Assembly (NCBI GenBank): GCA_048884965.1
Contig: JBHLQH010000001.1
Span: 128,001 to 192,000 of the forward strand
Length of the DNA stretch: 64,000 nt
Direction: 5' to 3'
DNA from: Candidatus Thorarchaeota archaeon
GTDB taxonomy: Archaea > Asgardarchaeota > Thorarchaeia > Thorarchaeales > Thorarchaeaceae
Under the pieces are notes generated by a model. The model made no database searches. It was given only the letters and a program-made list of their open reading frames with translations, and was not told the origin of the DNA. The translations under genes were made by a program, and so were the position numbers. Every line of letters starts with the position of its first letter. Within the stretch, counting starts at the first letter, position 1. Below are positions 1 to 64,000 of the stretch, piece by piece.

Positions 1-1
1 C

Positions 2-643
2 GCAGCAAAGAAAGGTGGTGCTGATGGTGTTTCTGCAATAAACACCGTTGAGTCACTAATTGGAATTGATATTGAAACCGCTACTCCTATGCCACAGGCA
101 TATTCAATCAAGCCAGGCTCCGATTCCAGTACATACGGTGGTTTTTGCGGTCCTGCTGTGAAACCAATTGGACTACGAGTAGTTTCACAGATAGCCAGAG
201 CTGAACCTAACTTACTAATATCAGGAATTGGAGGGATCGAGGATTGGCATAGTGCTGCTGAGTACATCATGGTAGGAGCTCAGACTCTACAAGTCTGCAC
301 TGCAGTAATGTGGCACGGATTCGGGATCATCAAGGAGATGACATCAGGACTAGAGGAGTTCATGACACGCAAAGGCTACGAATCGCTCACGTCAATGGTT
401 GGAGTTGCTTTGCCAAAACTAACTACCTGGGAGGCACTCGATAAGCTACCTCCTGTGGTTGCGAAGATAACAGATGCTTGCACTGGTTGCAAGAAATGCG
501 TCATTGCATGCGCTGATGGTGGTTATGTTGCAATCCAGATGCGTGGAGAAAGAGCTGTTGTGAATGAGGAGAAATGTGATGGTTGCGGGTTATGTGCGGT
601 TATATGTGATGATAAAGCTGTAGAGTTTGTCTATCTTATATGA
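2..643 (+). CDS. preA: NAD-dependent dihydropyrimidine dehydrogenase subunit PreA (5'-truncated by window edge)
   Basis: The frame is open from position 2 (AAKKGGADGVSAINTVESL...), upstream of the ORF-track Met at 89. It has GGFCGPAVKPIGL, ISGIGGI and LQVCTAVM DHOD-like motifs and a C-terminal 2x[4Fe-4S] domain (CTGCKKCVIAC, CDGCGLCAVIC). Confidence 0.9.
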   Translation, partial: AAKKGGADGVSAINTVESLIGIDIETATPMPQAYSIKPGSDSSTYGGFCGPAVKPIGLRVVSQIARAEPNLLISGIGGIEDWHSAAEYIMVGAQTLQVCTAVMWHGFGIIKEMTSGLEEFMTRKGYESLTSMVGVALPKLTTWEALDKLPPVVAKITDACTGCKKCVIACADGGYVAIQMRGERAVVNEEKCDGCGLCAVICDDKAVEFVYLI

Positions 644-698
644 TTCATTACACAACAATCAAATAGCAGATTCACAGTAATGAAAAGTCCGCAAGGAT

Positions 699-2162
699 GT
701 GTGTGTCTTGACAGCTGAAGTCGTTAAGAATTATATCAATGGAAAATGGGTAGAATCAAAATCGAAGGAAACTAGTGATGTAGTCAATCCTGCAACAGGT
801 GAGGTAATCGCTAAAACTCCGATGAGTACAGTCGAGGAAACTCAACAAGCTGTAGAGGCAGCCAAGACTGCTTTCAGACGGTGGCGTGCGACTCCAGCTA
901 TGACTCGTGTTCGTTATCTCAATAGGATTGGCAACGCATATGAGGAGCACTTTGAGGAACTCTCAAAGATTCTTACTGAGGAACAAGGAAAAGCCTTGGA
1001 TGAATCTCGTGGTGAATATCGACGCACTATTGAGAACATTGAATGTGCTACAAGCATACCATCACTGCAAATGGGCTATAATGCTGAAGACATCGCTGCA
1101 GGAATTGATGAGAAGGTGATCAAGCAACCTCTGGGTGTTTTCTTCTGCATCGCTCCTTTCAACTTTCCCGGAATGGTTCCGACTTGGTTCTGGCCATTTG
1201 CAATCGGCACCGGTAACACATACATCGTCAAACCCTCACCTCAAGTCCCATTGAGTCAAGTACGCCAATTTGAGATAATTCATGACCTGGGCTTACCGAA
1301 GGGCGTTCTCAATATGGTGCACGGCGGCGCGGATGTTGCTAATACACTGATTGAAAGCCCCGACACAATTGGTGTGTCTTTTGTGGGTTCCACACATGTT
1401 GGAAAGCTTGTCTACAAGAAAGCTGGTGAGTATGGAAAGCGAGCTCAAGTCCAAGGCGGAGCTAAGAACTTCCTAACAGTCATGCCTGACGCGGATCTTG
1501 AAAGGGCTGTTCCTGCAATCATTACTTCATTCTATGGATGCTCTGGTCAGCGATGTCTGGCCGGAGGAGTCTTGCTAGCTGTTGGTGATATCTATGAGCC
1601 ACTGAAGCAGGCTATAGTTGAAGCATCCAAGCAACTTTCTGTTGGGAACGGATTGGAAGAAGGAATCCAGATGGGCCCCATGGCATCGAAGCATGGAATG
1701 GACCACACATTGAGACTCATAGAATCTGGGATTCAAGAAGGCGCAGAGTTGATTCTTGATGGACGAGGACTAAAGGTTCCCGAGTATCCAAATGGCTTCT
1801 TCATCGGGCCAACTGTCTTTGACAAGGTCAAACCTAATATGAAGATAGCAACTGAGGAGATTTTTGGTCCGGTCATTCCTATCGTTCAGGTGAAGGATCT
1901 TGAGGAAGCAATCGAGCTGATTCATGCTAACAGATATGGGAACGCTTCTTCAGTTTTCACTACAAGTGGTAGTGTTGCGCGTGAATATGCGTATAAAGTT
2001 AAAGCTGGGAATATCGGTATCAATATTGGAGTGGCCGCTCCAATAGCGACATTTCCGTTCTCTGGGATGAAGGATTCATTTCTTGGTGACCTTCATGGAC
2101 AAGGGCGTGATGCAGTAGATTTCTTCACAGAGAATAAGGTCGTTATTGAACGTTGGTTCTGA
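699..2162 (+). CDS. mmsA: CoA-acylating (methyl)malonate-semialdehyde dehydrogenase
   Basis: ALDH fold with IAPFNFPGMVP, SFVGST, GGAKNF, catalytic GQRCLA, EEIFGPV and FSGMKDSFLGDLHGQG, typical of MmsA/IolA. The start may be TTG at 708. Confidence 0.9.
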   Translation: MCVLTAEVVKNYINGKWVESKSKETSDVVNPATGEVIAKTPMSTVEETQQAVEAAKTAFRRWRATPAMTRVRYLNRIGNAYEEHFEELSKILTEEQGKALDESRGEYRRTIENIECATSIPSLQMGYNAEDIAAGIDEKVIKQPLGVFFCIAPFNFPGMVPTWFWPFAIGTGNTYIVKPSPQVPLSQVRQFEIIHDLGLPKGVLNMVHGGADVANTLIESPDTIGVSFVGSTHVGKLVYKKAGEYGKRAQVQGGAKNFLTVMPDADLERAVPAIITSFYGCSGQRCLAGGVLLAVGDIYEPLKQAIVEASKQLSVGNGLEEGIQMGPMASKHGMDHTLRLIESGIQEGAELILDGRGLKVPEYPNGFFIGPTVFDKVKPNMKIATEEIFGPVIPIVQVKDLEEAIELIHANRYGNASSVFTTSGSVAREYAYKVKAGNIGINIGVAAPIATFPFSGMKDSFLGDLHGQGRDAVDFFTENKVVIERWF

Positions 2163-2174
2163 TATGGATAGGAT

Positions 2175-2615
2175 GTGATCGAACTGGAACTAGGTACTTT
2201 CGGATCTGTGATGAAGTTCGCAATGGATCTAGAATCGTTAGCCAAGGATTACTACGAAGACGCGCTCAAGATGATCTCAAACCCCTCATTCAGATCCATA
2301 CTGGACCATTTGGCTAAAAGAGCCAATGTACGTCTGGCAACACTTGAGAGAATTCGTCGTGAGAACATTACTGAAATGATTCTTGAACCTATCAAAGGAT
2401 TGGATTCTGATGCATATCCATATGAAATGAATCCAAATCCTTCCACTGATGACAAAGATACCCTCGACCTAGCTATCAACCTAGAGGAAACTCGTAAGAA
2501 ATTCTTTGAAGCTGCTGGAAGTAAGATAGAATTTCTGATAGAAGCAGCTGATGCTTTCGAGCGACTTGGAGATGAGAATGCGGAGAATCTTGAATCCCTC
2601 AAAGCTTACCTCTAG
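2175..2615 (+). CDS. Ferritin-like/rubrerythrin-like four-helix protein
   Basis: Two repeated 'AMDLE...YY' / 'AINLE...FF' helix-pair motifs. Confidence 0.65.
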   Translation: MIELELGTFGSVMKFAMDLESLAKDYYEDALKMISNPSFRSILDHLAKRANVRLATLERIRRENITEMILEPIKGLDSDAYPYEMNPNPSTDDKDTLDLAINLEETRKKFFEAAGSKIEFLIEAADAFERLGDENAENLESLKAYL

Positions 2616-2653
2616 CCCTAAGAAATAAGTGCTAGTACTGATATCTATAGGCT

Positions 2654-3322
2654 ATGGATCTTATTCTGTACAGCCTCATCTTTTGGGTCGCTGCCATTGT
2701 ATTCACAGGTCTTGAGGTCAGAGAGAAGACTGGAAATGTTATCACCACAATCATCAAAGTGATACCTGCCCTCACGGCTGTCGTGTTTGTATTCTCGTCG
2801 ATACCGTCTCCTTCCCTCTTCTATCCTCTTTTACTGATTGCTTTGGTGTTCTGTGGATTGGGTGACGTCGCTATGGAGTACAATATCCTCCCTGGATTGG
2901 GGATGTTCCTCTTTGGACATATAGTGTTCATCATCAACTTTGTCATGCATAGTACGGTAGGTGTTGACATCATCCCAATTGCTGTATTCTTCATCTGTGT
3001 AGCTATGATGTTGGTCTATATTCTTCTGTTCCATAGATATCTCCTGACGGCAGAAGAACCAACTAAGATGATCAAAGCTGTTGATGTCTATGCTCTTGCT
3101 ATCTCATTCACATTCTGCACCTCGATTTTGCTGTGGCTCTCAACTGCTACTCTCTTTGGATTCTTCCCAATTATTGGAGTTCTATTCTTCATAGCTTCTG
3201 ATTCAATGATAGGGATACGAGAGTTTCACCATCGTTTTCGCTTTGATGAACCTGCCACCATGATTACCTATTATCTCGCGATATTCCTAATATCATTAGC
3301 AGCTATCATTTACATCGTGTAA
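2654..3322 (+). CDS. YhhN/TMEM86 family membrane protein (lysoplasmalogenase-like)
   Basis: About 8 TM helices with family motifs K.IP, GD, FLFGH..F, G.LFF..SD and TYYLA. Confidence 0.85.
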   Translation: MDLILYSLIFWVAAIVFTGLEVREKTGNVITTIIKVIPALTAVVFVFSSIPSPSLFYPLLLIALVFCGLGDVAMEYNILPGLGMFLFGHIVFIINFVMHSTVGVDIIPIAVFFICVAMMLVYILLFHRYLLTAEEPTKMIKAVDVYALAISFTFCTSILLWLSTATLFGFFPIIGVLFFIASDSMIGIREFHHRFRFDEPATMITYYLAIFLISLAAIIYIV

Positions 3323-3380
3323 AGGATTGTGATGGGAAGACTTGCTTCTTCCTTAATCGAAGAGCTTACTAGCAAATGAT

Positions 3381-4223
3381 GTGAGTGCTTTGCGAAGGAG
3401 TGAGAGTTGCAAAGCTATGCAAGAAGATATTATTCAACTATTGGAGAGATATGACCTTCGGGTCCTCTCAAGTCGATTGGAAGTGGATCCGACCAATATG
3501 TCTGATCTATCCATCGTCTTTTCACACGAATCCTATCAAAATTTTGAAGCCCATCTTTTCACTATTGCCGATGCATGCGGTTGGTACCCACATCTACTAC
3601 ATTCAGGGGATGTAGAGGTTTTGTGTAGTGTTCTTCCAGATGAATCCCAGAAAGCCATCTGTCGTTTCACGGATGCAACAAGAGAGTTGATGCTTCAACT
3701 ACAACGATACAGAGAGCGAATTGCATTAGGAGAAATTCCTAGCTTCATATGGGCACATCACGAATTCCGCTGGCATAGATTCGACTGGGACTCAGCAAAA
3801 TGGGGCTCCCTTCCTTCAGAGGATTACTTGCAGTATGTGGATTCTTCAATTAGATCCCATATTCTACGACTGAACGAGCTCGGCTTTGTGACCAAGGAGA
3901 GTTGTTCTGGTCTCCCTGAAGAACATACTGATCGCGACCCATACTGGCCCTATATCATGTTTGAAGAGAGAGCCTATCCAGGAATCGCGCCTCATCTGTT
4001 TACACTATCTGATATTGCTCTGTGGGATGCAAAATACGCTCCTCACAATTTTGATGTCTATCTCAAGGCTCCACGGGGAGTGGCGACACTCGATTCATTT
4101 TGTAATCTTGTGAATTGTGCGACGGGTCTTTACAGGCATCTTCATGAGCACTCGCAAAAAGTGACCACAGTGAACCTTTCTTCTTTGACCTGGAGAATGA
4201 AATCCTATTCTGTCGAGAAGTAG
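3381..4223 (+). CDS. Hypothetical protein with internal duplication; C-terminal copy has a TYW3/Taw3-like motif
   Basis: Motif VDSSIRSHILRLNELGFVTKESCSG. Two related segments: IVFSHESYQNFEAHLFTIADACGW and IMFEERAYPGIAPHLFTLSDIALW. Confidence 0.6.
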   Translation: MSALRRSESCKAMQEDIIQLLERYDLRVLSSRLEVDPTNMSDLSIVFSHESYQNFEAHLFTIADACGWYPHLLHSGDVEVLCSVLPDESQKAICRFTDATRELMLQLQRYRERIALGEIPSFIWAHHEFRWHRFDWDSAKWGSLPSEDYLQYVDSSIRSHILRLNELGFVTKESCSGLPEEHTDRDPYWPYIMFEERAYPGIAPHLFTLSDIALWDAKYAPHNFDVYLKAPRGVATLDSFCNLVNCATGLYRHLHEHSQKVTTVNLSSLTWRMKSYSVEK

Positions 4224-4407
4224 ATCTTAACTGAAACGAAATGAACTGGATACTCGAAGGAATATCCAGATATTTTCACAATTCAGTAAGGTTGCAATTA
4301 CTTCAACGATCTACTGGAAGTTAGATGTATTTCAGAAGCTCTACATTTCCGAGAAATCAAGACATATTCCCGTTAGCTCCTACTGGTAGAGGTTCGAGGC
4401 GTGTCAA

Positions 4408-5253
4408 ATGAAGTATGGAATATCATTGCCAAATTTTGGATGGTTTGGTGATATCAATGTGCTCATTGATGTTGCCACTGATGCAGAGGACGCAGGATGG
4501 GACGGATTCTTCCTATGGGATCATATGTTGGTTTTCAAAGAGGATCATACAATCTTTTCCGATCCCAATATTGCTCTTTCAGCTATAGCATGCAATACAA
4601 AGAAGATTTCATTCGGTCCGATGGTCACACCACTTCCTCGAAGACGTCCTTGGAAGGTAGCTCGAGAATGTGTCACTCTGGATCATCTCTCAAAGGGACG
4701 TTTCATTCTAGGGGTGGGAATCGGTGCTCCTCCTGATCCTGAATTCACAGCCTTCGGTGAGGAACCAAGTGCAAAAATCCGTGCGGAAAAATTAGATGAG
4801 AGCTTGGATATCATCACAGGTCTCTGGACCGGAGAACCCTTCTCATATACTGGCCATCACTATCAGGTTGACAATGTGACTTTTCTCCCCAGACCGTATC
4901 AGAAGCAGGGGATTCCCATATGGGTAGGTGGGGGCATTCCTCATAAATCACCATTCAGGCGTGCTGCTAGATTTCAAGGAGTAATTCCTATTCACTCTCA
5001 ATGGCCTACTCCTATTCAACCTTCTGATCTCAATGGTGTACTTAACATAGTGAAAGCAGAACGTGGTAGTCTAGATGACTATGAGGTAGTGATATGCGGG
5101 GAAACGACTGGTGATGATGAAAACAAGGACCAGGAAATTCTTCAGCCTTGGTTAGATGCAGGTATCACTTGGTGGCTTGAGGATATCAATGGAATGCGAG
5201 CGACTGTCGATATCCTCAGAGAGAGAATTCGAAATGGACCTCCCAAGATCTAG
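4408..5253 (+). CDS. Luciferase-like (LLM class) flavin/F420-dependent oxidoreductase
   Basis: AEDAGWDGFFLWDH, PRRRPWKVARECVTLDHLSKGRFILGVGIG and IPIWVGG motifs. Confidence 0.9.
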   Translation: MKYGISLPNFGWFGDINVLIDVATDAEDAGWDGFFLWDHMLVFKEDHTIFSDPNIALSAIACNTKKISFGPMVTPLPRRRPWKVARECVTLDHLSKGRFILGVGIGAPPDPEFTAFGEEPSAKIRAEKLDESLDIITGLWTGEPFSYTGHHYQVDNVTFLPRPYQKQGIPIWVGGGIPHKSPFRRAARFQGVIPIHSQWPTPIQPSDLNGVLNIVKAERGSLDDYEVVICGETTGDDENKDQEILQPWLDAGITWWLEDINGMRATVDILRERIRNGPPKI

Positions 5254-5286
5254 ATGTCACATTCATTGGCACAGATAGAAAAAGAA

Positions 5287-5309
5287 GAGGAGTGATTACA
5301 GCACTCCTC
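5287..5309 (-). terminator. Hairpin terminator between convergent LLM and MFS genes
   Basis: GAGGAGTG-attacag-CACTCCTC 8-bp stem, followed on the minus strand by TTCTTTTTCT. Confidence 0.6.
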
Positions 5310-5324
5310 ATGCTACGAGAAGAA

Positions 5325-6566
5325 TTACCTCTCCATTTCGATTGCTTCAAGCTCCTTGCCCTTTGTTTCAAGTGGCTTTGCTAGAAGCGTAAAGAGTGGG
5401 ACTATCATGAGTAGGCCAGCAATAATCCAGAACCCATCCATAATCGGGAATATTGCAAGTAGTGCCGAGGATATCAATGGTCCTACAACATAACCAAACC
5501 GAGCTCCTGTTACACATACCCCCACACTAGTGGTCCGTATCTCTGTTGGGAAGATCTCAGCAAGGTAAACGTATATCCATGCAAGAACCGCTGCCATGAA
5601 GAAGAAGGCTCCCCAATAGAAGTACTGTAGACCTGTGATTCCAAGGCCTACCAGACTGATTACTGATCCCAATGAGCCCATCACTAGTACCACATTCCTA
5701 CCGACCTTGTCTAAGAGGATTCCTGAAATCAATGCACTAACTGGCAGAAGGAGACCTGCAACGGTTAACACTGATGTCCATGCTTCAGGAGTTAATCCCT
5801 GTACGGTCTGGAAGTACTCACCTCCCCAAGATGTAGCCATCTTGAATGAGATAGTCCAAACAAGGTATACTACGGTCGCAAGTAGAATGTATTTTCTATC
5901 CTTCCTCTCGATCTTTCGTATAGCTTCCATGACTCCAAGTCGCTTCTCTCTGGTTGCTGCGCTGTCCTTCCATCGCTGAGTTTCTTTCATCCCAAAGGTC
6001 ATGAGAAGTACTACAACCATTAGAATGAACATGATTCCATAGCCCCATCTCCAACCTACAGCATAGATGATCCTATTTCCAAGAATAGCATATAATGGGA
6101 TCACTCCGATGAGAAACGCCAGACTACCATATAATCCTCTTTTGCTAGCAGGTGCTTCCTCTGATATTGGAATTTCCCAAAGATTTGATGTGGTTCCCAT
6201 TATTACCAGTGAATAGAGTAGTAGGAAGATGTATACATTCACTGATAGAAAAACAATCAGAATGGCTGGAATTCCCATAGTCAATACCAAGACTTGGATG
6301 CCCTTCTTCCTTCCATAGGCATCTCCAAACCATCCAATGAAGAATACTGCAAACACGAGAATCCCAAACAGTCCTTGGAGCAATGCAAATTCACTCCTTG
6401 CCACCTCATTTGTTGCGGAGGGCCAGAACTCGTTCAAAATCTCGGGAATTGCTGTCGCTTCTATCAATGATAGCCAACTATCAAGTTGGCTAACAAGTCC
6501 CATGAGAACAATCAGGAAAACCATGTATCCTTTGGAAACCTTTGTAGCAGGCTTTTCACTTTCCAT
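5325..6566 (-). CDS. MFS transporter (sugar/aromatic acid-like)
   Basis: About 12 TM helices with MFS motif A twice (GWFGDAYGRK, GILLDKVGRN) and YLAEIFPTEIR...ETKGKELE. Confidence 0.9.
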   Translation of the reverse strand: MESEKPATKVSKGYMVFLIVLMGLVSQLDSWLSLIEATAIPEILNEFWPSATNEVARSEFALLQGLFGILVFAVFFIGWFGDAYGRKKGIQVLVLTMGIPAILIVFLSVNVYIFLLLYSLVIMGTTSNLWEIPISEEAPASKRGLYGSLAFLIGVIPLYAILGNRIIYAVGWRWGYGIMFILMVVVLLMTFGMKETQRWKDSAATREKRLGVMEAIRKIERKDRKYILLATVVYLVWTISFKMATSWGGEYFQTVQGLTPEAWTSVLTVAGLLLPVSALISGILLDKVGRNVVLVMGSLGSVISLVGLGITGLQYFYWGAFFFMAAVLAWIYVYLAEIFPTEIRTTSVGVCVTGARFGYVVGPLISSALLAIFPIMDGFWIIAGLLMIVPLFTLLAKPLETKGKELEAIEMER

Positions 6567-6702
6567 CTCTCATTCCTCGCGAATACAAATCGTAAAGAGA
6601 AAGATTGACACGCGAGTATTATAGTCTTTTTATCGGCGGAAATTGTACGATTTCTAGCAAATTGATAACTTGGTTGTGCATTTTCATTCATTAGAGCGTT
6701 AG

Positions 6703-7518
6703 TTATTCATAGTTCAGGATTCTCTTCATCTCACTGAAATCCATTTTCTGAGATTTCGACCGTAGTGTTTCGAAAACCCTCCTTAGCCATTTGATACCTT
6801 CAGTCGTTTCAAAGCACAGTGCTTGGTGAAAGTCAACTTGCGCATCCAATCCTGGAAGATACAGAAGACCCCCTTTGTCGCTCCCACCAATAGCCCATGA
6901 ACAGTCCTCAACGACGTAGATATTAGTCTTCAAAGGATTTGTGGCCTTCATGAATAGATCGCCTACATCTAGTTGGATGATATCCTTTACTCCACTTTTT
7001 GTGAACACGACATCAATAACAGCATTCCCGATATTCGGTTCCCATAGCTCGAAGAATGATTGCTCGAGCTTCATATTCATTGTACCACCGATGAACCCGA
7101 AAGATATGTCCTCAGTGAATGAATCCTTTGCCTTTGCTACAATTGAAAGAATATCCGTAAGCACAACATAGTCAAGTTGCCAGAACTCCTCTCTCAGCTG
7201 TCTATCCTCAATAGCCATCATGTGAGTTGAGAGGTAGCGATTCTTTGAAGATGATGATAGCGACTTACTAAATCGTATGAAACGCATTGTGTTCAATGTG
7301 GGAAGATACATACTATCTTGATGGGCAATCAGCTCGCTCTCAACGAGTTTTTTCAGATGATCCTCCAACGTTGATGGATGAATTTCTAATCCACTAGTGA
7401 TTTCACTGAAACGCATCCCTTTTTCATGGTCCGCTAGTAGCTGCATTACTCGAAGTCTTGTTTCTGATGCAGCTGATTTGAAGAGATTCTCACTCGTTGC
7501 GAAATCCATTGGATTCAC
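6703..7518 (-). CDS. ArsR-type winged-helix transcriptional regulator with C-terminal effector domain
   Basis: N-terminal SETRLRVMQLL...MRFSEI...IHPSTLEDHLKKLVESELI HTH, plus a ~190-aa C-terminal domain. Confidence 0.8.
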   Translation of the reverse strand: MNPMDFATSENLFKSAASETRLRVMQLLADHEKGMRFSEITSGLEIHPSTLEDHLKKLVESELIAHQDSMYLPTLNTMRFIRFSKSLSSSSKNRYLSTHMMAIEDRQLREEFWQLDYVVLTDILSIVAKAKDSFTEDISFGFIGGTMNMKLEQSFFELWEPNIGNAVIDVVFTKSGVKDIIQLDVGDLFMKATNPLKTNIYVVEDCSWAIGGSDKGGLLYLPGLDAQVDFHQALCFETTEGIKWLRRVFETLRSKSQKMDFSEMKRILNYE

Positions 7519-7573
7519 CCAGTTATTCTGAGTTATCTAAATCAATAGGGATGATAAACTCTCGGGATAGCAT

Positions 7574-8035
7574 CTACTCGTCATCTTGCAGCTCTAGCTC
7601 AGAGAACATCTGCTCAAGTTCTTCAGCCTTAGCCTCAGCTTCAGCAGCTTCCTCTTCCCTATGCAAGAATGAAAGAACACTGGCGAGTATCGACCAAGTG
7701 CTTGGGTCCTCTGGGTCAAGCTTAATGGCGTGTTTGAGAGCTTCAACAGCTTCCTCATACCGCTCTAGACTCGTAAGGGCATCCGCCCAGAATACATAGA
7801 TATCCGGATCTTCAGTATCCATCTCTGACAATCGGGAGAAGATTGATTCTGCTTCTTTGTAATCCCCCTTCTCAATTAGAACAATTCCAAGATTCAATAG
7901 GGCATTCTCATTTGCCTGATCAAGCTCAAGTGCATCTCGAAGGACCTTCTCTGCTTCCTCGTACTCCTCTTGAACAAGATGATCCATCGCGATATCGACA
8001 AGTTTCTCTGCTTCTTTGGAATTATCTGGCAACAT
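7574..8035 (-). CDS. TPR repeat protein
   Basis: About 4 TPR units (A...L...G.Y.EA...F...  ..DP). Confidence 0.85.
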   Translation of the reverse strand: MLPDNSKEAEKLVDIAMDHLVQEEYEEAEKVLRDALELDQANENALLNLGIVLIEKGDYKEAESIFSRLSEMDTEDPDIYVFWADALTSLERYEEAVEALKHAIKLDPEDPSTWSILASVLSFLHREEEAAEAEAKAEELEQMFSELELQDDE

Positions 8036-8166
8036 GCATCACTCCGAACGCCGGAGCCAACTGTATCCCTTATTGAAGTTGTCTACATGGATATGGACCT
8101 CTATTTGAAGGATCTTTAACCATCTTTTTTGAACAAGGACCTATCGATTCAGATTCGATCCCAAAC

Positions 8167-8730
8167 CTAAACTCCAACATATCCTCTTGCCGTTCTTGCC
8201 AACCCATTTGCTCCAACTACCAATGCAAGGAAAAGGACAGCTGTGCTAACGTCTACGGCTGGGTTCAAATCGATATATACAGCTACTACTGCTGAGAGTA
8301 TTCCTACGATGAACTGCAACATCCTAAGTTTTCTATCCACATCCTTTTCTAGAATTCCAATGAGAATTCGGGCAATCGCATTGATCAGCCATGCAAAAGC
8401 AATCAGACGTATTTGAAGAGCATCTGCCATCCCTGTTGTGAGGATCAAAGCTGCAACGATAATTATCACCGAAGCTCCCGAAATAAGATTGACAATCCTT
8501 CTTGGCGTACCTTTTGCCTTCACTGCTGCTGCTCTCGCGACCCTGGCAAAACCAACAGCTGCTAATGCTGCAGAAAGAACGAAGATGAGTATTAATGATG
8601 ATAGACTATTACCAATGACGAATAGGATTGCGGCTATAATGGAAATGATACCTACAATCACATCTACTGCTCTTATCCAATTCGGAAAATCCGAATCACT
8701 CATATCTTGACTCATCGAAATATCTCCCAT
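8167..8730 (-). CDS. DUF308/HdeD-like membrane protein
   Basis: Three repeated helical hairpins (I.GI.SII.A...), 6 TM helices. Confidence 0.7.
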   Translation of the reverse strand: MGDISMSQDMSDSDFPNWIRAVDVIVGIISIIAAILFVIGNSLSSLILIFVLSAALAAVGFARVARAAAVKAKGTPRRIVNLISGASVIIIVAALILTTGMADALQIRLIAFAWLINAIARILIGILEKDVDRKLRMLQFIVGILSAVVAVYIDLNPAVDVSTAVLFLALVVGANGLARTARGYVGV

Positions 8731-8871
8731 TTGCTTGACAAATCTCCATCAAACAATAGGGATAGACGCTGTAAAATCTCTTTTGACCTAGCCAAATATG
8801 TATTTCACGCACTGGCAAAAAACCAAGAATTGATTAACTCAAATAATCATTCAAAGTATAGGGTATCGCAA

Positions 8872-9390
8872 TTGGAAGAAATCAATGAAGTACTCAAAAG
8901 AGCGAGCGATCTTAGAGTCGCCAAGCGTTTTGAGGAAGCTCTTCGACTTCTGAAATCAGTACTTCAACAAGATGAGAACGAGTGGAAGGTCTGCACTGAG
9001 CTAGGTCACCTTTGTATCGATAAGGGTGAATACAAGAAGGCTACGACTATGTTCGAGCGAGCAGTGATTTTGAAACCAGACATGGCTGGTTTGTGGAGCA
9101 ATCTCGGATATGCAAAGAAAACGAATGGTGATTTGGATGGCGCAATACATGATACCCGAAAGGCCAAGTCATTAGCCAAGGACTCGTTTGAATTGCATGG
9201 CGCGATGTACAATCTCTCATGCTATCTAGCACTGTCTGGAAAAACAGAATCAGCTATGGAGTATCTTGCAAAAGCATGCAAAGGTGAACCATCTCTCAAA
9301 GAATGGGCACGAACAGATTCCGATCTGGCCTCTCTGAGAAGCGACCCTCGTTTCGACGAGATTCTCGAATACTCCCCTGAATCTACATAG
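8872..9390 (+). CDS. TPR protein with C-terminal TPR 'end-of-group' cap
   Basis: TPR units plus YNLSCYLALSG...A..YL..A...KEWARTDSDLASLRSDPRF cap. The ORF track starts at 8707 overlapping the opposite gene; TTG at 8872 is a more plausible start. Confidence 0.8.
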   Translation: MEEINEVLKRASDLRVAKRFEEALRLLKSVLQQDENEWKVCTELGHLCIDKGEYKKATTMFERAVILKPDMAGLWSNLGYAKKTNGDLDGAIHDTRKAKSLAKDSFELHGAMYNLSCYLALSGKTESAMEYLAKACKGEPSLKEWARTDSDLASLRSDPRFDEILEYSPEST

Positions 9391-9435
9391 TATACTAACA
9401 CCATTCATTCAAATTACTCTGGATTCTGTACGCAC

Positions 9436-10077
9436 TTGATAGAGATGCCAAGCAGAGACTGGGAATATTTTATGGACAATTTCTTTGGAAATCCATACAT
9501 GATGTGGCATGATGGGATCAATCCTGCTGCTGCCAAGTACCTGAAAGGCGAGGAGCGCGAAAAAGGTATTGATATGCTGATCGAGTCTATGGACGAGGGG
9601 AGCTATTGGGCTCCCATGGGATTACGCGAGATGAATGCCGAACGTGCAATTCCTGCGCTCAAGGAACGCCTTCCAAATTCCTATAACCGTCAAACAATCG
9701 AGATTGCTCATGCATTAAACGTACTTGAATCTACGAATGAATATGTCCCGATAATCATCCGCACATTAAGAGAGGCTCCATTTTGGTCCTCTAGAATGGA
9801 TGCTGCAATATTGCTTCGTCAATACAATCTACCTGATGTGGTCGAAGCCCTGTATGACTCAATGCTTGATCCCGACTATCTCGTGAGGAATCATTCATCT
9901 GAATCCCTATTGCACATACACGGATTAGAGGCTTCGATATCGCAGCATAAGGAGATATTTGCAGAGATGATAGTTGAGTTCGATTCCAAGAACCGAGCAA
10001 GTAGCGCTGAGGCTAGGAAGCATTATGCACGGTCTGTTGAACTCCTGAAGGAGTTGATTGCAGCTGAAGGGAAATAG
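9436..10077 (+). CDS. HEAT-repeat protein
   Basis: HEAT_2-like units (RMDAAILL...VVEALYDSMLDPDYLVRNHSSESL). Confidence 0.75.
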   Translation: MIEMPSRDWEYFMDNFFGNPYMMWHDGINPAAAKYLKGEEREKGIDMLIESMDEGSYWAPMGLREMNAERAIPALKERLPNSYNRQTIEIAHALNVLESTNEYVPIIIRTLREAPFWSSRMDAAILLRQYNLPDVVEALYDSMLDPDYLVRNHSSESLLHIHGLEASISQHKEIFAEMIVEFDSKNRASSAEARKHYARSVELLKELIAAEGK

Positions 10078-10081
10078 GGAC

Positions 10082-11956
10082 TCATCGTTTCTTCAACCAT
10101 TTCCGTCCATACCAAAGCATTCCGGTAAGTACGAAGACGCCGATTGAAAGTCCCATCGGTATCACTGTGAGCATTGGTCCGTCGAACACCAATGGGTCGT
10201 TTCCTGAGCGGTATTCATAGAGATTCTCCATGGTGTCTCCATCAGGATCCTCAAAGGCATCATCTCGTAAAGGATCGAGCCCATGAGATACTTCCCATCC
10301 ATCCAACATGAGGTCAGAATCCGAGTCGGGATTGAAGAGGTCTGTACCAGCAAGATACTCACCGAGATTGTTCAGCCCATCGAAATCCGGGTCTTTGTTT
10401 CCATCCTTAACTAAGGGGTTGAGACCGACCTGAATCTCAAACGCATCATCGATGCCGTCATCATCAGTGTCTGCTTTATTGAAAGCGGTTCCATAGATGT
10501 ACAATTCATCATAGTCCGAGAGGGAATCATTATCCTGATCCGAGTTATGGGGGTCAGAACCGATTTCTTCCTCCTCAGCATCACTGATACCATCATTGTC
10601 TGAATCGACCTGAAACGAGTTGTACCACCAATGCTCACTGTCAGGCTCGCTATCACCATCAATGTCAGTCTCGTATTCCATCTCAACATCAAAGTCGATT
10701 AAGCCTGAACCAGTATTCGTGATGACGATTTCATAGGTGCCCTTCATACCGGTATCCACAGGCATTCGTCCCGGTAATCCGCCTGCAACATTCACCTCAC
10801 GTGATGATACCTGTTGACCTGTGGGGTCTATCAATCTCACCTGAAACGCTACAGCGCTCCCTGATGTGAAGGTCAAATCTAACTCTGTTGCCATGCTCAT
10901 CTCAACGAAGAGGGTTCGGGAGGATGATGTTCCAAGGTTCTCAATCTCATGTTTCTCATGAAATAGCTGATTTTGTTCTCTACTCAAGGCGAAGGCAATA
11001 CTTGCTCCGATACTTGCTGTTGCCTTAGTCGCGAAGTAGTAGTTGTATAGAGGATTCGACCATTTATCATTCTCAGTGTGATAGGCAGAATCCAACCTCC
11101 CCCCTGTTTCGTGGGCAAATATGTTACTCCTGTATCCTACTCGCTCAAACGATGCATGATCCGAGTAGCCCCAAGCAGTTGTCTGACTGGATGGTATCGG
11201 ATTTGTAACTGCTGTGTCATAGTTGTTACCAACAACTCTGGTCATCTCCGCCCAGTACTGAGCGTCATGGAATCCTGCGCCTCTCTCAGCTGCATAGAGC
11301 ATACTGATTTTCTGAGCTACTGGAAGTGATGAATCTACTACTAAGAGCATGTCGATGTTATAGTGAATCAGAATATCTATCTCATCAGTGTAGAACTGAT
11401 TAGCAATTTCGAATGAACCATGGAGGCCACCCTCCTCTGCATTCCAGAAGCAGAAGTAGATATCCAGTGGCCAGCTATACATTGAAAGGACCCGCGCGAG
11501 CTCCAAAGTTGTTGCTACACCCGAGCCATCATCATTCGCTCCAGGGGCGACATCGATGGTATCGAAATGACCACCTATCATGACTGCAGGTCCCGTGCTG
11601 CCCATACTTCCTGGGAGCTTCCCTATTACATTATCATAGCTTCCCCGCACCTGACCGACTATCCTCCCGTTTGTAAGATTCTGGAGCCTATCCAATATCC
11701 AATCGATGGTTTCATCATTTTCGGGCGTGCCATAGAGCTTAGGACCAATCTCTGAGAACTCCCTAACCAAGCTTTCATAGGATGACTGGGAAACGCGATT
11801 GTAGACTTCCTGTGCTCTATCTGAGGCGTATGAAATCGAAGAGGTCTCAATTGATCCGCCTAGATCATAAGCAACATAGGTAGTACCACCACCACTAAGT
11901 GGGAATACGAGTAGTGAAGAAAGAATAAGAACCAAAACATATCGTGGTGCTATCAT
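10082..11956 (-). CDS. Membrane-anchored M28 metallopeptidase with Asp-rich Ca-binding (TSP3-like) repeats
   Basis: Signal peptide; M28 ligands GHFD, GANDDGSG, NAEE, NIDM, SDH and YH; about 7 DxDxDG..E...G.DP repeats; C-terminal TM helix with basic tail. Confidence 0.9.
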   Translation of the reverse strand: MIAPRYVLVLILSSLLVFPLSGGGTTYVAYDLGGSIETSSISYASDRAQEVYNRVSQSSYESLVREFSEIGPKLYGTPENDETIDWILDRLQNLTNGRIVGQVRGSYDNVIGKLPGSMGSTGPAVMIGGHFDTIDVAPGANDDGSGVATTLELARVLSMYSWPLDIYFCFWNAEEGGLHGSFEIANQFYTDEIDILIHYNIDMLLVVDSSLPVAQKISMLYAAERGAGFHDAQYWAEMTRVVGNNYDTAVTNPIPSSQTTAWGYSDHASFERVGYRSNIFAHETGGRLDSAYHTENDKWSNPLYNYYFATKATASIGASIAFALSREQNQLFHEKHEIENLGTSSSRTLFVEMSMATELDLTFTSGSAVAFQVRLIDPTGQQVSSREVNVAGGLPGRMPVDTGMKGTYEIVITNTGSGLIDFDVEMEYETDIDGDSEPDSEHWWYNSFQVDSDNDGISDAEEEEIGSDPHNSDQDNDSLSDYDELYIYGTAFNKADTDDDGIDDAFEIQVGLNPLVKDGNKDPDFDGLNNLGEYLAGTDLFNPDSDSDLMLDGWEVSHGLDPLRDDAFEDPDGDTMENLYEYRSGNDPLVFDGPMLTVIPMGLSIGVFVLTGMLWYGRKWLKKR

Positions 11957-11982
11957 TGAGGAGTCTCCAGGGGTTAAACAGT

Positions 11983-11996
11983 AGACAGTACTGTCT
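11983..11996. promoter_or_regulatory. Perfect 14-bp palindrome (candidate operator) between divergent M28 peptidase and nadE
   Basis: AGACAGT|ACTGTCT, just downstream of a TATA-like TTAAAC at 11974-11979. Confidence 0.45.
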
Positions 11997-12017
11997 CACA
12001 ATCACAAAAAAAGGAAC

Positions 12018-12139
12018 TGGACTCAGCAAAAAGGATGTCGGCGAACTCTGCCCCGCCTCTTCTACTAAGGCAGGCGTTGCCTTCTTCACTGGCAACAAAA
12101 GACATTACTAGCTTCTGTTGGCTTAGGCTGGTGAGTCCA
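12018..12139 (+). ncRNA. Candidate structured cis-regulatory 5' leader (riboswitch-like) of nadE
   Basis: Hand-folded nested stems: 12018-12025/12132-12139, 12034-12039/12101-12106, 12076-12081/12091-12096, 12055-12058/12068-12071 and 12107-12114/12125-12132. The SD-like GGTGAG (12130-12135) lies inside the paired region, 6 nt before the ATG at 12142. Confidence 0.5.
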
Positions 12140-12141
12140 CA

Positions 12142-13812
12142 ATGAAGATAGCCATGGTTCAATTAAATCCTATCGTCGGTGATATCGAAGGGAACTTCTC
12201 GAAGATTCTTCAAGGTATCCAATCATGTCGTGATGTGGGTGCAGATATTGTGACATTCCCTGAGATGATCATAACGGGATATCCTCCACAAGATCTCCTC
12301 TATGAGCAATCTTTCCTTCACCTGAACAAGACCAAAGCTCTTTCCTTGGCTACGCATTCGAATGGTATTGTCTTGGTGGTAGGTTTCGTGGACTTTGATG
12401 AGCATGGGGACCTCTATAATTCAGCCGCAGTCTTTCAGGATGGCGTGTTGCTACGAGTTATTCACAAGACCCTGTTACCAACCTATGACGTGTTTGATGA
12501 AGAAAGATATTTTGAACCTGGTCCGATTGATGATATTTACCCCGTACGTACCATTATCCGTGGAAGAACAATTAATCTTGGCATCGAGATATGTGAGGAC
12601 CTCTGGGATCATGATTATGATATCAAAGTGACCAAAATCCTATGCACAAGGGGAGCTAACGCCATCATCAATATCTCATCCTCTCCCTTTCATATTGGGA
12701 AACGATTCGAGCGTCAAGAGCTGATAGTAGAGAAAGCAAAAGAGAACAAGGTTCCTGTGATGCTTGTGAATGTTGTTGGAGGTCAGGATGAACTAGTCTT
12801 CGATGGCCAAAGTATAGCCGTGGATGCAGAAGGTCAGATAATCGCTATTGGTCCACAATTCAATGAAGATATTATAATGGTTGAATTCGATGACGCGACC
12901 GGAGTGGGAACATCCATCAGTCTGCCTGAGTACAGCAAAGAAACTGAGATGTATAACGCATTGGTCTTGGGCATTCGAGATTATTTCAGAAAGACTGGTT
13001 TCAAGAGAGCTGTACTGGGCCTGAGTGGAGGCATTGATTCCGCCCTTACTGCTTGTATTGCAACTGATGCATTAGGGCCTGAGAATGTGATCGGAGTATC
13101 TATGCCTTCTAGATTCTCTAGTGACCATAGCAAGAGCGACGCAGAAGAACTTGCGAAGAATCTAGGCATCAAGTACCTACAAGTTGCGATTCAAGATGTT
13201 GTAGATGCATATCACGAGTCTCTTACTGCACCTCTTGAAGAACTCCGAGCACATTTTGGTATTGATGTCGCTCAAGACGACCCCGTGGCTGATGAGAACA
13301 TTCAGCCTCGGGTCAGAGGAAACATCCTCATGGATTTCTCAAATAGACTAAGAGACCTCCATATTCTTGTCCTGAACACTGGGAATAAGACAGAGCTTGC
13401 ACTTGGTTATTGCACACTCTACGGTGACATGACTGGAGGTGTCGGTGTAATAGGCGATGTAAGCAAGCTAGAAGTCTACAAGCTCTCAGAGTATGTCAAT
13501 AGGAAAGCAGGTCGAACTATTATTCCAGTAGGTTCACTTACGAAGAAACCCTCTGCTGAGCTCAAACATGACCAATATGATCCGTTTGACTTTGATATTG
13601 TGAGTCCTATGGTGGATGAGATTGTTGAACACAGGAAAGGGAAACAGGAACTTCTAGATATGGGGTATCCTCGCGAAATAGTTGAGGATGTCTATCGCCG
13701 TGTAAGGTTGGCGGAATACAAGAGATGGCAAGCACCACCTTGCATCCGCATTACTCGAAAATCCTTCGGTATTGGATGGAAGATGCCTATTGTCAATCAT
13801 TTCAGAGAATAG
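12142..13812 (+). CDS. nadE: Glutamine-dependent NAD+ synthetase
   Basis: N-terminal nitrilase-type glutaminase (FPE, K..LP.Y.VFDE.RYF, ICEDLW) plus synthetase domain (GLSGGIDS, ENIQPRVR, TGNKTE..LGY.TLYGD, PSAEL, EYKR.QAP). Confidence 0.97.
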   Translation: MKIAMVQLNPIVGDIEGNFSKILQGIQSCRDVGADIVTFPEMIITGYPPQDLLYEQSFLHLNKTKALSLATHSNGIVLVVGFVDFDEHGDLYNSAAVFQDGVLLRVIHKTLLPTYDVFDEERYFEPGPIDDIYPVRTIIRGRTINLGIEICEDLWDHDYDIKVTKILCTRGANAIINISSSPFHIGKRFERQELIVEKAKENKVPVMLVNVVGGQDELVFDGQSIAVDAEGQIIAIGPQFNEDIIMVEFDDATGVGTSISLPEYSKETEMYNALVLGIRDYFRKTGFKRAVLGLSGGIDSALTACIATDALGPENVIGVSMPSRFSSDHSKSDAEELAKNLGIKYLQVAIQDVVDAYHESLTAPLEELRAHFGIDVAQDDPVADENIQPRVRGNILMDFSNRLRDLHILVLNTGNKTELALGYCTLYGDMTGGVGVIGDVSKLEVYKLSEYVNRKAGRTIIPVGSLTKKPSAELKHDQYDPFDFDIVSPMVDEIVEHRKGKQELLDMGYPREIVEDVYRRVRLAEYKRWQAPPCIRITRKSFGIGWKMPIVNHFRE

Positions 13813-13814
13813 GT

Positions 13815-14501
13815 CTATGCGCCAAGTATTAGCCTCTCAATGATGAAGTAGAAGAAGCTGGCATTTCCAATATACATGACCATTATGATGAATGCCATTA
13901 CAAGTCTATGTAGGATGGCCATCTTTCTAGTCATTAAATAGCCTATGTATGTTGATAGCCCTAATATCAATTCAGGAATGATGATGTAGATTGCAACATT
14001 TCCAATCATGAGGACATCATGTGCGTACCATGACCCAAGCATCCAAAGAGTCGCTTCAGAACCTCCAAACAGCAAAAGAGACATGATCAATATCGAGACG
14101 GTGGTCATCGGAACACCTTTCTCTCTTACAAGAAGTCCTGTGTAAACAATTAGAAACAATGGAATGACCCATAATCCAGCCATATAGATTGGTACTGCAC
14201 CAATCATTGGGAACCCATCTACTGGAAAAGATAGGACCTCAAGTTGTGAAGCGAGGAACCAATCGGGAAAGATCATCAAAACACTGATTGGGAAAACAAA
14301 TGTCCAGACCTCTAGCCATTCTTTGTGATCCCTAACCTGTGCCCAGAGAGGCAATAGGATGTTGTAGAGAATGACTACAATTAGTAATCTTGCACCAATG
14401 GCAACATCTTGAAAGATTGCAAGAACAAGAGCTGTTGGTATTGCGAATACAATGTTCATCAGAATAAGATCCAGAATCGGTTTTTCTTTGAATCTCTCCA
14501 T
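13815..14501 (-). CDS. Conserved multi-pass membrane protein of unknown function
   Basis: About 7 TM helices with a conserved-looking PDWFL...FP..G.P.IG.VP.YMAGLW.IP segment. Confidence 0.7.
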   Translation of the reverse strand: MERFKEKPILDLILMNIVFAIPTALVLAIFQDVAIGARLLIVVILYNILLPLWAQVRDHKEWLEVWTFVFPISVLMIFPDWFLASQLEVLSFPVDGFPMIGAVPIYMAGLWVIPLFLIVYTGLLVREKGVPMTTVSILIMSLLLFGGSEATLWMLGSWYAHDVLMIGNVAIYIIIPELILGLSTYIGYLMTRKMAILHRLVMAFIIMVMYIGNASFFYFIIERLILGA

Positions 14502-14556
14502 AATTCACACCTAGCGATATGGGATTGCAGCGAGGCTAAAGGTTCTTTCTGATTCT

Positions 14557-15876
14557 CTATTCCAACGTGATCCAGTCCTTTTGGAGTTGAAGCATTTCAT
14601 CAAGAAATGCATCAATTTGGTCCTTTCTTGGGAAATTAGCGTCTCTTTGAAGTGCTTGTACTGCGAAGTCTCTTGACTTGTGGAGTATTGCATTGACGAC
14701 CAAGTCTTGTACGCCAATCTCTTCTCTTAGTAAATCCACAAGAGGTTCAGGGTAATCTCCAAGTGGAATACCTTGCACTCCTGATTGATCTACGATAGCT
14801 GGACACTCAATAACAGAATCTTCAGGAAGGTTGGCGATTATACCATTATTCGGAAGATTTACAGACATCTCCTGATGCCCACTATTTGATAGAATCCCCT
14901 CAATGATTGGAATTGCCCGTTCATGGTCTGGTTTCACTAGCTTATGTCCTTTCTTTCTCCTGATATTGTAACGAATCTGCCATCCTCTGTATCTTAGACC
15001 TGTTCGATAGAGAAAGTAAAAATTCTTGATACCTCGCATGTTGACCTTATCCTTTGCCCAACCTATGTATTCTCCATAGTGAGAGTCATTGGTATAAGGC
15101 ACATATCCATAGTTCTCAAGGATGTAAAGCGTTAGATCGACAGGATGCAGCAATCTTGAGGCAAAGCTCCATCTCCATCTTTTTAGGAATTTGGCACCTT
15201 TCTCTCTAATCTCGGGGATCAAATCTTCATTGGTTTCCCTATGCTTTGCCTTGATTATGGCTCCCATATGATTCAATCCACCGCACCACAGATCCACTTC
15301 TTCTATTGCTAATTTCAAAACCCTTGGTAGCATATAATCTACTGCTGCAATCTCATGACACAGACCTATTGTCTTTAGATCAGGGTATTTTCTTTTAATC
15401 GCCAAGCAAATTCTAGACATGGGATTGGAATAATTGATGAGTGTGGCATTAGGACAGATTCTCTTGATGTCTTCACAAATATCTAGGATTGGAGGCACCA
15501 CTCGCAATGAATGAAACATCCCGCCTGGACCTCCGTTCTCACCAAAGACCTGAGTGCTACCATATTTCCATGGTATTTTCTTGTCTAGATTCCACCAGTA
15601 GAACCTTGGACCAACTTCGATGGAATTGATGATGAAGTCCGCATCAATCAAAGATTCTTCTCGATTTGTTGAAGCATCCAGTGTAAACTCTAGATTCTCT
15701 ATGTCAATCTTTGATTGACATGCTTCTCTTGCTAAGTTCAAGTTCTCCTCATTTATATCATGAAGGCTAACGTGGGCGCCTGCTAGAATTTTGGAATCGA
15801 AGATGCTTCCACAAGTTCCGAGACCGAAGTTCAGACTACCTGCACCGATTAGAACTATCTTTACTGATGACATCAA
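14557..15876 (-). CDS. Family 4 glycoside hydrolase (NAD+/Mn-dependent, alpha-galactosidase/MelA-like)
   Basis: KIVLIGAGS Rossmann motif, GENGGPGG, NYSNPM, GLCHE and GLNH GH4 motifs. Confidence 0.9.
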   Translation of the reverse strand: MMSSVKIVLIGAGSLNFGLGTCGSIFDSKILAGAHVSLHDINEENLNLAREACQSKIDIENLEFTLDASTNREESLIDADFIINSIEVGPRFYWWNLDKKIPWKYGSTQVFGENGGPGGMFHSLRVVPPILDICEDIKRICPNATLINYSNPMSRICLAIKRKYPDLKTIGLCHEIAAVDYMLPRVLKLAIEEVDLWCGGLNHMGAIIKAKHRETNEDLIPEIREKGAKFLKRWRWSFASRLLHPVDLTLYILENYGYVPYTNDSHYGEYIGWAKDKVNMRGIKNFYFLYRTGLRYRGWQIRYNIRRKKGHKLVKPDHERAIPIIEGILSNSGHQEMSVNLPNNGIIANLPEDSVIECPAIVDQSGVQGIPLGDYPEPLVDLLREEIGVQDLVVNAILHKSRDFAVQALQRDANFPRKDQIDAFLDEMLQLQKDWITLE

Positions 15877-15956
15877 ATTACTCCTTTTCTGAGGTTATCA
15901 GCAGTGCAAGTTGAACCGTAATAAAAGAGTGATGTTTGTCAAACGGAAAGACAGCA

Positions 15957-15968
15957 GAAACTTATAAC
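15957..15968 (+). promoter_or_regulatory. Candidate archaeal BRE/TATA promoter of the VWA gene
   Basis: GAAA-CTTATAAC about 45 nt upstream of the ATG at 16009, with a GAGGT RBS at 15997-16001. Confidence 0.45.
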
Positions 15969-16008
15969 CTCTCACGACGAGGCTCCCACAATTGTTGAGG
16001 TATTAACA

Positions 16009-16890
16009 ATGTCAGAAAGGTTAGGTCAGCTTGATTTGGTGTTTGTTGTTGATAACACTGGATCAATGGGACCATACATCGAACAAACAAAGTCGAAGAT
16101 CCTTGAGATTATACGTACTATCAAGAAGGAAGAACTTTGTCATAGATTAAGAATTGGTCTGGTAGCATACCGCGATCATCCACCGGAGGAGACCAGTTGG
16201 GTTACACAGAAGTTTGAGTTGACCTCCGATACTCACAAGATTGAGGAAAACGTAAAGCAAATGGAAGCATCTGGTGGCGGTGACGGGCCAGAGGCAGTAT
16301 CAACAGCAATGCACGTCACTAATAGAATGGAATTCTTGCGGGATGCTGCAAAGGTCGTTGTACTTGTAGCTGATGCTCCACCTCATGGTGTTGAAGCGAA
16401 TGATCGATGGCCAAAAGGCACTCCCGATGGCGCAAAATGGGACAAAGAGACGAAAGTAGCCTACGAAAAAGGAATCGTCTATCATACTGTTGGATGCTAT
16501 CCTGAGATTGCAGGTTACGAGCATGCTGCAGAAACCTTCCAGAAGATTTCGAAGGACACAGAAGGGATTTTCTTCCCCTTAACTAAAGCTGAAGAACTTG
16601 TAAGACTCATTACAGGTGTAGCGACGGAAGAAATCGATAAGCTTGCTATTCAGAAGGAGATTCTAGAAGAACTTGGAGTAGGCATGGACGAATTCTCAGA
16701 TGAAGAACTAACAGAGGAGAAGGTTCAATCTCTCTTCAGCAGCATCAAATCAAAGGGAATGACAAAAAGAGCTTATAGAGCTGCTCCATCGAGTGCTCCA
16801 TCAAAAGCTGAATACTCTGTGAAGGAAGAGGAAGTCAGTGAGGACGATGTGAGAGAGGCTCTTCGGCAGTTGCGAAAGAAATCAAAGTGA
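16009..16890 (+). CDS. von Willebrand factor A (VWA) domain protein
   Basis: MIDAS-like DLVFVVDNTGSM, VAYRDH, ASGGGDGPEA and LVADAPPHG motifs, with a charged helical C-terminus. Confidence 0.9.
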   Translation: MSERLGQLDLVFVVDNTGSMGPYIEQTKSKILEIIRTIKKEELCHRLRIGLVAYRDHPPEETSWVTQKFELTSDTHKIEENVKQMEASGGGDGPEAVSTAMHVTNRMEFLRDAAKVVVLVADAPPHGVEANDRWPKGTPDGAKWDKETKVAYEKGIVYHTVGCYPEIAGYEHAAETFQKISKDTEGIFFPLTKAEELVRLITGVATEEIDKLAIQKEILEELGVGMDEFSDEELTEEKVQSLFSSIKSKGMTKRAYRAAPSSAPSKAEYSVKEEEVSEDDVREALRQLRKKSK

Positions 16891-16898
16891 TCAATGAA

Positions 16899-16932
16899 GG
16901 CTATAGATTGAGATTTATAGCCCTCCTTTTTT
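16899..16932 (+). terminator. Hairpin + oligo-T terminator after the VWA gene
   Basis: GGCTATA-gattgagatt-TATAGCC followed by CTCCTTTTTT; lies between convergent genes. Confidence 0.65.
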
Positions 16933-16952
16933 ACACGAGATGAAACGAATTG

Positions 16953-19900
16953 CTATGTTGCTTTTCTTTTGATTATTACAACTACCAATATCACTACAAT
17001 TCCTATTCCTGCAACGCCTATGGTCAACATCAACAGTCCCGAGAGAGGGTCATCAAAGATTGGTGGTGTCGTTGTATCAGTAGTTCCTGATGTTTCAGTT
17101 GGTTCAGTAGTTGTAGTTGTCGTAGTTGAAGTGGCTATCGAGTCATAGAATGCTATAGCAATATGCGGTTCATTCATGGTCACTTCAATCGAGTTAACTC
17201 CTATTTCGAGCTGAACAGCATCGAGCACCCAGTAGCTGAATTGATATCCCTCTACTGATTCCGCCGTCATTGTGACATTCGTGTTGATATCGAACCAGTT
17301 CCCTGATGGAGTGATAGTTGGTTGTGGTGTGATGTCATTGGGATTTGTATCGCATATCAGATTGAATTGAGTTACCCATATAGCCTGAGCCGTCTTAGGT
17401 CCATCAAGGAAGATACCTTCTGATTCAGCGTAGTCCGATCCCGAAGCGTCTTCTCTCCATTCATCAAATCGATACCTAGTGCCCGTATCACCAGTAACAA
17501 TTCCAGAGTCAAGACTTGCATAGACGGTGCTATTCTCGATATACCATCCTTGAGACAATGAAGTACTGTACTCAGTTTCGACCGTGAAGAAGAATTCTGT
17601 TACCCAAACGGCAGATGCCATCTTTGGTCCATCCATGATGATATCATCAGAAGAAGAATAGTCTGTACCGGTTGCATCATCTTTCCAGTTCTGAAAGACT
17701 ATACGTTCGCCTGTCTGCACATCAATAATATCCGTGTCCAGTACTGCATGAGCAGTATCTCCAGCCGTATACCATCCATCCCCAGAAACTGACCCGTAGT
17801 CCGATTGAATCGTAAGATAGTATTGGGTTTCCCATCTCGCGGTTGCTGTTTTCGGTCCATCCATGGTAATATCATCAGATGCAGCATAATCTGAGCCTGT
17901 GGCATCGCCAATCCACTCTATGAACTCGTATCGAACCCCGGTATCGCCAGCGATCAGATCTGTATCAATGCTGGCGCTTGCTAGAGTCCCTGCATCATAC
18001 CATCCATCTCCTCCGGGAGTGCCGTGGTCTGAAGAAACAGTGAGATAGTATTGCGTCTTCCAGTTTGCAATGGCAGTCTTTGGAGCATCCATGATGATGG
18101 ATGCAGATGAAGCATAGTTTGAGCCTGTAGTGTCACCAGACCAAGACTGGAAAATGTACTGAGTTCCTGTCCCTCCAGAGATTGATTCCTCGTCTATGGA
18201 TGAAGCCGCAGATGATCCATCATCATACCATCCTTGTCCTCCTGTCGTTCCGTGTTCGGAATTCACGGTCAGATAATACTGTGTCTTCCAATTTGCAGTT
18301 GCAGTCTTGGGACCATCCATGGTTATGCTATTTGAAATAGAGTAGTCAGATCCGGAAGCATCTCCACTCCACGAGGTGAACACATACTGTGTCCCAAGTG
18401 TGCCAGCAATGATACCTGCATCGATTGAGGCATGTGCTGTTGAGGCAGCATCATACCATCCTCCTCCTTCTGTAGTGCCATGATCTGAAGAAACAGAAAG
18501 GTAGTATTGAGTCTGCCAGTTCGCAGTTGCTGTCTTTGGACTGTTCATTGTAATTGAATCAGAGTATGAATAGTCTGAGCCCGTTGCATCACCTGACCAG
18601 GCCGAGAACAGATACTGGATGCCTGTTCCTCCCGATATGGTTTCCGAGTCTACAGATGCATGCGTTGTGGAATCAGCATCATACCAACCTCCTCCACTGG
18701 GTGTTCCATGGTCAGAACTGACAGTGAGATAGTACTGCGTCTTCCAATTGGCTGTTGCGGTCTTTGGACCATCCATAGTGATATCCTCTGATGAAGCATA
18801 ATTGGAACCAGATGCATCCTCAGTCCAAGATGTAAAGACATATTGGATTCCAGTACCGCCAGCTATGGTATCTGAGTCGACTGCCGCATTCGCGACAGCT
18901 CCTGAATCATACCAGCCTCCGCCACCAGTTGAACCATGATCTGAATTCACTGTAAGATAGAATTGCGTCTTCCAGTTGGCCGTTGCCGTCTTTGGTCCAT
19001 CCATGGTGATATCTTCAGAAGCAGCGTAATTAGACCCAGTAGCATCACCACTCCATGATGTGAAGACATACTGGATTCCTGTCCCTCCACTGATGATTTC
19101 TGAGTCAATTGATGCGACAGCAGTTGCTCCTGAATTATACCATCCATAACCAGCAGATGTCCCATGATCTGAGTCAATTGTGAGGTAGTATTGTGTAGTC
19201 CAAGAAGCTGTTGCAGTCTTGGCACTATCCATAGTGATTGAATTTGATGCAGCATAGTCCGAACCTGAGGCGTCCTCTCCCCATGAAGCAAAGACATATT
19301 GTATTCCTGTCGCTCCTGCTATTGTATCAGAATCAACTGAAGCGTACGCAGTAGACCCAGAATCATACCAACCTTCTCCACTAGGAGTTCCATGAGCAGA
19401 ACTAACAGTGAGATAGTATTGTGTTTTCCAACTTGCTGTTGCAGTCTTGGGGCTATTCATGGTTATTGAATCAGAGGATGAATAATCTGAACCACTAGCA
19501 TCTCCTGTCCATGAAGTGAACACATACTGCATTCCAGTTCCTCCTGAAACAATTCCCACGTTTACTGCAGCATATGCACTCGATCCACTGTCATACCAAC
19601 CTCCTCCACTAGTGGAGCCATGGTCCGAATCTACAGTCAGGAAATACTGCGTCTTCCATCCTGCAGTAGCTGTTTTAGTTCCATCCATCAATATTCCATT
19701 TGAAGATGAATAGTCCGACCCTGAAGCATCTCCTCCCCATGAAGTGAAGACATATTGTACTCCTGCTGCCCCTGGTACAATATTCGTATTCAATGATGCA
19801 TATGCGGTCGTTCCTGAATCATACCATCCTGTTCCCCCTGTAGTGCCGTATGTTGATGCTACCGTTAGATAATATTGCGTTGTTGAAAATAGATCGTAGC

Positions 19901-22565
19901 CAGTATCAAATCTATTCGATGTGATAGTGAAATTCTGATAACCTGTATCTTCTCCTCCCGGTGTAATCTGCCATGAATCGAAACTCATTCTTTCTGTGCC
20001 ACTTGTGTAATGATAAGAGCCAACCTCGATATCATAGTCGTATCCAAACATCAATCCTATTGTTACTGGACAGGTATAGTCCTGCCCGTTCACAGTAATT
20101 GTATATCCCGGAGAGGAGGCTCCAAACTCCTTGTAGTAGCCAGGAACTGCATAAGCAATTTCATGGCTAGTAGTGTCGTTCATCCATGCAACTATTGGAT
20201 AGAATCTCCCAACTGAACTACTGATATAGTGGCTTGCAACAGCTATGCCACCTGAAATATCATATCCAGTACTGCAAAGAATCTCTTCATCACCAAGTAC
20301 GTCGGGACGGTCATAGTACATTCTCCTGATGCAAACATTATCTCCATTGTAGTAGGATAGGATCACAACACCCTTTTCATATCTTACATTACCTTGGTTA
20401 TCTGCAGCCAGAGTTGGATATTTCTCATCGTCTGTCGTTGACATTAGGAGTGTATTTGCAGTGACTGATTCTGCATGGTCTGAGCTATACCACATGTATA
20501 GGTCATGCTGATAAGCGGCGTTGACTTCGTATGAGTTTACTGTCCATGCAAAGAATACCTCTGGTGAACCACGAATTGCAGCTAATGTTGGACTGGATAT
20601 TGTTACTGTGAATGCCATGGTCCATCCATTAAAAGTGCCGAAATAATCACTCGACCGCGCTGCCACAATCTTTGTGATATTGCTAACGGAATTTCCTCCA
20701 ACAAAAACAACATGCCATCTATTCACGCCATCAAAACCGTATGAACCAACAATCTCGGGTTGAATGTTGTAGGTGTCGATACCAAGTGAATTTCTAAGAA
20801 TCCAAGTTGATCCTTTGTTTGTACTCACTGCTATCGCAATGACGGAGGTGGAACTGCCAGTCCAAGCTTCATAGGCAATCATAAGGTAGTTTGTGGCTCC
20901 ATATAGATAGTCAGTTGCAATACTTGGATCTCGGGAGTTGATAGATACAGTTGTAGATACAACAAGATTATGATCACTCGAAAATCGGACTAATCGCGTG
21001 TCATGAGTGGCACCATCTGTACTCTCATAGGCAATATATAAAGAGTCATCATAAGGATCTATTGCCAGTGAAGGATTGATGTATGAGTAGGAGGTATTGT
21101 AGAAGCTAAACGCATCAGACCATGAATAGCCTCCATCATCACTGTATCTTGCTTGAATCGAGTATTGGCTTATCGAGGAATTCCAAACTGAATAAATACA
21201 ATATACCGTGCCGATCGAATTCGTTGCCATAACAGGAGTTTGGTAGTCTAGATGTGTTGAACCACTCAGTATGGATTCATCAAGCCATCCATCGAGAGGA
21301 TTCGTGGTCACCCGTACTCTGAATGAGGTTCCTTCTTGTGAAAGCACCTCTACAGCAAAACCAGCTACCTCATCAGCAAACTCTTGTCCTATGCCCCAAG
21401 CTCCAGATGAGAGGGTAGATATTGAATCCGATCTGACCTGTACGATGCCATCACCACTACCCAGGGTTGTATCAACTCGAGTGATCAGGATTCCGCTCTC
21501 AGAAAGACTAGCATCGTACCCAGATTGATAGCGTGACTCAATCAGATAGTAGTAATCTTCTGAAATATTGTAACGAATTACTCGCAGACCTGATGTTTGA
21601 TTATAGCTCGATGTTAGAGCAGCTTCGTATGTGCCTGATGTCAAATCATAGATTTCTGTATCATCATACCAATCCATCATCAACTTTGAATAGGCTGTCA
21701 TGTGGACAGGAACAGTACCAGATGGAGACCCTCCCCAACTCCCAGAAGCCATCAGTCCCCACAAACCCACAAGATCATCACTACCAGTCTTCCCATAATG
21801 GTATAGATCGGGGAGACCTATATCATGTCCAAACTCATGAGCGATGACACCGATTGATCGATCCACATCTCCCCCTTGAAACTCGGGAACGATTGAACAT
21901 GAATCGAATGTTTTTTCATCTGTTACAAAATGACCCGGCCAAGACCAACGTACTGACCAAATGTCATCAGATATTCCTGAGCTTTCCTGACCATTTCCTG
22001 CATGGACGACCATAATATGACCATATGAGGAGAAATCTATGTATGGATCTGCAACAGCTAATGCATCATCCACTAGTTTCCAGCTATCATTACTACCATC
22101 GTCATTTGTATCATCGGTTGCTCCACTCGTTGCGCCATCAGCACCGTAATATGCTTTAGAGTTGCCAAGACTATACCATCCTGCTACAGCGCCTGTAATT
22201 GACGACTGTCCATATGACACTTCGTCGTAATAGTCGCTTACATTTGTGAAGATAATCGAGTTGATTGTAGATGAACTCTCAGTATTAGTGAGGTCGCTAA
22301 AGTAAACAAGAATAACAATCAGGGTTTGCGGTCCCGTCGGAGCTTTCTGTGCCTCAGGTACAAATGCTCCTCCAGGATCTCCACTATATGTTATCTCTCT
22401 GCTAACCGGTGCAACTGGGGTAGCTAAGGGGAATGCATTGATGATTCCACCATCTGTAGTATTCTGTGTTCCATCGAATACTATTGGATTCCCACTGCTC
22501 ACTAGTGATAGACTCAGTACTAATATCAAGAGCAGGAAAGTACATCTTCGAGCTAGGTGTGCCAT
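16953..22565 (-). CDS. Membrane-anchored M6 (immune inhibitor A-like) metalloprotease with BNR/Asp-box propeller region and InlB-B-like repeat stalk
   Basis: Signal peptide from the ATG at 22565 (track start 22604); HEFGHDIGLPDLY zinc motif and MASGSW Met-turn; S.D.G.SW Asp-boxes; 76-aa repeats; Thr-rich linker, TM helix and KRK tail. Confidence 0.9.
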   Translation of the reverse strand: MAHLARRCTFLLLILVLSLSLVSSGNPIVFDGTQNTTDGGIINAFPLATPVAPVSREITYSGDPGGAFVPEAQKAPTGPQTLIVILVYFSDLTNTESSSTINSIIFTNVSDYYDEVSYGQSSITGAVAGWYSLGNSKAYYGADGATSGATDDTNDDGSNDSWKLVDDALAVADPYIDFSSYGHIMVVHAGNGQESSGISDDIWSVRWSWPGHFVTDEKTFDSCSIVPEFQGGDVDRSIGVIAHEFGHDIGLPDLYHYGKTGSDDLVGLWGLMASGSWGGSPSGTVPVHMTAYSKLMMDWYDDTEIYDLTSGTYEAALTSSYNQTSGLRVIRYNISEDYYYLIESRYQSGYDASLSESGILITRVDTTLGSGDGIVQVRSDSISTLSSGAWGIGQEFADEVAGFAVEVLSQEGTSFRVRVTTNPLDGWLDESILSGSTHLDYQTPVMATNSIGTVYCIYSVWNSSISQYSIQARYSDDGGYSWSDAFSFYNTSYSYINPSLAIDPYDDSLYIAYESTDGATHDTRLVRFSSDHNLVVSTTVSINSRDPSIATDYLYGATNYLMIAYEAWTGSSTSVIAIAVSTNKGSTWILRNSLGIDTYNIQPEIVGSYGFDGVNRWHVVFVGGNSVSNITKIVAARSSDYFGTFNGWTMAFTVTISSPTLAAIRGSPEVFFAWTVNSYEVNAAYQHDLYMWYSSDHAESVTANTLLMSTTDDEKYPTLAADNQGNVRYEKGVVILSYYNGDNVCIRRMYYDRPDVLGDEEILCSTGYDISGGIAVASHYISSSVGRFYPIVAWMNDTTSHEIAYAVPGYYKEFGASSPGYTITVNGQDYTCPVTIGLMFGYDYDIEVGSYHYTSGTERMSFDSWQITPGGEDTGYQNFTITSNRFDTGYDLFSTTQYYLTVASTYGTTGGTGWYDSGTTAYASLNTNIVPGAAGVQYVFTSWGGDASGSDYSSSNGILMDGTKTATAGWKTQYFLTVDSDHGSTSGGGWYDSGSSAYAAVNVGIVSGGTGMQYVFTSWTGDASGSDYSSSDSITMNSPKTATASWKTQYYLTVSSAHGTPSGEGWYDSGSTAYASVDSDTIAGATGIQYVFASWGEDASGSDYAASNSITMDSAKTATASWTTQYYLTIDSDHGTSAGYGWYNSGATAVASIDSEIISGGTGIQYVFTSWSGDATGSNYAASEDITMDGPKTATANWKTQFYLTVNSDHGSTGGGGWYDSGAVANAAVDSDTIAGGTGIQYVFTSWTEDASGSNYASSEDITMDGPKTATANWKTQYYLTVSSDHGTPSGGGWYDADSTTHASVDSETISGGTGIQYLFSAWSGDATGSDYSYSDSITMNSPKTATANWQTQYYLSVSSDHGTTEGGGWYDAASTAHASIDAGIIAGTLGTQYVFTSWSGDASGSDYSISNSITMDGPKTATANWKTQYYLTVNSEHGTTGGQGWYDDGSSAASSIDEESISGGTGTQYIFQSWSGDTTGSNYASSASIIMDAPKTAIANWKTQYYLTVSSDHGTPGGDGWYDAGTLASASIDTDLIAGDTGVRYEFIEWIGDATGSDYAASDDITMDGPKTATARWETQYYLTIQSDYGSVSGDGWYTAGDTAHAVLDTDIIDVQTGERIVFQNWKDDATGTDYSSSDDIIMDGPKMASAVWVTEFFFTVETEYSTSLSQGWYIENSTVYASLDSGIVTGDTGTRYRFDEWREDASGSDYAESEGIFLDGPKTAQAIWVTQFNLICDTNPNDITPQPTITPSGNWFDINTNVTMTAESVEGYQFSYWVLDAVQLEIGVNSIEVTMNEPHIAIAFYDSIATSTTTTTTTEPTETSGTTDTTTPPIFDDPLSGLLMLTIGVAGIGIVVILVVVIIKRKAT
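17372..19880 (-). repeat. 11 tandem 228-nt (76-aa) repeats, followed by one diverged copy
   Basis: Consensus TQYYLTVxSxHGTxxGxGWYDxGxxAxASxDxxxIxGxxGxQYVFxSWxGDASGSxYxxSxxITMDGPKTATAxWK, counted in the translation. Boundaries approximate. Confidence 0.9.
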
Positions 22566-22664
22566 TGCACATACGTCTCCTCTAACCTCGGCTGAAAACC
22601 GCAATCAGGCTCTCTATTGATTACCCTATTAATTTTCGCTAATTGTAAGACAGCTTTGATTTGA

Positions 22665-23495
22665 CTAGCTAACAACTATTCGCGTAACGGGTACATTATC
22701 TCTTCTTAGAAATCCCTTCAATGTTCCTGGCTCCATCAACGAGAGAAGAGCTACTTCCATTCCATTCTTGATTTGGGATTTGACTGGTTCTATCGACTTG
22801 AGTTTTCCCTTCATTGCTCCACTAGCATCAACTACTCCTGATTTTCCCATGCTTTCGAAAAAAGTGTCCAAGTCATTCAAATCTATTTGCTCTAATAGGT
22901 GAGCATCAGGATTTACTTTTGGATCTGTATCATAGATACCCTTCACATCTGAGATGAATATCAGATGCTTCGCTTTGAGTTCTGTGGCGAGCAGCACAGC
23001 CATCTGATCACCGCTTCCAATACTCCATCCCATCGCAGAATCAATGAGGATGTCCCCACCAAGTAGTGGCACCATACCAACGGACATGAAGCCTTTCAAT
23101 GAGTCTAGGTACATTCCTGATATTTGCATTCCATCTGATTTCATCATCGATGAAGGATACATAAGACAAACAGGGATACCTGCCTTTTGGAATTGCTTCA
23201 CTATGATATGTCTGAACTCACCTACTGCTTCTTGGGTTTCAGAGAGGGGCAACAGCTGCTCCTCTCCTTGGAAACCCTTGTGCAGTTTATGTTTCAGAAC
23301 CGGAGGGTGTCCATACGAACCCACGCCATGCAGGAGTACGAGATGATCAATGAGTCCTTCATCCATGCACTCCTTGATCTCTCTAGCTGAATTCTCAAGC
23401 ACCTCTTTTCTATAGGTGTAGGGTTTTGTCTTATCCGTGAGCAGTGATCCGCCCAGCTTGATTACGGTCACCTCTCGGTTCATCATAATCACCAC
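22665..23495 (-). CDS. ipk: Isopentenyl phosphate kinase (amino-acid kinase fold)
   Basis: IKLGGSLLTDK, HGVGSYGH (IPK signature His), SGD, SDVKGIY..DP and DASGAMKGK. Confidence 0.9.
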   Translation of the reverse strand: MVIMMNREVTVIKLGGSLLTDKTKPYTYRKEVLENSAREIKECMDEGLIDHLVLLHGVGSYGHPPVLKHKLHKGFQGEEQLLPLSETQEAVGEFRHIIVKQFQKAGIPVCLMYPSSMMKSDGMQISGMYLDSLKGFMSVGMVPLLGGDILIDSAMGWSIGSGDQMAVLLATELKAKHLIFISDVKGIYDTDPKVNPDAHLLEQIDLNDLDTFFESMGKSGVVDASGAMKGKLKSIEPVKSQIKNGMEVALLSLMEPGTLKGFLRRDNVPVTRIVVS

Positions 23496-23496
23496 T

Positions 23497-24306
23497 CTAG
23501 AATAGGGTCAAGAATGGGAATGGCCATGCTAAACCTAGGAACGGAATGATTGCCACCATTATCACTGCCGCTATTGTAACAGTCCAGTTGTCATAGCCCT
23601 TTGGTGAGATAGCTTCGACGATGGTTGATACCAAGCTAATAAGTAGGATTGATATTAGCATATCTCCAATAACGAAGACCGATACTTCGATGGAGAATAG
23701 AAAGACCAAGATAACGCTGAATAGGAATGAACCAATGAACATCCCAATTGAGCCAACAAGTGTCCTTTCGGCACCACCGAACCCGAATGTCTTCTCGCCA
23801 CCATATTTGCGGCCGATAACATCTGCGAGACCATCCCCTCCTGCAAGACATCCAAACACAATGAGTGCTGTAGGCGATGCCTGAGCTAGATCTGCTGAAG
23901 ATGGCACATAGAACCATACGATTGCGAATAGCACCATTATCAGAGCGTAGTAGAGAGTTCCTCCAAGGAGTTCTCTAGGTTCTCCGGTCCTTGACATGGA
24001 TCTAACAAAATCATCATTCTTCATCTTCCCTGTTCCAATCGCTGCAAAGAGCAGGACGAACATCAATGGTGGAATTAGTGCAAGCCAACGGCTAAAGATA
24101 CCACCTGAAAATAATATCCAAGTCACAGCCCATAATGGCGCTGCGAAGATATGGATGATTTTTCGTGTTACAATAGTGGAAAGCTTTCCACTCTTTTCGA
24201 TTGCTGCATTGATTTGGACTAACATCAGGATCAAGAAGAATGAGATGAAGCATGCGATGATGTCCCACACCAATGCGAGCTCAGGTCCTAGAGGGTTGAA
24301 AACCAA
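23497..24306 (-). CDS. CTP-dependent phytol/farnesol/dolichol kinase-family membrane protein
   Basis: RKIIHI, SRTG.P.ELL.G.LYY, GGDGLADVIGRKYG, T.VGS and VEA....DN motifs (VTE5/FOLK-like). TTG start at 24306 follows a GGAGG RBS (track start 24336). It ends 1 nt before the ipk start. Confidence 0.85.
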   Translation of the reverse strand: MVFNPLGPELALVWDIIACFISFFLILMLVQINAAIEKSGKLSTIVTRKIIHIFAAPLWAVTWILFSGGIFSRWLALIPPLMFVLLFAAIGTGKMKNDDFVRSMSRTGEPRELLGGTLYYALIMVLFAIVWFYVPSSADLAQASPTALIVFGCLAGGDGLADVIGRKYGGEKTFGFGGAERTLVGSIGMFIGSFLFSVILVFLFSIEVSVFVIGDMLISILLISLVSTIVEAISPKGYDNWTVTIAAVIMVAIIPFLGLAWPFPFLTLF

Positions 24307-24431
24307 TTTCGTTTCCTCCAAATGGAATATCTTCAAAGGATTCTTGAATCTACGATTTAAACTTGGTCACATTCTCAAGATTCAATCGACAATTGGCGAA
24401 GTGCATCTTGAATATTATATTCTGAATTGAC

Positions 24432-24545
24432 AAAAGATGATAGAGTGGTAGCCAGTGCCAGAACGGCGAAACTGGTAGGAGGGGGGAGTTATGAGGGCAT
24501 GTTACAGAAGTAGTTTTGCCCTTCTAGCCACCTGACTACCTATTT
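24432..24545 (-). ncRNA. Candidate ~110-nt hairpin small RNA / long imperfect inverted repeat
   Basis: Arms 24447-24473 and 24512-24540 are imperfect inverted repeats. On the minus strand there is a TTATTA box at 24570-24565, about 25 nt upstream, and TTTT at 24435-24432 downstream. Confidence 0.35.
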
Positions 24546-24692
24546 TCATATTAGATGTAGTTCCTAATAAGCACTACCATTCTAATATGGAATGTCCACA
24601 CCTTTTTTCACATTTCAGTACTTTTTTCTTTCATTCTGAACCTATCCAAAACAACAGATTCCTTTGGTTGGAATGAATTAGAATGTGGTAGT

Positions 24693-25136
24693 ATGACAAT
24701 AGAAGAACATAGGTATGAGATGGAAAGCAATTGGGTACGTGAAAAGATCGTCACGATTGAGGTGAGTGGAAAACCTATCCTCGAAATTGCGACACCACTT
24801 GACTTTTGGCCAAACAGTCCATCAGGAATGTTTTCACCAGAGGATCTCTTTCTTGCAGCCGCTATAAGTTGCTACGGTGTTAGCATACATGGTGTGTCTA
24901 AGAGGTTCCATACTGAGTTCAGTGATTTCCATGTCAAAGGTACCGGCAATCTAATCCAAGGTGAAAATGGGTGGGAATTCGAACAGATATCAATATTCGC
25001 AGAAATCTATGTTTCTGATTCATCGCATATAGCGAAAATGGAGAAGGTCGCTGAGAAAGCTCACCAGTACTGTGTCATCGCAAACTCAATGAAATGCCCT
25101 GTACATTTGGACTATAAGGTCGTTCTCAAAGAGTGA
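24693..25136 (+). CDS. OsmC/Ohr family protein
   Basis: SPEDLFLAAAISC and AHQYCVIANS two-Cys motifs. Confidence 0.9.
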   Translation: MTIEEHRYEMESNWVREKIVTIEVSGKPILEIATPLDFWPNSPSGMFSPEDLFLAAAISCYGVSIHGVSKRFHTEFSDFHVKGTGNLIQGENGWEFEQISIFAEIYVSDSSHIAKMEKVAEKAHQYCVIANSMKCPVHLDYKVVLKE

Positions 25137-25190
25137 TGTATATCCACATCTTCTGCACAACTTGACTTTGAATTTAGTATCGAATCGAAA

Positions 25191-25571
25191 TCAATCCAGT
25201 TCGTGCGGTAGAGGGATTTCTGCAATATACTCCTCTCCACAAGTACACTGTAACTTCACAGTCCATCTTTTTGGAAGTGCTACATTGAACTCTTCGATAT
25301 ACTCTGAGAGACTTTCTTTAATTCCTCGGACTAGTCTAACATAAGCATTTGCCAGCCTTCCTATTTCCTCCGGAAAGTCAAGATCCGATAGGAAATATTT
25401 GACTCCCTCATCACATTTTGGACAAGAGGTAACAAGAATGTGAGTCTTATCATGACAATTCTCGCAAGTCACATCATGCTCCTTCATAGTAGGAGCTTTG
25501 GGAATCTCGGGACTAATTCGATTACTATGTCCACAGACATAGCAATAGTATGTAAAGGATAAATCTGCCAT
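25191..25571 (-). CDS. Small zinc-ribbon protein
   Basis: CYVC, CENC, CPKC and CTC motifs. Confidence 0.7.
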   Translation of the reverse strand: MADLSFTYYCYVCGHSNRISPEIPKAPTMKEHDVTCENCHDKTHILVTSCPKCDEGVKYFLSDLDFPEEIGRLANAYVRLVRGIKESLSEYIEEFNVALPKRWTVKLQCTCGEEYIAEIPLPHELD

Positions 25572-25665
25572 CTCTCAAACTCTCCTGATTGTAGTGTTTG
25601 ATTCTGCTATAAGGACTACTCTTCAATGAATAATGCTTTATTCGCGATTATTTTTTAGTATTGAT

Positions 25666-26331
25666 ATGACCGGGGAAATTGACATGACCACTGAAACGGA
25701 GAAATCACCTATTGTTGAGGATAAAGGTGCTTTCTTCTTCAACCCACCATCATCCCTTTGGCCCTTGCTGTCAGCTCTTCTTGCAATCGTACTTTTTTCA
25801 GCTTGGTCAACCCGATCAGGTCTCGACTTTGTTGTTTCAATAATAGTCATTGCTGTATATTCGATTCTAGCTCTGTGGTCAACGAGATTCAACTATGGTA
25901 GATTGGTCATTACTGAGGATGGAACACACCTCTTACTTGAATTCAAGAAACCTGGTTTCTCTTGGAAATATCTCTTCTACTCATTGTTGGGCTCTGCAAT
26001 TCCAATACTCCTACCCTGGTTTGTACTAGCAAACTCGGTAACGGAAACACCAGAGATCACACAATCGATCATGATCATTGCTATGGTCCTCTATGTCTTG
26101 ATCATCCCTGTTCTACCTTCTCTAGCTAATATCCCCAACCTCTCCATCCTCAAGACAAAACTCCACTCTTCGTATGATCTCGAATCACAAAAGATTGATG
26201 ATTTTGATTTACAGATCCACGAGCTTGATAGATTCTGGTATTCATTTCGTGAAGATGAGGAAGTTATCCAACAAGTGCGAAATACTCTTCTCAAGATGTT
26301 CCAAGAGCATCTAGAGGTCAATTCTTCTTAG
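25666..26331 (+). CDS. Hypothetical membrane protein (4 TM)
   Basis: Four hydrophobic segments; start uncertain (25633/25666/25684). Confidence 0.6.
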   Translation: MTGEIDMTTETEKSPIVEDKGAFFFNPPSSLWPLLSALLAIVLFSAWSTRSGLDFVVSIIVIAVYSILALWSTRFNYGRLVITEDGTHLLLEFKKPGFSWKYLFYSLLGSAIPILLPWFVLANSVTETPEITQSIMIIAMVLYVLIIPVLPSLANIPNLSILKTKLHSSYDLESQKIDDFDLQIHELDRFWYSFREDEEVIQQVRNTLLKMFQEHLEVNSS

Positions 26332-26844
26332 TTCTGAAGGATATCGTACGGCGTTTCTCACATAGGTTTCTACGTATCGTTCTATTGCTATCCTTGCTGG
26401 ATCGTCCTGCTCAAGGTCTCTGAGATATTTCGCGGGAACCCCTGCATAGACCTTGTAGGGTTCAGTAATGGTCTTGGAATGTAGCAAGGCGCCATTTCCA
26501 ATCAATGCTCCTTTCGCAACAACTGAATGAAGCATGAGAACTGCACCCATTCCAATCGCAGCGTAATCATCAATGAATTTCGCATGAACCGATGCATTGT
26601 GTCCTATGTTCACTCTCTTTCCAATGGTCGTATCATGTGATTCTGTTGAATGGACTACCGCACCATCCTGCACATTCGTTTCATCTCCTATTGTAATGAT
26701 TCCAATATCTCCCCTTACTGACGACATTGGAGCGAGAAACACTCTCTCTCCTATTATTACATCCCCTATCACTGAAGCTTGCGGGTGGATATATGCACTC
26801 TCTGCAATCTTCGGAATTTTATCACCTAAAGCATATACGGCCAT
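26311..26844 (-). CDS. Gamma-carbonic anhydrase family (hexapeptide repeat) protein
   Basis: A.VIGDV.IG, VRGD, NVQDGAVVH, IGHNASVH metal-binding His residues and YAGVPAK. Confidence 0.9.
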   Translation of the reverse strand: MAVYALGDKIPKIAESAYIHPQASVIGDVIIGERVFLAPMSSVRGDIGIITIGDETNVQDGAVVHSTESHDTTIGKRVNIGHNASVHAKFIDDYAAIGMGAVLMLHSVVAKGALIGNGALLHSKTITEPYKVYAGVPAKYLRDLEQDDPARIAIERYVETYVRNAVRYPSELRRIDL

Positions 26845-26848
26845 TTTC

Positions 26849-27568
26849 CTACACCTTTCTTAAAACACCGACATAGAGATTCTTTGGACCGATTGTCTTG
26901 TCAAGATACCATCCAGCTTTCCTTGCTATTGCATCCATTTCTTCTGGAGTTGACATAAGTAAGTCCCACCAATCCGATTCAATACCTTGATATTCTATTT
27001 TTAGTGTCACCTGTCCTATGGGTCTTCCTCTCTCTCTGTTTCTTTGATGGTATGCTAGGTGAGCTGGGTCATCTGTTTCTCGAACATCTCGACTTTGAGC
27101 AAAGATTCTCGCATCAAGAGAAGTAATCTTGTAAAGGTCCCTAAGCATCTGTGCAGTCTTTTGTTCATTCCCTAGAATGCCAAAGTTGTTTCCAAACATT
27201 ATAACTGACTTGAAATCTGATCTACTGAATTTAATTTCTCCAGCCGACATTACATGAACATCATCTAGCCCTCGTAATTTGCATGTTTCGACAGCAAGTG
27301 GCGAGATATCTATTCCTGTATAGTCGACTTTGTTTCTCTGTAGATAGAGTCCTACACGTCCTGCTCCACATCCTATATCAAGGGCTGGACCTATCACCTC
27401 TCGAATTGCCAGTCGCTCTGAATGATGCCACTCGGAAATATCAGCAATCAAATAATTACCGGGCTGCGGAGTAACATGTCCATCATCTCGGATGATGTTA
27501 TGGTTAGCATCTTTTCCCTGAAACGCATCCTTCATTATCATACCAAATACGTCTGTCACATTCGCCAC
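26849..27568 (-). CDS. Class I SAM-dependent methyltransferase
   Basis: ALDIGCGAGR motif I, GIDISP and MFGNNFGI. Confidence 0.9.
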   Translation of the reverse strand: MANVTDVFGMIMKDAFQGKDANHNIIRDDGHVTPQPGNYLIADISEWHHSERLAIREVIGPALDIGCGAGRVGLYLQRNKVDYTGIDISPLAVETCKLRGLDDVHVMSAGEIKFSRSDFKSVIMFGNNFGILGNEQKTAQMLRDLYKITSLDARIFAQSRDVRETDDPAHLAYHQRNRERGRPIGQVTLKIEYQGIESDWWDLLMSTPEEMDAIARKAGWYLDKTIGPKNLYVGVLRKV

Positions 27569-27668
27569 ACTCTGTGTTCTTTGCCATACAATTGCGCTCT
27601 AAAAAGCGTTATATTGTATGGTATAGATTGGGTACAACAAGGTTTCGCTAGAAAAAGGAGGAACTGAA

Positions 27669-28358
27669 ATGACCGCGCCTGAAAAGAAAGACGCTGATCT
27701 GTTTATCTCCGTGTTTGGAGGAAAGAAGGATGATGTTAGTGATGCTTTGAAGCAAACTATTGGCGAGGAAGACGCACACTACTATCAGACTTGGGTCAAT
27801 GTATCCGTAATGAGACGACTTGGATTTCTATTCGTTGGAGGAGTAGAAAGTGCAGGAGGTATCTTCGATATTCTCTGTGTTCTTACCGTAGTGGCAGCCA
27901 TTCTTGCCCTTTTCATCTTCTGGCAAGTAATAGTAGTTGTAGCTGTGATTGCAGTTCTGACAATCTTTAGTGGAGGTGCTGCTCTTAAATTCCTTCGAGG
28001 TACGTTTATCGAAGCGTTAAGTGAGAAGATTACTTCTGACAAACTAGAATCCTTTGTTGTAGACCAAGTTGTAGGTGGAAACTTTGTTCAAGTACGAGCT
28101 CCTGAGAACTATGAAATAAACTATGCAACTCAGCAGGCTTCTTCAGCAACAAAGGTATTCAGGAGTGGTATCTACTTTGCACTCTTTATAGCCACGATAT
28201 TCATGATATTTGAGCTGGCATATTTCTTCCTAAATCAGGTCTGGATGACTAATTGGGAAGTCTTAGCGTTGTTTGGCTCTGGCTTTCTAATTGGCATAGT
28301 AGTGATGGATCTTGGAGTCCTTCTAAGACACCAACTTGCGAAGAAGGTTGAGTATTAA
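27669..28358 (+). CDS. Hypothetical membrane protein (4 TM)
   Basis: GGAGG RBS at 27657-27662 and two helical hairpins. Confidence 0.65.
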   Translation: MTAPEKKDADLFISVFGGKKDDVSDALKQTIGEEDAHYYQTWVNVSVMRRLGFLFVGGVESAGGIFDILCVLTVVAAILALFIFWQVIVVVAVIAVLTIFSGGAALKFLRGTFIEALSEKITSDKLESFVVDQVVGGNFVQVRAPENYEINYATQQASSATKVFRSGIYFALFIATIFMIFELAYFFLNQVWMTNWEVLALFGSGFLIGIVVMDLGVLLRHQLAKKVEY

Positions 28359-28410
28359 CTAGCGAACTGAAACATGTTAGGAGATTTGTATCAAAGGCGA
28401 TTGCTGCGAT

Positions 28411-29685
28411 TCAGATCACATCAAAAACAATCGCCCAAAACTCCCTTTCAGAAACACCAGTTCTGAGGGCTTTCAAGTCAGATTTGATTTTATCAAAGGA
28501 TTCCTTCGATTGATGTTTCTTGATGTCCTCGTGAGTTTGCTTTATTCTCTCAGTAATCTCTCGCGCTTGATCCTCTGATGCACTAACTCCACCCATCTTT
28601 AGCATATATTCAACAAAATGCCTGCCTACGAACTTTCCCAAGTGAAATTCCCTTCGTCTTCCCACTCGAAGAGGACTGATTGGTTCATACGTCATTGAGT
28701 GTGTAAGTTGACCGTGCGAATGGATACCACTTGAATGTGTAAAGGCATTGTCCCCAGAGATTGCCTTATGGAGAGGTAAGGGAATCATAAAGTGACGTTC
28801 GACAAGCTTGGAAAGTCTGAACATCTTCTCTGTTTCAATGCCTGTTCTTACGTCGTATAGCTCCTCAAGAGTCATCACAACTTCTTCCAATGCCGCATTG
28901 CCTGCTCTTTCGCCATATCCGTTCACACAAACATGTGCATATGTAGCACCTTCCTCAATGGCAGCTAGTGTGTTCGCATTGGCAAGACCAAAATCGTTGT
29001 GGCAATGAACTGCAATCGGCACCTTGTATTTGCTCTCTTTCCAAAGACGTGATTTGATTTCTTGCATTATATGTGTCATCACTCTTGGTCTGACAAAACC
29101 TACCGTGTCTGCGATGCATATCTTATCTGCACCTGCATCAATTGCTGCTCTATATGCGGTACAAAGGAACTCGATATCACTTCTCGTCGAATCCTCTGCG
29201 ATGTAGTCAATAGTCAGTCCATGTTCCTTACCATATTCTACGCAATGAACAAGACGATCGAGCATCTCTTCTCTTGACATTCTTAGCTGGTATTTTAATC
29301 GAAAGTCGGATGTCGCGATGAAGATTGGGACCTCTGACACACCAGCTTCGATACATGCATCGATATCTTCGATCACAGCTCTTGCGGGAGCCGCTACTAT
29401 AGCATGGCGAAGCCCTTCCTTAGCAATAGCAGTAACAGCTTTCTTCTCAGCGGTAGAAACAGCTGGGAAACCTGCTGCGACGATTGCAACTCCTATATCA
29501 TCAAGCATCTTGGCTATCTGGATCTTCTCATCAATCGTTAGAGCTACACCGGGTGTTTGCTCTCCGTCTCTCAGAGTCTCATCCCAGATGAAAACCTGCT
29601 TTGGAAGGCTCTCTGGTTTTGTACCAGGCTCCTTATTGTAATTGACAGCAAGACCTGCCTTTTCTAGGGACTCCATCTGTTTCAT
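28411..29685 (-). CDS. DRE-TIM 2-isopropylmalate/homocitrate/citramalate synthase family enzyme lacking the C-terminal regulatory domain
   Basis: DETLRDGEQTPG, ADTVG, HCHNDFGLA.AN, NG.GERAGNA and H.SGIH motifs. At 424 aa it is too short to carry the LeuA allosteric domain. Confidence 0.9.
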   Translation of the reverse strand: MKQMESLEKAGLAVNYNKEPGTKPESLPKQVFIWDETLRDGEQTPGVALTIDEKIQIAKMLDDIGVAIVAAGFPAVSTAEKKAVTAIAKEGLRHAIVAAPARAVIEDIDACIEAGVSEVPIFIATSDFRLKYQLRMSREEMLDRLVHCVEYGKEHGLTIDYIAEDSTRSDIEFLCTAYRAAIDAGADKICIADTVGFVRPRVMTHIMQEIKSRLWKESKYKVPIAVHCHNDFGLANANTLAAIEEGATYAHVCVNGYGERAGNAALEEVVMTLEELYDVRTGIETEKMFRLSKLVERHFMIPLPLHKAISGDNAFTHSSGIHSHGQLTHSMTYEPISPLRVGRRREFHLGKFVGRHFVEYMLKMGGVSASEDQAREITERIKQTHEDIKKHQSKESFDKIKSDLKALRTGVSEREFWAIVFDVI

Positions 29686-29720
29686 CTCCGCGACAGAAGA
29701 TAGGCAGCACCAAGGCTGCC

Positions 29721-30269
29721 CTACTCAAATCTGTATTGTCCGAAGTTAGATATTTTGTTTGCATCATTCTCAAGGGATTTCATCATACTATCGTAATCCT
29801 CTTGTGATACTTCACCTTTATCAAAAGATTTTTTCGCCTTTCCTTTCTTATAATCAATCTTTGCCATAGCAATATGATTGAGCCTAAGTGATGTAATCAC
29901 CTTTGGCATAGCTCCAGTCCTTTCAGCGATTCCTTTGAGCAATGGAGCCCAGCAGATTTCCTCTACATGGAAGGCAAACTCAAGACCTTTCTCTAGGATT
30001 CTGTTCCATAGCGGACATTCCTTTACTGAAATCTCAGAACCAGTGACTTCAACTTTCAGACCCATTGCATCCATGATTTGACCCGCAATCCTTGCAGAAT
30101 CGTTTGGTCCTGATCCTCCAATCGCCTCTGCGGCTTCATTGCCAAGCTGCCTGAATCCATTCTCATAGCCTTCATACATCGATAATGGTCCAGTGTTATC
30201 ACGCAAGCCCCACCATAATCCATCGAGGAATGAAACAAAGCTCATTCGCAGAAGTTCTAGTTGATCCAT
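29721..30269 (-). CDS. Hypothetical protein, V4R/methanogen-output-like domain with SHOCT-like C-terminus
   Basis: V.ECPLW...IC motif and C-terminal FDKGEVSQEDYDSMMKSLE. Confidence 0.5.
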   Translation of the reverse strand: MDQLELLRMSFVSFLDGLWWGLRDNTGPLSMYEGYENGFRQLGNEAAEAIGGSGPNDSARIAGQIMDAMGLKVEVTGSEISVKECPLWNRILEKGLEFAFHVEEICWAPLLKGIAERTGAMPKVITSLRLNHIAMAKIDYKKGKAKKSFDKGEVSQEDYDSMMKSLENDANKISNFGQYRFE

Positions 30270-31024
30270 TACTTACCCTCCTTTGAAAATGGATTTCCCC
30301 ATTTATTGAGAAATGCAATTTCCTCTGGTCCTTGACGTGGTGGTCCCAGTGTTCTCTCAGCTATTGGGTATCCCAAAGTGAGACACAGGATTGGAACCCA
30401 GTGTGGGTATGGAATACCGAGTTTCTCAGAAATAGCTCCTACATCATCAAAGTGATCCAATTGAACCGATGATACACAGCTTCCAACACCTAGTGAAGCT
30501 GCAGCGACGGCCATATTTTGCATCATCATTGACCCTGCGATAACTGCATGACGAGGTCCTGACCAACCATACACGCCACCTGTACCTCGTAATGTGGGCT
30601 GTGAGTTACCAACGTGCGTTTGATCGATGGCAAGAACTAGCAAGACCGGTGCTCCATTCGTTTCAGGTTTGCCTTTGATATATTCAAATCGAGCTCCTGA
30701 GATTAGGATATCAATCGTCCTCTCTAAACTTGCTTTCGATTCTATGTAGCTTAGTCTGCGTTCAAGTTCCTCCCGAGGAGTTGCCCGACCAAATAGCAGA
30801 ACCGTCCTCTCCACGGCAATCTGTCCAATGAATTCCTGTAAGGCTTTATCACGAACAACAATCACGCGCCAAGGTTGCTGGTTCTCTGCACTGGGAGCGA
30901 ACCCGCCAGCTTCAATGATCTTATACACAATCTCGTCAGGCACATCCTTGGATGTGACATAGTCCCTGATTGCCCGACGATTCTTAATCGTATGAATAGT
31001 TTCGTTGTCTTCCAACGATGACAC
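30269..31024 (-). CDS. Nitroreductase family protein
   Basis: RRAIRDY, APSAENQQPW and QNM.VAA.SLGVGSC, LGYP. Confidence 0.9.
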   Translation of the reverse strand: MSSLEDNETIHTIKNRRAIRDYVTSKDVPDEIVYKIIEAGGFAPSAENQQPWRVIVVRDKALQEFIGQIAVERTVLLFGRATPREELERRLSYIESKASLERTIDILISGARFEYIKGKPETNGAPVLLVLAIDQTHVGNSQPTLRGTGGVYGWSGPRHAVIAGSMMMQNMAVAAASLGVGSCVSSVQLDHFDDVGAISEKLGIPYPHWVPILCLTLGYPIAERTLGPPRQGPEEIAFLNKWGNPFSKEGK

Positions 31025-31094
31025 TTCTCCGGTCAGTGATAGCGAGCCGAAGAAATTCCCTCTTAAGTACGTAACCCTTCTACTTTGAGATCCC

Positions 31095-31880
31095 TCAACC
31101 TGTGCTCCCTCTTCGTCTGGTCATTGTCAACGCCTTTTCTGGACATGTTGAAACACAGAGTCCACATCCCACACATTTTGACGTATCTACATTCAGCATA
31201 TCCTTCAATAATGAATGGACTCCAAAATGGCAGCGTGAGACGCATTTACCGCATGAGGAACACTTCTGCTCATCCTTTAGAATAATGAAGTGGGAGCTTA
31301 TTGCTGTATTTTGAATTCCATACCTTATCGCACTGTTAAGCATCACACAGCAACATGGACAACAATTGCAAATCACATAGAAATAGCTGGAAGACGGGGC
31401 TGTTATGAGCTGATGAACTAGTCCCGATTCATTCGCCTTTTTGATGATAGCTTCTACTTCTTCAACAGTAGCATCTTTGGTAGGCATTCGTGTTGATAAT
31501 TCTGATAGGCTCTCAGCTGTTCCTACATGAATGCAAGTCCACACATCATTGTTACAATTCTTGTATTTGTTCCGACAGTAGCAGTAGCCAATACTCAGCT
31601 TCTCCACTCTTCTTACAATGCCCAAGATTTCATCTGATGGAGATACAAGATTCCTAGAGTCAATACTTACGTTCAGAGGAATCACTTTGCTACCATAGAT
31701 CTTGGTCATTCCATGCATCAAGTGTTTGTAGAAGTCTAGTGGTGTATTATGATGCAGCCATGCAAAAAAATCAAGCAATGGAACCTCAAGTAGTCCAAAG
31801 AAAGCTGAAAAAGCCTTCCCAATTCTGGGATATCCCATCAGATAGTTGTATACATATTGGAAACGCCTACCTACACCCAT
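31095..31880 (-). CDS. 4Fe-4S cluster-binding protein
   Basis: CYCR...C...C, GLVH, ICNCCPCCC and a C-terminal 2x[4Fe-4S] domain (CSSCGKCVSRC, CVGCGLCVSTC). Confidence 0.9.
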   Translation of the reverse strand: MGVGRRFQYVYNYLMGYPRIGKAFSAFFGLLEVPLLDFFAWLHHNTPLDFYKHLMHGMTKIYGSKVIPLNVSIDSRNLVSPSDEILGIVRRVEKLSIGYCYCRNKYKNCNNDVWTCIHVGTAESLSELSTRMPTKDATVEEVEAIIKKANESGLVHQLITAPSSSYFYVICNCCPCCCVMLNSAIRYGIQNTAISSHFIILKDEQKCSSCGKCVSRCHFGVHSLLKDMLNVDTSKCVGCGLCVSTCPEKALTMTRRRGSTG

Positions 31881-31918
31881 CCGATTAGTCCCACCTATGC
31901 AAGAGAAGAAAAAGGACG

Positions 31919-31942
31919 AAGGCTGCAGATATTTGCAGCCTT
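31919..31942 (-). terminator. Hairpin terminator downstream of acyl-CoA dehydrogenase
   Basis: AAGGCTGCA-gatatt-TGCAGCCTT 9-bp stem with T-runs on both strands. Confidence 0.65.
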
Positions 31943-31953
31943 TTTGCGTCTAT

Positions 31954-33156
31954 CTAGATTATTGGCGCATCTCGACCGTCGTACTTGACGTGGAATCCAG
32001 TATCAAGATTAACGGACTCCTTGAGAATAGTATTGCCAGCAACTAGTCTTTGTACTTCGTTTGTCCCTTCGTAGATTTGTAGAAGCTTTGCATCACGCAT
32101 CAGTTTCTCGGCAGGATATTCCTTAATGTAGCCATATCCTCCCATGATTTGAATTGCCTCGATAGCATTCTGCATTGCAGCATCACTAGCGAAGAACTTT
32201 GCATATGAGGAATCCTTTGAGTTTGGTATATCCAGATCAGCCATCCATGCTGCTCTACGTGTAAGCAGTCTTGCTGCAGCAGTTCGTGCACCCATATCTG
32301 CGAGCTTGAAGCTTATTCCTTGGAATCGGCCAATTGGTTGACCAAATTGATGACGTACATTAGCAAACTTGGCAGCTTCATCCATGGCTCTCTGTGCGAC
32401 ACCTGTAGCAATTGCTGCGATACCAGCTCGGGTCTTATCGAGTGTGAGCATGGCGATTTTGAATCCTTCTCCTTCTTTCCCAACCAAGCATTCCTTGGGA
32501 ACTCGAGCGTCCTCAAAGATAACTTCGCTTTGAATGGAGTTCAGCTGTCCGACCTTATTTTCGATCACTCCGATCTTAGTGGCCTTGCTCTTTGGAACCA
32601 TGAATACAGATAGACCCTTGTGCTTGAGCTCTGGCTGGGTTGAAGCGAATACTGTGAACAGCGATGCGACTGGTGCATTGGTAATCCAGCATTTTACGCC
32701 ATTAATGAGATAATCATCGCCATCTCTTTCTGCTCTGGTCGCTACTGCAGCTGCATCAGATCCTGCTTTCCGTTCAGTAAGACAGAATGCACCAAACTTG
32801 ACTTCCTTTCCTGTAATGAGAGGTTCAATGTATTCTTGCAGCTGTTCGACTGTCGCTCCTATCACTAATGGTGCGAAGGCAAGGTTGTTGCACATGATAC
32901 TAGTTGCCATTCCCGCACAGCCATACCCCGTTGCCTCAGAGACCAATGTTTCAGAGAAAAGCGAAAGTCCTGGTCCTCCAGCATCCACTGGGATGTGAAG
33001 GTTCATCAGACCCGCTTCATATGCCTTCTGAACCACTTCCTTGGGGAATTCGTTCCGTTTCTCAAGCTCGTGTGCTCTAGGAGTGATATACTCACGTGTA
33101 AACTCCTTTGCTCGTTTCTCGAGCTTCTCGTCCTTTTCAGATAGTGAGAAGTCCAT
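31954..33156 (-). CDS. Acyl-CoA dehydrogenase
   Basis: FCLTE..AGSD, LINGVKCWITN, R.QFG.PI..FQ, Q..GGYGY..EYP.EKLMRDAK..QIYEGTNEVQR. Confidence 0.95.
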   Translation of the reverse strand: MDFSLSEKDEKLEKRAKEFTREYITPRAHELEKRNEFPKEVVQKAYEAGLMNLHIPVDAGGPGLSLFSETLVSEATGYGCAGMATSIMCNNLAFAPLVIGATVEQLQEYIEPLITGKEVKFGAFCLTERKAGSDAAAVATRAERDGDDYLINGVKCWITNAPVASLFTVFASTQPELKHKGLSVFMVPKSKATKIGVIENKVGQLNSIQSEVIFEDARVPKECLVGKEGEGFKIAMLTLDKTRAGIAAIATGVAQRAMDEAAKFANVRHQFGQPIGRFQGISFKLADMGARTAAARLLTRRAAWMADLDIPNSKDSSYAKFFASDAAMQNAIEAIQIMGGYGYIKEYPAEKLMRDAKLLQIYEGTNEVQRLVAGNTILKESVNLDTGFHVKYDGRDAPII

Positions 33157-33291
33157 GGTTTGTCAACTCAACGACTGTTCCCTGAAACACTCCCCTATAA
33201 CAGCTTCGGAGTGAATTCTTTGCCGACTGGTATGTTTTTATATCGCCTTTTGTCGATGCGGCATATCATTTACACAAGGGAGAAAGATAAT

Positions 33292-34464
33292 TTGCCCCTG
33301 AATAATACGAACATAGTAAGCGGTGCTCAGACAAAATTCGGAGTATTGGAAGGAATTAGCCTGAGAGAGATGTTTGCTGAAGCCGTGGATAAGGCTACCA
33401 TTGAAGCAGGGATACCGAAAGAGGATATCCAAGCTGCGTTCATTGGGACGTTTATCCCGGAGATGCTAGTTCATCAGGGACACACAGCTCCTCTCCTGTT
33501 GGATTTCGCTGGCTTGAAGGGCATACCAGCAACACGGCATGAGGCAGCATGTGCTTCCGGAGCAACAGCTCTAAGAGCTGGCATCATGGCAATAGAATCA
33601 GGGCTTTATGATACAGTCCTTGTTGCTGGTGCAGAGAAGATGACATCAGTTTCCACGAATCGAGCAACGGAAGCATTAGCCGCAGCGGCTGATGATGACT
33701 TCGAATCATCTATGGGCCTTACTTTTCCTGGTGTATTCGGAATCGCGGCAGTTGCTCATATGCAAATGTATGGCACGACCGAAGAGGATATGGCGCGTTG
33801 TGCGGTCAAAGCTCACAAGAACGCAGCAACGAATCCTCTTGCGCAATTCCAGAAAGAGATCACACTGGAGAAAGCTATGACACCTCGATACATCGCATGG
33901 CCTCTGAAACTTTTCGACTGCTCACCTATCTCTGATGGAGCAGCAGCGCTTGTTCTCAGCTCCAATGAGAAAGCCAAGAAATACACTGACCTTCCTGTCA
34001 AGATTGTCGGAAGTGGTCAAGCCTCTGCCTCGATGAACCTCTGTGATAGGGACCAGTTGACCTCATTTGAAGCAACTGTCAAAGCAAGCAGGTCCGCCTA
34101 CGATATGGCGGGGATGACCGCGAAGGATATGGACTTCGCTGTAGTTCACGATTGCTTCACCATTGCTGAAATCATTGCATCCGAAGACATCGGCTTCTTC
34201 AAGCCTGGCGAAGGTGCAAAGGCTGTACGTGATGGCGTGACTGAACGGGATGGTGACAAACCCATCAACCCAATGGGAGGTCTCAAAGGCGTAGGTCACC
34301 CAGTTGGTGCAACGGGAGTTAAGCAAGCATATGTCGTATACAAAGAATTGCTGGGTGAAGCCGGAGCTAACCAGATTCCGAAACACGATACGGGTCTTAT
34401 GCACAACTTCGGAGGTACAGGAGCAACTTGTGTGGTCAACATCATGAGGAGGGCTGACGCATGA
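33292..34464 (+). CDS. Archaeal/SCP2-type thiolase (acetyl-CoA acetyltransferase)
   Basis: EAACASG, HDCF, GHPVGATG and HNFGG motifs. TTG start at 33292 follows a GGGAG RBS (track start 33160). Confidence 0.92.
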   Translation: MPLNNTNIVSGAQTKFGVLEGISLREMFAEAVDKATIEAGIPKEDIQAAFIGTFIPEMLVHQGHTAPLLLDFAGLKGIPATRHEAACASGATALRAGIMAIESGLYDTVLVAGAEKMTSVSTNRATEALAAAADDDFESSMGLTFPGVFGIAAVAHMQMYGTTEEDMARCAVKAHKNAATNPLAQFQKEITLEKAMTPRYIAWPLKLFDCSPISDGAAALVLSSNEKAKKYTDLPVKIVGSGQASASMNLCDRDQLTSFEATVKASRSAYDMAGMTAKDMDFAVVHDCFTIAEIIASEDIGFFKPGEGAKAVRDGVTERDGDKPINPMGGLKGVGHPVGATGVKQAYVVYKELLGEAGANQIPKHDTGLMHNFGGTGATCVVNIMRRADA

Positions 34465-34850
34465 GTGAGAAACCATCAGTAGACGCCTATAAGCAATTCA
34501 TAAAGAGTGAGGATTTCCACGCATACAAATGCGTTGACTGCGGTGCTGTCATTGCACCTCCATCAGGCTCATGCTATACCTGTGGAAGCAGTAATATGGA
34601 ATGGACGACTGTCAAAGGAACTGGAAAGCTTGTTTCCTTTACGATCATTCATATCGCACCTGAGGAGTTCCAAACCGAAGCTCCCTATTACATAGGTATC
34701 GTTGAGCTAGATGAGGGAACTCGGGTAACTTGTAGACTCAAGGGATTCGATCCTGAGAATCCGACATCTGTGCGACTTGGCACACCAGTAGTCATCGACT
34801 ATGAGCATGGAGAGTCTGGTAACACCTATCTTGCTTTCAGACCTGCCTAG
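34461..34850 (+). CDS. DUF35 Zn-ribbon/OB-fold thiolase partner protein
   Basis: CVDCG...PP...CYTCGS, G.GKLVSFT.IH..P..F and PY.IGIVELDEG; overlaps the thiolase stop (ATGA). Confidence 0.92.
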   Translation: MSEKPSVDAYKQFIKSEDFHAYKCVDCGAVIAPPSGSCYTCGSSNMEWTTVKGTGKLVSFTIIHIAPEEFQTEAPYYIGIVELDEGTRVTCRLKGFDPENPTSVRLGTPVVIDYEHGESGNTYLAFRPA

Positions 34851-34860
34851 TTCACAACTG

Positions 34861-34902
34861 AGTAGGAACAGTCATGAGAAACCTTCTTGACTGTTCACTA
34901 CT
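34861..34902 (+). terminator. Hairpin after the thiolase-DUF35 operon
   Basis: AGTAG-GAACAGTCA...TGACTGTTC-A-CTACT inverted repeat. Confidence 0.55.
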
Positions 34903-34935
34903 TCGAGTTTATTACTCTATACAAGAATATGGATT

Positions 34936-35913
34936 TTGATCACAATGGTCGAGAAGCCTCATTTAGAACACATTCGTATTTCTCCAAAGAAGCTCACGTT
35001 CAACTTGGTAGACCGAAATCTCGTAGCTTGGTACGATGAAGGACTCTTGAAAAAACACCTTCCTCCAACCTCTGGCGTAGAGTCGGCAGACATGAACTTG
35101 GTAAAGGGACTCTCCAAATACCTTCCTGAAGACACAAAGGAGGCTCTGGAATCCACCGAATTCGTCAATGTTTTTGGAAGAGCAGTGCAGAGGAAGGACA
35201 AGAAAGGCCCGCTCTGTCTGCAATACCTCTACGTTTGGGACTATCAAGCCGTGCCGCTTCATGAGGCTGACTACGAACCTATCTATGTGTATATTGAGAA
35301 TGACCAGCGATACGCAATTTATGATCTCGTACACTATTGTACCCGTAGGATAGATTTAGGACCACTGGGGCAAGATGGTCCTGGTCTGCATGTCGTTCCG
35401 GGTTGGCATTCTTTCTTGCCTGCGACCTTGAAGTCTTCACAGATAGATAGTGGTCTTCGCGTGATCCCCCTTTCAGATCAACATCTAAACTCTTGGTGGA
35501 ACATTCCCCATGAATCTACAAGATTGAAGATAGATGGACACATGCAGAATCCATTCGGACTGAAAACACCTGGTCACTTCATGGATACACCCGACGAAGA
35601 AGCGCGTACAATGTGTTGCACATTCAAGGAAATAGAAGGTGCATTCAAAGACTTCGAAAACCCAAGAGATGCCATCATTGAAGGGTTCAAACGAGCATTC
35701 GCCAGATGTATTGGGATTTTTGCACTGCATCGACTCCCTGCGTTCATTACCTTGCTGAACGAGATGAACGACGTTGGTATGATTACAGTACCTCCTGCTC
35801 TTAAACAAGGATTGAACATAGCATCAATAGGATCTTTCTTATCAGGCGGCCTAGTCACGCTGACCGAGAAAGGAAAGAGCTTTCTTGAGGGGTTGAAAGA
35901 CGAATCCGAGTGA
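34936..35913 (+). CDS. Hypothetical protein with Vps62/NPP1-like motif
   Basis: LQYLYVWDYQ...HEADYEPIYVYI and HVVPGWHSF. Confidence 0.55.
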   Translation: MITMVEKPHLEHIRISPKKLTFNLVDRNLVAWYDEGLLKKHLPPTSGVESADMNLVKGLSKYLPEDTKEALESTEFVNVFGRAVQRKDKKGPLCLQYLYVWDYQAVPLHEADYEPIYVYIENDQRYAIYDLVHYCTRRIDLGPLGQDGPGLHVVPGWHSFLPATLKSSQIDSGLRVIPLSDQHLNSWWNIPHESTRLKIDGHMQNPFGLKTPGHFMDTPDEEARTMCCTFKEIEGAFKDFENPRDAIIEGFKRAFARCIGIFALHRLPAFITLLNEMNDVGMITVPPALKQGLNIASIGSFLSGGLVTLTEKGKSFLEGLKDESE

Positions 35914-35918
35914 GCCGA

Positions 35919-36773
35919 TTATTGGTAGATAGAATCACTCTTTTCATGATCAGCTGTTCTGCTTTCGCTCTTATCCTTTCGAAACTTTACCTTTGACCAA
36001 TCAATTCTAAGAACCAGATAGATACCAATTACTAGTATTAGAAGAGCAACTACTTCGATTGACTTTGTCAATGGATTTGTAGGATCCCCGATGACAAAGG
36101 ATTCTACAAATGATAATCCTAGCCTTCCTGCCCACGCTATTATTATCAGAAACATGCACTTACCGATTAACTGAGGTATCAATACCTTCTGGAACGGATA
36201 TCTCGCAACTCCCAGAGGTATCACTACAACATCATCAGGTACAGGTGTTAATGCTAAGAACCATAGAACGAAAGGTGTCATCCTCGGGTATTTCTTCACG
36301 AAGTCCAAGAATCCACTACGCTGTTCCTGATTGACAAATCGAGACCCAAATCGGCCGAGGAGATACCCTGTCATCTCTCCTAGTGTCGCTCCGATACCTC
36401 CAATGATACCCAGTAGCCAAGGATCAAAGAAGAATGGTCCTGAAACTCCTGCACTCGCTCCTCCAAGGAGAAATATGACCGCAATGTATGGAAATGGAAA
36501 GAGCACTGTTACATTTCCCAGTAGAGAAACAAGGAATGCGCCTGGGTATCCGATGAACAATGAAAGACTCTGAATCCAGTAGTAGAGACTAACCAATGGT
36601 CCGGTGAGATCCACGAATATCAAAATAAGAATCCAGTACACCATTATCAAGCAGATAGATATCAACAAGACCTGGTCAATTCTTCTCATCAGCTTCGCCT
36701 CCATAGTGAGCGTTATGTGTGAATATGTGTTTTCCCCTTCTGATTTGACAACCTTAAGTAGCTGAAGTAACAC
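35919..36773 (-). CDS. DedA/VTT (SNARE-associated, TMEM41-like) membrane protein
   Basis: G.GATLGE.TGY.LGR, LTPVPDD.V.IP.G..RY and L.GK motifs. The true start is probably ATG 36704 or 36689. Confidence 0.85.
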   Translation of the reverse strand: MLLQLLKVVKSEGENTYSHITLTMEAKLMRRIDQVLLISICLIMVYWILILIFVDLTGPLVSLYYWIQSLSLFIGYPGAFLVSLLGNVTVLFPFPYIAVIFLLGGASAGVSGPFFFDPWLLGIIGGIGATLGEMTGYLLGRFGSRFVNQEQRSGFLDFVKKYPRMTPFVLWFLALTPVPDDVVVIPLGVARYPFQKVLIPQLIGKCMFLIIIAWAGRLGLSFVESFVIGDPTNPLTKSIEVVALLILVIGIYLVLRIDWSKVKFRKDKSESRTADHEKSDSIYQ

Positions 36774-36792
36774 GTATTTTTAGGACGGAGAT

Positions 36793-38052
36793 ATGAGATT
36801 AGATATTGCTTATGGTGATGGATTCCTCCCACTTGATCCAACTCGATATAATGAATTTCAGATCATCAGTCCAAAGACTGCAGCTGGAATACAAGATATC
36901 GACCGTTACGTTCAGCATAGAGTAACTGAAACTGATATGTTTAGGGAACTCATCAAAGCTGATCCAAGCAAACACAATGTTATCATAGTCTTAGAAATGC
37001 CTCAGAGAATCATTCACCTAACTTCTATACTTGAGCCACTTGTTGATACTCTTCAAACCACCTCTCTAACTCCCTCTAATATTCAGTTCCTTCTTTGTGG
37101 GTCAAGTCACTATCAACTCGATCTAGATGAAACTGTACGATATCTTGGAAGATTCACCTCTGAAGGAAGTGAGATACATATTCATGATCCACATAATGAG
37201 AAAACATTGAGGTACATGGGTGATGAGCCCATTCGATCTATCCCTGTGCATCTCAATGCGAAGTATATTCATTCCACCTTTAGAATCACACTTAGCTCAG
37301 TTATGCAGAGTATCTTCACCGGTACGACTGGTGGCTTGCTCTCAATCGCTCCCGGTCTTTGCGGTAACAGGACTGCATACCACCTTGCAAAGCAGCTTGC
37401 TAGATATGAGTCATCAGTGTTCGAATGCAATCCTGAGTATCTCAGCATTCTACATTCAACAACTAACTTTGCTACACCACATTTGTATCTCAATCTAGTT
37501 CAAGATGTGAAGGGTACTATTGCTCATGTAGCTGCAGGTAAGGTTGATTCAGTTGCCAAGGAATGCAAAGATGTCGCACAGAATCTGGCAACCTCTGGAA
37601 TACGCAGACGAAGTGATGTCGCTGTGGTCGGTGCAGGAGGCAAAGGGTATGATTCCACATTATACGACGCTACCGAGAGTCTTCATGCTGCTTTCTCAGC
37701 AACGCGAACCGGTGGAACAATCCTTCTCGTTGCGGAATGCAAAGATGGCGTTGGTCCTGAAGGATTCTTAGAGGGGATGACAAACACGAAGACGGAATCA
37801 GAACTAAGGGTTATGGCTGAAACTAATTTCAAGATTGGTATGGAGCGAGCACGCTTTCTACGAAAAGTTATGGAATCTAGAGATCTCGTGATATGCTCAC
37901 GTCTTCGAGAGTCACTAGTTGTTGAAAAGATTGGATGTCCCGCGGTTCGTGATCCCCAAGAGGGATTGGACATGATTGTTAGATCAAATGGTACTAATTC
38001 ACGTATTGTGATAATTGAGCAAGCCCCTTTTGTTCATCCCATTGTGATTTGA
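36793..38052 (+). CDS. LarA (lactate racemase) superfamily protein, probably catalytically degenerate
   Basis: Overall LarA layout (I.YG, HDP, G.TGG..SIAPG, GG.GYD.TLY, GG.ILLVAEC.DG.G), but the conserved His/Lys residues appear substituted. Confidence 0.8.
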   Translation: MRLDIAYGDGFLPLDPTRYNEFQIISPKTAAGIQDIDRYVQHRVTETDMFRELIKADPSKHNVIIVLEMPQRIIHLTSILEPLVDTLQTTSLTPSNIQFLLCGSSHYQLDLDETVRYLGRFTSEGSEIHIHDPHNEKTLRYMGDEPIRSIPVHLNAKYIHSTFRITLSSVMQSIFTGTTGGLLSIAPGLCGNRTAYHLAKQLARYESSVFECNPEYLSILHSTTNFATPHLYLNLVQDVKGTIAHVAAGKVDSVAKECKDVAQNLATSGIRRRSDVAVVGAGGKGYDSTLYDATESLHAAFSATRTGGTILLVAECKDGVGPEGFLEGMTNTKTESELRVMAETNFKIGMERARFLRKVMESRDLVICSRLRESLVVEKIGCPAVRDPQEGLDMIVRSNGTNSRIVIIEQAPFVHPIVI

Positions 38053-38068
38053 TTGCAGACCATCTGTC

Positions 38069-38506
38069 CTATTTCTTCTTCGGAGTAGCAGCCTTCTTCT
38101 TCTCTTTTGGCTGAGACTTGGTTTTGGTTTCAGGTTTTGAGGATTTCTTGGCTTTGCTTTTTGGTTTTGGCTCAGACTTGCTCGCCTTCTTCTTTGGTTT
38201 CTCTTCCTTCTCATCAAAGAGAGCATCAACAGCGCCCAGAGCCCCTTTTGCTTCAGATTCCGTGAATACCTCTAAGTCGCCTGGTTTCGCAATCTGGATG
38301 GTGACAATAGCATTTTCTCCACAAGGTCGCATTTCCCATGACATCTCTACACCTGGTTGTTCTGATACGAACTGACCAAGCATTTGCATCCACGCATCCT
38401 TTACATCATCGATGTTGGTGTACAGGAATTCCATCAACGGGATAGATATTTCGACATTAAGGATTCGTCCATCAATGATGTGGTAATTTTCGATGTCCCA
38501 AGGCAA
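38069..38506 (-). CDS. Hypothetical protein with Lys-rich C-terminal tail
   Basis: ~100-aa globular part plus KEEKPKKKASKSEPKPKSKAKKSSKPETKTKSQPKEKKKAATPKKK. Confidence 0.7.
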   Translation of the reverse strand: MPWDIENYHIIDGRILNVEISIPLMEFLYTNIDDVKDAWMQMLGQFVSEQPGVEMSWEMRPCGENAIVTIQIAKPGDLEVFTESEAKGALGAVDALFDEKEEKPKKKASKSEPKPKSKAKKSSKPETKTKSQPKEKKKAATPKKK

Positions 38507-38568
38507 TGTCAGTGTCCCTCTGAAATATTTGCAATATGACGGCTAGATAAGTGTTCTTTGCTTTGAGT

Positions 38569-41500
38569 CTATTCTTCTCCATCCTCTTCTTTCTCTTTCT
38601 TCAGGAGAGATTCAACTTCTTTTAGGAACTCATCTCTAGGATCAGCATCCTCTGTTTCTGGTTCTTCTCCTACAATCTCTTCTGGTTTCGATTCACTATC
38701 GTCTTCTTCGGGAACAACGGGCTCTTCTTCTTCGCTCGTAGGTTCATCCAAGGGTTCAGACACTTCGTCATCATCTCCAGATACATCAGCAGGTTCCTCT
38801 ACAGCATCCACATCTGTGGTATCCTCGTGAGGTATTTCCTCTATTGGAGTTGGAGTGATTTGCATGTCCATATCTGAGCTTACAATACCCAGACCTTGCC
38901 GTTGCAAGAAGGTATGAATGCTTATTGGTTGGATGATTTCCTTCTCCTCAAGTCCAACTATAATATCAAGTATCTCTGCTTCTGTTTTTCCTAACATAGA
39001 TGAGAGTGGTTGGAGGTAGTCCTCAACGAGAAACTCTCTCTTGTTTCCAAGTGATGCTTGAATGTAATTGACTATCTTCTTCTCCGGTCCTGAGAGCTTC
39101 TTGTCAGGATGAAGTGTATGAGGTAGCATCCAGCTGTATCCCAAAGTGGAGATGAGATTGGAAACGATCCACTCTGGATCAAAGCAGTCCGTAATGCCGG
39201 TCCATCCATCGAGATGACTCTCATATTCATTCTCAAAAAGATCCACGAAGAATTGTAGTCTATCCCTCATGAGAACTGAGATTTCCTTATCAAGAATGAG
39301 GATACCAAGTACATATTCCCCACTGTAGCTATTGAGCCGCAGGCCTTGATATTGAATCTCCTCTAATGTGCCTTGCACACCGTCCCCTTTTATCTCTCCA
39401 TACACACTCGTTACCGCTGAGATGAACCCACTGATCAGGTCCGCCTGAATTCTTGCTTCTTTGAATGGATGATAGAACACACAAGTTCCTCTGTTTACGT
39501 ATACCGCCATGAAGTGCTGGACTGACTTGAGATCCTCAAAGTTCTTCAATTGCCTATCCAATGCTGCTCTACCAGCTCTCTTCTTTGGCTTAATCCTCTT
39601 GTTGTATCCAACTGATAGAATCGCCAATATCCCGATGCCAAGTAGCACATACCTTCCTTCCTCCACAAACCAGAATGACAAAACCTGTTCTATGGGGTCC
39701 AGATTAACTGGGATAGTATATGCTTTCGAAGCATCCCAATACACATAATCCTCGTTAATGCTTCCATCATAGAACACCTCGATAAGGATACTTGTCACCC
39801 GATTATCTGTAACCTGAGGGATGTCGAATGATACTGATGCCAGACCTTGAGCGTTTGTGCTATCTTGAACTGATACCAAAACACTTGTTCCATTATCATA
39901 ATTTACTGTGATATTGAATAGAAGTGTTCTGAGTTGAAGTGCTCTCTCAGTGTCATTCTCTCTGAGACGGGCATCAATGGAGATGGTGTTCCCTTGAAAT
40001 GCACTCCCTGAGAAACTTATACTGATGTAGACATAGGTCTTTGCTAGAACTCGGATGGAGATATCCTCAGTTGCGGGATTTGTACCATTTGCTAATGCTG
40101 AAATTGTTGCTGTATGGTAGTTTACTGTGAAATCAAGAACAAAGACTACGACATAATGTGACCCATTGAAGGTCATGGGGTATACTGTGCCCTCAATAGT
40201 TAGATTGACTGTTGCCCAATAGATAATCGTTCGATGGATATCATCAACAAATTCTACTGCAATCTCGATATCTTCAGTTTCATATTGACTATAAATTGGG
40301 CTGGTGACCACAATTTCTGTCGTCGCTCGAATTGTCAGATTAAGCTGAATTGAGGTTGTAACGAATCCGGTTTCTGTGAGTATTACTTGGATTTGATGTG
40401 TGCCCATGACTGCATCGGGGATAATAGCAACAGAATAGAGACCATTCCCGAGATGCGTCATAGTGAACTTAGAATCCAATAGCGTGACGGTCAGATTACT
40501 ATTCAAAATGGGATTGCCAAGGGAATCATGAGCTGAGACATTCAGCACTATGTTCGTTTCGTAGTCGGTGACCTCATGGTCAGACCACGAATCAGTGAGG
40601 ACTGGTACATCTTCCCATATGTCAAGGATGTTCTGAACACTTTTATTTCCATATCCGACTGCATCAGCAAAGACTGTGAATTCCCAGTAGCCGACACCAA
40701 TGTCACTACCTGGGAGGAGAGTATACCAAAGGCCATCAGATGAATTGTACTGCAAAGATATTGGAGTGGATACATTGAATTGAATTGTCAAGGTCGCAGC
40801 TGGAACAGGACTTCCTGAATAGGAATAGTTGGCAATAATCCTGAATGATTCAACATAGGTCATATCCTGATCTGATGGAGTGATTATGATCTCAAGTGAC
40901 GTGGCTGATTCCTCATATACATACAATTTCAGACTGCTATTGGCTTGAGATTCATGACCAAGCTTCCATGCATTCACTGTGAGATTGATCGTATCGGGAA
41001 AAGTTGAGAAATCAGTTCCATTGAATTGAATGGTGTAATTCTCAGCGACTGGATCCCATGTTAACGACCACGTCGAAGTTCCATCAGTGACATTTACTAT
41101 CGCATTTGCAATTGCAGTTCCATTGGCAAATCTATAGAGTATGGTGAGATTGGTACTCTGTAGATATGTTATGCCATTCTCTTGTGGATCCGTCCAATTG
41201 TATGTAAGGGCTAGTGTTTCATATGTTAATTCCACATCTATAGATAATGATTGATTCTCAATAGCGAAACCCTCTGCATATACAACAACTGAGTGTAACC
41301 CTGCGATCTCACCTGTTGTATCAATAACTGCTGTCCAAGTTCCATTTCCAAGGTCTGTTAATGATACATTGGATCCTGAATCATATGAATACACTACGCT
41401 TGCATATGTAGCAGTTAGAGGAGTTGGACTGAACGTATCCACAAAATCAACTCTAATCTCGAAGCTGCTGTCCGTGAAAGCTTCCATTTGGGTGTTACCG

Positions 41501-43113
41501 GTTAAGCTTGTTGGATAGTATACAAGAATTTCTTTTGTTAGGTAACCTGCTTCTGTGCCGTTCGTCCAGAACATCTCAAGAACGTAAGTGCCATTGGAAG
41601 AGACCCACGCATCAATATTCCAGAGATAGGAGAATCCCATAGCATAGGTTCGGTTTGGAGGATTATAGACCGCAGAGCCCTCGTATGTAGCTGTCAAATT
41701 CATAGATCCCGAATCAACGTCAGTGCCAATTCCATCCTCTACTATGGCCGTAATAGTGACTGTATCTTCAATACTTGCGATATCAGGCGATTGGATTTCT
41801 GTGATATAATTATCAGCTGTGTGTGATAAAGTCCATGTGCCATTCGTCATGCTTGAGCAAGTGACAGTTGTCCCTGAAACCGCATAGTTCCCATAGTTTG
41901 TGGAAGGTGTCGTACTATTGTACAATCCCGTGACTGACCAATCAAGAGGTCTTGTGAAGTTCATGTACCTGCTAATCGTTCCGCTTGTATTCGGGTATTG
42001 AATTGCTGCAGTGATATTCCATTCTATAGAATCGCCAGATGTCTGCACATCCCAAATTGTTGAAGCATCAAAGTTTCTCTTGTACCAAAGGGTGAGGTCA
42101 TATGTCATATCTATGGACTGATTTGTCTGAAAAGCAATTGAACTCAATCCTGCACCATTCAAAAATTCCCAAGAAGTTCCAGTAAGACCAGTTGAGTTAC
42201 CTAAAAGGGAAACCTCGTCAGCGCTGAAATATTTCAATGCGGCGTTGCTTGTTTGATTCCAAGGTGTGTACGTATAATTCAAGTTCGCTTCCCGACGATT
42301 TATTCCACTGTAAGGCCACCAAGCATCACCTCTTAGGTTATACAAAGTCTGAAGTCCCAAGAACGAATCGGTGGCTTCCCAATTTATCCGATTGAAATAC
42401 CATGTATCTACAATATATACTCCTGATAGCGCCGTTCCATCAATGACAACATAATATGTACTGCCGGAGGACAAGATTGCATTATCGCTAGAAACATCAT
42501 GAGTGTACAAAACAGCTGATGGATTTTGAGTGAATGGAGAAACCCAAGAAGTTTCATTTGTTGAACCATCAGAGTAGTCACTTCTGACGACCAACCATGC
42601 TTTTCCAAGAGAAGTAGTGTAATATGGCACTGCGTACTCTACAGTATAATTCTCCAGTCTTCCATCGTGGGGTTGATTGTAAAATGCTTGTGTAAGGGCA
42701 TCGGTAACCAGACCACTTGCATTTCGTATCATAATTGGTGTGGATGGATTAGGAGTTACACCTAATGACTCTCTTTCTGAAATAGCTGTCATATCGGTCA
42801 TGTCGATATCCGCTCTATAAAGCGTCCATCCAGAGATCACATATCCAGATAGATCTAAACTCCCCAGGTGTGTGAGATCTGAATATGAGTTTGATATTGT
42901 AGATGAGATGCCTGTTAGGACTCTAGACATATTTGCAGTAGCTTCAGTAGAGCTTCCCTGGCCTCCAGCTTGTGCAACTTGAAACAAAGCATCATTATCT
43001 ATTGAATCTAATGTAATTGCATTCATGATTCTGTCAGGTGATGATGTGATTGTAGGAATACATAGTATGACTAGGAACATTGCTGTTAGTGCAATAATAC
43101 GGTTTGACTTCAA
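38569..43113 (-). CDS. Giant single-pass surface protein: beta-rich head, short Ig-like stalk, TM helix, cytoplasmic longin-like domain, wHTH-like domain and acidic tail
   Basis: Signal peptide, many N-X-S/T sequons, TM helix YVLLGIGILAILSVGY, then ...GTCVFYHPF...DLISGFISAVTS...LEEIQY...G.YV.GILI.. (longin-like) and an E/D-rich C-terminus. Confidence 0.85.
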   Translation of the reverse strand: MKSNRIIALTAMFLVILCIPTITSSPDRIMNAITLDSIDNDALFQVAQAGGQGSSTEATANMSRVLTGISSTISNSYSDLTHLGSLDLSGYVISGWTLYRADIDMTDMTAISERESLGVTPNPSTPIMIRNASGLVTDALTQAFYNQPHDGRLENYTVEYAVPYYTTSLGKAWLVVRSDYSDGSTNETSWVSPFTQNPSAVLYTHDVSSDNAILSSGSTYYVVIDGTALSGVYIVDTWYFNRINWEATDSFLGLQTLYNLRGDAWWPYSGINRREANLNYTYTPWNQTSNAALKYFSADEVSLLGNSTGLTGTSWEFLNGAGLSSIAFQTNQSIDMTYDLTLWYKRNFDASTIWDVQTSGDSIEWNITAAIQYPNTSGTISRYMNFTRPLDWSVTGLYNSTTPSTNYGNYAVSGTTVTCSSMTNGTWTLSHTADNYITEIQSPDIASIEDTVTITAIVEDGIGTDVDSGSMNLTATYEGSAVYNPPNRTYAMGFSYLWNIDAWVSSNGTYVLEMFWTNGTEAGYLTKEILVYYPTSLTGNTQMEAFTDSSFEIRVDFVDTFSPTPLTATYASVVYSYDSGSNVSLTDLGNGTWTAVIDTTGEIAGLHSVVVYAEGFAIENQSLSIDVELTYETLALTYNWTDPQENGITYLQSTNLTILYRFANGTAIANAIVNVTDGTSTWSLTWDPVAENYTIQFNGTDFSTFPDTINLTVNAWKLGHESQANSSLKLYVYEESATSLEIIITPSDQDMTYVESFRIIANYSYSGSPVPAATLTIQFNVSTPISLQYNSSDGLWYTLLPGSDIGVGYWEFTVFADAVGYGNKSVQNILDIWEDVPVLTDSWSDHEVTDYETNIVLNVSAHDSLGNPILNSNLTVTLLDSKFTMTHLGNGLYSVAIIPDAVMGTHQIQVILTETGFVTTSIQLNLTIRATTEIVVTSPIYSQYETEDIEIAVEFVDDIHRTIIYWATVNLTIEGTVYPMTFNGSHYVVVFVLDFTVNYHTATISALANGTNPATEDISIRVLAKTYVYISISFSGSAFQGNTISIDARLRENDTERALQLRTLLFNITVNYDNGTSVLVSVQDSTNAQGLASVSFDIPQVTDNRVTSILIEVFYDGSINEDYVYWDASKAYTIPVNLDPIEQVLSFWFVEEGRYVLLGIGILAILSVGYNKRIKPKKRAGRAALDRQLKNFEDLKSVQHFMAVYVNRGTCVFYHPFKEARIQADLISGFISAVTSVYGEIKGDGVQGTLEEIQYQGLRLNSYSGEYVLGILILDKEISVLMRDRLQFFVDLFENEYESHLDGWTGITDCFDPEWIVSNLISTLGYSWMLPHTLHPDKKLSGPEKKIVNYIQASLGNKREFLVEDYLQPLSSMLGKTEAEILDIIVGLEEKEIIQPISIHTFLQRQGLGIVSSDMDMQITPTPIEEIPHEDTTDVDAVEEPADVSGDDDEVSEPLDEPTSEEEEPVVPEEDDSESKPEEIVGEEPETEDADPRDEFLKEVESLLKKEKEEDGEE

Positions 43114-43323
43114 TCTTCATCGCCTCACTGTCTTCCCCTTTTGAGATTGGAGCCATAACCAGCTTTCTGGTTCCTGAAGCTCAATCAAGGGTACTAGATG
43201 ATGCTGGTGGCATGTGTTATCACAAATGTCACATGGGTCCTAGAAACATGACGATTAGTGCTTATTTATAGCTATCCTGAACTAACTGCTTCGAAAAATA
43301 GATGACCATTTCATAATAGAAAG

Positions 43324-46300
43324 TCAATCTATAGTATCTGTATATCCAATCTTCCGAATCCTGCCTTCTCGTATCTCTACAACATCCACATTGTCGTTCA
43401 ATAGGTCATTTACTAGCTTTCGTGTTTTTGAAATGCTGAGATTAAGTTCTACAGATATTTCCTCTCGTGACAAAGGTTTGCCTGCTTCTTTAAGCAGACG
43501 AATTAGTTTGGATCCATCGTCGACCACCTCTTTTCCTTGAGGAGTTTCTCTAACAAATAGAGAAACAGTTGTCGAGATTCCTGCAGCAGCGAGAAATGCA
43601 CTTGTTGATGATTCATCGATTCCTGATATTTCATCTATTTCTCTCAGTGAATCAATTACATCTGGAATCAGTAATTCATTTTCTTTCGATATTTGGTATA
43701 CTGATTGAGCGATGTCCGGAGCATGTGAAATGGCTGGACCCGGTGTGAGCGAAGTCATATCGGTTCTGGAAGACAATCCCTCAACTCTCCTTCTTTTTCT
43801 TAGCAAGACTGCAGCAATGCCTACTGCTGCAACTCCTCCAACTGCTAGTGTGACTGTTAATGGTCCTGTAAGTGGAGTTGTGGGTTCAGGCGTGATTTGA
43901 ATGACACTGATTACAGTTGTCGATGATTCAACTGGCCATGCACTGATTTCTCCAGCAAAGATCGCTCTTACGAATATTTCATTACTATCCATTGGTACTG
44001 TGTAGCTAATAGTTATCCTTCCATCAGAACCTGTGGATAACATGAATCTCTCCTCTATTTCTGAGCCATTCAAGAACGCAATTCCGAGAATTATCTCTAT
44101 GACCTTATCCGATATTGGTTGCGAGTTATAGGTCAAAGAAGCGGAAATTGAAATCGCAGAGTCTTCTTCCGCCGCATCTGGATGTGACAGTGCAATTTCG
44201 TAAGCCATCTTTTCAAGGACTGTCAATGTTATGTTAAAATCTGAGACATCGAAGTCGCTAGCAATCGCCTGCAAGAATATCTGATATATGCCTGGAAGTA
44301 GATTCTCTGGCAATTCAAACTCTATTCGATACAGTTCCAAGACGGAATCAAACATCATCTGATATTCGTTTTCCTCAAACGTGAAAGAGAGAGATGCCCA
44401 TGTGACATTTGTGTCATGATATGCATCAACGAGAAATGCTGTGATAAGAAGAGATTCTTGTTCGTATTGGCTAATGCTCTGATCAGACACGATATTCAGT
44501 GGGAGGAGGTCGACCTGAATCTGTTGGATATAACCCATTGCTATGTATCCTTCTTTTGATAGATGAACCTCGATCGAATAGTTGCCAGCAGACAATGCTG
44601 TGCTGCTTACGAGAATTGAGTATACATTGTTAGCTAAGAGCTCGATTTCATATTCACCTTGCCATGATACTTGAATCGCAACATCATCTATGTTCTCATT
44701 AGTCCGAAGATCTCTATATTGAAGACGAAGTTCCAAAGTGTCATTCACATACAACCAGTCACTCCCTATGCTTACCAAAGTGGTTGGTATCAGATGAATA
44801 AACACATCGAATTGATAGAATTGTGAATCGAATCCTTCAGAACTTAGGTTAACTGTACATGAGTAATATCCAGCATCATGAATCAATCCAGGAATAGTAA
44901 AGGTCCAGTTGGTCATATCCCATGTTGCTAGAATTTCTGTTTGGTTGAGTTGGATGTACACGATTGTGTTGGGAATTGATGAACCATTAAGCATCTCATA
45001 GGATATCGATCCATTCACGAACCCATCAGCGTATATCGTCGTATTCGTATGGATCACACTGAAGGCGGTTGACGTAGCTATTACATCCAATGTGAGGAGT
45101 GATTCTATTGTATTGAACCAGCTTCCAGTAATTGATACATTCACTACATAGGTGCCAATAGATAGTTGGGGTCCAATTATTGTGGTGTAAATGCCTTGGC
45201 CTTCATTGAGTACAACAAGCATAAATGAGTTTAGAGATATTGTCACTGTGGCATCTGTAACAGGGTTTCCAGCTGATGAGTTGCATTCAATGCTTAGAGC
45301 TGCAGTTGATATATAGTCAATCGTCGACTCCGTCCAGTTTGAGGTGAATTGCAGAGTGTCCCTATAGACGGTAATTATCTTCCATTCGTTTCCTTCTTGC
45401 TGTCCCGTTCGATTTGCCCTTATTGTGGCGTTCCAAGTGCCCAAAGAGATGTCAAATCCTGAAAGAGTAATGTGCCACATCTGATCGGTGCTGCTATATT
45501 CCAAGGGGTAGGGTGAAGAACTATTCAAGACCAAGGTCACGGTCGCATCAAGTATGGGCTGGAAATCGCTTGTGTATATCACGGATATATTGAGCTCAGT
45601 GATGATATTCACATTTCCATCTGATGGTTCCCAGTAGACCAAGAATGAGTTGGATGCTAATGTCACATTAACATTGTATGTCGTGTTGGTGAACACTCCG
45701 AAACCATATTGCCATGCACTGATATAGGCTTCATAGACTCCTATTCCTATTTGTCGACCTAGAATAGAGATTTTCCAAGAACCCAGTGAATATGTCAGAT
45801 TATAGACAATGCTGTTAATGGTAACATTCACCGTTGCTGTATCTGGCACATCTCCATATGACGACAAGTAATCTACGGTGAGATTCAATAGATCCGTGTA
45901 TTCTATTGTGACATTCGATGGTTCCCATGTAAGAGATGATATAGCTGTTGAAACTACTGCAACAGTTACTATTGTTGTGTTCTCTTGGTACTCGTAACCA
46001 TACACCCAAGTTCTGATGAGAATCGCATGTGGTCCTAGATCAAGCATCACACCACTGAGGTTTGCAATCCAATAGTTGCCAGATGTATTGAGACCAATGG
46101 TATACCAGCCATCAATTGTGATATTTGCTGTCACAATCGTTTTACTAACATCTCTGAATGCATTGTCATCCCAGTATTGTGCTGTGAGATTTGCTTGTCC
46201 TAAGTAGTCGATTTCGACTGAATCCCATGTGACAAAGAGTGACGTAGGCACTTCTGTAATATTGTAGTGGAATCCATCTTTGAATGCGTAGTCGTAGCCT

Positions 46301-49300
46301 ACCTTGCTCACATTTACAGTCACTACATGATAGCCCAAACCCGTTTCATAACCGAGCTGAATCCAATAGTATCCAGATGCTTCATTCATTGAATAGATTG
46401 TGCCATTCACAGTTACGGTTTTTTGAGAGGCTCCAGGAATGAATGTTCCCATAGAATCTCGATAATAGACTCGCAACACCTCAGTTTGAGTGTAGTAGAA
46501 TGTTGAATTCGAATCTGTTCCTGCTCTCTGCCACCATATTGAAACACTTGTTCCTTCATTTATGATCGCAAATACTGTACTAATCTCCACATTAGTGTAG
46601 ACCGGTCCAGATGCCTTCACTACAGGTAGAAAACTACCCAGACCTGGGGGATTGTCGGTACCATTTAGTACGAGCTCGTACCCTCCGCTTGTTTGATTCC
46701 AATTCAAGTCAAATGTAAACCCTGCAATCGTTATGTTAAGAGAACCATCAGAAATAGAAGTTCCATTACTCATCCTATAGAAAACAACTATCTTGGTTTG
46801 CTCGATATACGTGATCGTGTTCCCTTGTGGCCATGTCACTTCTAGAGAGGATGGATCTTTTCTTACGATTAATGTCTCATCGGAATCAGATTGAGATTGA
46901 TAGCCATATGCATCCGCCTGGATGAATAACGCATGTTCTCCAAATCCTGGAGGTGTATCTGTGCCATTAATGATGAGCTCAAATCGTTCGCTAGTTCCAT
47001 TCCATAATAGATTCCAAGTAGTAAACCCGATCGTTACATTAACGGTTGCGAATGGAATGTTTGAACCATTGCTCATTTGGTAAATCACTTGGATGGCTGT
47101 GAATTGGAAATAGCTGATATTATTCAGATAGGGCGTTATCCACGAAGCACTGAGAGAGGTGCCTTCATTTGTGATTGATAGAACCATCGAGGTGTCTTGG
47201 ACGTAGTCAAATCCATCTCTCCATGCCTTTATTGTTAGGCTGTGAACACCTAGTCCTGGTTGATTATCGCTTCCATTGAATTGGATACGATAAGTTTCAG
47301 AAGCATCATCCCATATCAGATTCCAAGTTGTAGTATCTATCGTCACATTCACTATAGCAAGAGGTATTGCAGTTCCATTACTCATTGTATAATTAGCTGA
47401 TAGTATTGTAGATTCAACAAAGGTTATGGTTCCCCCACCAATCCACTGACTCTCTATCTGACCTAATTCACCAGTTATCACAAGATTTTCTGTGCTGTCT
47501 ACATGTGATTGATATCCAAATCTCCATGCTCGGATGGTAAGTCCATGAGTTCCAAGACCAGGTGGCACATCTGTTCCATTGAACTGAATTCGATAGGTAT
47601 CAGAGTCCTCATCCCATTGAAGTGTCCAAGTACCAGTTCCAATAGTTACATTCAGTTTCGCACTAAGAACAGCACTACCATTTGTCAAGGTGTAGTTGAC
47701 AGAGAGAATTGTCGATTCAACATATGTAATCGAATTCCCCGGAATCCAATCGATGGTCATCGCTGTACCCTCGACAGTAATTGATAGGACCTCTGTCGAA
47801 TTAACTTGAGTTTGATAGTTTGCTTTCCAAGCAGAGATGAGAATATTGTGTATGCCAAGTCCGGGTAAAGCATCTGTACCATTGAAAGATATCTCGTAAT
47901 ATTCAGTAGATGGATTCCATATCAAAGACCAAGTCGTGGAGTCAATCGTGACATTGATGGTTGCTTCAAGGATTGAAGTTCCATTTCTCAAATAGTACCC
48001 AATTTGCAATGTTGTAGTTTCAAGATATGATATTGAGGAGTCAGCATCCCACCCAATAGTTAGGTCTGCATCTTCGACACGTATTGTCAACTCCTGAGTA
48101 GCATCAATCACTGAGATATAACCGAATTTCGAACTCTTTATGGTGAGGGGGAATGTCCCAAACCCTGGAAATGAATCGCTTCCATTGAATTGAATCTCAT
48201 AGCTTTCTGAGGTTGAATTCCAAAACATGGATAATGTAGTTGTATCGATTGTCACATTGACTATCGCATCAACAATTGGAGTCCCATTACTCATTTGATA
48301 CACAAGCACCAATGTTGTAGATTCTAGATAGGATATGTTATTGCCAAATACTATGTTCCAGTTCAGTGAATAGATGATCTCCTCTTGTCTAAGTGTCAAT
48401 TCCTGTGCGCTATTCGTGAATGACACATATCCGAACTTCTCAGCTTTGATTATCATTGAATGCGTACCAAGACCTGGTGGAGTATCCGTTCCATTGAATA
48501 TTAGACGATAATCAAGATTTGACGCATCCCATCTTAGGATCCATGTGGTTCCGCTAATAGTAGCATTAACGACTGCATTTGGAATCTCTGTGCCATTGCT
48601 CATGAGATAATCGATAATCAGAGTAGTGTGCTGCACATAGGTTATGTTATCTGTAGCTGACCAATTAATCGTATAACTAGTATCTTCCTTACTCACTGTC
48701 AGTGTTTCAGTATCATCAACCCAACTCTGGAAGTCCACCTTTGAGGCTCTGATATCTAGGCTGTACGAATCGATTCCTGGTGGATCATCATAACCATTGA
48801 AAACGACCTCATAGATCTTTGACACACCGTTCCACTGTAGAGTCCAAGTCGTGACTCCAAAAGTCACATTCACAGTTGCTTGCTCAATTACAGTACCATT
48901 GAACATGGTATAGTTTACGATCAGTTTGGTTGATTCGACATAGGATATAGAATCTCCATTTGTCCATGAAATGTCGAATAGGGTTGGAATTACTGGAAGT
49001 GTCAATGTTTGAGTTGTATCAACTTGTTCCTCATATCCGAATACCCAGCAACTTACCGAAAGACTATGCGTTCCCACGCCTGGAGGTACATCGGATCCAT
49101 TGAATGTTATTTCAAAGTACCCCGACGTTGAGTTCCATATCAAGAGCCAGGTCATACTATCGATTGTTACATTGACCTCTGCATTTGCAATTGGAGTAAG
49201 GTCAGACTTCGTATAGCCCACCAGCAATGTTGTGGAATCTAAGTAACTAGGACTGTTTGTGTTCGTCCATTGAACAGAGAATAGGGTTGGTTCAATTCTT

Positions 49301-52300
49301 AGTGTGACATCATAGGTGTTATTCGTTTGATGGATGTAGCCATACTTGCCAGCTTTCACCAGAACATTGAATGTGCCAAACCCAGGAGGTGAATCTGATC
49401 CATTTAATCGCAACCTGTAATTCTGATTATCGGAATCCCACCACAGATTCCAGACATTCGAGTTGATTGTGACGTTAACTTCTGCGCCAATGATTGCAGT
49501 TCCATTGCTCATAAGATAGGTGGCAACTATTGTCGAATAATCAGTGTACGTGATGTCATTATCAGGTAGGAGTACAATTGTAAGGGTTGTGTCCTCAGGG
49601 TTTATCGTTAATGTGCTTCCATCTGTTCTATCGATATATCCATACTTGCCTGCTTTAATTGTAATCGAGTGGGTTCCAAATGATGGCGGATTGTCTGTGC
49701 CATTGAATGTAATGACGTATGTGGATGTAGACTGATTCCAGACCAATAACCAGGTATCGCCATTGATTGTAGCATTAAGATTAGCATCCACAATCGCAGA
49801 GCCATTACTCATGGTGTAGCTCACGTTTAGAATTGTATACCCAACATAGCTTATCGTGTTCGTGGATATCCACTCGAAAGCTAGAGATGTGAACTCCTCC
49901 CTGAGAATTAGATTTTCTGTATTATTCTCTCTGCTTTCATATCCAAGCAAATCAGCTTTCACAATTATTGAATGTGTTCCAAAGTCTGGTGGTGCATCTG
50001 TCCCATTGAATTGGATCTCGTAGTATCCTGTACCAAAATTGTAGCTTAAATCCCAAGTAGTAAGACCTATAGTAACATTTACTTCAGCGGTATCGATTGT
50101 ACCACCTGAGGTCAATGAGTAGTTAACCTGAAGGATAGTGTACTCAACGTAACTGATGTTATTCCCATTTGACCACTGAAATGAGAGAATTGTTGGCTCC
50201 TCTCGTATAGTGATGGTCTTAGAACTATCAGCTTGACTTTCGTAGCCATATCTATCTGCATTGATATTGACTGTGAATATTCCAAGACCAGGTGGCACAT
50301 CTGACCCATTTATCCTGATTCTGTAGTCCTCGTTTGCAGGGCTCCAAGTAAGATTCCATGTGGAAGTTCCCAAAGTGACATTAATGATTGCACCCAATAT
50401 CGCAGAGTCATTACTCATCAAATAATCACAGATTATTGTGGAATATTCTGTGAATGTAACATCATTATCAGGTTCAATTACCACAACTATTGAGGTTCCT
50501 TCTAGGTCTATTGATAGAGTTTCGGTGTTATTCATTCTGTCAACATAACCAAATTTGTCAGCGAGAATTGTAATTCCATGTGTCCCAAATCCTGGGAATA
50601 GGTCATCACCGTTGAACTGATATCTGTAAGTCTTGGACCCTGATTCCCAGTCAAGAGATAATGTTGTGGTGTCTATTGTAAAATTCAATGTGGCTCCTTC
50701 AATGGCAGTCCCATTGCTCATTGTATAATTTACAATCAAAGTCGTGTATTGAACATAGGTTATGGAATTCGTGTTTCCCCACTGAACAGTAAGTGAAGTG
50801 TCTTCTTCAGAAACAGTAAGGATTTGGCTACTATCGTATTGGGATTCATACCCATATTTGGATATAGCAATCTCAACTAAATGAACACCAAAGCTTAGCT
50901 GTGGTGAACTTCCGATAAATGTGCAATTGTACGTTTTACTATCTGAATCATATACAAGGTCGTATGTGTATCCGTTTATCGTTACATTCGCGATAGCATC
51001 AACAATTGAAGTACCATTTGACATCAAATACGATATCGATAAAGTTGTACTTTCAACATAAGAAATGCCATTGCCTGATGTCCATTGGATATTAATCGTT
51101 GTTGATTCTTTCCTGATCGTGATACTCTCAGAATCATCATATTGATTTTGATATCCAACCTTCCAAGCTTGAATGGTGATTGAATGAGTACCAAAACCTG
51201 GATCTGAATCTGTTCCATTGAATCTCATTTTATATGTTTCATCAACTGGGTCCCATCTGAGCTTCCAAGTTGTGGTGTCAATTGTCACATTCAACTGAGC
51301 ATCAGATACATTTTCTCCTGATGTTCTTTGGTAAAGCACGGACAATTCTGTGTATTCTACATAAGTAATATTGTCAGAATTCGACCACCAAATGTCAAGG
51401 GGTAAAGTTTCATGTATTAGAGACACATGTATTTCCAATGATTGATTCTCTAATGCGAAACCCTCCGCATATACATCTACGATATAATCACCTGGAGCTT
51501 TACCTGTGGTACTAATGCTCGCTGTCCATGTGCCATTTGCGAGATCACTCATAGTAGCATTTGATGCTCCATCAAACGAGTATTGTACTGTTCCCAGACT
51601 ACCATTGATGCCCTTGGGTGTGAAGATTTCTTCGTAATCTACCCTAATCGCAAAACTGCTTTCCGTATAGGCATTGATTGCATATGACGTAGCTGTGAAG
51701 GTTGTTGAATGAAATACTGCGAGTTCTTGAGTCAGATACCCTGAAGATGAACCATTTGTCCAAAATGCCTCTATTCTATAGATTCCGTTCTCACTTATTG
51801 TGGAAGGTATATTCCAACTATAGCTTGTTCCTCCTGACGAAACCGATTCATTTGCTGGAGCGAATATGATTGTGGAGTCTTTCCAAACTGTAAGATTGGT
51901 AGTTCCACTCAGAACAGGACTACTGCTCTCCTCTGAAAGTGTCAAATTGATCTCCAAGATGACCTCACTGTTAACCTCATAGGTAATCGGGGAATCATCA
52001 CTAGAATCATAGCTGGATATATCCGAAAGATGATTGAACGAAGTAGAAACGAGCGTCCATGTGTCATTATTCACAAACGATGCTGCTACTATATTCTGAG
52101 AAACTAAATAGTATGAATGATTCGATGATGGCATCGACGAATTATACATCCCAGTTGGCTTCCATGTACTTGGAATCGTGAAATTCAAGTATCGCATATC
52201 CGATGATTTGGGATACTCTGGGGTGGCTGTAAGATTCCAATTGACCATGTTTCCTGAATTTTGAACTTCCCATTGAGCCGACCCTTTCATATCCTGCTTA

Positions 52301-53313
52301 TACCAGAGCGTGATAGAATAATCGATTTGAACAGATTGATTGCTTTGGAATGAAATAGATGTGATGTTACTGCTGTCACTAAATGTCCAGGAATCTCCCG
52401 TTAACGAAGATGAGTTAGCTGTAAGAGAAACTGATTCTGGAATGGAATAGACCAAAGCTGAGTTGGAGGTTTGGTTCCAAGGTGTATAAGCATATTGCAG
52501 GAACGCTTCTTGTCTTTCTGCACCAACATATGGATACCAAGTGCTATCATCTCGCAATCGATAGCCAGTATCATCTCCCAATACGGATGATGAGGACCGC
52601 CAATAGAGCTGAGGGAATCCTCCATAGTTAATGAGTCCTGTACCATCTATTACAACATAATATGGAGTAGACTCAGACAAAATGCTATTGTCCGATGAAC
52701 AATCATGGGTAGTAGTTGTGTCAAATATTGTCTGAGTGAAAGGAGTAGAATAGCTTGTTTGATTTGTACTGGGATCGGTGAAATCGCTCCGAACAACAAG
52801 GTAGGTTTGACCAGCACCAGAGGGAAGATATGGCGCAATATAGATTAGTGTATAATTCTCGAGTCTTCCATCATGAGGTTGGTTGTAGAACTCTTGGTAA
52901 AGTGCATCAACAGTCAAACCGGAGCTATTCCTGATTTGCATATAGCTATTCGGAGTGATTCCTGTTGATTCCCGTTCGGGAACTGCTGTGATGAGAGATG
53001 GTTCTACATCCGCTTTATACAGACACCATCCAGACAGTAAGTAGCTTGACAGATCTATCTCTCCGAGATGCTGGCTTGTGCTAGAATACGAATTTTGAAC
53101 ATTGAGGTCTAGTCCATCTATTACCCTCGATGCATAGATACTCACATCCTGTTCATCACCAGCTCCACTCACATAGCTAAGTACTGAATTTCTGCTTTCA
53201 GTTAGAGTCTGTTCTCTCATATCGGTTACTTTCTCGAGGGGAAGAATACTCAGCGATGGAATTGGCACTGCAAGTACTATTCCAACGATTAGGATAACGA
53301 GAACTCTCTTCAT
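43324..53313 (-). CDS. Giant (3329 aa) single-pass surface protein: same head as 38569-43113, ~25 Ig-like modules, TM helix and cytoplasmic winged-helix domain
   Basis: Signal peptide; shared head motifs FYNQPHDGRLENYT and YTPWNQTSN.AL; repeat stalk; TM helix VTLAVGGVAAVGIAAVLL-RKRRR; C-terminal LIRLLKEAGKPLSREEISVELNLSISKTRKLVNDL. Confidence 0.88.
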   Translation of the reverse strand: MKRVLVILIVGIVLAVPIPSLSILPLEKVTDMREQTLTESRNSVLSYVSGAGDEQDVSIYASRVIDGLDLNVQNSYSSTSQHLGEIDLSSYLLSGWCLYKADVEPSLITAVPERESTGITPNSYMQIRNSSGLTVDALYQEFYNQPHDGRLENYTLIYIAPYLPSGAGQTYLVVRSDFTDPSTNQTSYSTPFTQTIFDTTTTHDCSSDNSILSESTPYYVVIDGTGLINYGGFPQLYWRSSSSVLGDDTGYRLRDDSTWYPYVGAERQEAFLQYAYTPWNQTSNSALVYSIPESVSLTANSSSLTGDSWTFSDSSNITSISFQSNQSVQIDYSITLWYKQDMKGSAQWEVQNSGNMVNWNLTATPEYPKSSDMRYLNFTIPSTWKPTGMYNSSMPSSNHSYYLVSQNIVAASFVNNDTWTLVSTSFNHLSDISSYDSSDDSPITYEVNSEVILEINLTLSEESSSPVLSGTTNLTVWKDSTIIFAPANESVSSGGTSYSWNIPSTISENGIYRIEAFWTNGSSSGYLTQELAVFHSTTFTATSYAINAYTESSFAIRVDYEEIFTPKGINGSLGTVQYSFDGASNATMSDLANGTWTASISTTGKAPGDYIVDVYAEGFALENQSLEIHVSLIHETLPLDIWWSNSDNITYVEYTELSVLYQRTSGENVSDAQLNVTIDTTTWKLRWDPVDETYKMRFNGTDSDPGFGTHSITIQAWKVGYQNQYDDSESITIRKESTTINIQWTSGNGISYVESTTLSISYLMSNGTSIVDAIANVTINGYTYDLVYDSDSKTYNCTFIGSSPQLSFGVHLVEIAISKYGYESQYDSSQILTVSEEDTSLTVQWGNTNSITYVQYTTLIVNYTMSNGTAIEGATLNFTIDTTTLSLDWESGSKTYRYQFNGDDLFPGFGTHGITILADKFGYVDRMNNTETLSIDLEGTSIVVVIEPDNDVTFTEYSTIICDYLMSNDSAILGAIINVTLGTSTWNLTWSPANEDYRIRINGSDVPPGLGIFTVNINADRYGYESQADSSKTITIREEPTILSFQWSNGNNISYVEYTILQVNYSLTSGGTIDTAEVNVTIGLTTWDLSYNFGTGYYEIQFNGTDAPPDFGTHSIIVKADLLGYESRENNTENLILREEFTSLAFEWISTNTISYVGYTILNVSYTMSNGSAIVDANLNATINGDTWLLVWNQSTSTYVITFNGTDNPPSFGTHSITIKAGKYGYIDRTDGSTLTINPEDTTLTIVLLPDNDITYTDYSTIVATYLMSNGTAIIGAEVNVTINSNVWNLWWDSDNQNYRLRLNGSDSPPGFGTFNVLVKAGKYGYIHQTNNTYDVTLRIEPTLFSVQWTNTNSPSYLDSTTLLVGYTKSDLTPIANAEVNVTIDSMTWLLIWNSTSGYFEITFNGSDVPPGVGTHSLSVSCWVFGYEEQVDTTQTLTLPVIPTLFDISWTNGDSISYVESTKLIVNYTMFNGTVIEQATVNVTFGVTTWTLQWNGVSKIYEVVFNGYDDPPGIDSYSLDIRASKVDFQSWVDDTETLTVSKEDTSYTINWSATDNITYVQHTTLIIDYLMSNGTEIPNAVVNATISGTTWILRWDASNLDYRLIFNGTDTPPGLGTHSMIIKAEKFGYVSFTNSAQELTLRQEEIIYSLNWNIVFGNNISYLESTTLVLVYQMSNGTPIVDAIVNVTIDTTTLSMFWNSTSESYEIQFNGSDSFPGFGTFPLTIKSSKFGYISVIDATQELTIRVEDADLTIGWDADSSISYLETTTLQIGYYLRNGTSILEATINVTIDSTTWSLIWNPSTEYYEISFNGTDALPGLGIHNILISAWKANYQTQVNSTEVLSITVEGTAMTIDWIPGNSITYVESTILSVNYTLTNGSAVLSAKLNVTIGTGTWTLQWDEDSDTYRIQFNGTDVPPGLGTHGLTIRAWRFGYQSHVDSTENLVITGELGQIESQWIGGGTITFVESTILSANYTMSNGTAIPLAIVNVTIDTTTWNLIWDDASETYRIQFNGSDNQPGLGVHSLTIKAWRDGFDYVQDTSMVLSITNEGTSLSASWITPYLNNISYFQFTAIQVIYQMSNGSNIPFATVNVTIGFTTWNLLWNGTSERFELIINGTDTPPGFGEHALFIQADAYGYQSQSDSDETLIVRKDPSSLEVTWPQGNTITYIEQTKIVVFYRMSNGTSISDGSLNITIAGFTFDLNWNQTSGGYELVLNGTDNPPGLGSFLPVVKASGPVYTNVEISTVFAIINEGTSVSIWWQRAGTDSNSTFYYTQTEVLRVYYRDSMGTFIPGASQKTVTVNGTIYSMNEASGYYWIQLGYETGLGYHVVTVNVSKVGYDYAFKDGFHYNITEVPTSLFVTWDSVEIDYLGQANLTAQYWDDNAFRDVSKTIVTANITIDGWYTIGLNTSGNYWIANLSGVMLDLGPHAILIRTWVYGYEYQENTTIVTVAVVSTAISSLTWEPSNVTIEYTDLLNLTVDYLSSYGDVPDTATVNVTINSIVYNLTYSLGSWKISILGRQIGIGVYEAYISAWQYGFGVFTNTTYNVNVTLASNSFLVYWEPSDGNVNIITELNISVIYTSDFQPILDATVTLVLNSSSPYPLEYSSTDQMWHITLSGFDISLGTWNATIRANRTGQQEGNEWKIITVYRDTLQFTSNWTESTIDYISTAALSIECNSSAGNPVTDATVTISLNSFMLVVLNEGQGIYTTIIGPQLSIGTYVVNVSITGSWFNTIESLLTLDVIATSTAFSVIHTNTTIYADGFVNGSISYEMLNGSSIPNTIVYIQLNQTEILATWDMTNWTFTIPGLIHDAGYYSCTVNLSSEGFDSQFYQFDVFIHLIPTTLVSIGSDWLYVNDTLELRLQYRDLRTNENIDDVAIQVSWQGEYEIELLANNVYSILVSSTALSAGNYSIEVHLSKEGYIAMGYIQQIQVDLLPLNIVSDQSISQYEQESLLITAFLVDAYHDTNVTWASLSFTFEENEYQMMFDSVLELYRIEFELPENLLPGIYQIFLQAIASDFDVSDFNITLTVLEKMAYEIALSHPDAAEEDSAISISASLTYNSQPISDKVIEIILGIAFLNGSEIEERFMLSTGSDGRITISYTVPMDSNEIFVRAIFAGEISAWPVESSTTVISVIQITPEPTTPLTGPLTVTLAVGGVAAVGIAAVLLRKRRRVEGLSSRTDMTSLTPGPAISHAPDIAQSVYQISKENELLIPDVIDSLREIDEISGIDESSTSAFLAAAGISTTVSLFVRETPQGKEVVDDGSKLIRLLKEAGKPLSREEISVELNLSISKTRKLVNDLLNDNVDVVEIREGRIRKIGYTDTID
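46560..51411 (-). repeat. 16 tandem ~101-aa (~303-nt) Ig-like repeats, followed by ~9 more diverged modules
   Basis: Consensus E.T.L.I.W...N.I(T/S)Y.E.T.L.V.Y.MSNGT.I..A.VNVTI..TTW.L.W......Y.I.FNG.D.PPG.G.H.I.I.A.K.GY, counted in the translation. Boundaries approximate. Confidence 0.9.
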
Positions 53314-53425
53314 GAATGGGCCTCAAATGGTATGTTCACTGGTTGTTCAAAGGAGCAAATATACCTACCTTATTGATTATTCATAAAAAAGGTGAATTGC
53401 TACATACCCAATTCGATAATTCGAA

Positions 53426-53941
53426 TCATGTGTAATAGGAAGGTCCTGTATCTTCAGTTGGTGGAGTTATCGCTGGGCTGCCTGCAATCTCGTTCAAGAC
53501 AGCAATCACCATGTCCACCGCGCCGTGCACCCTCTTCATTATCTGCCAAAGTCTATCATCCGAGAACGCGTCGTCATACAACCGGTCGGATACTACGAAT
53601 CCTGGTCCCGGAGGTTGTTGAGGTCCTTTCTGTCCCGGACGTGGTTGGATGAATCCAAGAGTCAAGCCTTGCTGAAAGCTGAACTTGAGCGCTTCCATCT
53701 GGAACTGTTTCATTTTCTCAGGAGTCAAAACCTGAAGGTGTTGAGGTGAGATCATCACCTGAGACTCGACCTGCAGGTAGCGTTGCTCATTTGGTCTGAC
53801 CACGGTGAAGAAGAATCGCAGGTACTTCACCTTAAACAAGAACTCAGCTCTTGGATTCGAGATGCTTTCTACCTTGATTCCTTCATTTGAGAACCAGTTC
53901 TTCACGGAGTTCTTGACCATTTCAGACATGTCGCTACTCAT
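53426..53941 (-). CDS. DUF2299-like archaeal protein
   Basis: VKNWF..EG, P.AEF.F.V, I.SPQH, V..RLY.D.FS.DRL pattern. Confidence 0.6.
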   Translation of the reverse strand: MSSDMSEMVKNSVKNWFSNEGIKVESISNPRAEFLFKVKYLRFFFTVVRPNEQRYLQVESQVMISPQHLQVLTPEKMKQFQMEALKFSFQQGLTLGFIQPRPGQKGPQQPPGPGFVVSDRLYDDAFSDDRLWQIMKRVHGAVDMVIAVLNEIAGSPAITPPTEDTGPSYYT

Positions 53942-53996
53942 TGGTGCACACTCAGATAGATTTGAGGCAGCCAGCTAGTCACTTAACGGTTGTGTT

Positions 53997-54803
53997 CTAT
54001 TCTTTCGAGACCTCTATCTTCTCATATTTGTCAGGTACTCTGTCCTGCCAGCAGGTGATTTGCTTCCTAACTTCTCGAATCATATCTGTGTCCCCTTTGT
54101 TTCTGAAGACGAAGATGTCACTATTGATTCTAGTTGACCGAACACCCCAGGGGTCAACGAATTGACTATGTCCAAAGTAGGTCTTCCCATCATATCCCCA
54201 TCCTACTCTGTTAGTGGCTGCTATGTATACCTGATTTTCAATTGCTCGAGCCATGACCAGATTGTCCCAGTGCGCCGCCCTCGGATCCGGAAATGCTGCT
54301 GGGAGAAGTAGTAGGTCAGCTCCATATCCTGCAAGCAATCTTGATAATTCAGGAAATCTGACATCATAGCAAATCTGCAAACCAACTTTGATATTCCCTG
54401 CTTCAACGATCACTGCAGTGTTACCACCCTCAAAGACATCCTGTTCATCTTGGAATGGATGCATCTTTCTATAGGTCGCAATGACTCTCCCTTTTGGATT
54501 TACCATAACGAGCGTATTGTGGTATTTAGTTCCGGTACTTTCAATATCCGTAGCCGCGACATATGCTGAATGCTCTTCTGCAATGTCCTGAAGAAATTCC
54601 GTAGTTGGTCCCGGTATTCCTACTCCTAGCTTGGAATAGTCAGAATACCTGAAACCGATAGAGAAGAGCTCGGGGAATAGAATAAATTCCCTACTTGATT
54701 CTGTCTTGTGATTTTCGAGCATTTCCTTTGCATAGCTGAAGTTATCCTCACGATTTCCTTCATTGCAAGGCATCTGTACAAGAGCAACGCTGAAGTCTAC
54801 CAT
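53997..54803 (-). CDS. Nitrilase-superfamily (Nit/omega-amidase-like) carbon-nitrogen hydrolase
   Basis: Catalytic triad motifs FPE, YRK.H and ICYD.RFPE, plus ARAIENQ and FGHS..VDPWG. Confidence 0.92.
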   Translation of the reverse strand: MVDFSVALVQMPCNEGNREDNFSYAKEMLENHKTESSREFILFPELFSIGFRYSDYSKLGVGIPGPTTEFLQDIAEEHSAYVAATDIESTGTKYHNTLVMVNPKGRVIATYRKMHPFQDEQDVFEGGNTAVIVEAGNIKVGLQICYDVRFPELSRLLAGYGADLLLLPAAFPDPRAAHWDNLVMARAIENQVYIAATNRVGWGYDGKTYFGHSQFVDPWGVRSTRINSDIFVFRNKGDTDMIREVRKQITCWQDRVPDKYEKIEVSKE

Positions 54804-54942
54804 AGTTGACCCTGATTTTCGAATGAGTAACTACATCATAAGGCTTATCTTATCCATTTCGTGAGCCCAACTTGTCTAAGCTCGCACGGACGTGTTGCTT
54901 GTGGTCAATGAAGTAAATACAGAGCCTAAGGGTAAAAGCGAG

Positions 54943-55230
54943 ATGCCAACTACTTCTTACTCTAAACCTTCAATCGGTGCTACTGGGAAGACTGGTAGCT
55001 GGCGAATTTTTGAGCCGGAGATTGATTATGATAATTGCAATAGATGTAGAACATGTTGGCTGCATTGCCCCGAAGCTGTCATATCAGTAGATGAAGACGG
55101 CACACCTCATATTGACAAAGACTACTGCAAAGGTTGTGGGATTTGTTCTCAGGTGTGTCCACCAAAATGTATCAAGATGGTGCGAACAGGTGAGGATACT
55201 CCATTGCCTGTCGCTTCTGAGGAGGGCTAA
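54943..55230 (+). CDS. porD: Pyruvate/2-ketoisovalerate:ferredoxin oxidoreductase delta subunit
   Basis: KTGSWR..P, CNRCRTCWLHCP and DYCKGCGICSQVCP. ATG at 54943 preferred (track start 54892). Confidence 0.92.
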   Translation: MPTTSYSKPSIGATGKTGSWRIFEPEIDYDNCNRCRTCWLHCPEAVISVDEDGTPHIDKDYCKGCGICSQVCPPKCIKMVRTGEDTPLPVASEEG

Positions 55231-56411
55231 TGATGAAGACCGAACTAATGAGTGCGAACTATGCAGCAGCTCGAGCGGTCATGTCTGCTCGGGTTGAAGT
55301 GGTCGCTGCTTACCCAATCACGCCTGCAACTACTGTTCCTGAACAAGTAGCGTTACTCAATGAGAAGGGACTCTGGCCCGGTCAGTTCATCAGAGTTGAA
55401 TCAGAGCACTCCGCGATGTTCGCCTGTATTGGTGCAAGCTCTACTGGAGCTCGAGCATTCACGGCAACTTCATCGAATGGATTGCTTCTCATGCACGAGG
55501 CATTGCATTGGGCTACTGCAGCAAGACTTCCTATTGTCCTTGCAAATATCAATCGCTCTGTATCACCTAGCTGGAACATTCATGTGACTCATGACGATGC
55601 CATGTCGCAACGTGATACAGGATGGATCCAATTCTATGTGGCGAGTGTTGACGAGTTCTATCACACAATCATTCAAGCATTCAAGCTTGCAGAGGATGAA
55701 CGTGTGCTACTGCCAGTGATGGTTAATGCTGATGGATTTGTCTTGAGCCATACTGTGCAACCCTATGATTATCTCGACCCTGAAGAGGTCGACAAGTTCC
55801 TACCTCCATACGAGGCACCTCATTGGAAGATGGATCCCGATAATCCAGTTTCTCACGGGAATATCGTCTTCCCTGAGCACTACCAAGAGTTCAGATATCT
55901 GATGCATCAGGCCGGCAAGAACGCCCTCGATGTGTATGAGGAAATAGAACAGGAATACAAGAAGCTCTTTGGCAAGTACTTTGGAGGTCCTATCGATTGT
56001 TACAAGTGTGATGATGCAGAAGTCATCTTCACCTCCCAAGGTTCGATGGGTGCTGAAGCCATTGACGCGATTGATGAGCTGCGTAAGGAAGGCTACAAGG
56101 TCGGCAATGCTCGAATCCGAATGGTTCGTCCATTCCCAGTGGCTAAGATACGCGAACTCGGTTCCAAGGTCAAAGGAATCGCTGCATTCGATAGAGGTGT
56201 TTCCTATGGCTATGGAGGTCACATGGCAAGCGAGATACGTTCTGCCATGTTCCATACTGATTATCGTCCGATTATCAAGAGCTACATAGGTGGTCTTGGT
56301 GGTCGTGACATGACTGTTGGTGATATCAAAGCAGTCATTCTTGATGCAGTCAATGCTGTGGAGAAGGGAGAAACTGGTGCCGAAGAGACTTGGCACGCAC
56401 TAAAGGAGTGA
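55230..56411 (+). CDS. porA: Pyruvate/2-ketoacid:ferredoxin oxidoreductase alpha subunit
   Basis: AAYPITP, ESEHSAM, ATSS.GLLLMHE, DTGWIQ, DGFVLSHT and GLGGRD. Confidence 0.95.
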   Translation: MMKTELMSANYAAARAVMSARVEVVAAYPITPATTVPEQVALLNEKGLWPGQFIRVESEHSAMFACIGASSTGARAFTATSSNGLLLMHEALHWATAARLPIVLANINRSVSPSWNIHVTHDDAMSQRDTGWIQFYVASVDEFYHTIIQAFKLAEDERVLLPVMVNADGFVLSHTVQPYDYLDPEEVDKFLPPYEAPHWKMDPDNPVSHGNIVFPEHYQEFRYLMHQAGKNALDVYEEIEQEYKKLFGKYFGGPIDCYKCDDAEVIFTSQGSMGAEAIDAIDELRKEGYKVGNARIRMVRPFPVAKIRELGSKVKGIAAFDRGVSYGYGGHMASEIRSAMFHTDYRPIIKSYIGGLGGRDMTVGDIKAVILDAVNAVEKGETGAEETWHALKE

Positions 56412-56417
56412 TAAAGA

Positions 56418-57323
56418 ATGGTCGCAACAAAAGATATGCCGCTGAAAGAATATGTACTGAAGGGAAATGCTGCGTGCGCTGGATGTCAAGATATGGTTGC
56501 CTTGCGTCATGCTCACAAAGCTCTTGAAGGTGATGTGATTCAAGTAGTTCCTGCATGCTGTACCAGCGTAGTTCAGTCACTCTGGCCAAAGTCTGGTCTA
56601 GCCATTCCAGTTCTCAATACCGCATTTATGGCCGCAGCAGCGACAGCATCAGGTGTTCGAGCTGCACTCAAGGCAAAAGGAAATGATCACACTACAGTCA
56701 TGTGCTGGGCTGGTGATGGTGGTACATTTGATATCGGTCTCCAAGCTCTGAGCGGTGCTCTTGAGAGGAGGACTGATTTCCTGTATGTCTGCTACAACAA
56801 TCAGGTGTATAGCAATACCGGTACCCAGCGTTCTGGTGCAACTCCCCTACATGCATCCACAACTACGACCTGGTTCGGGAAGACCGAACCGGAGAAGATG
56901 CTTGATTTGATCGTCGCAGCTCATGAGCCTGTCTACCAAGCAACAGCGAATACGGCATACCCACGAGACCTTTATGAGAAGTTCATGAAGGCAAAAGAGA
57001 TTGAAGGACCCAAGTTCATTCATATCTTCTTGCCGTGTCCTCAAGCCTGGAATTACCCTGTTGAGAAAGGCGTTGAGATTGGAAAGCTCGCCGTGGAAAC
57101 TGGCTATTGGATTCAATGGGAGCGAATGGGTGACGAGTTCGTTCTGGGCCGCGAGAGCAAACGCTTCCAAGACCCTGAAAAGCGAAAGCCGATAGAGGAA
57201 TTCCTCAAGCTTCAAGGTCGATTCTCACATCTCTTCAGACCGACAAAGGACGAGAAGAAGATTCAGGAACTACAAGATTATGTCCAGCATCGCTGGGATG
57301 TAATCCTGAGGACCTTTACATAA
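56418..57323 (+). CDS. porB: Pyruvate/2-ketoacid:ferredoxin oxidoreductase beta subunit
   Basis: ACAGC, TPP-binding GDGGT.DIG.QALSG...NN..Y.NTG.QRS and PCP..W. Confidence 0.95.
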   Translation: MVATKDMPLKEYVLKGNAACAGCQDMVALRHAHKALEGDVIQVVPACCTSVVQSLWPKSGLAIPVLNTAFMAAAATASGVRAALKAKGNDHTTVMCWAGDGGTFDIGLQALSGALERRTDFLYVCYNNQVYSNTGTQRSGATPLHASTTTTWFGKTEPEKMLDLIVAAHEPVYQATANTAYPRDLYEKFMKAKEIEGPKFIHIFLPCPQAWNYPVEKGVEIGKLAVETGYWIQWERMGDEFVLGRESKRFQDPEKRKPIEEFLKLQGRFSHLFRPTKDEKKIQELQDYVQHRWDVILRTFT

Positions 57324-57329
57324 TCGATA

Positions 57330-57359
57330 GGATGATGGGCAAAATCGCCCATTTCATCC
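57330..57359. terminator. Hairpin between convergent porB and M28 peptidase genes
   Basis: GGATGA-TGGGC-aaaatc-GCCCA-tt-TCATCC followed by TTCCTTTATTT. Confidence 0.6.
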
Positions 57360-57364
57360 TTCCT

Positions 57365-59428
57365 TTATTTCCAGTTCTTTTTAGCTGCAATTAGCCAAAG
57401 ACAAAGCCCTAGACTGAGAATAAGAGCCGCCCTTAAAGTAAGAAGTTGTACTGCGGTGTCAATTCGGGGATTGGTCCCTTGTAGATATTCTTCAAGATTA
57501 CTAGCACCATCATAGTCTGGGTCTTCCATTGAATCATCGAACAACGGATTCAATCCATTTTGTACTTCGAAATTATCTGGCATGAGATCTTGATCAGAAT
57601 CAATGCTTCTTGGATTGGTTCCAAGTAGATACTCTTCAAGATTCGTTAGTTGATCTCCATCTGCATCCAAATATGAATCATCTCGAGTTGGGTCAAAGGC
57701 AAACATAACTTCGAAGTAGTCTGGCATAGAATCTGCATCGCTATCATTCAGGAGTGGATAGGTTCCAATTCGATACTCCTCGAGATTTGTTAGTGAATCA
57801 CCATCAGGATCAAGATCTGCATCCGGTGTTAGCGCATCAGTTCCATTGATGACCTCCCAAGAATCGATGATTTGATCACCATCGCTATCCGCAAGCATCG
57901 GATGGGTTCCTGCTGCGTACTCCTCCGAATTATCCAGAAAATCATGATCGGGATCTTCCTCGGCATCAGGACGAGTCGCATCAGTTCCGTATGTATATTC
58001 CCAGAAATCAGGAAGATAGTCATCATCGGAATCCTGTGAGTAGGGTGACGTTCCAATGATTGTTTCTAGGGCATTACTGAGAGTATCCCCATCATCATCA
58101 ATTTGGAACTGTGATGCATCCAGCCAGAACTCATACCTATCCAGTATTCCATTCATGTCCAAATCAGTATCATAAAGGATTCCAAGGTTGAAACGCGCAT
58201 CACTTCCCTCCTGTCCAGAGAGAATGAATGAATATGTCCCTCTTCCTGTTACAGTGAAGTTGGATATGCTGCGATCGCCTGAAGTTTCTGTAATATTAAT
58301 CGTGGTCAAAAGGAATCCCTGTGGGGAGATGATTTTCAATGTAAAGCCCCCACCAACCCACGAGCCCTTGATCTCAAGGTTCGTTGATACAGTTATTGGC
58401 ACCTCAATCATGGAAGGCTGATTATTTCGTAAACGACCCGTGAAGACCTTCGTCATTGGCTCGATATGGGCTCTTGCCATTGTGTATGCCATACTAGCAC
58501 CAATAGATGCAACGGCATCAATTGCCACGGTATAGTTGTAGAGAGAATTATCCCATCTATCATTAGGACTATGATATGCTGTATCACGAGATGAACCTGA
58601 TTCGAATGCGAATATCACACTATCAAATCCCTCGGTCAGGAACGAGGCATGATCCGAGCGACCCCACACTGACATCTCTGTTCCTTCAACTGACTTGATC
58701 AGGTCCTTTCCATTTGCTTTACTCATAAAATCTGTGATCATGGCGTAGTTCATTGCAGCTCCTGAGTATCCTAGAATTACTCTCTCATCTGAAGGTGCTT
58801 CAGTATCTTCAACAAGAAGCATGTCGATATTATAATAGGTCAGAATCTCGATATTCCATTCATCGAAGATCTTGGCCACTTCATGACTACCAATCAGACC
58901 GATCTCCTCTGCATTCCATGCACAGAAGTATATGTCAAGAGGCCATTCATATCTTGAGAACACTCTCGCAAGTTCTATTGCGGCTGCGACCCCTGTTGCA
59001 TCATCATTTGCACCTGGAGATCCATGAACCGAATCGTAATGACCTCCAACCATCAGAACAGGACCTAGTCCAAGGTATCCCGGAAGTCGTCCAACTACTG
59101 ATTCATGGGCGCCCAACATCTGAGCTTCAATGCGTCCATTTGACACGACCCGGAGTTCTTCTACGATCCAGTCTCTCGCATATCGATTGTTATCAGCACC
59201 ACTTGGCCTTGAGCCATTCTCTGTGAGTTTTATAATCAGATTCAAGTAGTTCTCTTCAGAAACAGCTCTAAAGATATTAGAAGACAGATCTTCTCCGTAG
59301 ACTCGAATTAAGTCGTTGCTCTGAGAAACTGTGGATTGTGTCGTCTTCAGCGATTGGGCATCAGTCAGAAATAGACTACCTATGACAAGAAGAAGAGAAA
59401 CAAGCAGGGCAGTCTTAATTCGAATCAT
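57365..59428 (-). CDS. Membrane-anchored M28 metallopeptidase with ~11-12 Asp-rich Ca-binding repeats (paralog of 10082-11956)
   Basis: Signal peptide; GGHYD, GANDDATG, WPLDIYFCAWNAEE, NIDMLLV, SDHASF and YH motifs; DxDxDxLxNxEEYxxGTxP repeats; C-terminal TM helix. Confidence 0.9.
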   Translation of the reverse strand: MIRIKTALLVSLLLVIGSLFLTDAQSLKTTQSTVSQSNDLIRVYGEDLSSNIFRAVSEENYLNLIIKLTENGSRPSGADNNRYARDWIVEELRVVSNGRIEAQMLGAHESVVGRLPGYLGLGPVLMVGGHYDSVHGSPGANDDATGVAAAIELARVFSRYEWPLDIYFCAWNAEEIGLIGSHEVAKIFDEWNIEILTYYNIDMLLVEDTEAPSDERVILGYSGAAMNYAMITDFMSKANGKDLIKSVEGTEMSVWGRSDHASFLTEGFDSVIFAFESGSSRDTAYHSPNDRWDNSLYNYTVAIDAVASIGASMAYTMARAHIEPMTKVFTGRLRNNQPSMIEVPITVSTNLEIKGSWVGGGFTLKIISPQGFLLTTINITETSGDRSISNFTVTGRGTYSFILSGQEGSDARFNLGILYDTDLDMNGILDRYEFWLDASQFQIDDDGDTLSNALETIIGTSPYSQDSDDDYLPDFWEYTYGTDATRPDAEEDPDHDFLDNSEEYAAGTHPMLADSDGDQIIDSWEVINGTDALTPDADLDPDGDSLTNLEEYRIGTYPLLNDSDADSMPDYFEVMFAFDPTRDDSYLDADGDQLTNLEEYLLGTNPRSIDSDQDLMPDNFEVQNGLNPLFDDSMEDPDYDGASNLEEYLQGTNPRIDTAVQLLTLRAALILSLGLCLWLIAAKKNWK

Positions 59429-59540
59429 GCGGTGAGTGATTCCACTTTTCCAAAATAAGCTACTGATTCACGCGTTTTTCGGTTCTCTAGTTCACAATAG
59501 TCAAGCTATTAAGGGGTTTCTGTATAATTATGATTTACCG

Positions 59541-60812
59541 ATGCCAATGAAAGATATTCCATTTACCCTTCAGATAAAGGACCCCCTACATGGGTATCTT
59601 GGACTTACTCAGTTAGAACAGAAGATCGTGGATTTGCGACTATCTCAGAGATTGCGATACATCAGATCGCCAGCAGGAACACATCTGGTCTTTCCAGGAG
59701 TAGACACATCCCTAATGGGACGTATGCTAGGAGTCATGCATGTTACTCAGATATTTGTGGAATACCTCGGGGGAGAAATGGAAGAGGTCGAGAAGGCACG
59801 GCTCGCGACCATGATGTATTCGCTATCTTTTGGTCCGTGGGCGAATGTAATGGACGAGTATCTAACGACCCGTGGTCTTGATAGAAGAAAGATGGCGAGT
59901 CTTGTAGTACAATCAGGACCAGTTGCTGATATCCTGAAGGATAGTCGCTTTAGTGTAGCTGAAGTGCAGGATTTAGTTCTCAAAGGAGTTCCGATTAAGG
60001 GGATTAGAGTAGATCTTCTTACCACACCAATAAATCCAGAGCTAATCGATAATCTGGAACGGGACGCATATTTCGCAGGAGTTGAGTATGCACAATTAGA
60101 GTTCAGGCGGCTATTTGGTGCTACACGTATCGCGAAGAATAAGATAGCCTTCGAGCGTGGTGCATTGTTCACACTGGAATCCTACATGAGTGCAAACCTC
60201 AATATGTTTGATGCTGTCTACTATCACAAGACGGTCCGAGCTGCTGAACTAATGATCCTTAGAATCCTTGACGAAACGGGTTCACGTTTGATTCCGTATC
60301 CAGGTGATGACTTGGATGCCTTTCTGCTGAGTGATGATTTGACTTCTCATGACATCTTGCTTTCAGTTCAATCTGATGATCCTGAGGGAATGGTCAATGC
60401 CAATAGAATATTCGTTGATTATCGAAAACGGAATCTCATCAAAATGGCTAGCGCCAGGTCCATCTCCAATGATGCATTCTTGAAGAAGCTTAAGACTCCA
60501 GATGGTCTTTTTGCCGTAGAACAGGAAATTGCAGACGAAGTTGGCATTGATCCAAAGAATATCTACGTAGATTATCCTGATCGTCCATCAGTACCATACT
60601 ATCCTGGTAGACATAAAATGGATGATCTCGTTCTATTTGAGAGGGGGTCGTCTGGATATGAATTCTGGCCAGTAGATGAGATAAGCGAGCTGGCAAGAAG
60701 CTATAAGCGTAAGATGAAGACGATCAGAGTTTATACTACCAAGGGCTATCGACAGAAGGTCCGGAAAGTCGCAGATGACTTCCTTGAAAGCATAGACAAT
60801 CCTACACTATAA
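59541..60812 (+). CDS. SAMHD1/dNTPase-like HD-domain protein with degenerate metal-binding motifs
   Basis: IKDPLHGY, QRLRYIR, D.L.RDAYFAGV.Y and M..AVYYHKTVRAAE scaffold present, but the H...HD...D ligands are substituted. ATG 59541 preferred (track start 59436). Confidence 0.85.
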   Translation: MPMKDIPFTLQIKDPLHGYLGLTQLEQKIVDLRLSQRLRYIRSPAGTHLVFPGVDTSLMGRMLGVMHVTQIFVEYLGGEMEEVEKARLATMMYSLSFGPWANVMDEYLTTRGLDRRKMASLVVQSGPVADILKDSRFSVAEVQDLVLKGVPIKGIRVDLLTTPINPELIDNLERDAYFAGVEYAQLEFRRLFGATRIAKNKIAFERGALFTLESYMSANLNMFDAVYYHKTVRAAELMILRILDETGSRLIPYPGDDLDAFLLSDDLTSHDILLSVQSDDPEGMVNANRIFVDYRKRNLIKMASARSISNDAFLKKLKTPDGLFAVEQEIADEVGIDPKNIYVDYPDRPSVPYYPGRHKMDDLVLFERGSSGYEFWPVDEISELARSYKRKMKTIRVYTTKGYRQKVRKVADDFLESIDNPTL

Positions 60813-60821
60813 GGATTCTAG

Positions 60822-61352
60822 ATGCATCGTACATCCACACAATGTATATACAATCACTCCGATACAATTGGATTGGTGCAGAAATTGAGTATGGATACAA
60901 CTATAGGTGAGATGCAGAAGGACCCAAATTTTGGTCTAATCCTTCTTGGCGCACTACTATGGATTGCGGGATCATATATTCCCTTCATCGGTCCTTTTTT
61001 CCTGACCATTGGATTTGGCATTGTATGTACAGCTGCCGCTATCACTTCACTAACGCGGTCCTCTGAAAATGCTGTCTTTGGCCTGCTATTGGGAGGAATC
61101 ATTCAAGTCATTGGGTATTATCTCGCAGGAGTACTTCTCATTGGGCTGATTGCCCCTATTCCGATAGTATTGGGCGGAGTCTTAATCATCTATTTCGCAA
61201 TTCCGTTGGCTATTCAAACTGGAAGAGTTCCATTCATCGAAGAATTCCAAAAGAAAATCGATGCACAAAGACACAAAGATGAGAAAGTCGTTGATGCAGA
61301 TGTCGTCGAATCTGATGATGAAGACAGCTTTGATGATTCAGCAGCGAACTAG
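60822..61352 (+). CDS. Small membrane protein (4 TM, acidic tail)
   Basis: Two similar helical hairpins; the start is probably ATG 60891 or 60912. Confidence 0.65.
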   Translation: MHRTSTQCIYNHSDTIGLVQKLSMDTTIGEMQKDPNFGLILLGALLWIAGSYIPFIGPFFLTIGFGIVCTAAAITSLTRSSENAVFGLLLGGIIQVIGYYLAGVLLIGLIAPIPIVLGGVLIIYFAIPLAIQTGRVPFIEEFQKKIDAQRHKDEKVVDADVVESDDEDSFDDSAAN

Positions 61353-61423
61353 TCAAGCTAGACACACTCAGTCCATGAATGTTCATATGCTAAAGATGGT
61401 AATTCATACTAGATGCATTTTAG

Positions 61424-63709
61424 GTGATTCTCTTGTTCTCATGTAGCAAGTGCGGAAACGCCCTCTTCATACGTTCAGCTTATCTGAAAGACATGATATT
61501 GAGTCTGGATGTGCAATGCCTCAATGGACACAAGAGTGTTCGTAGAATTGCTGAGCATCAAGTTGAGGATGTTGCTCAAGAGCTATTCAGTCGTATGTAC
61601 AACTGCTTAGATTGCGGATACACCATGATGGTAGTTGGTTCTGAATCACATGGTGAGATTACAGAAAGTATTTTCCTGTGTCCGAATCATGGCCCTCAGT
61701 ATCGAGAATTTCCAAGCAAATATCTTGGGCACGTAAATCTTGCAGGAGCTGACCTTGATCCCTACATCGCGATCAGAAATTCATTTCGCTGCAAAGAATG
61801 TGGACTTGTGTATGCAGTAACTGATGTTGTAGAACGATCGGGAATACTTGAGCTTGCGACACGTTGTGCTAATGGGCATAGGGATACAAAATATCTTGCA
61901 CCTCAAATTGACGAAAGCATCTTGAAAAGAATACTACAACGTATCGTTCATTGTGATCGTTGTGGTCTTCCTGGACACATCTCGACAATAGAAGAGAGGA
62001 AGAAGGAAACTCGCTTGGTTGCTCTTTGCCCTACTCACGGTGAATCCAAGAAATCCATCCCCTCGAACATGCTGGCAATCGTACAAGCAGCAGTAGCTGA
62101 GATCCCTGACGATGCTGTCGTGCGTTCAATGTTGACTACCTCCAAATGTCATAGACCTCTGGTAATTCGAGAAATCGAAGAGACCTATTCCGGATACAAA
62201 TTCAAAACTATATGTCCTGGTAGAGGAAGCACTGGGGACTTTGTAATTCCTGTGAATTGGAATGAAAGAAACAATGAACTTGTTTCACAGTCCGTTCTTA
62301 CGTGCTCAGAATGTGGACTACAGACCCATATCCTTGAAGGAAGAAAAAAGAAGACCAGCATTGAATTCAAAGTCGTCTGTCCTATTCATGGAGTTATGCT
62401 CCGAGAGACCCCTCATGATATATTTGAGATTATCAGGAACACGTCAGCAGAATTCGATAGAATGCCATCACTGATTAGAAGCCTTGGATGCCAGGAATGT
62501 GGACTTCCCCTCACATTGCGTGATGTTGAACAGAAACGGAATCTCGTAGAATTCGACATGGATTGCAGAAATGGGCATCGCACAAAACGATTCTACGTAC
62601 CTAATATGGATCAAGATTCTCTGATTGGTCTTTACAAGAATCTCTACAAATGTCCCGAGTGCTACGATCCTGTTGATTTGGTTTACACAAAACCCGAAGG
62701 GAGAGAAACTCGGGTTGTGCTCCTTTGTCCTCTCCACGGCAAGCAAGTTCTAGATGTACCTGATAATCATGCGAATGCAATGAACCTTGCTTATGCTGAG
62801 ATCAAAGAAGATCGGATGAAACCTCGAATCGAAGCTATTCAGGAGGACCCTGCAGTTGAGCTTGAGGCTCGAACAGAATCGTCTGATATTCCACTGAAAC
62901 AAGTGGATGTTCTACGAGGGTGCGAAATTATTGGTGGTAAATTCGACTTCAAGGTAAAAGTAGCTAATAATACGGACTTCGTGATTACAAATGTGACAGT
63001 CAGTATAGTTGCATTTCCGCAGGATTGCATGGAAATCGGCGGCGAGAATGCCAAGACCATATCTCGAATTGAGGTAGGTGGGTTCAGAAGCCCCTCATTC
63101 ACTTTCTATCCTACGAAGGATTGTGTGCAAGGGAAAGTCGTGGCGACTGTTTCATATATTGATTTCAGGGATCAACTTCATACAATCCAGGTCGAGCCCT
63201 ATCTTATCAGATCTGTGTGCGACCTGCTCAAACCATCAAAAGCCACATCGCAACAATTTGATTTGATTTTGACGAGTCTCACAAAGGCTGGAGAAGAGCA
63301 AACCCTAGAGTGGAATCCAAAGATTCTCTTCACCAAGGCTGAGAAACTCCTTCCAGCTAAAAACTTCCATATAATTGATACTGATGAGAAGATCATCTCA
63401 GGTCAGTTCATAGGAACGATTCGCGGATATGCAGAAGGAAAATACACCGGAAAGAAAGTCGCTGTTGTTTTTCTTATTTCAGGTCCTGAGAATGGCCGCA
63501 ATTCAGCTGTCAAAGTCGAGGCACTTGGTGAGGATATCGCCATGCTTCCGACAACAATAGATGAACTGGCAGAAACGATGGATTCATGGATTTGTCTTCG
63601 ATGCGGTGCGCCGTTGGATACTGAGCAGGTTGATGAACTTGGTAAAAGGCAACCTATCAGATGCAGATACTGTTCACATACATTGACCATGGGGCTCTAT
63701 TTGATGTGA
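61424..63709 (+). CDS. Multi-zinc-ribbon repeat protein fused to an adaptin/coatomer appendage-like (Ig sandwich + platform) domain and a terminal Zn ribbon
   Basis: 8 repeats of CxxC-x21-C(xNGH|PxHG), one degenerate; then FKVKVANNTDFVITNVTV...GKVVATVSY.D...SVCDLLKP...QQFD; ends with CLRC...CRYC. Confidence 0.75.
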   Translation: MILLFSCSKCGNALFIRSAYLKDMILSLDVQCLNGHKSVRRIAEHQVEDVAQELFSRMYNCLDCGYTMMVVGSESHGEITESIFLCPNHGPQYREFPSKYLGHVNLAGADLDPYIAIRNSFRCKECGLVYAVTDVVERSGILELATRCANGHRDTKYLAPQIDESILKRILQRIVHCDRCGLPGHISTIEERKKETRLVALCPTHGESKKSIPSNMLAIVQAAVAEIPDDAVVRSMLTTSKCHRPLVIREIEETYSGYKFKTICPGRGSTGDFVIPVNWNERNNELVSQSVLTCSECGLQTHILEGRKKKTSIEFKVVCPIHGVMLRETPHDIFEIIRNTSAEFDRMPSLIRSLGCQECGLPLTLRDVEQKRNLVEFDMDCRNGHRTKRFYVPNMDQDSLIGLYKNLYKCPECYDPVDLVYTKPEGRETRVVLLCPLHGKQVLDVPDNHANAMNLAYAEIKEDRMKPRIEAIQEDPAVELEARTESSDIPLKQVDVLRGCEIIGGKFDFKVKVANNTDFVITNVTVSIVAFPQDCMEIGGENAKTISRIEVGGFRSPSFTFYPTKDCVQGKVVATVSYIDFRDQLHTIQVEPYLIRSVCDLLKPSKATSQQFDLILTSLTKAGEEQTLEWNPKILFTKAEKLLPAKNFHIIDTDEKIISGQFIGTIRGYAEGKYTGKKVAVVFLISGPENGRNSAVKVEALGEDIAMLPTTIDELAETMDSWICLRCGAPLDTEQVDELGKRQPIRCRYCSHTLTMGLYLM

Positions 63710-63711
63710 TG

Positions 63712-63999
63712 TCAATTTTCACCAGTCCATTCGATTCGAGGCTTGTCCTTTGCGTGGAGATGTGTTAACAATCGGTCTACCAAAGCATCAAGCAACTCAT
63801 CAATAGTCTGTGGCTTATGCCAGAACGCTGGGGACGCAGGAAAGATGGTTGCTCCTGCGGCTGCTACCAATTCCATGTTCTTGATGTGAATGAGATTCAT
63901 TGGTGTTTCTCGGACAAGGAGAACTAAGGGTCGCTTCTCCTTCAGGCTACAATCTGCTGCACGTGCGATAAGGTTGTCTGCATAACCATGAGCGATTCC
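63712..63999 (-). CDS. ubiX: Flavin prenyltransferase UbiX (5'-truncated by window edge)
   Basis: The frame is open to the edge: GIAHGYADNLIARAADCSLKEKRPLVLLVRETPMNLIHIKNM...GATIFPASPAFWHKP. Confidence 0.93.
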   Translation of the reverse strand, partial: GIAHGYADNLIARAADCSLKEKRPLVLLVRETPMNLIHIKNMELVAAAGATIFPASPAFWHKPQTIDELLDALVDRLLTHLHAKDKPRIEWTGEN

Positions 64000-64000
64000 T

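Follow-up and report, generated by a model that had tools for sequence, protein, structure and literature searches.

Longin domains, Roadblock domains and small GTPases are leading 'eukaryotic signature' parts of Asgard genomes, in cells without organelles. The longin domains of the Fuzzy and Mon1-Ccz1 tri-longin GEFs, sedlin/TRAPP, VAMP7/Sec22, the AP sigma and mu subunits, SRX and the Lokiarchaeal Roadblock-Longin protein (8yqg) have a common fold, beta-beta-alpha-beta-beta-beta-alpha-alpha; in the longin SNAREs (VAMP7, Sec22, Ykt6) an N-terminal longin domain is followed by a SNARE motif and a C-terminal anchor. A structural survey lists longin homologs for Loki and Odin, not Thor (PMC10933270). 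Liu et al. (bioRxiv 10.1101/2020.10.19.343400) report NPRL2-like proteins, which combine a longin domain with a C-terminal domain, from the majority of Thor MAGs; the word 'transmembrane' is absent from the text of that paper. Among surface proteins, the rods of bacterial Ig-repeat adhesins, invasin and intimin (Big_1, Invasin_D3, Bap, SraP) consist of ~100-aa beta-sandwich domains that carry a distal binding head, with repeat number variable between relatives, and they are anchored by the cell wall, the outer membrane or a secretion system. The regulators ToxR and CadC cross the membrane once and have a winged helix in the cytoplasm and another part outside it, ToxR having its OmpR-type winged helix at the N-terminus and its periplasmic sensor at the C-terminus. 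Metazoan single-pass adhesion receptors such as cadherins, Ig-CAMs, Eph receptors and integrin alpha chains are built from an ectodomain of several modules, a lone TM helix and a conserved cytoplasmic tail that binds adaptors.

In the 64,000-nt window that we analysed (contig JBHLQH010000001.1 of a Candidatus Thorarchaeota archaeon), a gene for a long protein, L, is followed, after a gap of 210 nt, by a gene for a short one, S (Table 1). Each protein is predicted to comprise a signal peptide, an all-beta head of ~600 aa, an Ig-like rod, one TM helix and a cytoplasmic tail. A full-text literature search, with subscription journals outside its scope, found no description of this architecture; new here are the conserved tandem, the relatedness of the two tails, an Asgard-wide module of TM helix, longin domain and winged helix (TM-longin-wH), and a conflict between the trees of heads and C-terminal halves. 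L and S are 39% identical across 966 aa (BLASTP, E = 0) and their heads 47-48% identical over ~600 aa (46% in global alignment), in agreement with an earlier note on this DNA that had described adjacent, collinear paralogs sharing an N-terminal region of ~630 aa; both ORFs are as it gave them, and every motif that it quoted occurs in both translations. An ATG 11 codons after the TTG start of S gives the 1503-aa form found in databases.

Table 1. Predicted features of the L/S locus; positions are those of the window, residues those of the respective protein.
Feature	Residues (aa)	Position	Strand	Basis
~100-aa soluble protein, conserved downstream neighbour		38069..38506	-	Lys-rich tail in this genome
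Gene S, 1514 aa, TTG start		38569..43113	-	
S acidic disordered linker and conserved terminal helix	1413-1488; 1492-1513	38575..38877	-	AF2, conservation
S winged-helix-like unit	1332-1407	38893..39120	-	helix-strand-helix-helix-strand, pLDDT 96-98
S juxtamembrane helix and longin domain	1176-1196; 1197-1328	39130..39588	-	AF2, pLDDT mostly >90
S TM helix, then KRIKPKKR	1153-1171	39601..39657	-	hydropathy and sequence
S ~4 diverged membrane-proximal modules	733-1150	39664..40917	-	weak repeat matches and L/S correspondence
S single clean 101-aa repeat	636-732	40918..41208	-	repeat search
S head	30-635	41209..43026	-	AF2 model pLDDT 90
Gene L, 3329 aa, long-stalk type I surface protein		43324..53313	-	ORF and translation; paralog of S
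L C-terminal basic winged helix	3265-3325	43339..43521	-	Pfam HTH_IclR, HTH_24, DUF7343, TFIIE_beta
L TM helix and RKRRR stop-transfer	3148-3173	43795..43872	-	hydropathy and sequence
L ~9 diverged membrane-proximal modules	2254-3147	43873..46554	-	weak repeat matches; counterpart of S 742-1116
L 16 clean ~101-aa Ig-like repeats	637-2253	46555..51405	-	phmmer and HMM matches, repeat alignment
L head, all-beta	32-636	51406..53220	-	47-48% identical to S head
L signal peptide / N-terminal hydrophobic segment	1-27	53233..53313	-	hydropathy peak
DUF2299 protein, 171 aa, conserved upstream neighbour		53426..53941	-	Pfam E 3.5e-11

At least seven more genomes of Thorarchaeia have the long-then-short tandem in an identical gene neighbourhood (G023, G042, G027, G011, G018, G020 and the contig of P0022), the gene order at these loci being CN_hydrolase, DUF2299, long, short, small ORF, LarA, VTT. 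The DUF2299 neighbour occupies the equivalent position in two other genomes, the small downstream neighbour is 63% identical to equivalently placed ORFs of L012 and L014, and the head is present, in one to three copies per genome, in 44 of the 61 genomes of the class Thorarchaeia. Long forms in seven other genomes measure 2900-3371 aa, and a survey of their repeat counts found them variable, at 10-21 strong repeats. All of these genomes are MAGs, for which chimeric contigs are conceivable. The source MAG has 7.2% contamination, and a mis-assembled repeat array or mis-called ORFs might be suspected. The earlier note had called an assembly artefact of the array unlikely, and we consider either kind of artefact very improbable: the 16 strong repeats of L are just 29-55% identical to one another (mean 41%, in a search seeded with a single repeat), Tandem Repeats Finder detected no DNA-level repeat in the locus, and the architecture and its sizes recur across many independent assemblies.

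The count of 16 strong repeats in L and one in S also stands as first reported. Around seven weaker copies extend the L series to residue ~3020, S likewise has weak copies, and the rods total ~25 modules of ~100 aa in L and ~5 in S. The membrane-proximal modules, roughly twice as many in L as in S, correspond, as had been claimed, in two aligned blocks (S 742-933 with L 2559-2749, 76 bits; S 764-1116 with L 2774-3120, 45 bits). Stalk lengths are bimodal and conserved among relatives across genomes, which bears out the idea of one head type carried at two stalk lengths. Searches of whole L and S with Pfam and NCBIfam gave sub-threshold matches only, and no Big_1, Invasin_D3 or CarboxypepD_reg match was found in either stalk at E <= 1; homologs of the two proteins have faint or sub-threshold matches to Invasin_D3, CarboxypepD_reg and MG4. 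NxS/T sequons exceed expectation 2.4-fold: L has 120 against 49 expected and S has 41 against 17. Every clean L repeat carries three conserved N-glycosylation sites, and all but one of the sequons in the two proteins lie N-terminal to the TM helix, as expected for N-out, C-in topology and the cytoplasmic C-termini that had been proposed. These observations strongly support the prediction that L and S form a pair of type I, single-pass surface proteins that is conserved in Thorarchaeia and, to judge from the sequons, heavily N-glycosylated. Like the bacterial adhesins, they would have a rod of ~100-aa beta-sandwich modules with a distal head; unlike them, they are archaeal, type I TM-anchored, dense in sequons and equipped with a conserved folded cytoplasmic module. 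The likeness to metazoan receptors is one of logic and an analogy only, since L and S share no homology with them beyond common beta-sandwich folds and the cytoplasmic module is unrelated.

In the predicted S head, a lectin/jelly-roll-like tip is followed by one beta-sandwich and then by two Ig/MG-like domains. Its tip (model residues 48-256) matches the Cwp84 lectin-like domain (VIA Z 11.6), and its last two domains (405-603) match MG, Ig and PKD folds (VIA Z 9.5-11.3). The middle domain (model residues ~285-400) yielded no fold assignment. S-layer proteins and adhesins are among the fold matches (8c8l, 8qox, SraP, Bap), those to S-layer proteins being generic. Foldseek with the whole head returned generic multi-sandwich matches only (TM 0.13-0.2), an Eph ectodomain among them, and an ESM Atlas feature search with the head was uninformative (top score 0.75). 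In this model, an all-beta head with a lectin/jelly-roll-like tip is compatible with binding a ligand.

The cytoplasmic part of S is predicted to start directly beneath the membrane with a helix, to continue with a longin domain, a winged-helix-like unit and an acidic linker, and to end in a second, conserved helix. In the AF2 model of the tail (pLDDT 79 overall, core >90), DSSP assigns E26-33, E39-44, H52-69, E79-83, E86-92, E96-102, H108-124 and H141-152 to the longin domain, which is the longin topology, in which the C-terminal helices pack against the sheet. Longins match tail-model residues 25-156 at Z 10-12.7 (rmsd about 3 A over 115-136 residues), the best being Fuzzy (7q3d_C, 12.7), the Lokiarchaeal longin (8yqg_B, 12.4) and sedlin (11.7), while VAMP7/Sec22 and the sigma/mu subunits of adaptors also rank near the top; Roadblock, MglB and LAMTOR proteins score lower (Z 8.4-10.2) and cover residues 21-130 only. 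Foldseek also finds longins (E 5e-5 to 1e-3). The fold assignment rests on the predicted model, the domain having no Pfam or NCBIfam match at E <= 0.1, and a search of PDB sequences with the S-tail profile gave nothing meaningful. The winged-helix-like unit has weak NirdL-like_HTH matches in 15 of 46 members and a median pI of 6.3, and DNA binding by S is unlikely because this unit is neutral to acidic. The linker has pLDDT <50 and the terminal helix 82-89, with F324 and V328 (tail numbering) at least 90% conserved. An invariant surface on helix 1 and the sheet comprises D53, L54, S56, G57, F58, Y66 and E68 of the tail. The longin-like, wHTH-like and acidic parts that the earlier note had read in this tail are thus recovered in the model. 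No enzymatic or classical signalling domain was found in the tail with Pfam and NCBIfam, and prediction of a two-copy S-tail complex (residues 1-240) scored 0.01, which speaks neither for nor against dimerisation. As a side observation, the longin domain has near-invariant H28, C39, H43 and C138, a possible metal site; soluble paralogs lack some of these residues.

Compared with known longins, that of S matches none of the Pfam longin families by sequence profile, comes C-terminal to a giant ectodomain and immediately below its TM helix, is followed by a winged-helix-like unit, and has no attached SNARE motif, GTPase or DENN domain. The order of ectodomain, TM helix and longin differs from that of the longin SNAREs, and S has no SNARE heptad region or Pfam synaptobrevin match, so we do not class it with them. 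As in the NPRL2-like proteins of Liu et al., a small domain stands C-terminal to the longin domain, and proteins of both kinds are common in Thorarchaeota. This genome's two soluble longin-wH paralogs may be part of that NPRL2-like set. Searching the genome with profiles NPR2 (PF06218) and NPR3 (PF03666) gave nothing at E <= 10, and the GATOR1 chain 8fw5_C matches the S tail in its longin part only (Z 9.4), GATOR1 chains not being the best structural matches.

The TM-longin-wH module is not confined to Thorarchaeia. Our search recovered 498 cluster representatives at E <= 1e-3, with a TM helix no more than 25 aa before the module in 110 of the 119 best-scoring representatives that have upstream sequence; sequon density in the module proteins drops from 4.2 per 100 aa on the N-terminal side of the TM helix to 0.43 on the other. 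Named members are from Asgard archaea in every case (Thor, Loki, Hel, Hod, Sigyn and other lineages), including the cultured Lokiarchaeum ossiferum (WP_371805894.1, 2640 aa), and no Pfam or NCBIfam model covers the module. It is joined to other ectodomains as well, for example to an FG-GAP propeller plus Big_1 in a Hodarchaeial relative, whose FG-GAP repeats and Ig domains recall metazoan receptors by analogy only. The domain shuffling that the earlier note had anticipated is therefore real, but it pairs one cytoplasmic module with many ectodomains and not one head with many tails: homolog searches found the head joined to these two tail types alone.

What such proteins do can be read in more than one way, and we lean, with slightly better than even confidence, towards paired adhesion or sensing receptors that hold like heads at two heights above the membrane, heads kept matched by exchange, with a membrane-held longin domain inside serving as a docking platform. 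The docking partner could be a small GTPase, a Roadblock/longin partner or a soluble longin-wH paralog; besides the two soluble paralogs, this genome has 36 Ras-like and 13 Roadblock genes, none of them linked to the L/S locus. Ligand binding by the head, small-GTPase coupling and transcriptional output, as the earlier note had proposed them, are putative. A possible but distinctly less probable reading is that of a passive glycoprotein canopy, a glycocalyx or S-layer substitute with two envelope heights, in which the module anchors, sorts or positions the proteins (for instance at protrusions or on the cytoskeleton) and passes no signal. Giant glycosylated Ig-repeat proteins can be purely structural, and the Ig-like rod, the sequon excess with its three conserved sites per repeat, the S-layer and adhesin fold matches and the lack of a detected catalytic output domain all suit this reading, as do the sorting roles of eukaryotic longins (VAMP7/Sec22, adaptor sigma/mu). 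However, 46 homologs of the S tail show 43-65% identity and 35 invariant columns, which makes the tail no less conserved than the head; the module is reused beneath many unrelated Asgard ectodomains, a pattern typical of a shared adaptor or output; and one to three head genes per genome are few for a bulk coat, as far as gene copies, rather than abundance, can tell.

A wider version of the receptor reading, which we offer tentatively and think rather unlikely as a whole, is that the module marks an Asgard family of single-pass receptors whose shared longin-wH output recruits a Ras-superfamily GTPase, Thorarchaeia deliberately displaying one head specificity at two heights and keeping the heads matched through recombination between the tandem genes. 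Such a family, if real, would be a prokaryotic precursor of the coupling of receptors to GTPases and of cargo to coats. The models have giant glycosylated surface proteins fix a longin domain at the inner face of the membrane. This points to a concrete, testable place where longins may act, on the cytoplasmic side of the membrane beneath adhesins or receptors of the surface, and the L. ossiferum homolog is an entry point in a cultured organism. Eukaryotes use the longin fold in the control of membrane traffic, and this pair may illustrate how the surface was connected to the interior in relatives of our ancestors.

The earlier note had held that the two tails diverge completely, and here our analysis disagrees. 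An H-H-H-wing pattern together with profile matches identifies the winged helix that had been claimed for L: HTH_24 matches five of eight long tails (best 1.3e-5), MarR_2 three of eight, and HTH_IclR reaches 21.7 bits in this protein (cut-off 22, E 1.7e-4). The motif is conserved in the eight tails, with S-x-S-K opening the recognition helix and a basic wing R-x-G-x-K-R. A homolog search with the L tail (aa 3140-3329; proteins 1830-5826 long) gave nothing at E <= 1e-3, and relatives were collected from genome loci instead. Long proteins of G028 and G020 retain a longin-like domain ahead of the L-type winged helix, and profile-profile comparison of the tails gave 94.5% (hhalign, E 7.5e-8), a signal obtained only with an alignment that includes such intermediates; a single L tail against the S-tail profile gave none. 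There is thus strong support, at the level of sequence, for viewing the L tail as a reduced derivative of the longin-wH module that lost the longin and kept a basic winged helix.

The L winged helix would bind nucleic acid at the membrane or be another protein-docking unit. Its DNA-binding types of match (HTH_24, MarR_2, IclR), its conserved recognition-helix and wing motifs, its pI of 8.3-10 across long tails and the Gly/Ala-rich TM helix (3150-3172) could all be taken to mean that L is a membrane-tethered transcription factor, acting on DNA at the membrane or after proteolytic release, with S as a separate matter. We regard this as quite improbable. The Pfam scores are all at or below the cut-off, net charge (+1 to +5 across long tails) is merely +1 in this genome, the homologous position of S holds a non-basic unit, and the long ortholog of G011 stops right after the TM helix, without any tail. 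Moreover, winged helices often dock proteins rather than DNA, as in ESCRT-II and cullins. L is like ToxR and CadC in being single-pass with an extracytoplasmic part joined to a cytoplasmic winged helix, but the order is reversed (ectodomain, TM helix, then a C-terminal HTH_24/MarR-like winged helix); given this opposite topology, and Trans_reg_C in only one of 46 S-type tails (E 0.051), we do not place the pair in the ToxR/CadC group.

Head and C-terminal-half trees disagree. The membrane-proximal tree groups the short forms in a single clade (SH-aLRT 100), and most of them fall in one clade of the tail tree (support 99), whereas the head alignment rejects a short-form clade (lnL difference 553, p-AU 5e-47, for a clade chosen after the trees had been seen). 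L and S heads within a genome are 45-56% identical, compared with 35-42% for orthologs of distant lineages. This conflict implies head exchange between the paralogs, and we propose that repeated exchange of head-coding 5' parts between the tandem genes would keep the heads alike. Independent duplication in each lineage would make long/short pairs with no need for exchange, and long and short heads are indeed sisters at least four times (G011/G018 99, G020 100, G027 98, main group 93). We think this improbable, since short forms share their membrane-proximal and tail clades, long forms have a derived tail in common (longin lost, a specific winged-helix motif), and repeated parallel contraction to ~1500 aa and expansion to ~3000 aa would be demanded. 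The conserved long/short pair with matched heads is also a natural experiment on the use of stalk length at the cell surface. Recent gene conversion in this genome can be rejected: the two heads have a third-codon identity of 0.37 and contain no tract of high identity, as befits old paralogs, and any head exchange here would accordingly be ancient.

The long-stalk (L) and short-stalk (S) genes lie 210 nt apart, co-oriented on the minus strand, and their products are paralogs, as an earlier note on the sequence had held: BLASTP aligns them with 39% identity across 966 aa (E = 0), their ~600-aa N-terminal heads are 47-48% identical, and all motifs quoted in that note are found in both. Each protein begins with a hydrophobic signal-like segment and has a single further TM helix (L 3150-3172, S 1153-1171) with a basic stop-transfer directly after it. 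NxS/T sequons are in 2.4-fold excess (L, 120 observed vs 49 expected; S, 41 vs 17), and since all except one are N-terminal to the TM helix, both proteins are assigned an N-out, C-in topology.

Features of the L-S locus, the S tail and soluble module paralogs
Feature	Location	Strand	Remarks
L, long-stalk ORF	window 43324-53313	-	3329 aa
S, short-stalk ORF	window 38569-43113	-	1514 aa, TTG start
Soluble protein directly downstream of S	window 38069-38506	-	~100-aa core 63% identical to same-position ORFs in two other genera
DUF2299 protein directly upstream of L	window 53426-53941	-	same place, after CN_hydrolase gene, in two other genomes checked
S tail, juxtamembrane helix	tail 4-24 (S aa 1176-1196)		directly after membrane; AF2
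S tail, beta-beta-alpha-beta-beta-beta-alpha-alpha domain	tail 26-152		AF2
S tail, helix-strand-helix-helix-strand unit	tail 170-224		AF2
S tail, acidic disordered stretch	tail 241-316		AF2
S tail, terminal helix	tail 320-341 (window 38575-38640)	-	confident; AF2 pLDDT 82-89
Soluble module paralog	L016:1501-2547, contig C6	+	348 aa, E 3e-68
Soluble module paralog	L017:1435-2082, contig C1	-	215 aa, E 8e-19

Searching L and S with one ~101-aa repeat as query recovered the stalk expansion described earlier: L has 16 strong copies at 637-2253 and about seven weaker ones up to ~3020, and in S a single strong copy (636-732) is accompanied by a few weak ones. The 16 L repeats are 29-55% identical among themselves (mean 41%), with three conserved sequons in each; no tandem repeat was detectable at the DNA level in the locus. 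The proposed membrane-proximal correspondence is also found, S 742-933 matching L 2559-2749 and S 764-1116 matching L 2774-3120, with about twice as many membrane-proximal modules in L as in S. In round numbers the ectodomains total ~31 (L) and ~11-12 (S) modules of ~100 aa; the suggested heights of 100 nm and 30 nm are fair as orders of magnitude and should be read as nothing beyond that. The S head (aa 30-640, 58 homologs in the alignment) is predicted to be an all-beta array (pLDDT 90). As a whole, the model gave generic multi-sandwich Foldseek matches with TM-scores of only 0.13-0.2 (lambda gpJ tail tip, Bap, SraP, complement/alpha-2-macroglobulin, Eph ectodomains, archaeal S-layer). In VIA comparisons, model residues 48-256 matched sandwiches of lectin-like and jelly-roll type (the lectin-like domain of Cwp84, Z 11.6, rmsd 3.1, 146 residues; PBCV-1 capsid and a Bxb1 tail-tip protein, Z ~11), and 405-504 and 505-603 each form an Ig/MG/PKD-like domain (Z 9.5-11.3, rmsd 2.1-3). 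Judged by the model, a binding function at the head tip is plausible.

The head is specific to Thorarchaeota-type genomes: it is carried by 66 database proteins, nearly all named Thorarchaeota, and is present in 44 of the 61 class genomes sampled, including 22 of the 24 high-quality ones. Head proteins fall into short (~1475-1550 aa), mid (~1590-2170 aa) and long (~2700-3370 aa) size classes, with 10-21 strong repeats in long forms and 1-3 in short forms; the mid class is the sole copy in many genomes, and every complete short or mid form has an S-type tail. A long-then-short order on one strand also occurs in six other sampled genomes (G023, G042, G027, G011, G018, G020) and on the contig of database protein P0022; G028 and G001 show partial pairs where their contigs end. 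The flank order is conserved (CN_hydrolase, DUF2299, [long], short, ~100-aa ORF, LarA, VTT), and in a single-copy genome one 1877-aa gene occupies exactly the pair's site between these flanks. The upstream DUF2299 protein may belong to the unit. The downstream protein matches nothing in Pfam or NCBIfam, and has a 45-aa Lys/Pro/Ser-rich tail only in the source genome.

Trees of different parts of these proteins conflict. On the heads (78 rows), a lineage's long and short forms pair as sisters in at least four cases (G011/G018, 99; G020, 100; G027, 98; main group, 93). On the last 300 ectodomain residues, the ~1500-aa shorts form one clade (23 shorts and 2 unclassed rows; SH-aLRT 100) with the long forms together on the opposite side, and the tail tree agrees on this large short clade (support 99) as well as on the subgroups. 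Constraining the short group, which was named after the trees were seen, to be monophyletic lowers the log-likelihood of the head alignment by 553 units (p-AU 4.6e-47). Long and short heads inside one genome are 45-56% identical, and orthologous heads of distant lineages 35-42%. The simplest account would be one old split into long and short forms, after which the head-coding 5' part was repeatedly exchanged between neighbours, or across lineages; such exchange would keep both heads of a cell alike. No recent exchange tract between L and S is visible in the source genome (third-codon identity 0.37).

The S tail is 43-65% identical across 46 homologs, with 35 invariant columns, and its AF2 model has pLDDT 79 overall and >90 in the folded core. 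Foldseek matches include Fuzzy, AP sigma, zeta-COP, Sec22b, VAMP7, TRAPP subunits, Asgard Roadblocks and MglB (E 5e-5 to 3e-3). Among 48,161 chains compared by VIA, longins ranked on top: Fuzzy (Z 12.7), the longin domain of a Lokiarchaeal Roadblock-Longin protein (Z 12.4), sedlin (Z 11.7), and synbindin, VAMP7, Sec22, AP mu/sigma and SRX (Z 10.7-11.7). Because the longins, matching across tail residues 25-156, rank above Roadblock, MglB and LAMTOR (Z 8.4-10.2, across 21-130 only), the predicted fold supports a longin-like S tail, as first suggested from sequence. The second unit is winged-helix (wH)-like, with weak NirdL-like_HTH (Lrp-type) matches in 15 of the 46 members (best E 2e-4), and is non-basic (median pI 6.3). 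H28, C39, H43 and C138 (window ~39172-39504, minus strand) are invariant or near-invariant in the 46 tethered homologs and are not all retained in soluble paralogs; they could possibly form a metal site or redox switch. The terminal helix is conserved (...F..DVE.LL...) after ~75 disordered acidic residues, and may fold back onto the longin domain; helical peptides bind Roadblock and longin dimers.

The L tail (156 aa) ends in the winged helix claimed for it, matching HTH_IclR at 21.7 bits (cut-off 22) and also HTH_24, DUF7343 and TFIIE_beta. The motif GLTRAE(L/I)S..L..S.SK....VK.LL.SD..F.EVR.G.KR.I recurs in long-ortholog tails of seven other genomes, and winged-helix tails of long proteins have pI 8.3-10; a minor reading would make L a membrane-tethered regulator. 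The G028 long protein has, after its TM helix, a domain that is clearly longin-like (phmmer E 4.8e-7 to the S tail), with the L-type wH behind it; in the G020 one, a longin-like region that has diverged precedes an S-type wH and then an L-type wH. A single L tail gave no signal against the S-tail profile; an L-tail alignment matched it with 94.5% probability (E 7.5e-8, 164 columns), wH units in register. By these intermediates and the profile match, L and S carry diverged forms of a single ancestral tail module, from which L in the source genome has lost the longin part. The earlier note's observation is confirmed, and its interpretation is supported in part: the longin-like S tail and the L winged helix stand, and complete divergence of the tails does not. 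The G011 long ortholog (L006:642-9620, plus strand) stops nine residues after its TM helix (...RRRWKKSSS), with no cytoplasmic tail, which may reflect either genuine truncation or a frameshift from sequencing.

An exhaustive HMMER search with S residues 1170-1430 found 498 cluster representatives related to this module (juxtamembrane helix, longin and wH unit) at E <= 1e-3, 144 of them at <= 1e-10. All named members are Asgard (Thor, Loki, Hod, Hel, Sigyn, Ran), the Loki ones including Lokiarchaeum ossiferum WP_371805894.1 (2640 aa) and a 3025-aa protein of 'Harpocratesius repetitus'; the closest ESM Atlas structure clusters are unnamed and Promethearchaeota-only, and the module has no Pfam or NCBIfam model. 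Of the 137 best representatives lying beyond the head family's first hits (ids from P0069 on), 119 carry 40 or more residues ahead of the module, and in 110 of these a TM helix ends within 25 residues of its start; across module relatives, sequon density falls from 4.2 per 100 aa ahead of the TM helix to 0.43 beyond it. Domain shuffling is seen in the reverse sense to that anticipated earlier, with one cytoplasmic module under several kinds of ectodomain: relatives in the tier below about 1e-22 have other ectodomains instead of the Thor head, such as Big_3_5 in a Helarchaeial protein. P0111 (Hodarchaeota/Promethearchaeota, 1143 aa) has FG-GAP repeats, forming an integrin-alpha-like propeller, and Big_1 Ig domains outside, then a TM helix and the longin-wH module, an integrin-like layout. 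The two soluble paralogs in the source genome, which has four further weaker longin matches, start exactly at the juxtamembrane helix, have no TM segment, and may serve as partners of the tethered module or represent free forms of it.

The module is folded, lies directly under the membrane, is common to many ectodomains and is conserved at least as well as they are. The main rival reading is a passive coat protein whose tail merely anchors or sorts it. We favour adhesion or sensing receptors that would be coupled to a longin platform, because the module shows the pattern typical of adaptor or output domains that members of a receptor family have in common (conserved, submembrane, many ectodomains) and longins are platforms for small GTPases, adaptors and coats. 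The source genome has 36 Ras-like and 13 Roadblock genes, none of them near the L-S locus. NPRL2-like 'longin plus C-terminal domain' proteins have been reported in most Thor MAGs, in a text where 'transmembrane' does not occur (Liu et al., bioRxiv 10.1101/2020.10.19.343400); that set may include soluble module paralogs, and NPR2 and NPR3 profiles had no match in the source genome. Longin homologs have been given for Loki and Odin, not Thor (Tran et al., PMC10933270). In searches of full texts outside subscription journals we found no description of a membrane-tethered longin module beneath giant surface proteins. The L/S architecture is a new one built from known folds, whose conservation and breadth make it relevant to Asgard cell biology. 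The 64-kb window encodes another giant secreted or surface protein (16953-22604, minus strand; 1883 aa), with an M6 (immune inhibitor A) peptidase domain and a divergent InlB B-repeat.

Follow-up and report, generated by a model that had tools for sequence, protein, structure and literature searches.

Ear domains are the recruitment hubs of the eukaryotic clathrin-adaptor and COPI coats. Here we ask whether a gene near the end of a 64,000-nucleotide stretch of Thorarchaeota DNA (the window) encodes such an ear, and what an ear might do in a protein whose trunk is built of zinc modules. A preliminary description had proposed that the C-terminal part of the encoded protein is an adaptin/coatomer ear-like domain fused to a zinc array, and that zinc-ribbon repeats take the place of the alpha-solenoid trunk. 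The gene is a 761-aa ORF that begins with GTG, and residues 494-761 correspond to window positions 62903-63709, its 3' end. Its parts are arranged as follows.

61424..63709, + strand: whole gene, encoding a soluble 761-aa protein in the order zinc-ribbon rod, hinge, ear, terminal zinc ribbon (ORF and translation; full-length AF2 model, pLDDT 86.5)
61424..62821, + strand: rod ('trunk'), aa 1-466, eight zinc-ribbon-plus-helix units (regex and AF2)
62822..62899, + strand: hinge, aa 467-492, an acidic, Pro-containing disordered linker (AF2 pLDDT <50)
62903..63217, + strand: ear lobe 1, aa 494-598, predicted Ig-like beta-sandwich (AF2)
63218..63247, + strand: inter-lobe linker CDLLKPSKAT, aa 599-608 (alignment A1)
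63248..63583, + strand: ear lobe 2, aa 609-720, predicted platform (AF2)
63584..63706, + strand: terminal zinc ribbon, aa 721-761, W-x-CxxC-x19-CxxC (alignment A1; weak Pfam zinc-ribbon matches)

The strings quoted in the preliminary description were found where it had placed them, with a beta-rich segment (aa 494-598) followed by an alpha/beta segment (aa 609-720) that closes with a helix as claimed, a long one in the AF2 model. The stretch SVCDLLKPSKATSQQFDLILTSL (aa 597-619) runs across the linker between the two. The last 41 residues (721-761), which had been included in the same region, form a separate CxxC...CxxC zinc ribbon. Ordinary annotation would call the product a hypothetical protein, because searches of Pfam, NCBIfam and PDB sequences with the whole protein and with its C-terminal part return only sub-threshold zinc-ribbon matches; named relatives are labelled either 'RPC12/RpoP zinc ribbon' or 'hypothetical protein [Candidatus Thorarchaeota archaeon]'. 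The ORF is not a product of chance, given its many homologues, a family-wide match and a C-terminal AF2 model with a mean pLDDT of 89.8. The public runs that hold this stretch of DNA consist of sediment-metagenome DNA contigs only.

Two AF2 models were built, one of aa 494-761 from an alignment of 32 rows (A1) and an independent one of the full-length protein from an alignment of 40 rows (A2). In the first, lobe 1 is a nine-strand beta-sandwich (model residues 1-105) followed by a short linker, the platform (model residues 116-227) opens with helix-strand-helix, continues with four strands and ends in a long helix, and model residues 229-268 form a small zinc ribbon. The full-length model reproduces the sandwich, the platform and the ribbon. 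Lobe 1 carries the Thor-family motif GFRSPxFxFxPTKDCVxG, whose core F, S, F, C and V never vary; in the linker, alignment A1 shows no variation at C106, L108 and P111 and almost none at D107 and L109. The first helix of the platform contains FDLIL (FxxxL), and a conserved GKYTGKK hairpin also lies in this lobe. We rejected GKYTGKK as a candidate Walker A loop, both for a spacing that misfits GxxxxGK[ST] and for its location in a beta-hairpin. A complex prediction with two copies of the ear and ribbon scored 0.18, below the mark, a value that weighs neither way on self-association.

Comparison of the C-terminal model with solved structures points consistently to ears. The top Foldseek match in the PDB is the AP-2 alpha ear 1w80_A (E 1.2e-9), followed by other alpha ears. 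A COPI chain, 9qpq_H (243 residues), superposes with TM scores of 0.66/0.72 and an rmsd of 3.3 A over 236 columns, and further matches include beta2 (1e42), gamma-COP (1r4x, 1pzd) and, lower down, BBSome subunits. The full-length model gives identical top matches. An independent VIA-align run against 48,161 representatives likewise retrieved the AP-2 alpha ear 1w80_A (14.6, with 207 residues aligned), the AP-2 beta2 ear 3h1z_A (13.9), gamma-COP 1r4x (12.8), the AP-4 beta appendage 2mj7 (12.8, for the platform only, with an rmsd of 2.5 A over 112 residues) and BBS9 6vbu_9 (12.0). Among language-model neighbours, every named one is an adaptin/coatomer appendage cluster (scores 0.90-0.84), and the top one is a Methanobacteriota hypothetical-protein cluster (0.94).

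The model therefore unites an Ig-like sandwich lobe, a platform directly after it, and a joint superposition of both lobes on a solved ear. A generic Ig fold lacking a platform, the outcome that the preliminary description had held to be fatal to its proposal, was not seen, and its comparison with appendage structures came out in favor of an adaptin/coatomer ear-like domain matching AP-2 and COPI ears over two lobes. The C-terminal domain is thus confidently predicted to fold like a two-lobed AP-2/COPI ear.

The zinc array to which this domain is fused is equally real. A regex scan of aa 1-466 finds seven intact CxxC-x(21)-C-x(2,3)-H sites, while unit 5 (around aa 240-275) is degenerate, and the ligand sets alternate between a CxNGH type and a CPxHG type. 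In the full-length model, each of the eight Cys3His units is a three-stranded ribbon plus a helix, with pLDDT mostly between 81 and 95 (74 for the first block). Only weak zinc-ribbon matches are found for the rod in Pfam and NCBIfam, and Foldseek with the full-length model gives no convincing PDB fold match to the array; beta-propeller rows in that search, with an rmsd of about 30 A, were set aside as noise. No Pfam match to Adaptin_N or HEAT occurs in the 761-aa protein, and zinc-ribbon/helix units do indeed stand where the HEAT solenoid would be. The hinge is the sole segment with pLDDT below 50 in the full-length model, and this region is variable and P/E-rich across the aligned homologues. 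At the other end of the ear, W229, C231, C234, C254 and C257 of the terminal ribbon are nearly invariant (alignment A1, model numbering).

Several hallmarks of eukaryotic ears are missing. Identity to solved ears is only 8-16%, and neither the whole protein nor its C-terminal part matches the Pfam models PF02883, PF02296, PF09066, PF08752, PF16381, PF07718 or PF14806 at E<=10. The Pfam appendage models do not match ten relatives at E<=0.1 either, and the family profile retrieves no ear from PDB sequences. [quoted passage not shown] In the Thor ear the corresponding sequence is FDLIL, equated with FxxxW by its place in helix 1 rather than by residue-level structural alignment; conservation of F, and likewise of L, reaches at least 90% across the 32 aligned relatives, with W missing. 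Consequently, of the junction motif D(Y/F)..P......F...W named in the preliminary description, D..P and F are kept in the observed CDLLxP-x7-F-x3-L, but leucine stands in place of the tryptophan.

Set beside the ears of AP-2 alpha/beta2, AP-4 beta and COPI gamma/beta-COP (1w80, 1e42/3h1z, 2mj7, 1r4x/1pzd, 9qpq_H), the Thor ear has the same lobes in the same order and arrangement, lies C-terminal to a flexible hinge, and partly keeps the D..P..F junction and helix-1 motif. In contrast to the Adaptin_N HEAT solenoid of AP/COPI large subunits, its trunk is a rod of eight zinc-ribbon/helix units, its hinge is only 26 aa long, and an extra ribbon terminates the protein. AP/COPI ears carry FxxxW, whereas the Thor ear carries FxxxL and matches no Pfam ear model. 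A heterotetramer such as adaptins proper form, with another large subunit plus mu and sigma, would be conjectural for the Thor protein.

Can so divergent an ear be tied to ears already described in archaea? Fusions of Asgard Vps28/Vps23 to the C-terminal domains found in adaptin/COPI subunits and in E3 UFM1 ligase have been reported (Liu et al., 2021; bioRxiv 10.1101/2020.10.19.343400), as have 'adaptin appendage regions' (IG + TBP), both in Asgard proteins with Vps28-C, longin or TPR parts and in proteins of Methanobacteriales that bear a zinc ribbon as well (Makarova et al., 2024; 10.1101/2024.02.06.579148). Asgard archaea are likewise known to have Alpha_adaptinC2 and B2-adapt-app_C domains that stand alone, not fused to Adaptin_N (Eme et al., 2023; PMC10307638). 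The PF02883 list of that study (supplementary file 5) holds Lokiarchaeales, Helarchaeales and Sifarchaeia entries and none from Thorarchaeia; many of the Loki proteins in it measure ~330 aa and pair an ear with a zinc ribbon at the C-terminus.

The Thor family profile matches one conserved ~770-810-aa protein per Loki-type genome (E 1e-13 to 1e-17), which carries PCI/E3_UFM1_ligase winged helices and VPS28-C (Pfam). The match of profile A1 to the Loki PCI/UFL1-wH/VPS28-C protein extends over both lobes (model positions 1-227; E 5.7e-17 per genome, 62 bits). Reciprocally, a single-sequence search with the Loki VPS28-C protein returns the two ear genes of the Thor genome and nothing else (E 5e-8 and 3e-7). 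As a result, the Thor ear belongs by sequence to the published Asgard ear family, which bears out the statement in the preliminary description that Asgard homologues of coat components have been reported. From the fold and these intermediates, we infer that the ear is homologous, though divergent in sequence, to the large-subunit appendages of AP complexes and COPI.

The Asgard Vps28-C/UFL1/PCI/longin/TPR appendage proteins (Liu et al., 2021; Makarova et al., 2024) are homologous to the Thor protein over both lobes, and both reflect Asgard-specific ear shuffling. Unlike those proteins, the Thor protein lacks Vps28-C, steadiness box, wH and longin parts (Pfam), and no VPS28 or other ESCRT domain is found in its 761 aa; it has instead an eight-unit zinc rod, and its Thor-specific GFRSP and GKYTGKK motifs have no counterpart in the Loki and HEAT relatives. 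The ~330-aa Loki proteins and the Hel/Loki membrane proteins of the PF02883 list also place a CxxC...CxxC ribbon C-terminal to the ear, and some listed proteins have an N-terminal ectodomain and a TM helix ahead of it. However, they come from Loki, Hel and Sif lineages and reach the Pfam ear model, which the Thor ear does not, and among the entries examined, several of which are incomplete, none begins with a zinc-ribbon array. Finally, Meth_adaptin of the Methanobacteriales ESCRT loci (Makarova et al., 2024) likewise combines an ear (IG + TBP lobes) with a zinc ribbon, but its genes lie in Vps4/ESCRT-III neighbourhoods, and none of these is near the Thor rod/ear gene.

In the papers compared, asCOG tables aside, we found no description of a zinc-rod plus ear architecture. 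Because Asgard ears are already published, the succession of zinc rod, hinge, ear and ribbon is a new architecture of a known Asgard part, and the lineage and sequence family of this ear are unlisted in Pfam-based surveys.

The C-terminal 268 aa match more than 215 protein clusters at E<=1e-3, nearly all labelled Thorarchaeota, and an exhaustive phmmer search of 1.84 billion representatives yields 400 matches (50%-identity representatives). When 400 genomes of the phylum were scanned with the family profile, 218 gave matches at E<=1e-10, including 77 of the 85 from the organism's own family and members of several other families; at least 16 families gave none at this threshold, though a Thor-built profile may miss divergent ears. 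Orthologues are 738-790 aa long. Across 11 orthologues from the same family, identity is 76-82% in the ear against 50-61% in the rod, as would be expected were the ear surface under constraint as the site of partner binding.

The company that the ear keeps in other proteins suggests where it acts. Cataloguing of N-terminal partners, as the preliminary description had advised, turned up TM anchors, receptor ectodomains, TPR and wHTH. This genome holds two ear copies, and in the second (contig 53) an SBBP-propeller/PKD ectodomain is followed by a TM helix, a basic stretch, and then the ear and ribbon. Other relatives have NosD beta-helix, SBBP, LVIVD, TSP3 or WD40 parts ahead of this cassette, some have TPR or wHTH there, and still others carry one to four N-terminal TM helices, in some cases in tandem gene arrays. 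Judging from the positive-inside pattern and the Cys-ligand ribbon, the cassette appears to be cytoplasmic. Since relatives tether it through TM anchors or carry it as a receptor tail, its probable place of action is the cytoplasmic face of the membrane.

These observations lead us to lean towards the view that the rod/ear protein is an adaptin-like cytosolic scaffold whose ear serves as a membrane-proximal protein-docking hub. A rigid rod of eight zinc-ribbon/helix units would stand in for the HEAT trunk, a disordered acidic hinge would link it to the C-terminal ear, composed of an Ig-like sandwich and a TBP-like platform, and the ear would be capped by the terminal zinc ribbon. By analogy with known ears, this domain is most likely a docking hub for partner proteins, which it would bind probably via short motifs, and the ear-ribbon cassette would work at the inner membrane face as it may do in relatives on TM anchors or receptor tails. 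Fold and family membership are well supported; that the ear is a hub, where it acts and whether it takes part in sorting or trafficking are our inference.

Four other explanations were weighed. The one that survives best, although we judge it unlikely, is fold convergence on a generic module, wherein an Ig-like domain and a helix-grip/TBP-like domain with no common descent with coat ears would give a zinc-finger array protein, such as a regulator, its ligand-sensing or nucleic-acid-associated output. Taken together, however, the two lobes in their arrangement match appendage-type proteins only (AP-2, COPI, BBS9), and the named language-model neighbours are all ear clusters. Moreover, a Helarchaeales protein of Eme et al. 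(2023), apparently of the same wH-ear type judging from its sequence, reaches Alpha_adaptinC2, and most relatives are membrane proteins rather than DNA-binding ones.

We also consider it very unlikely that the protein is a true proto-coat or cargo adaptor, a forerunner of AP and COPI in which soluble rod-ear molecules bridge or polymerise on membrane-tethered ears and so sort cargo or bend membrane. The trunk-hinge-ear layout does resemble that of adaptins, the same ear cassette is carried on receptor tails and TM anchors, and the Loki relatives join the ear to VPS28-C, part of ESCRT-I (Makarova et al., 2024). Yet no mu/sigma-like partners adjoin the rod/ear gene, no ESCRT, GTPase or coat genes were found in its neighbourhood, the FxxxW tryptophan is absent, and self-assembly and membrane binding are conjecture only. 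The Pfam VPS28 model gave zero matches in this genome, in a search whose controls likewise gave zero.

A slim chance may be given to a related possibility, in which the cassette is an autonomous membrane-proximal sorting handle on Thorarchaeia receptors and TM anchors, and the soluble zinc-rod version is a polyvalent scaffold that gathers these handles or a shared partner. If true, this would amount to a primitive adaptor layer predating HEAT-trunk adaptins.

The remaining explanation draws on the two genes upstream of the rod/ear gene.

59436..60812, + strand: upstream neighbour, HD-associated-region protein (Pfam HD_assoc_2, E 1e-15)
60822..61352, + strand: upstream neighbour, small multi-TM protein with an acidic tail (no Pfam family)

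All three genes run in the same direction, separated by 9 and 71 nt, and in each of the 11 same-family genomes examined the HD-like gene sits directly upstream of the rod/ear gene. A convergent gene for a UbiX-type flavoprotein lies downstream. A three-gene complex, in which the ear docks one of its neighbours, is nevertheless highly doubtful, for adjacency weighs little where the whole region, including the POR, peptidase and UbiX genes, is syntenic in close relatives; the multi-TM gene, which lies between the other two in six of the 11 genomes, is missing in five; the HD-like gene is not nearby in the single sister-family genome examined; and the multi-TM protein's tail, acidic in its orthologues, has no conserved motif. 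Specifically, this tail (with DSFDD) was rejected as an acidic-Phe ear ligand, since its Phe motif is unconserved and its gene is missing in those same five genomes.

What does this gene add to the picture of Asgard ears? A strongly conserved ear has been kept in the Thorarchaeia-type family and missed by Pfam-based surveys. Such an ear can sit in a trunk-hinge-ear layout made of zinc modules, and many membrane proteins probably carry the same cassette on their cytoplasmic side. Conservation of the ear alone is no proof of vesicle traffic in Thorarchaeia. The origin of coats is, however, a question in eukaryogenesis to which this gene speaks, and its soluble, highly conserved ear offers a concrete bait for archaeal ear partners.

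The ear of the rod-ear protein, a predicted appendage composed of a beta-sandwich and a platform, carries a conserved motif in each lobe.

Window 63080-63094, GFRSP loop in the ear sandwich
Window 63437-63457, GKYTGKK hairpin in the ear platform

Among 32 aligned ears, most of them labelled Thorarchaeota, the F and S of GFRSP are invariant and its R and P are present in at least 90% of the rows, while the first G of GKYTGKK is invariant and its K, Y and T are found in at least 90%. This conservation is common to soluble and membrane-tethered ears alike. Neither motif occurs in relatives of the Loki Vps28-C type or of the HEAT type. We speculate that the Ser-Pro of the GFRSP loop could be a phosphorylation site.

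Ear genes of a probable membrane type occur in the genome of the window and, as tandem arrays, in two others.

L002:7-2373 (+), second ear gene of the same genome, contig 53
L041:5096-10711 (+), ear-gene tandem array, G355:C2
L042:3566-10428 (+), ear-gene tandem array, G346:C51

The L002 gene belongs to a subfamily of about 40% identity, and in its product an SBBP-like propeller and a PKD-like ectodomain precede a TM helix, behind which lie a basic juxtamembrane stretch, the ear and a zinc ribbon, in that order. Each array comprises 3-4 genes for proteins of 358-495 amino acids that carry the ear and zinc ribbon as their C-terminal part; in the majority, a hydrophobic TM-like stretch was detected close to the N-terminus. 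In the shorter members, a (K/R)PIPGV(A/S) motif is conserved in the linker between this stretch and the ear; the rod-ear protein does not have this motif.

The neighbours of the rod-ear gene include a second rod gene located directly downstream in 4 of 11 same-family genomes.

Window 59436-60812 (+), upstream neighbour gene, 458 aa
L030:2302-3666 (-), downstream rod gene
L035:2539-3918 (-), downstream rod gene
L036:9980-11446 (+), downstream rod gene
L039:2435-3793 (-), downstream rod gene

The downstream products are zinc-ribbon rods with 30-34% identity to the rod of the rod-ear protein, and no ear match follows any of these four. The sole match of the upstream protein is the HD-associated region (PF19276, E 1e-15); HD catalytic domain models gave none at E<=0.001.

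Eme et al. 2023 (PMC10307638) report that their survey of Asgards detected no ear immediately downstream of Adaptin_N. A HEAT-ear gene is present in another Asgard family (f30), in which all five genomes have ear-profile matches.

L018:1297-2754 (-), HEAT-ear gene, G308:C5, product 485 aa

The N-terminal part of this protein consists of HEAT repeats, with Pfam matches to HEAT_2, HEAT and Cnd1, whereas Adaptin_N reaches no better than E 0.009. A linker leads from there to an ear whose two lobes are both covered by the rod-ear family's profile (74 bits), and a zinc ribbon forms the C-terminus. The architecture is uncommon overall (6 protein clusters), and its domain order is like that of adaptins, in miniature.
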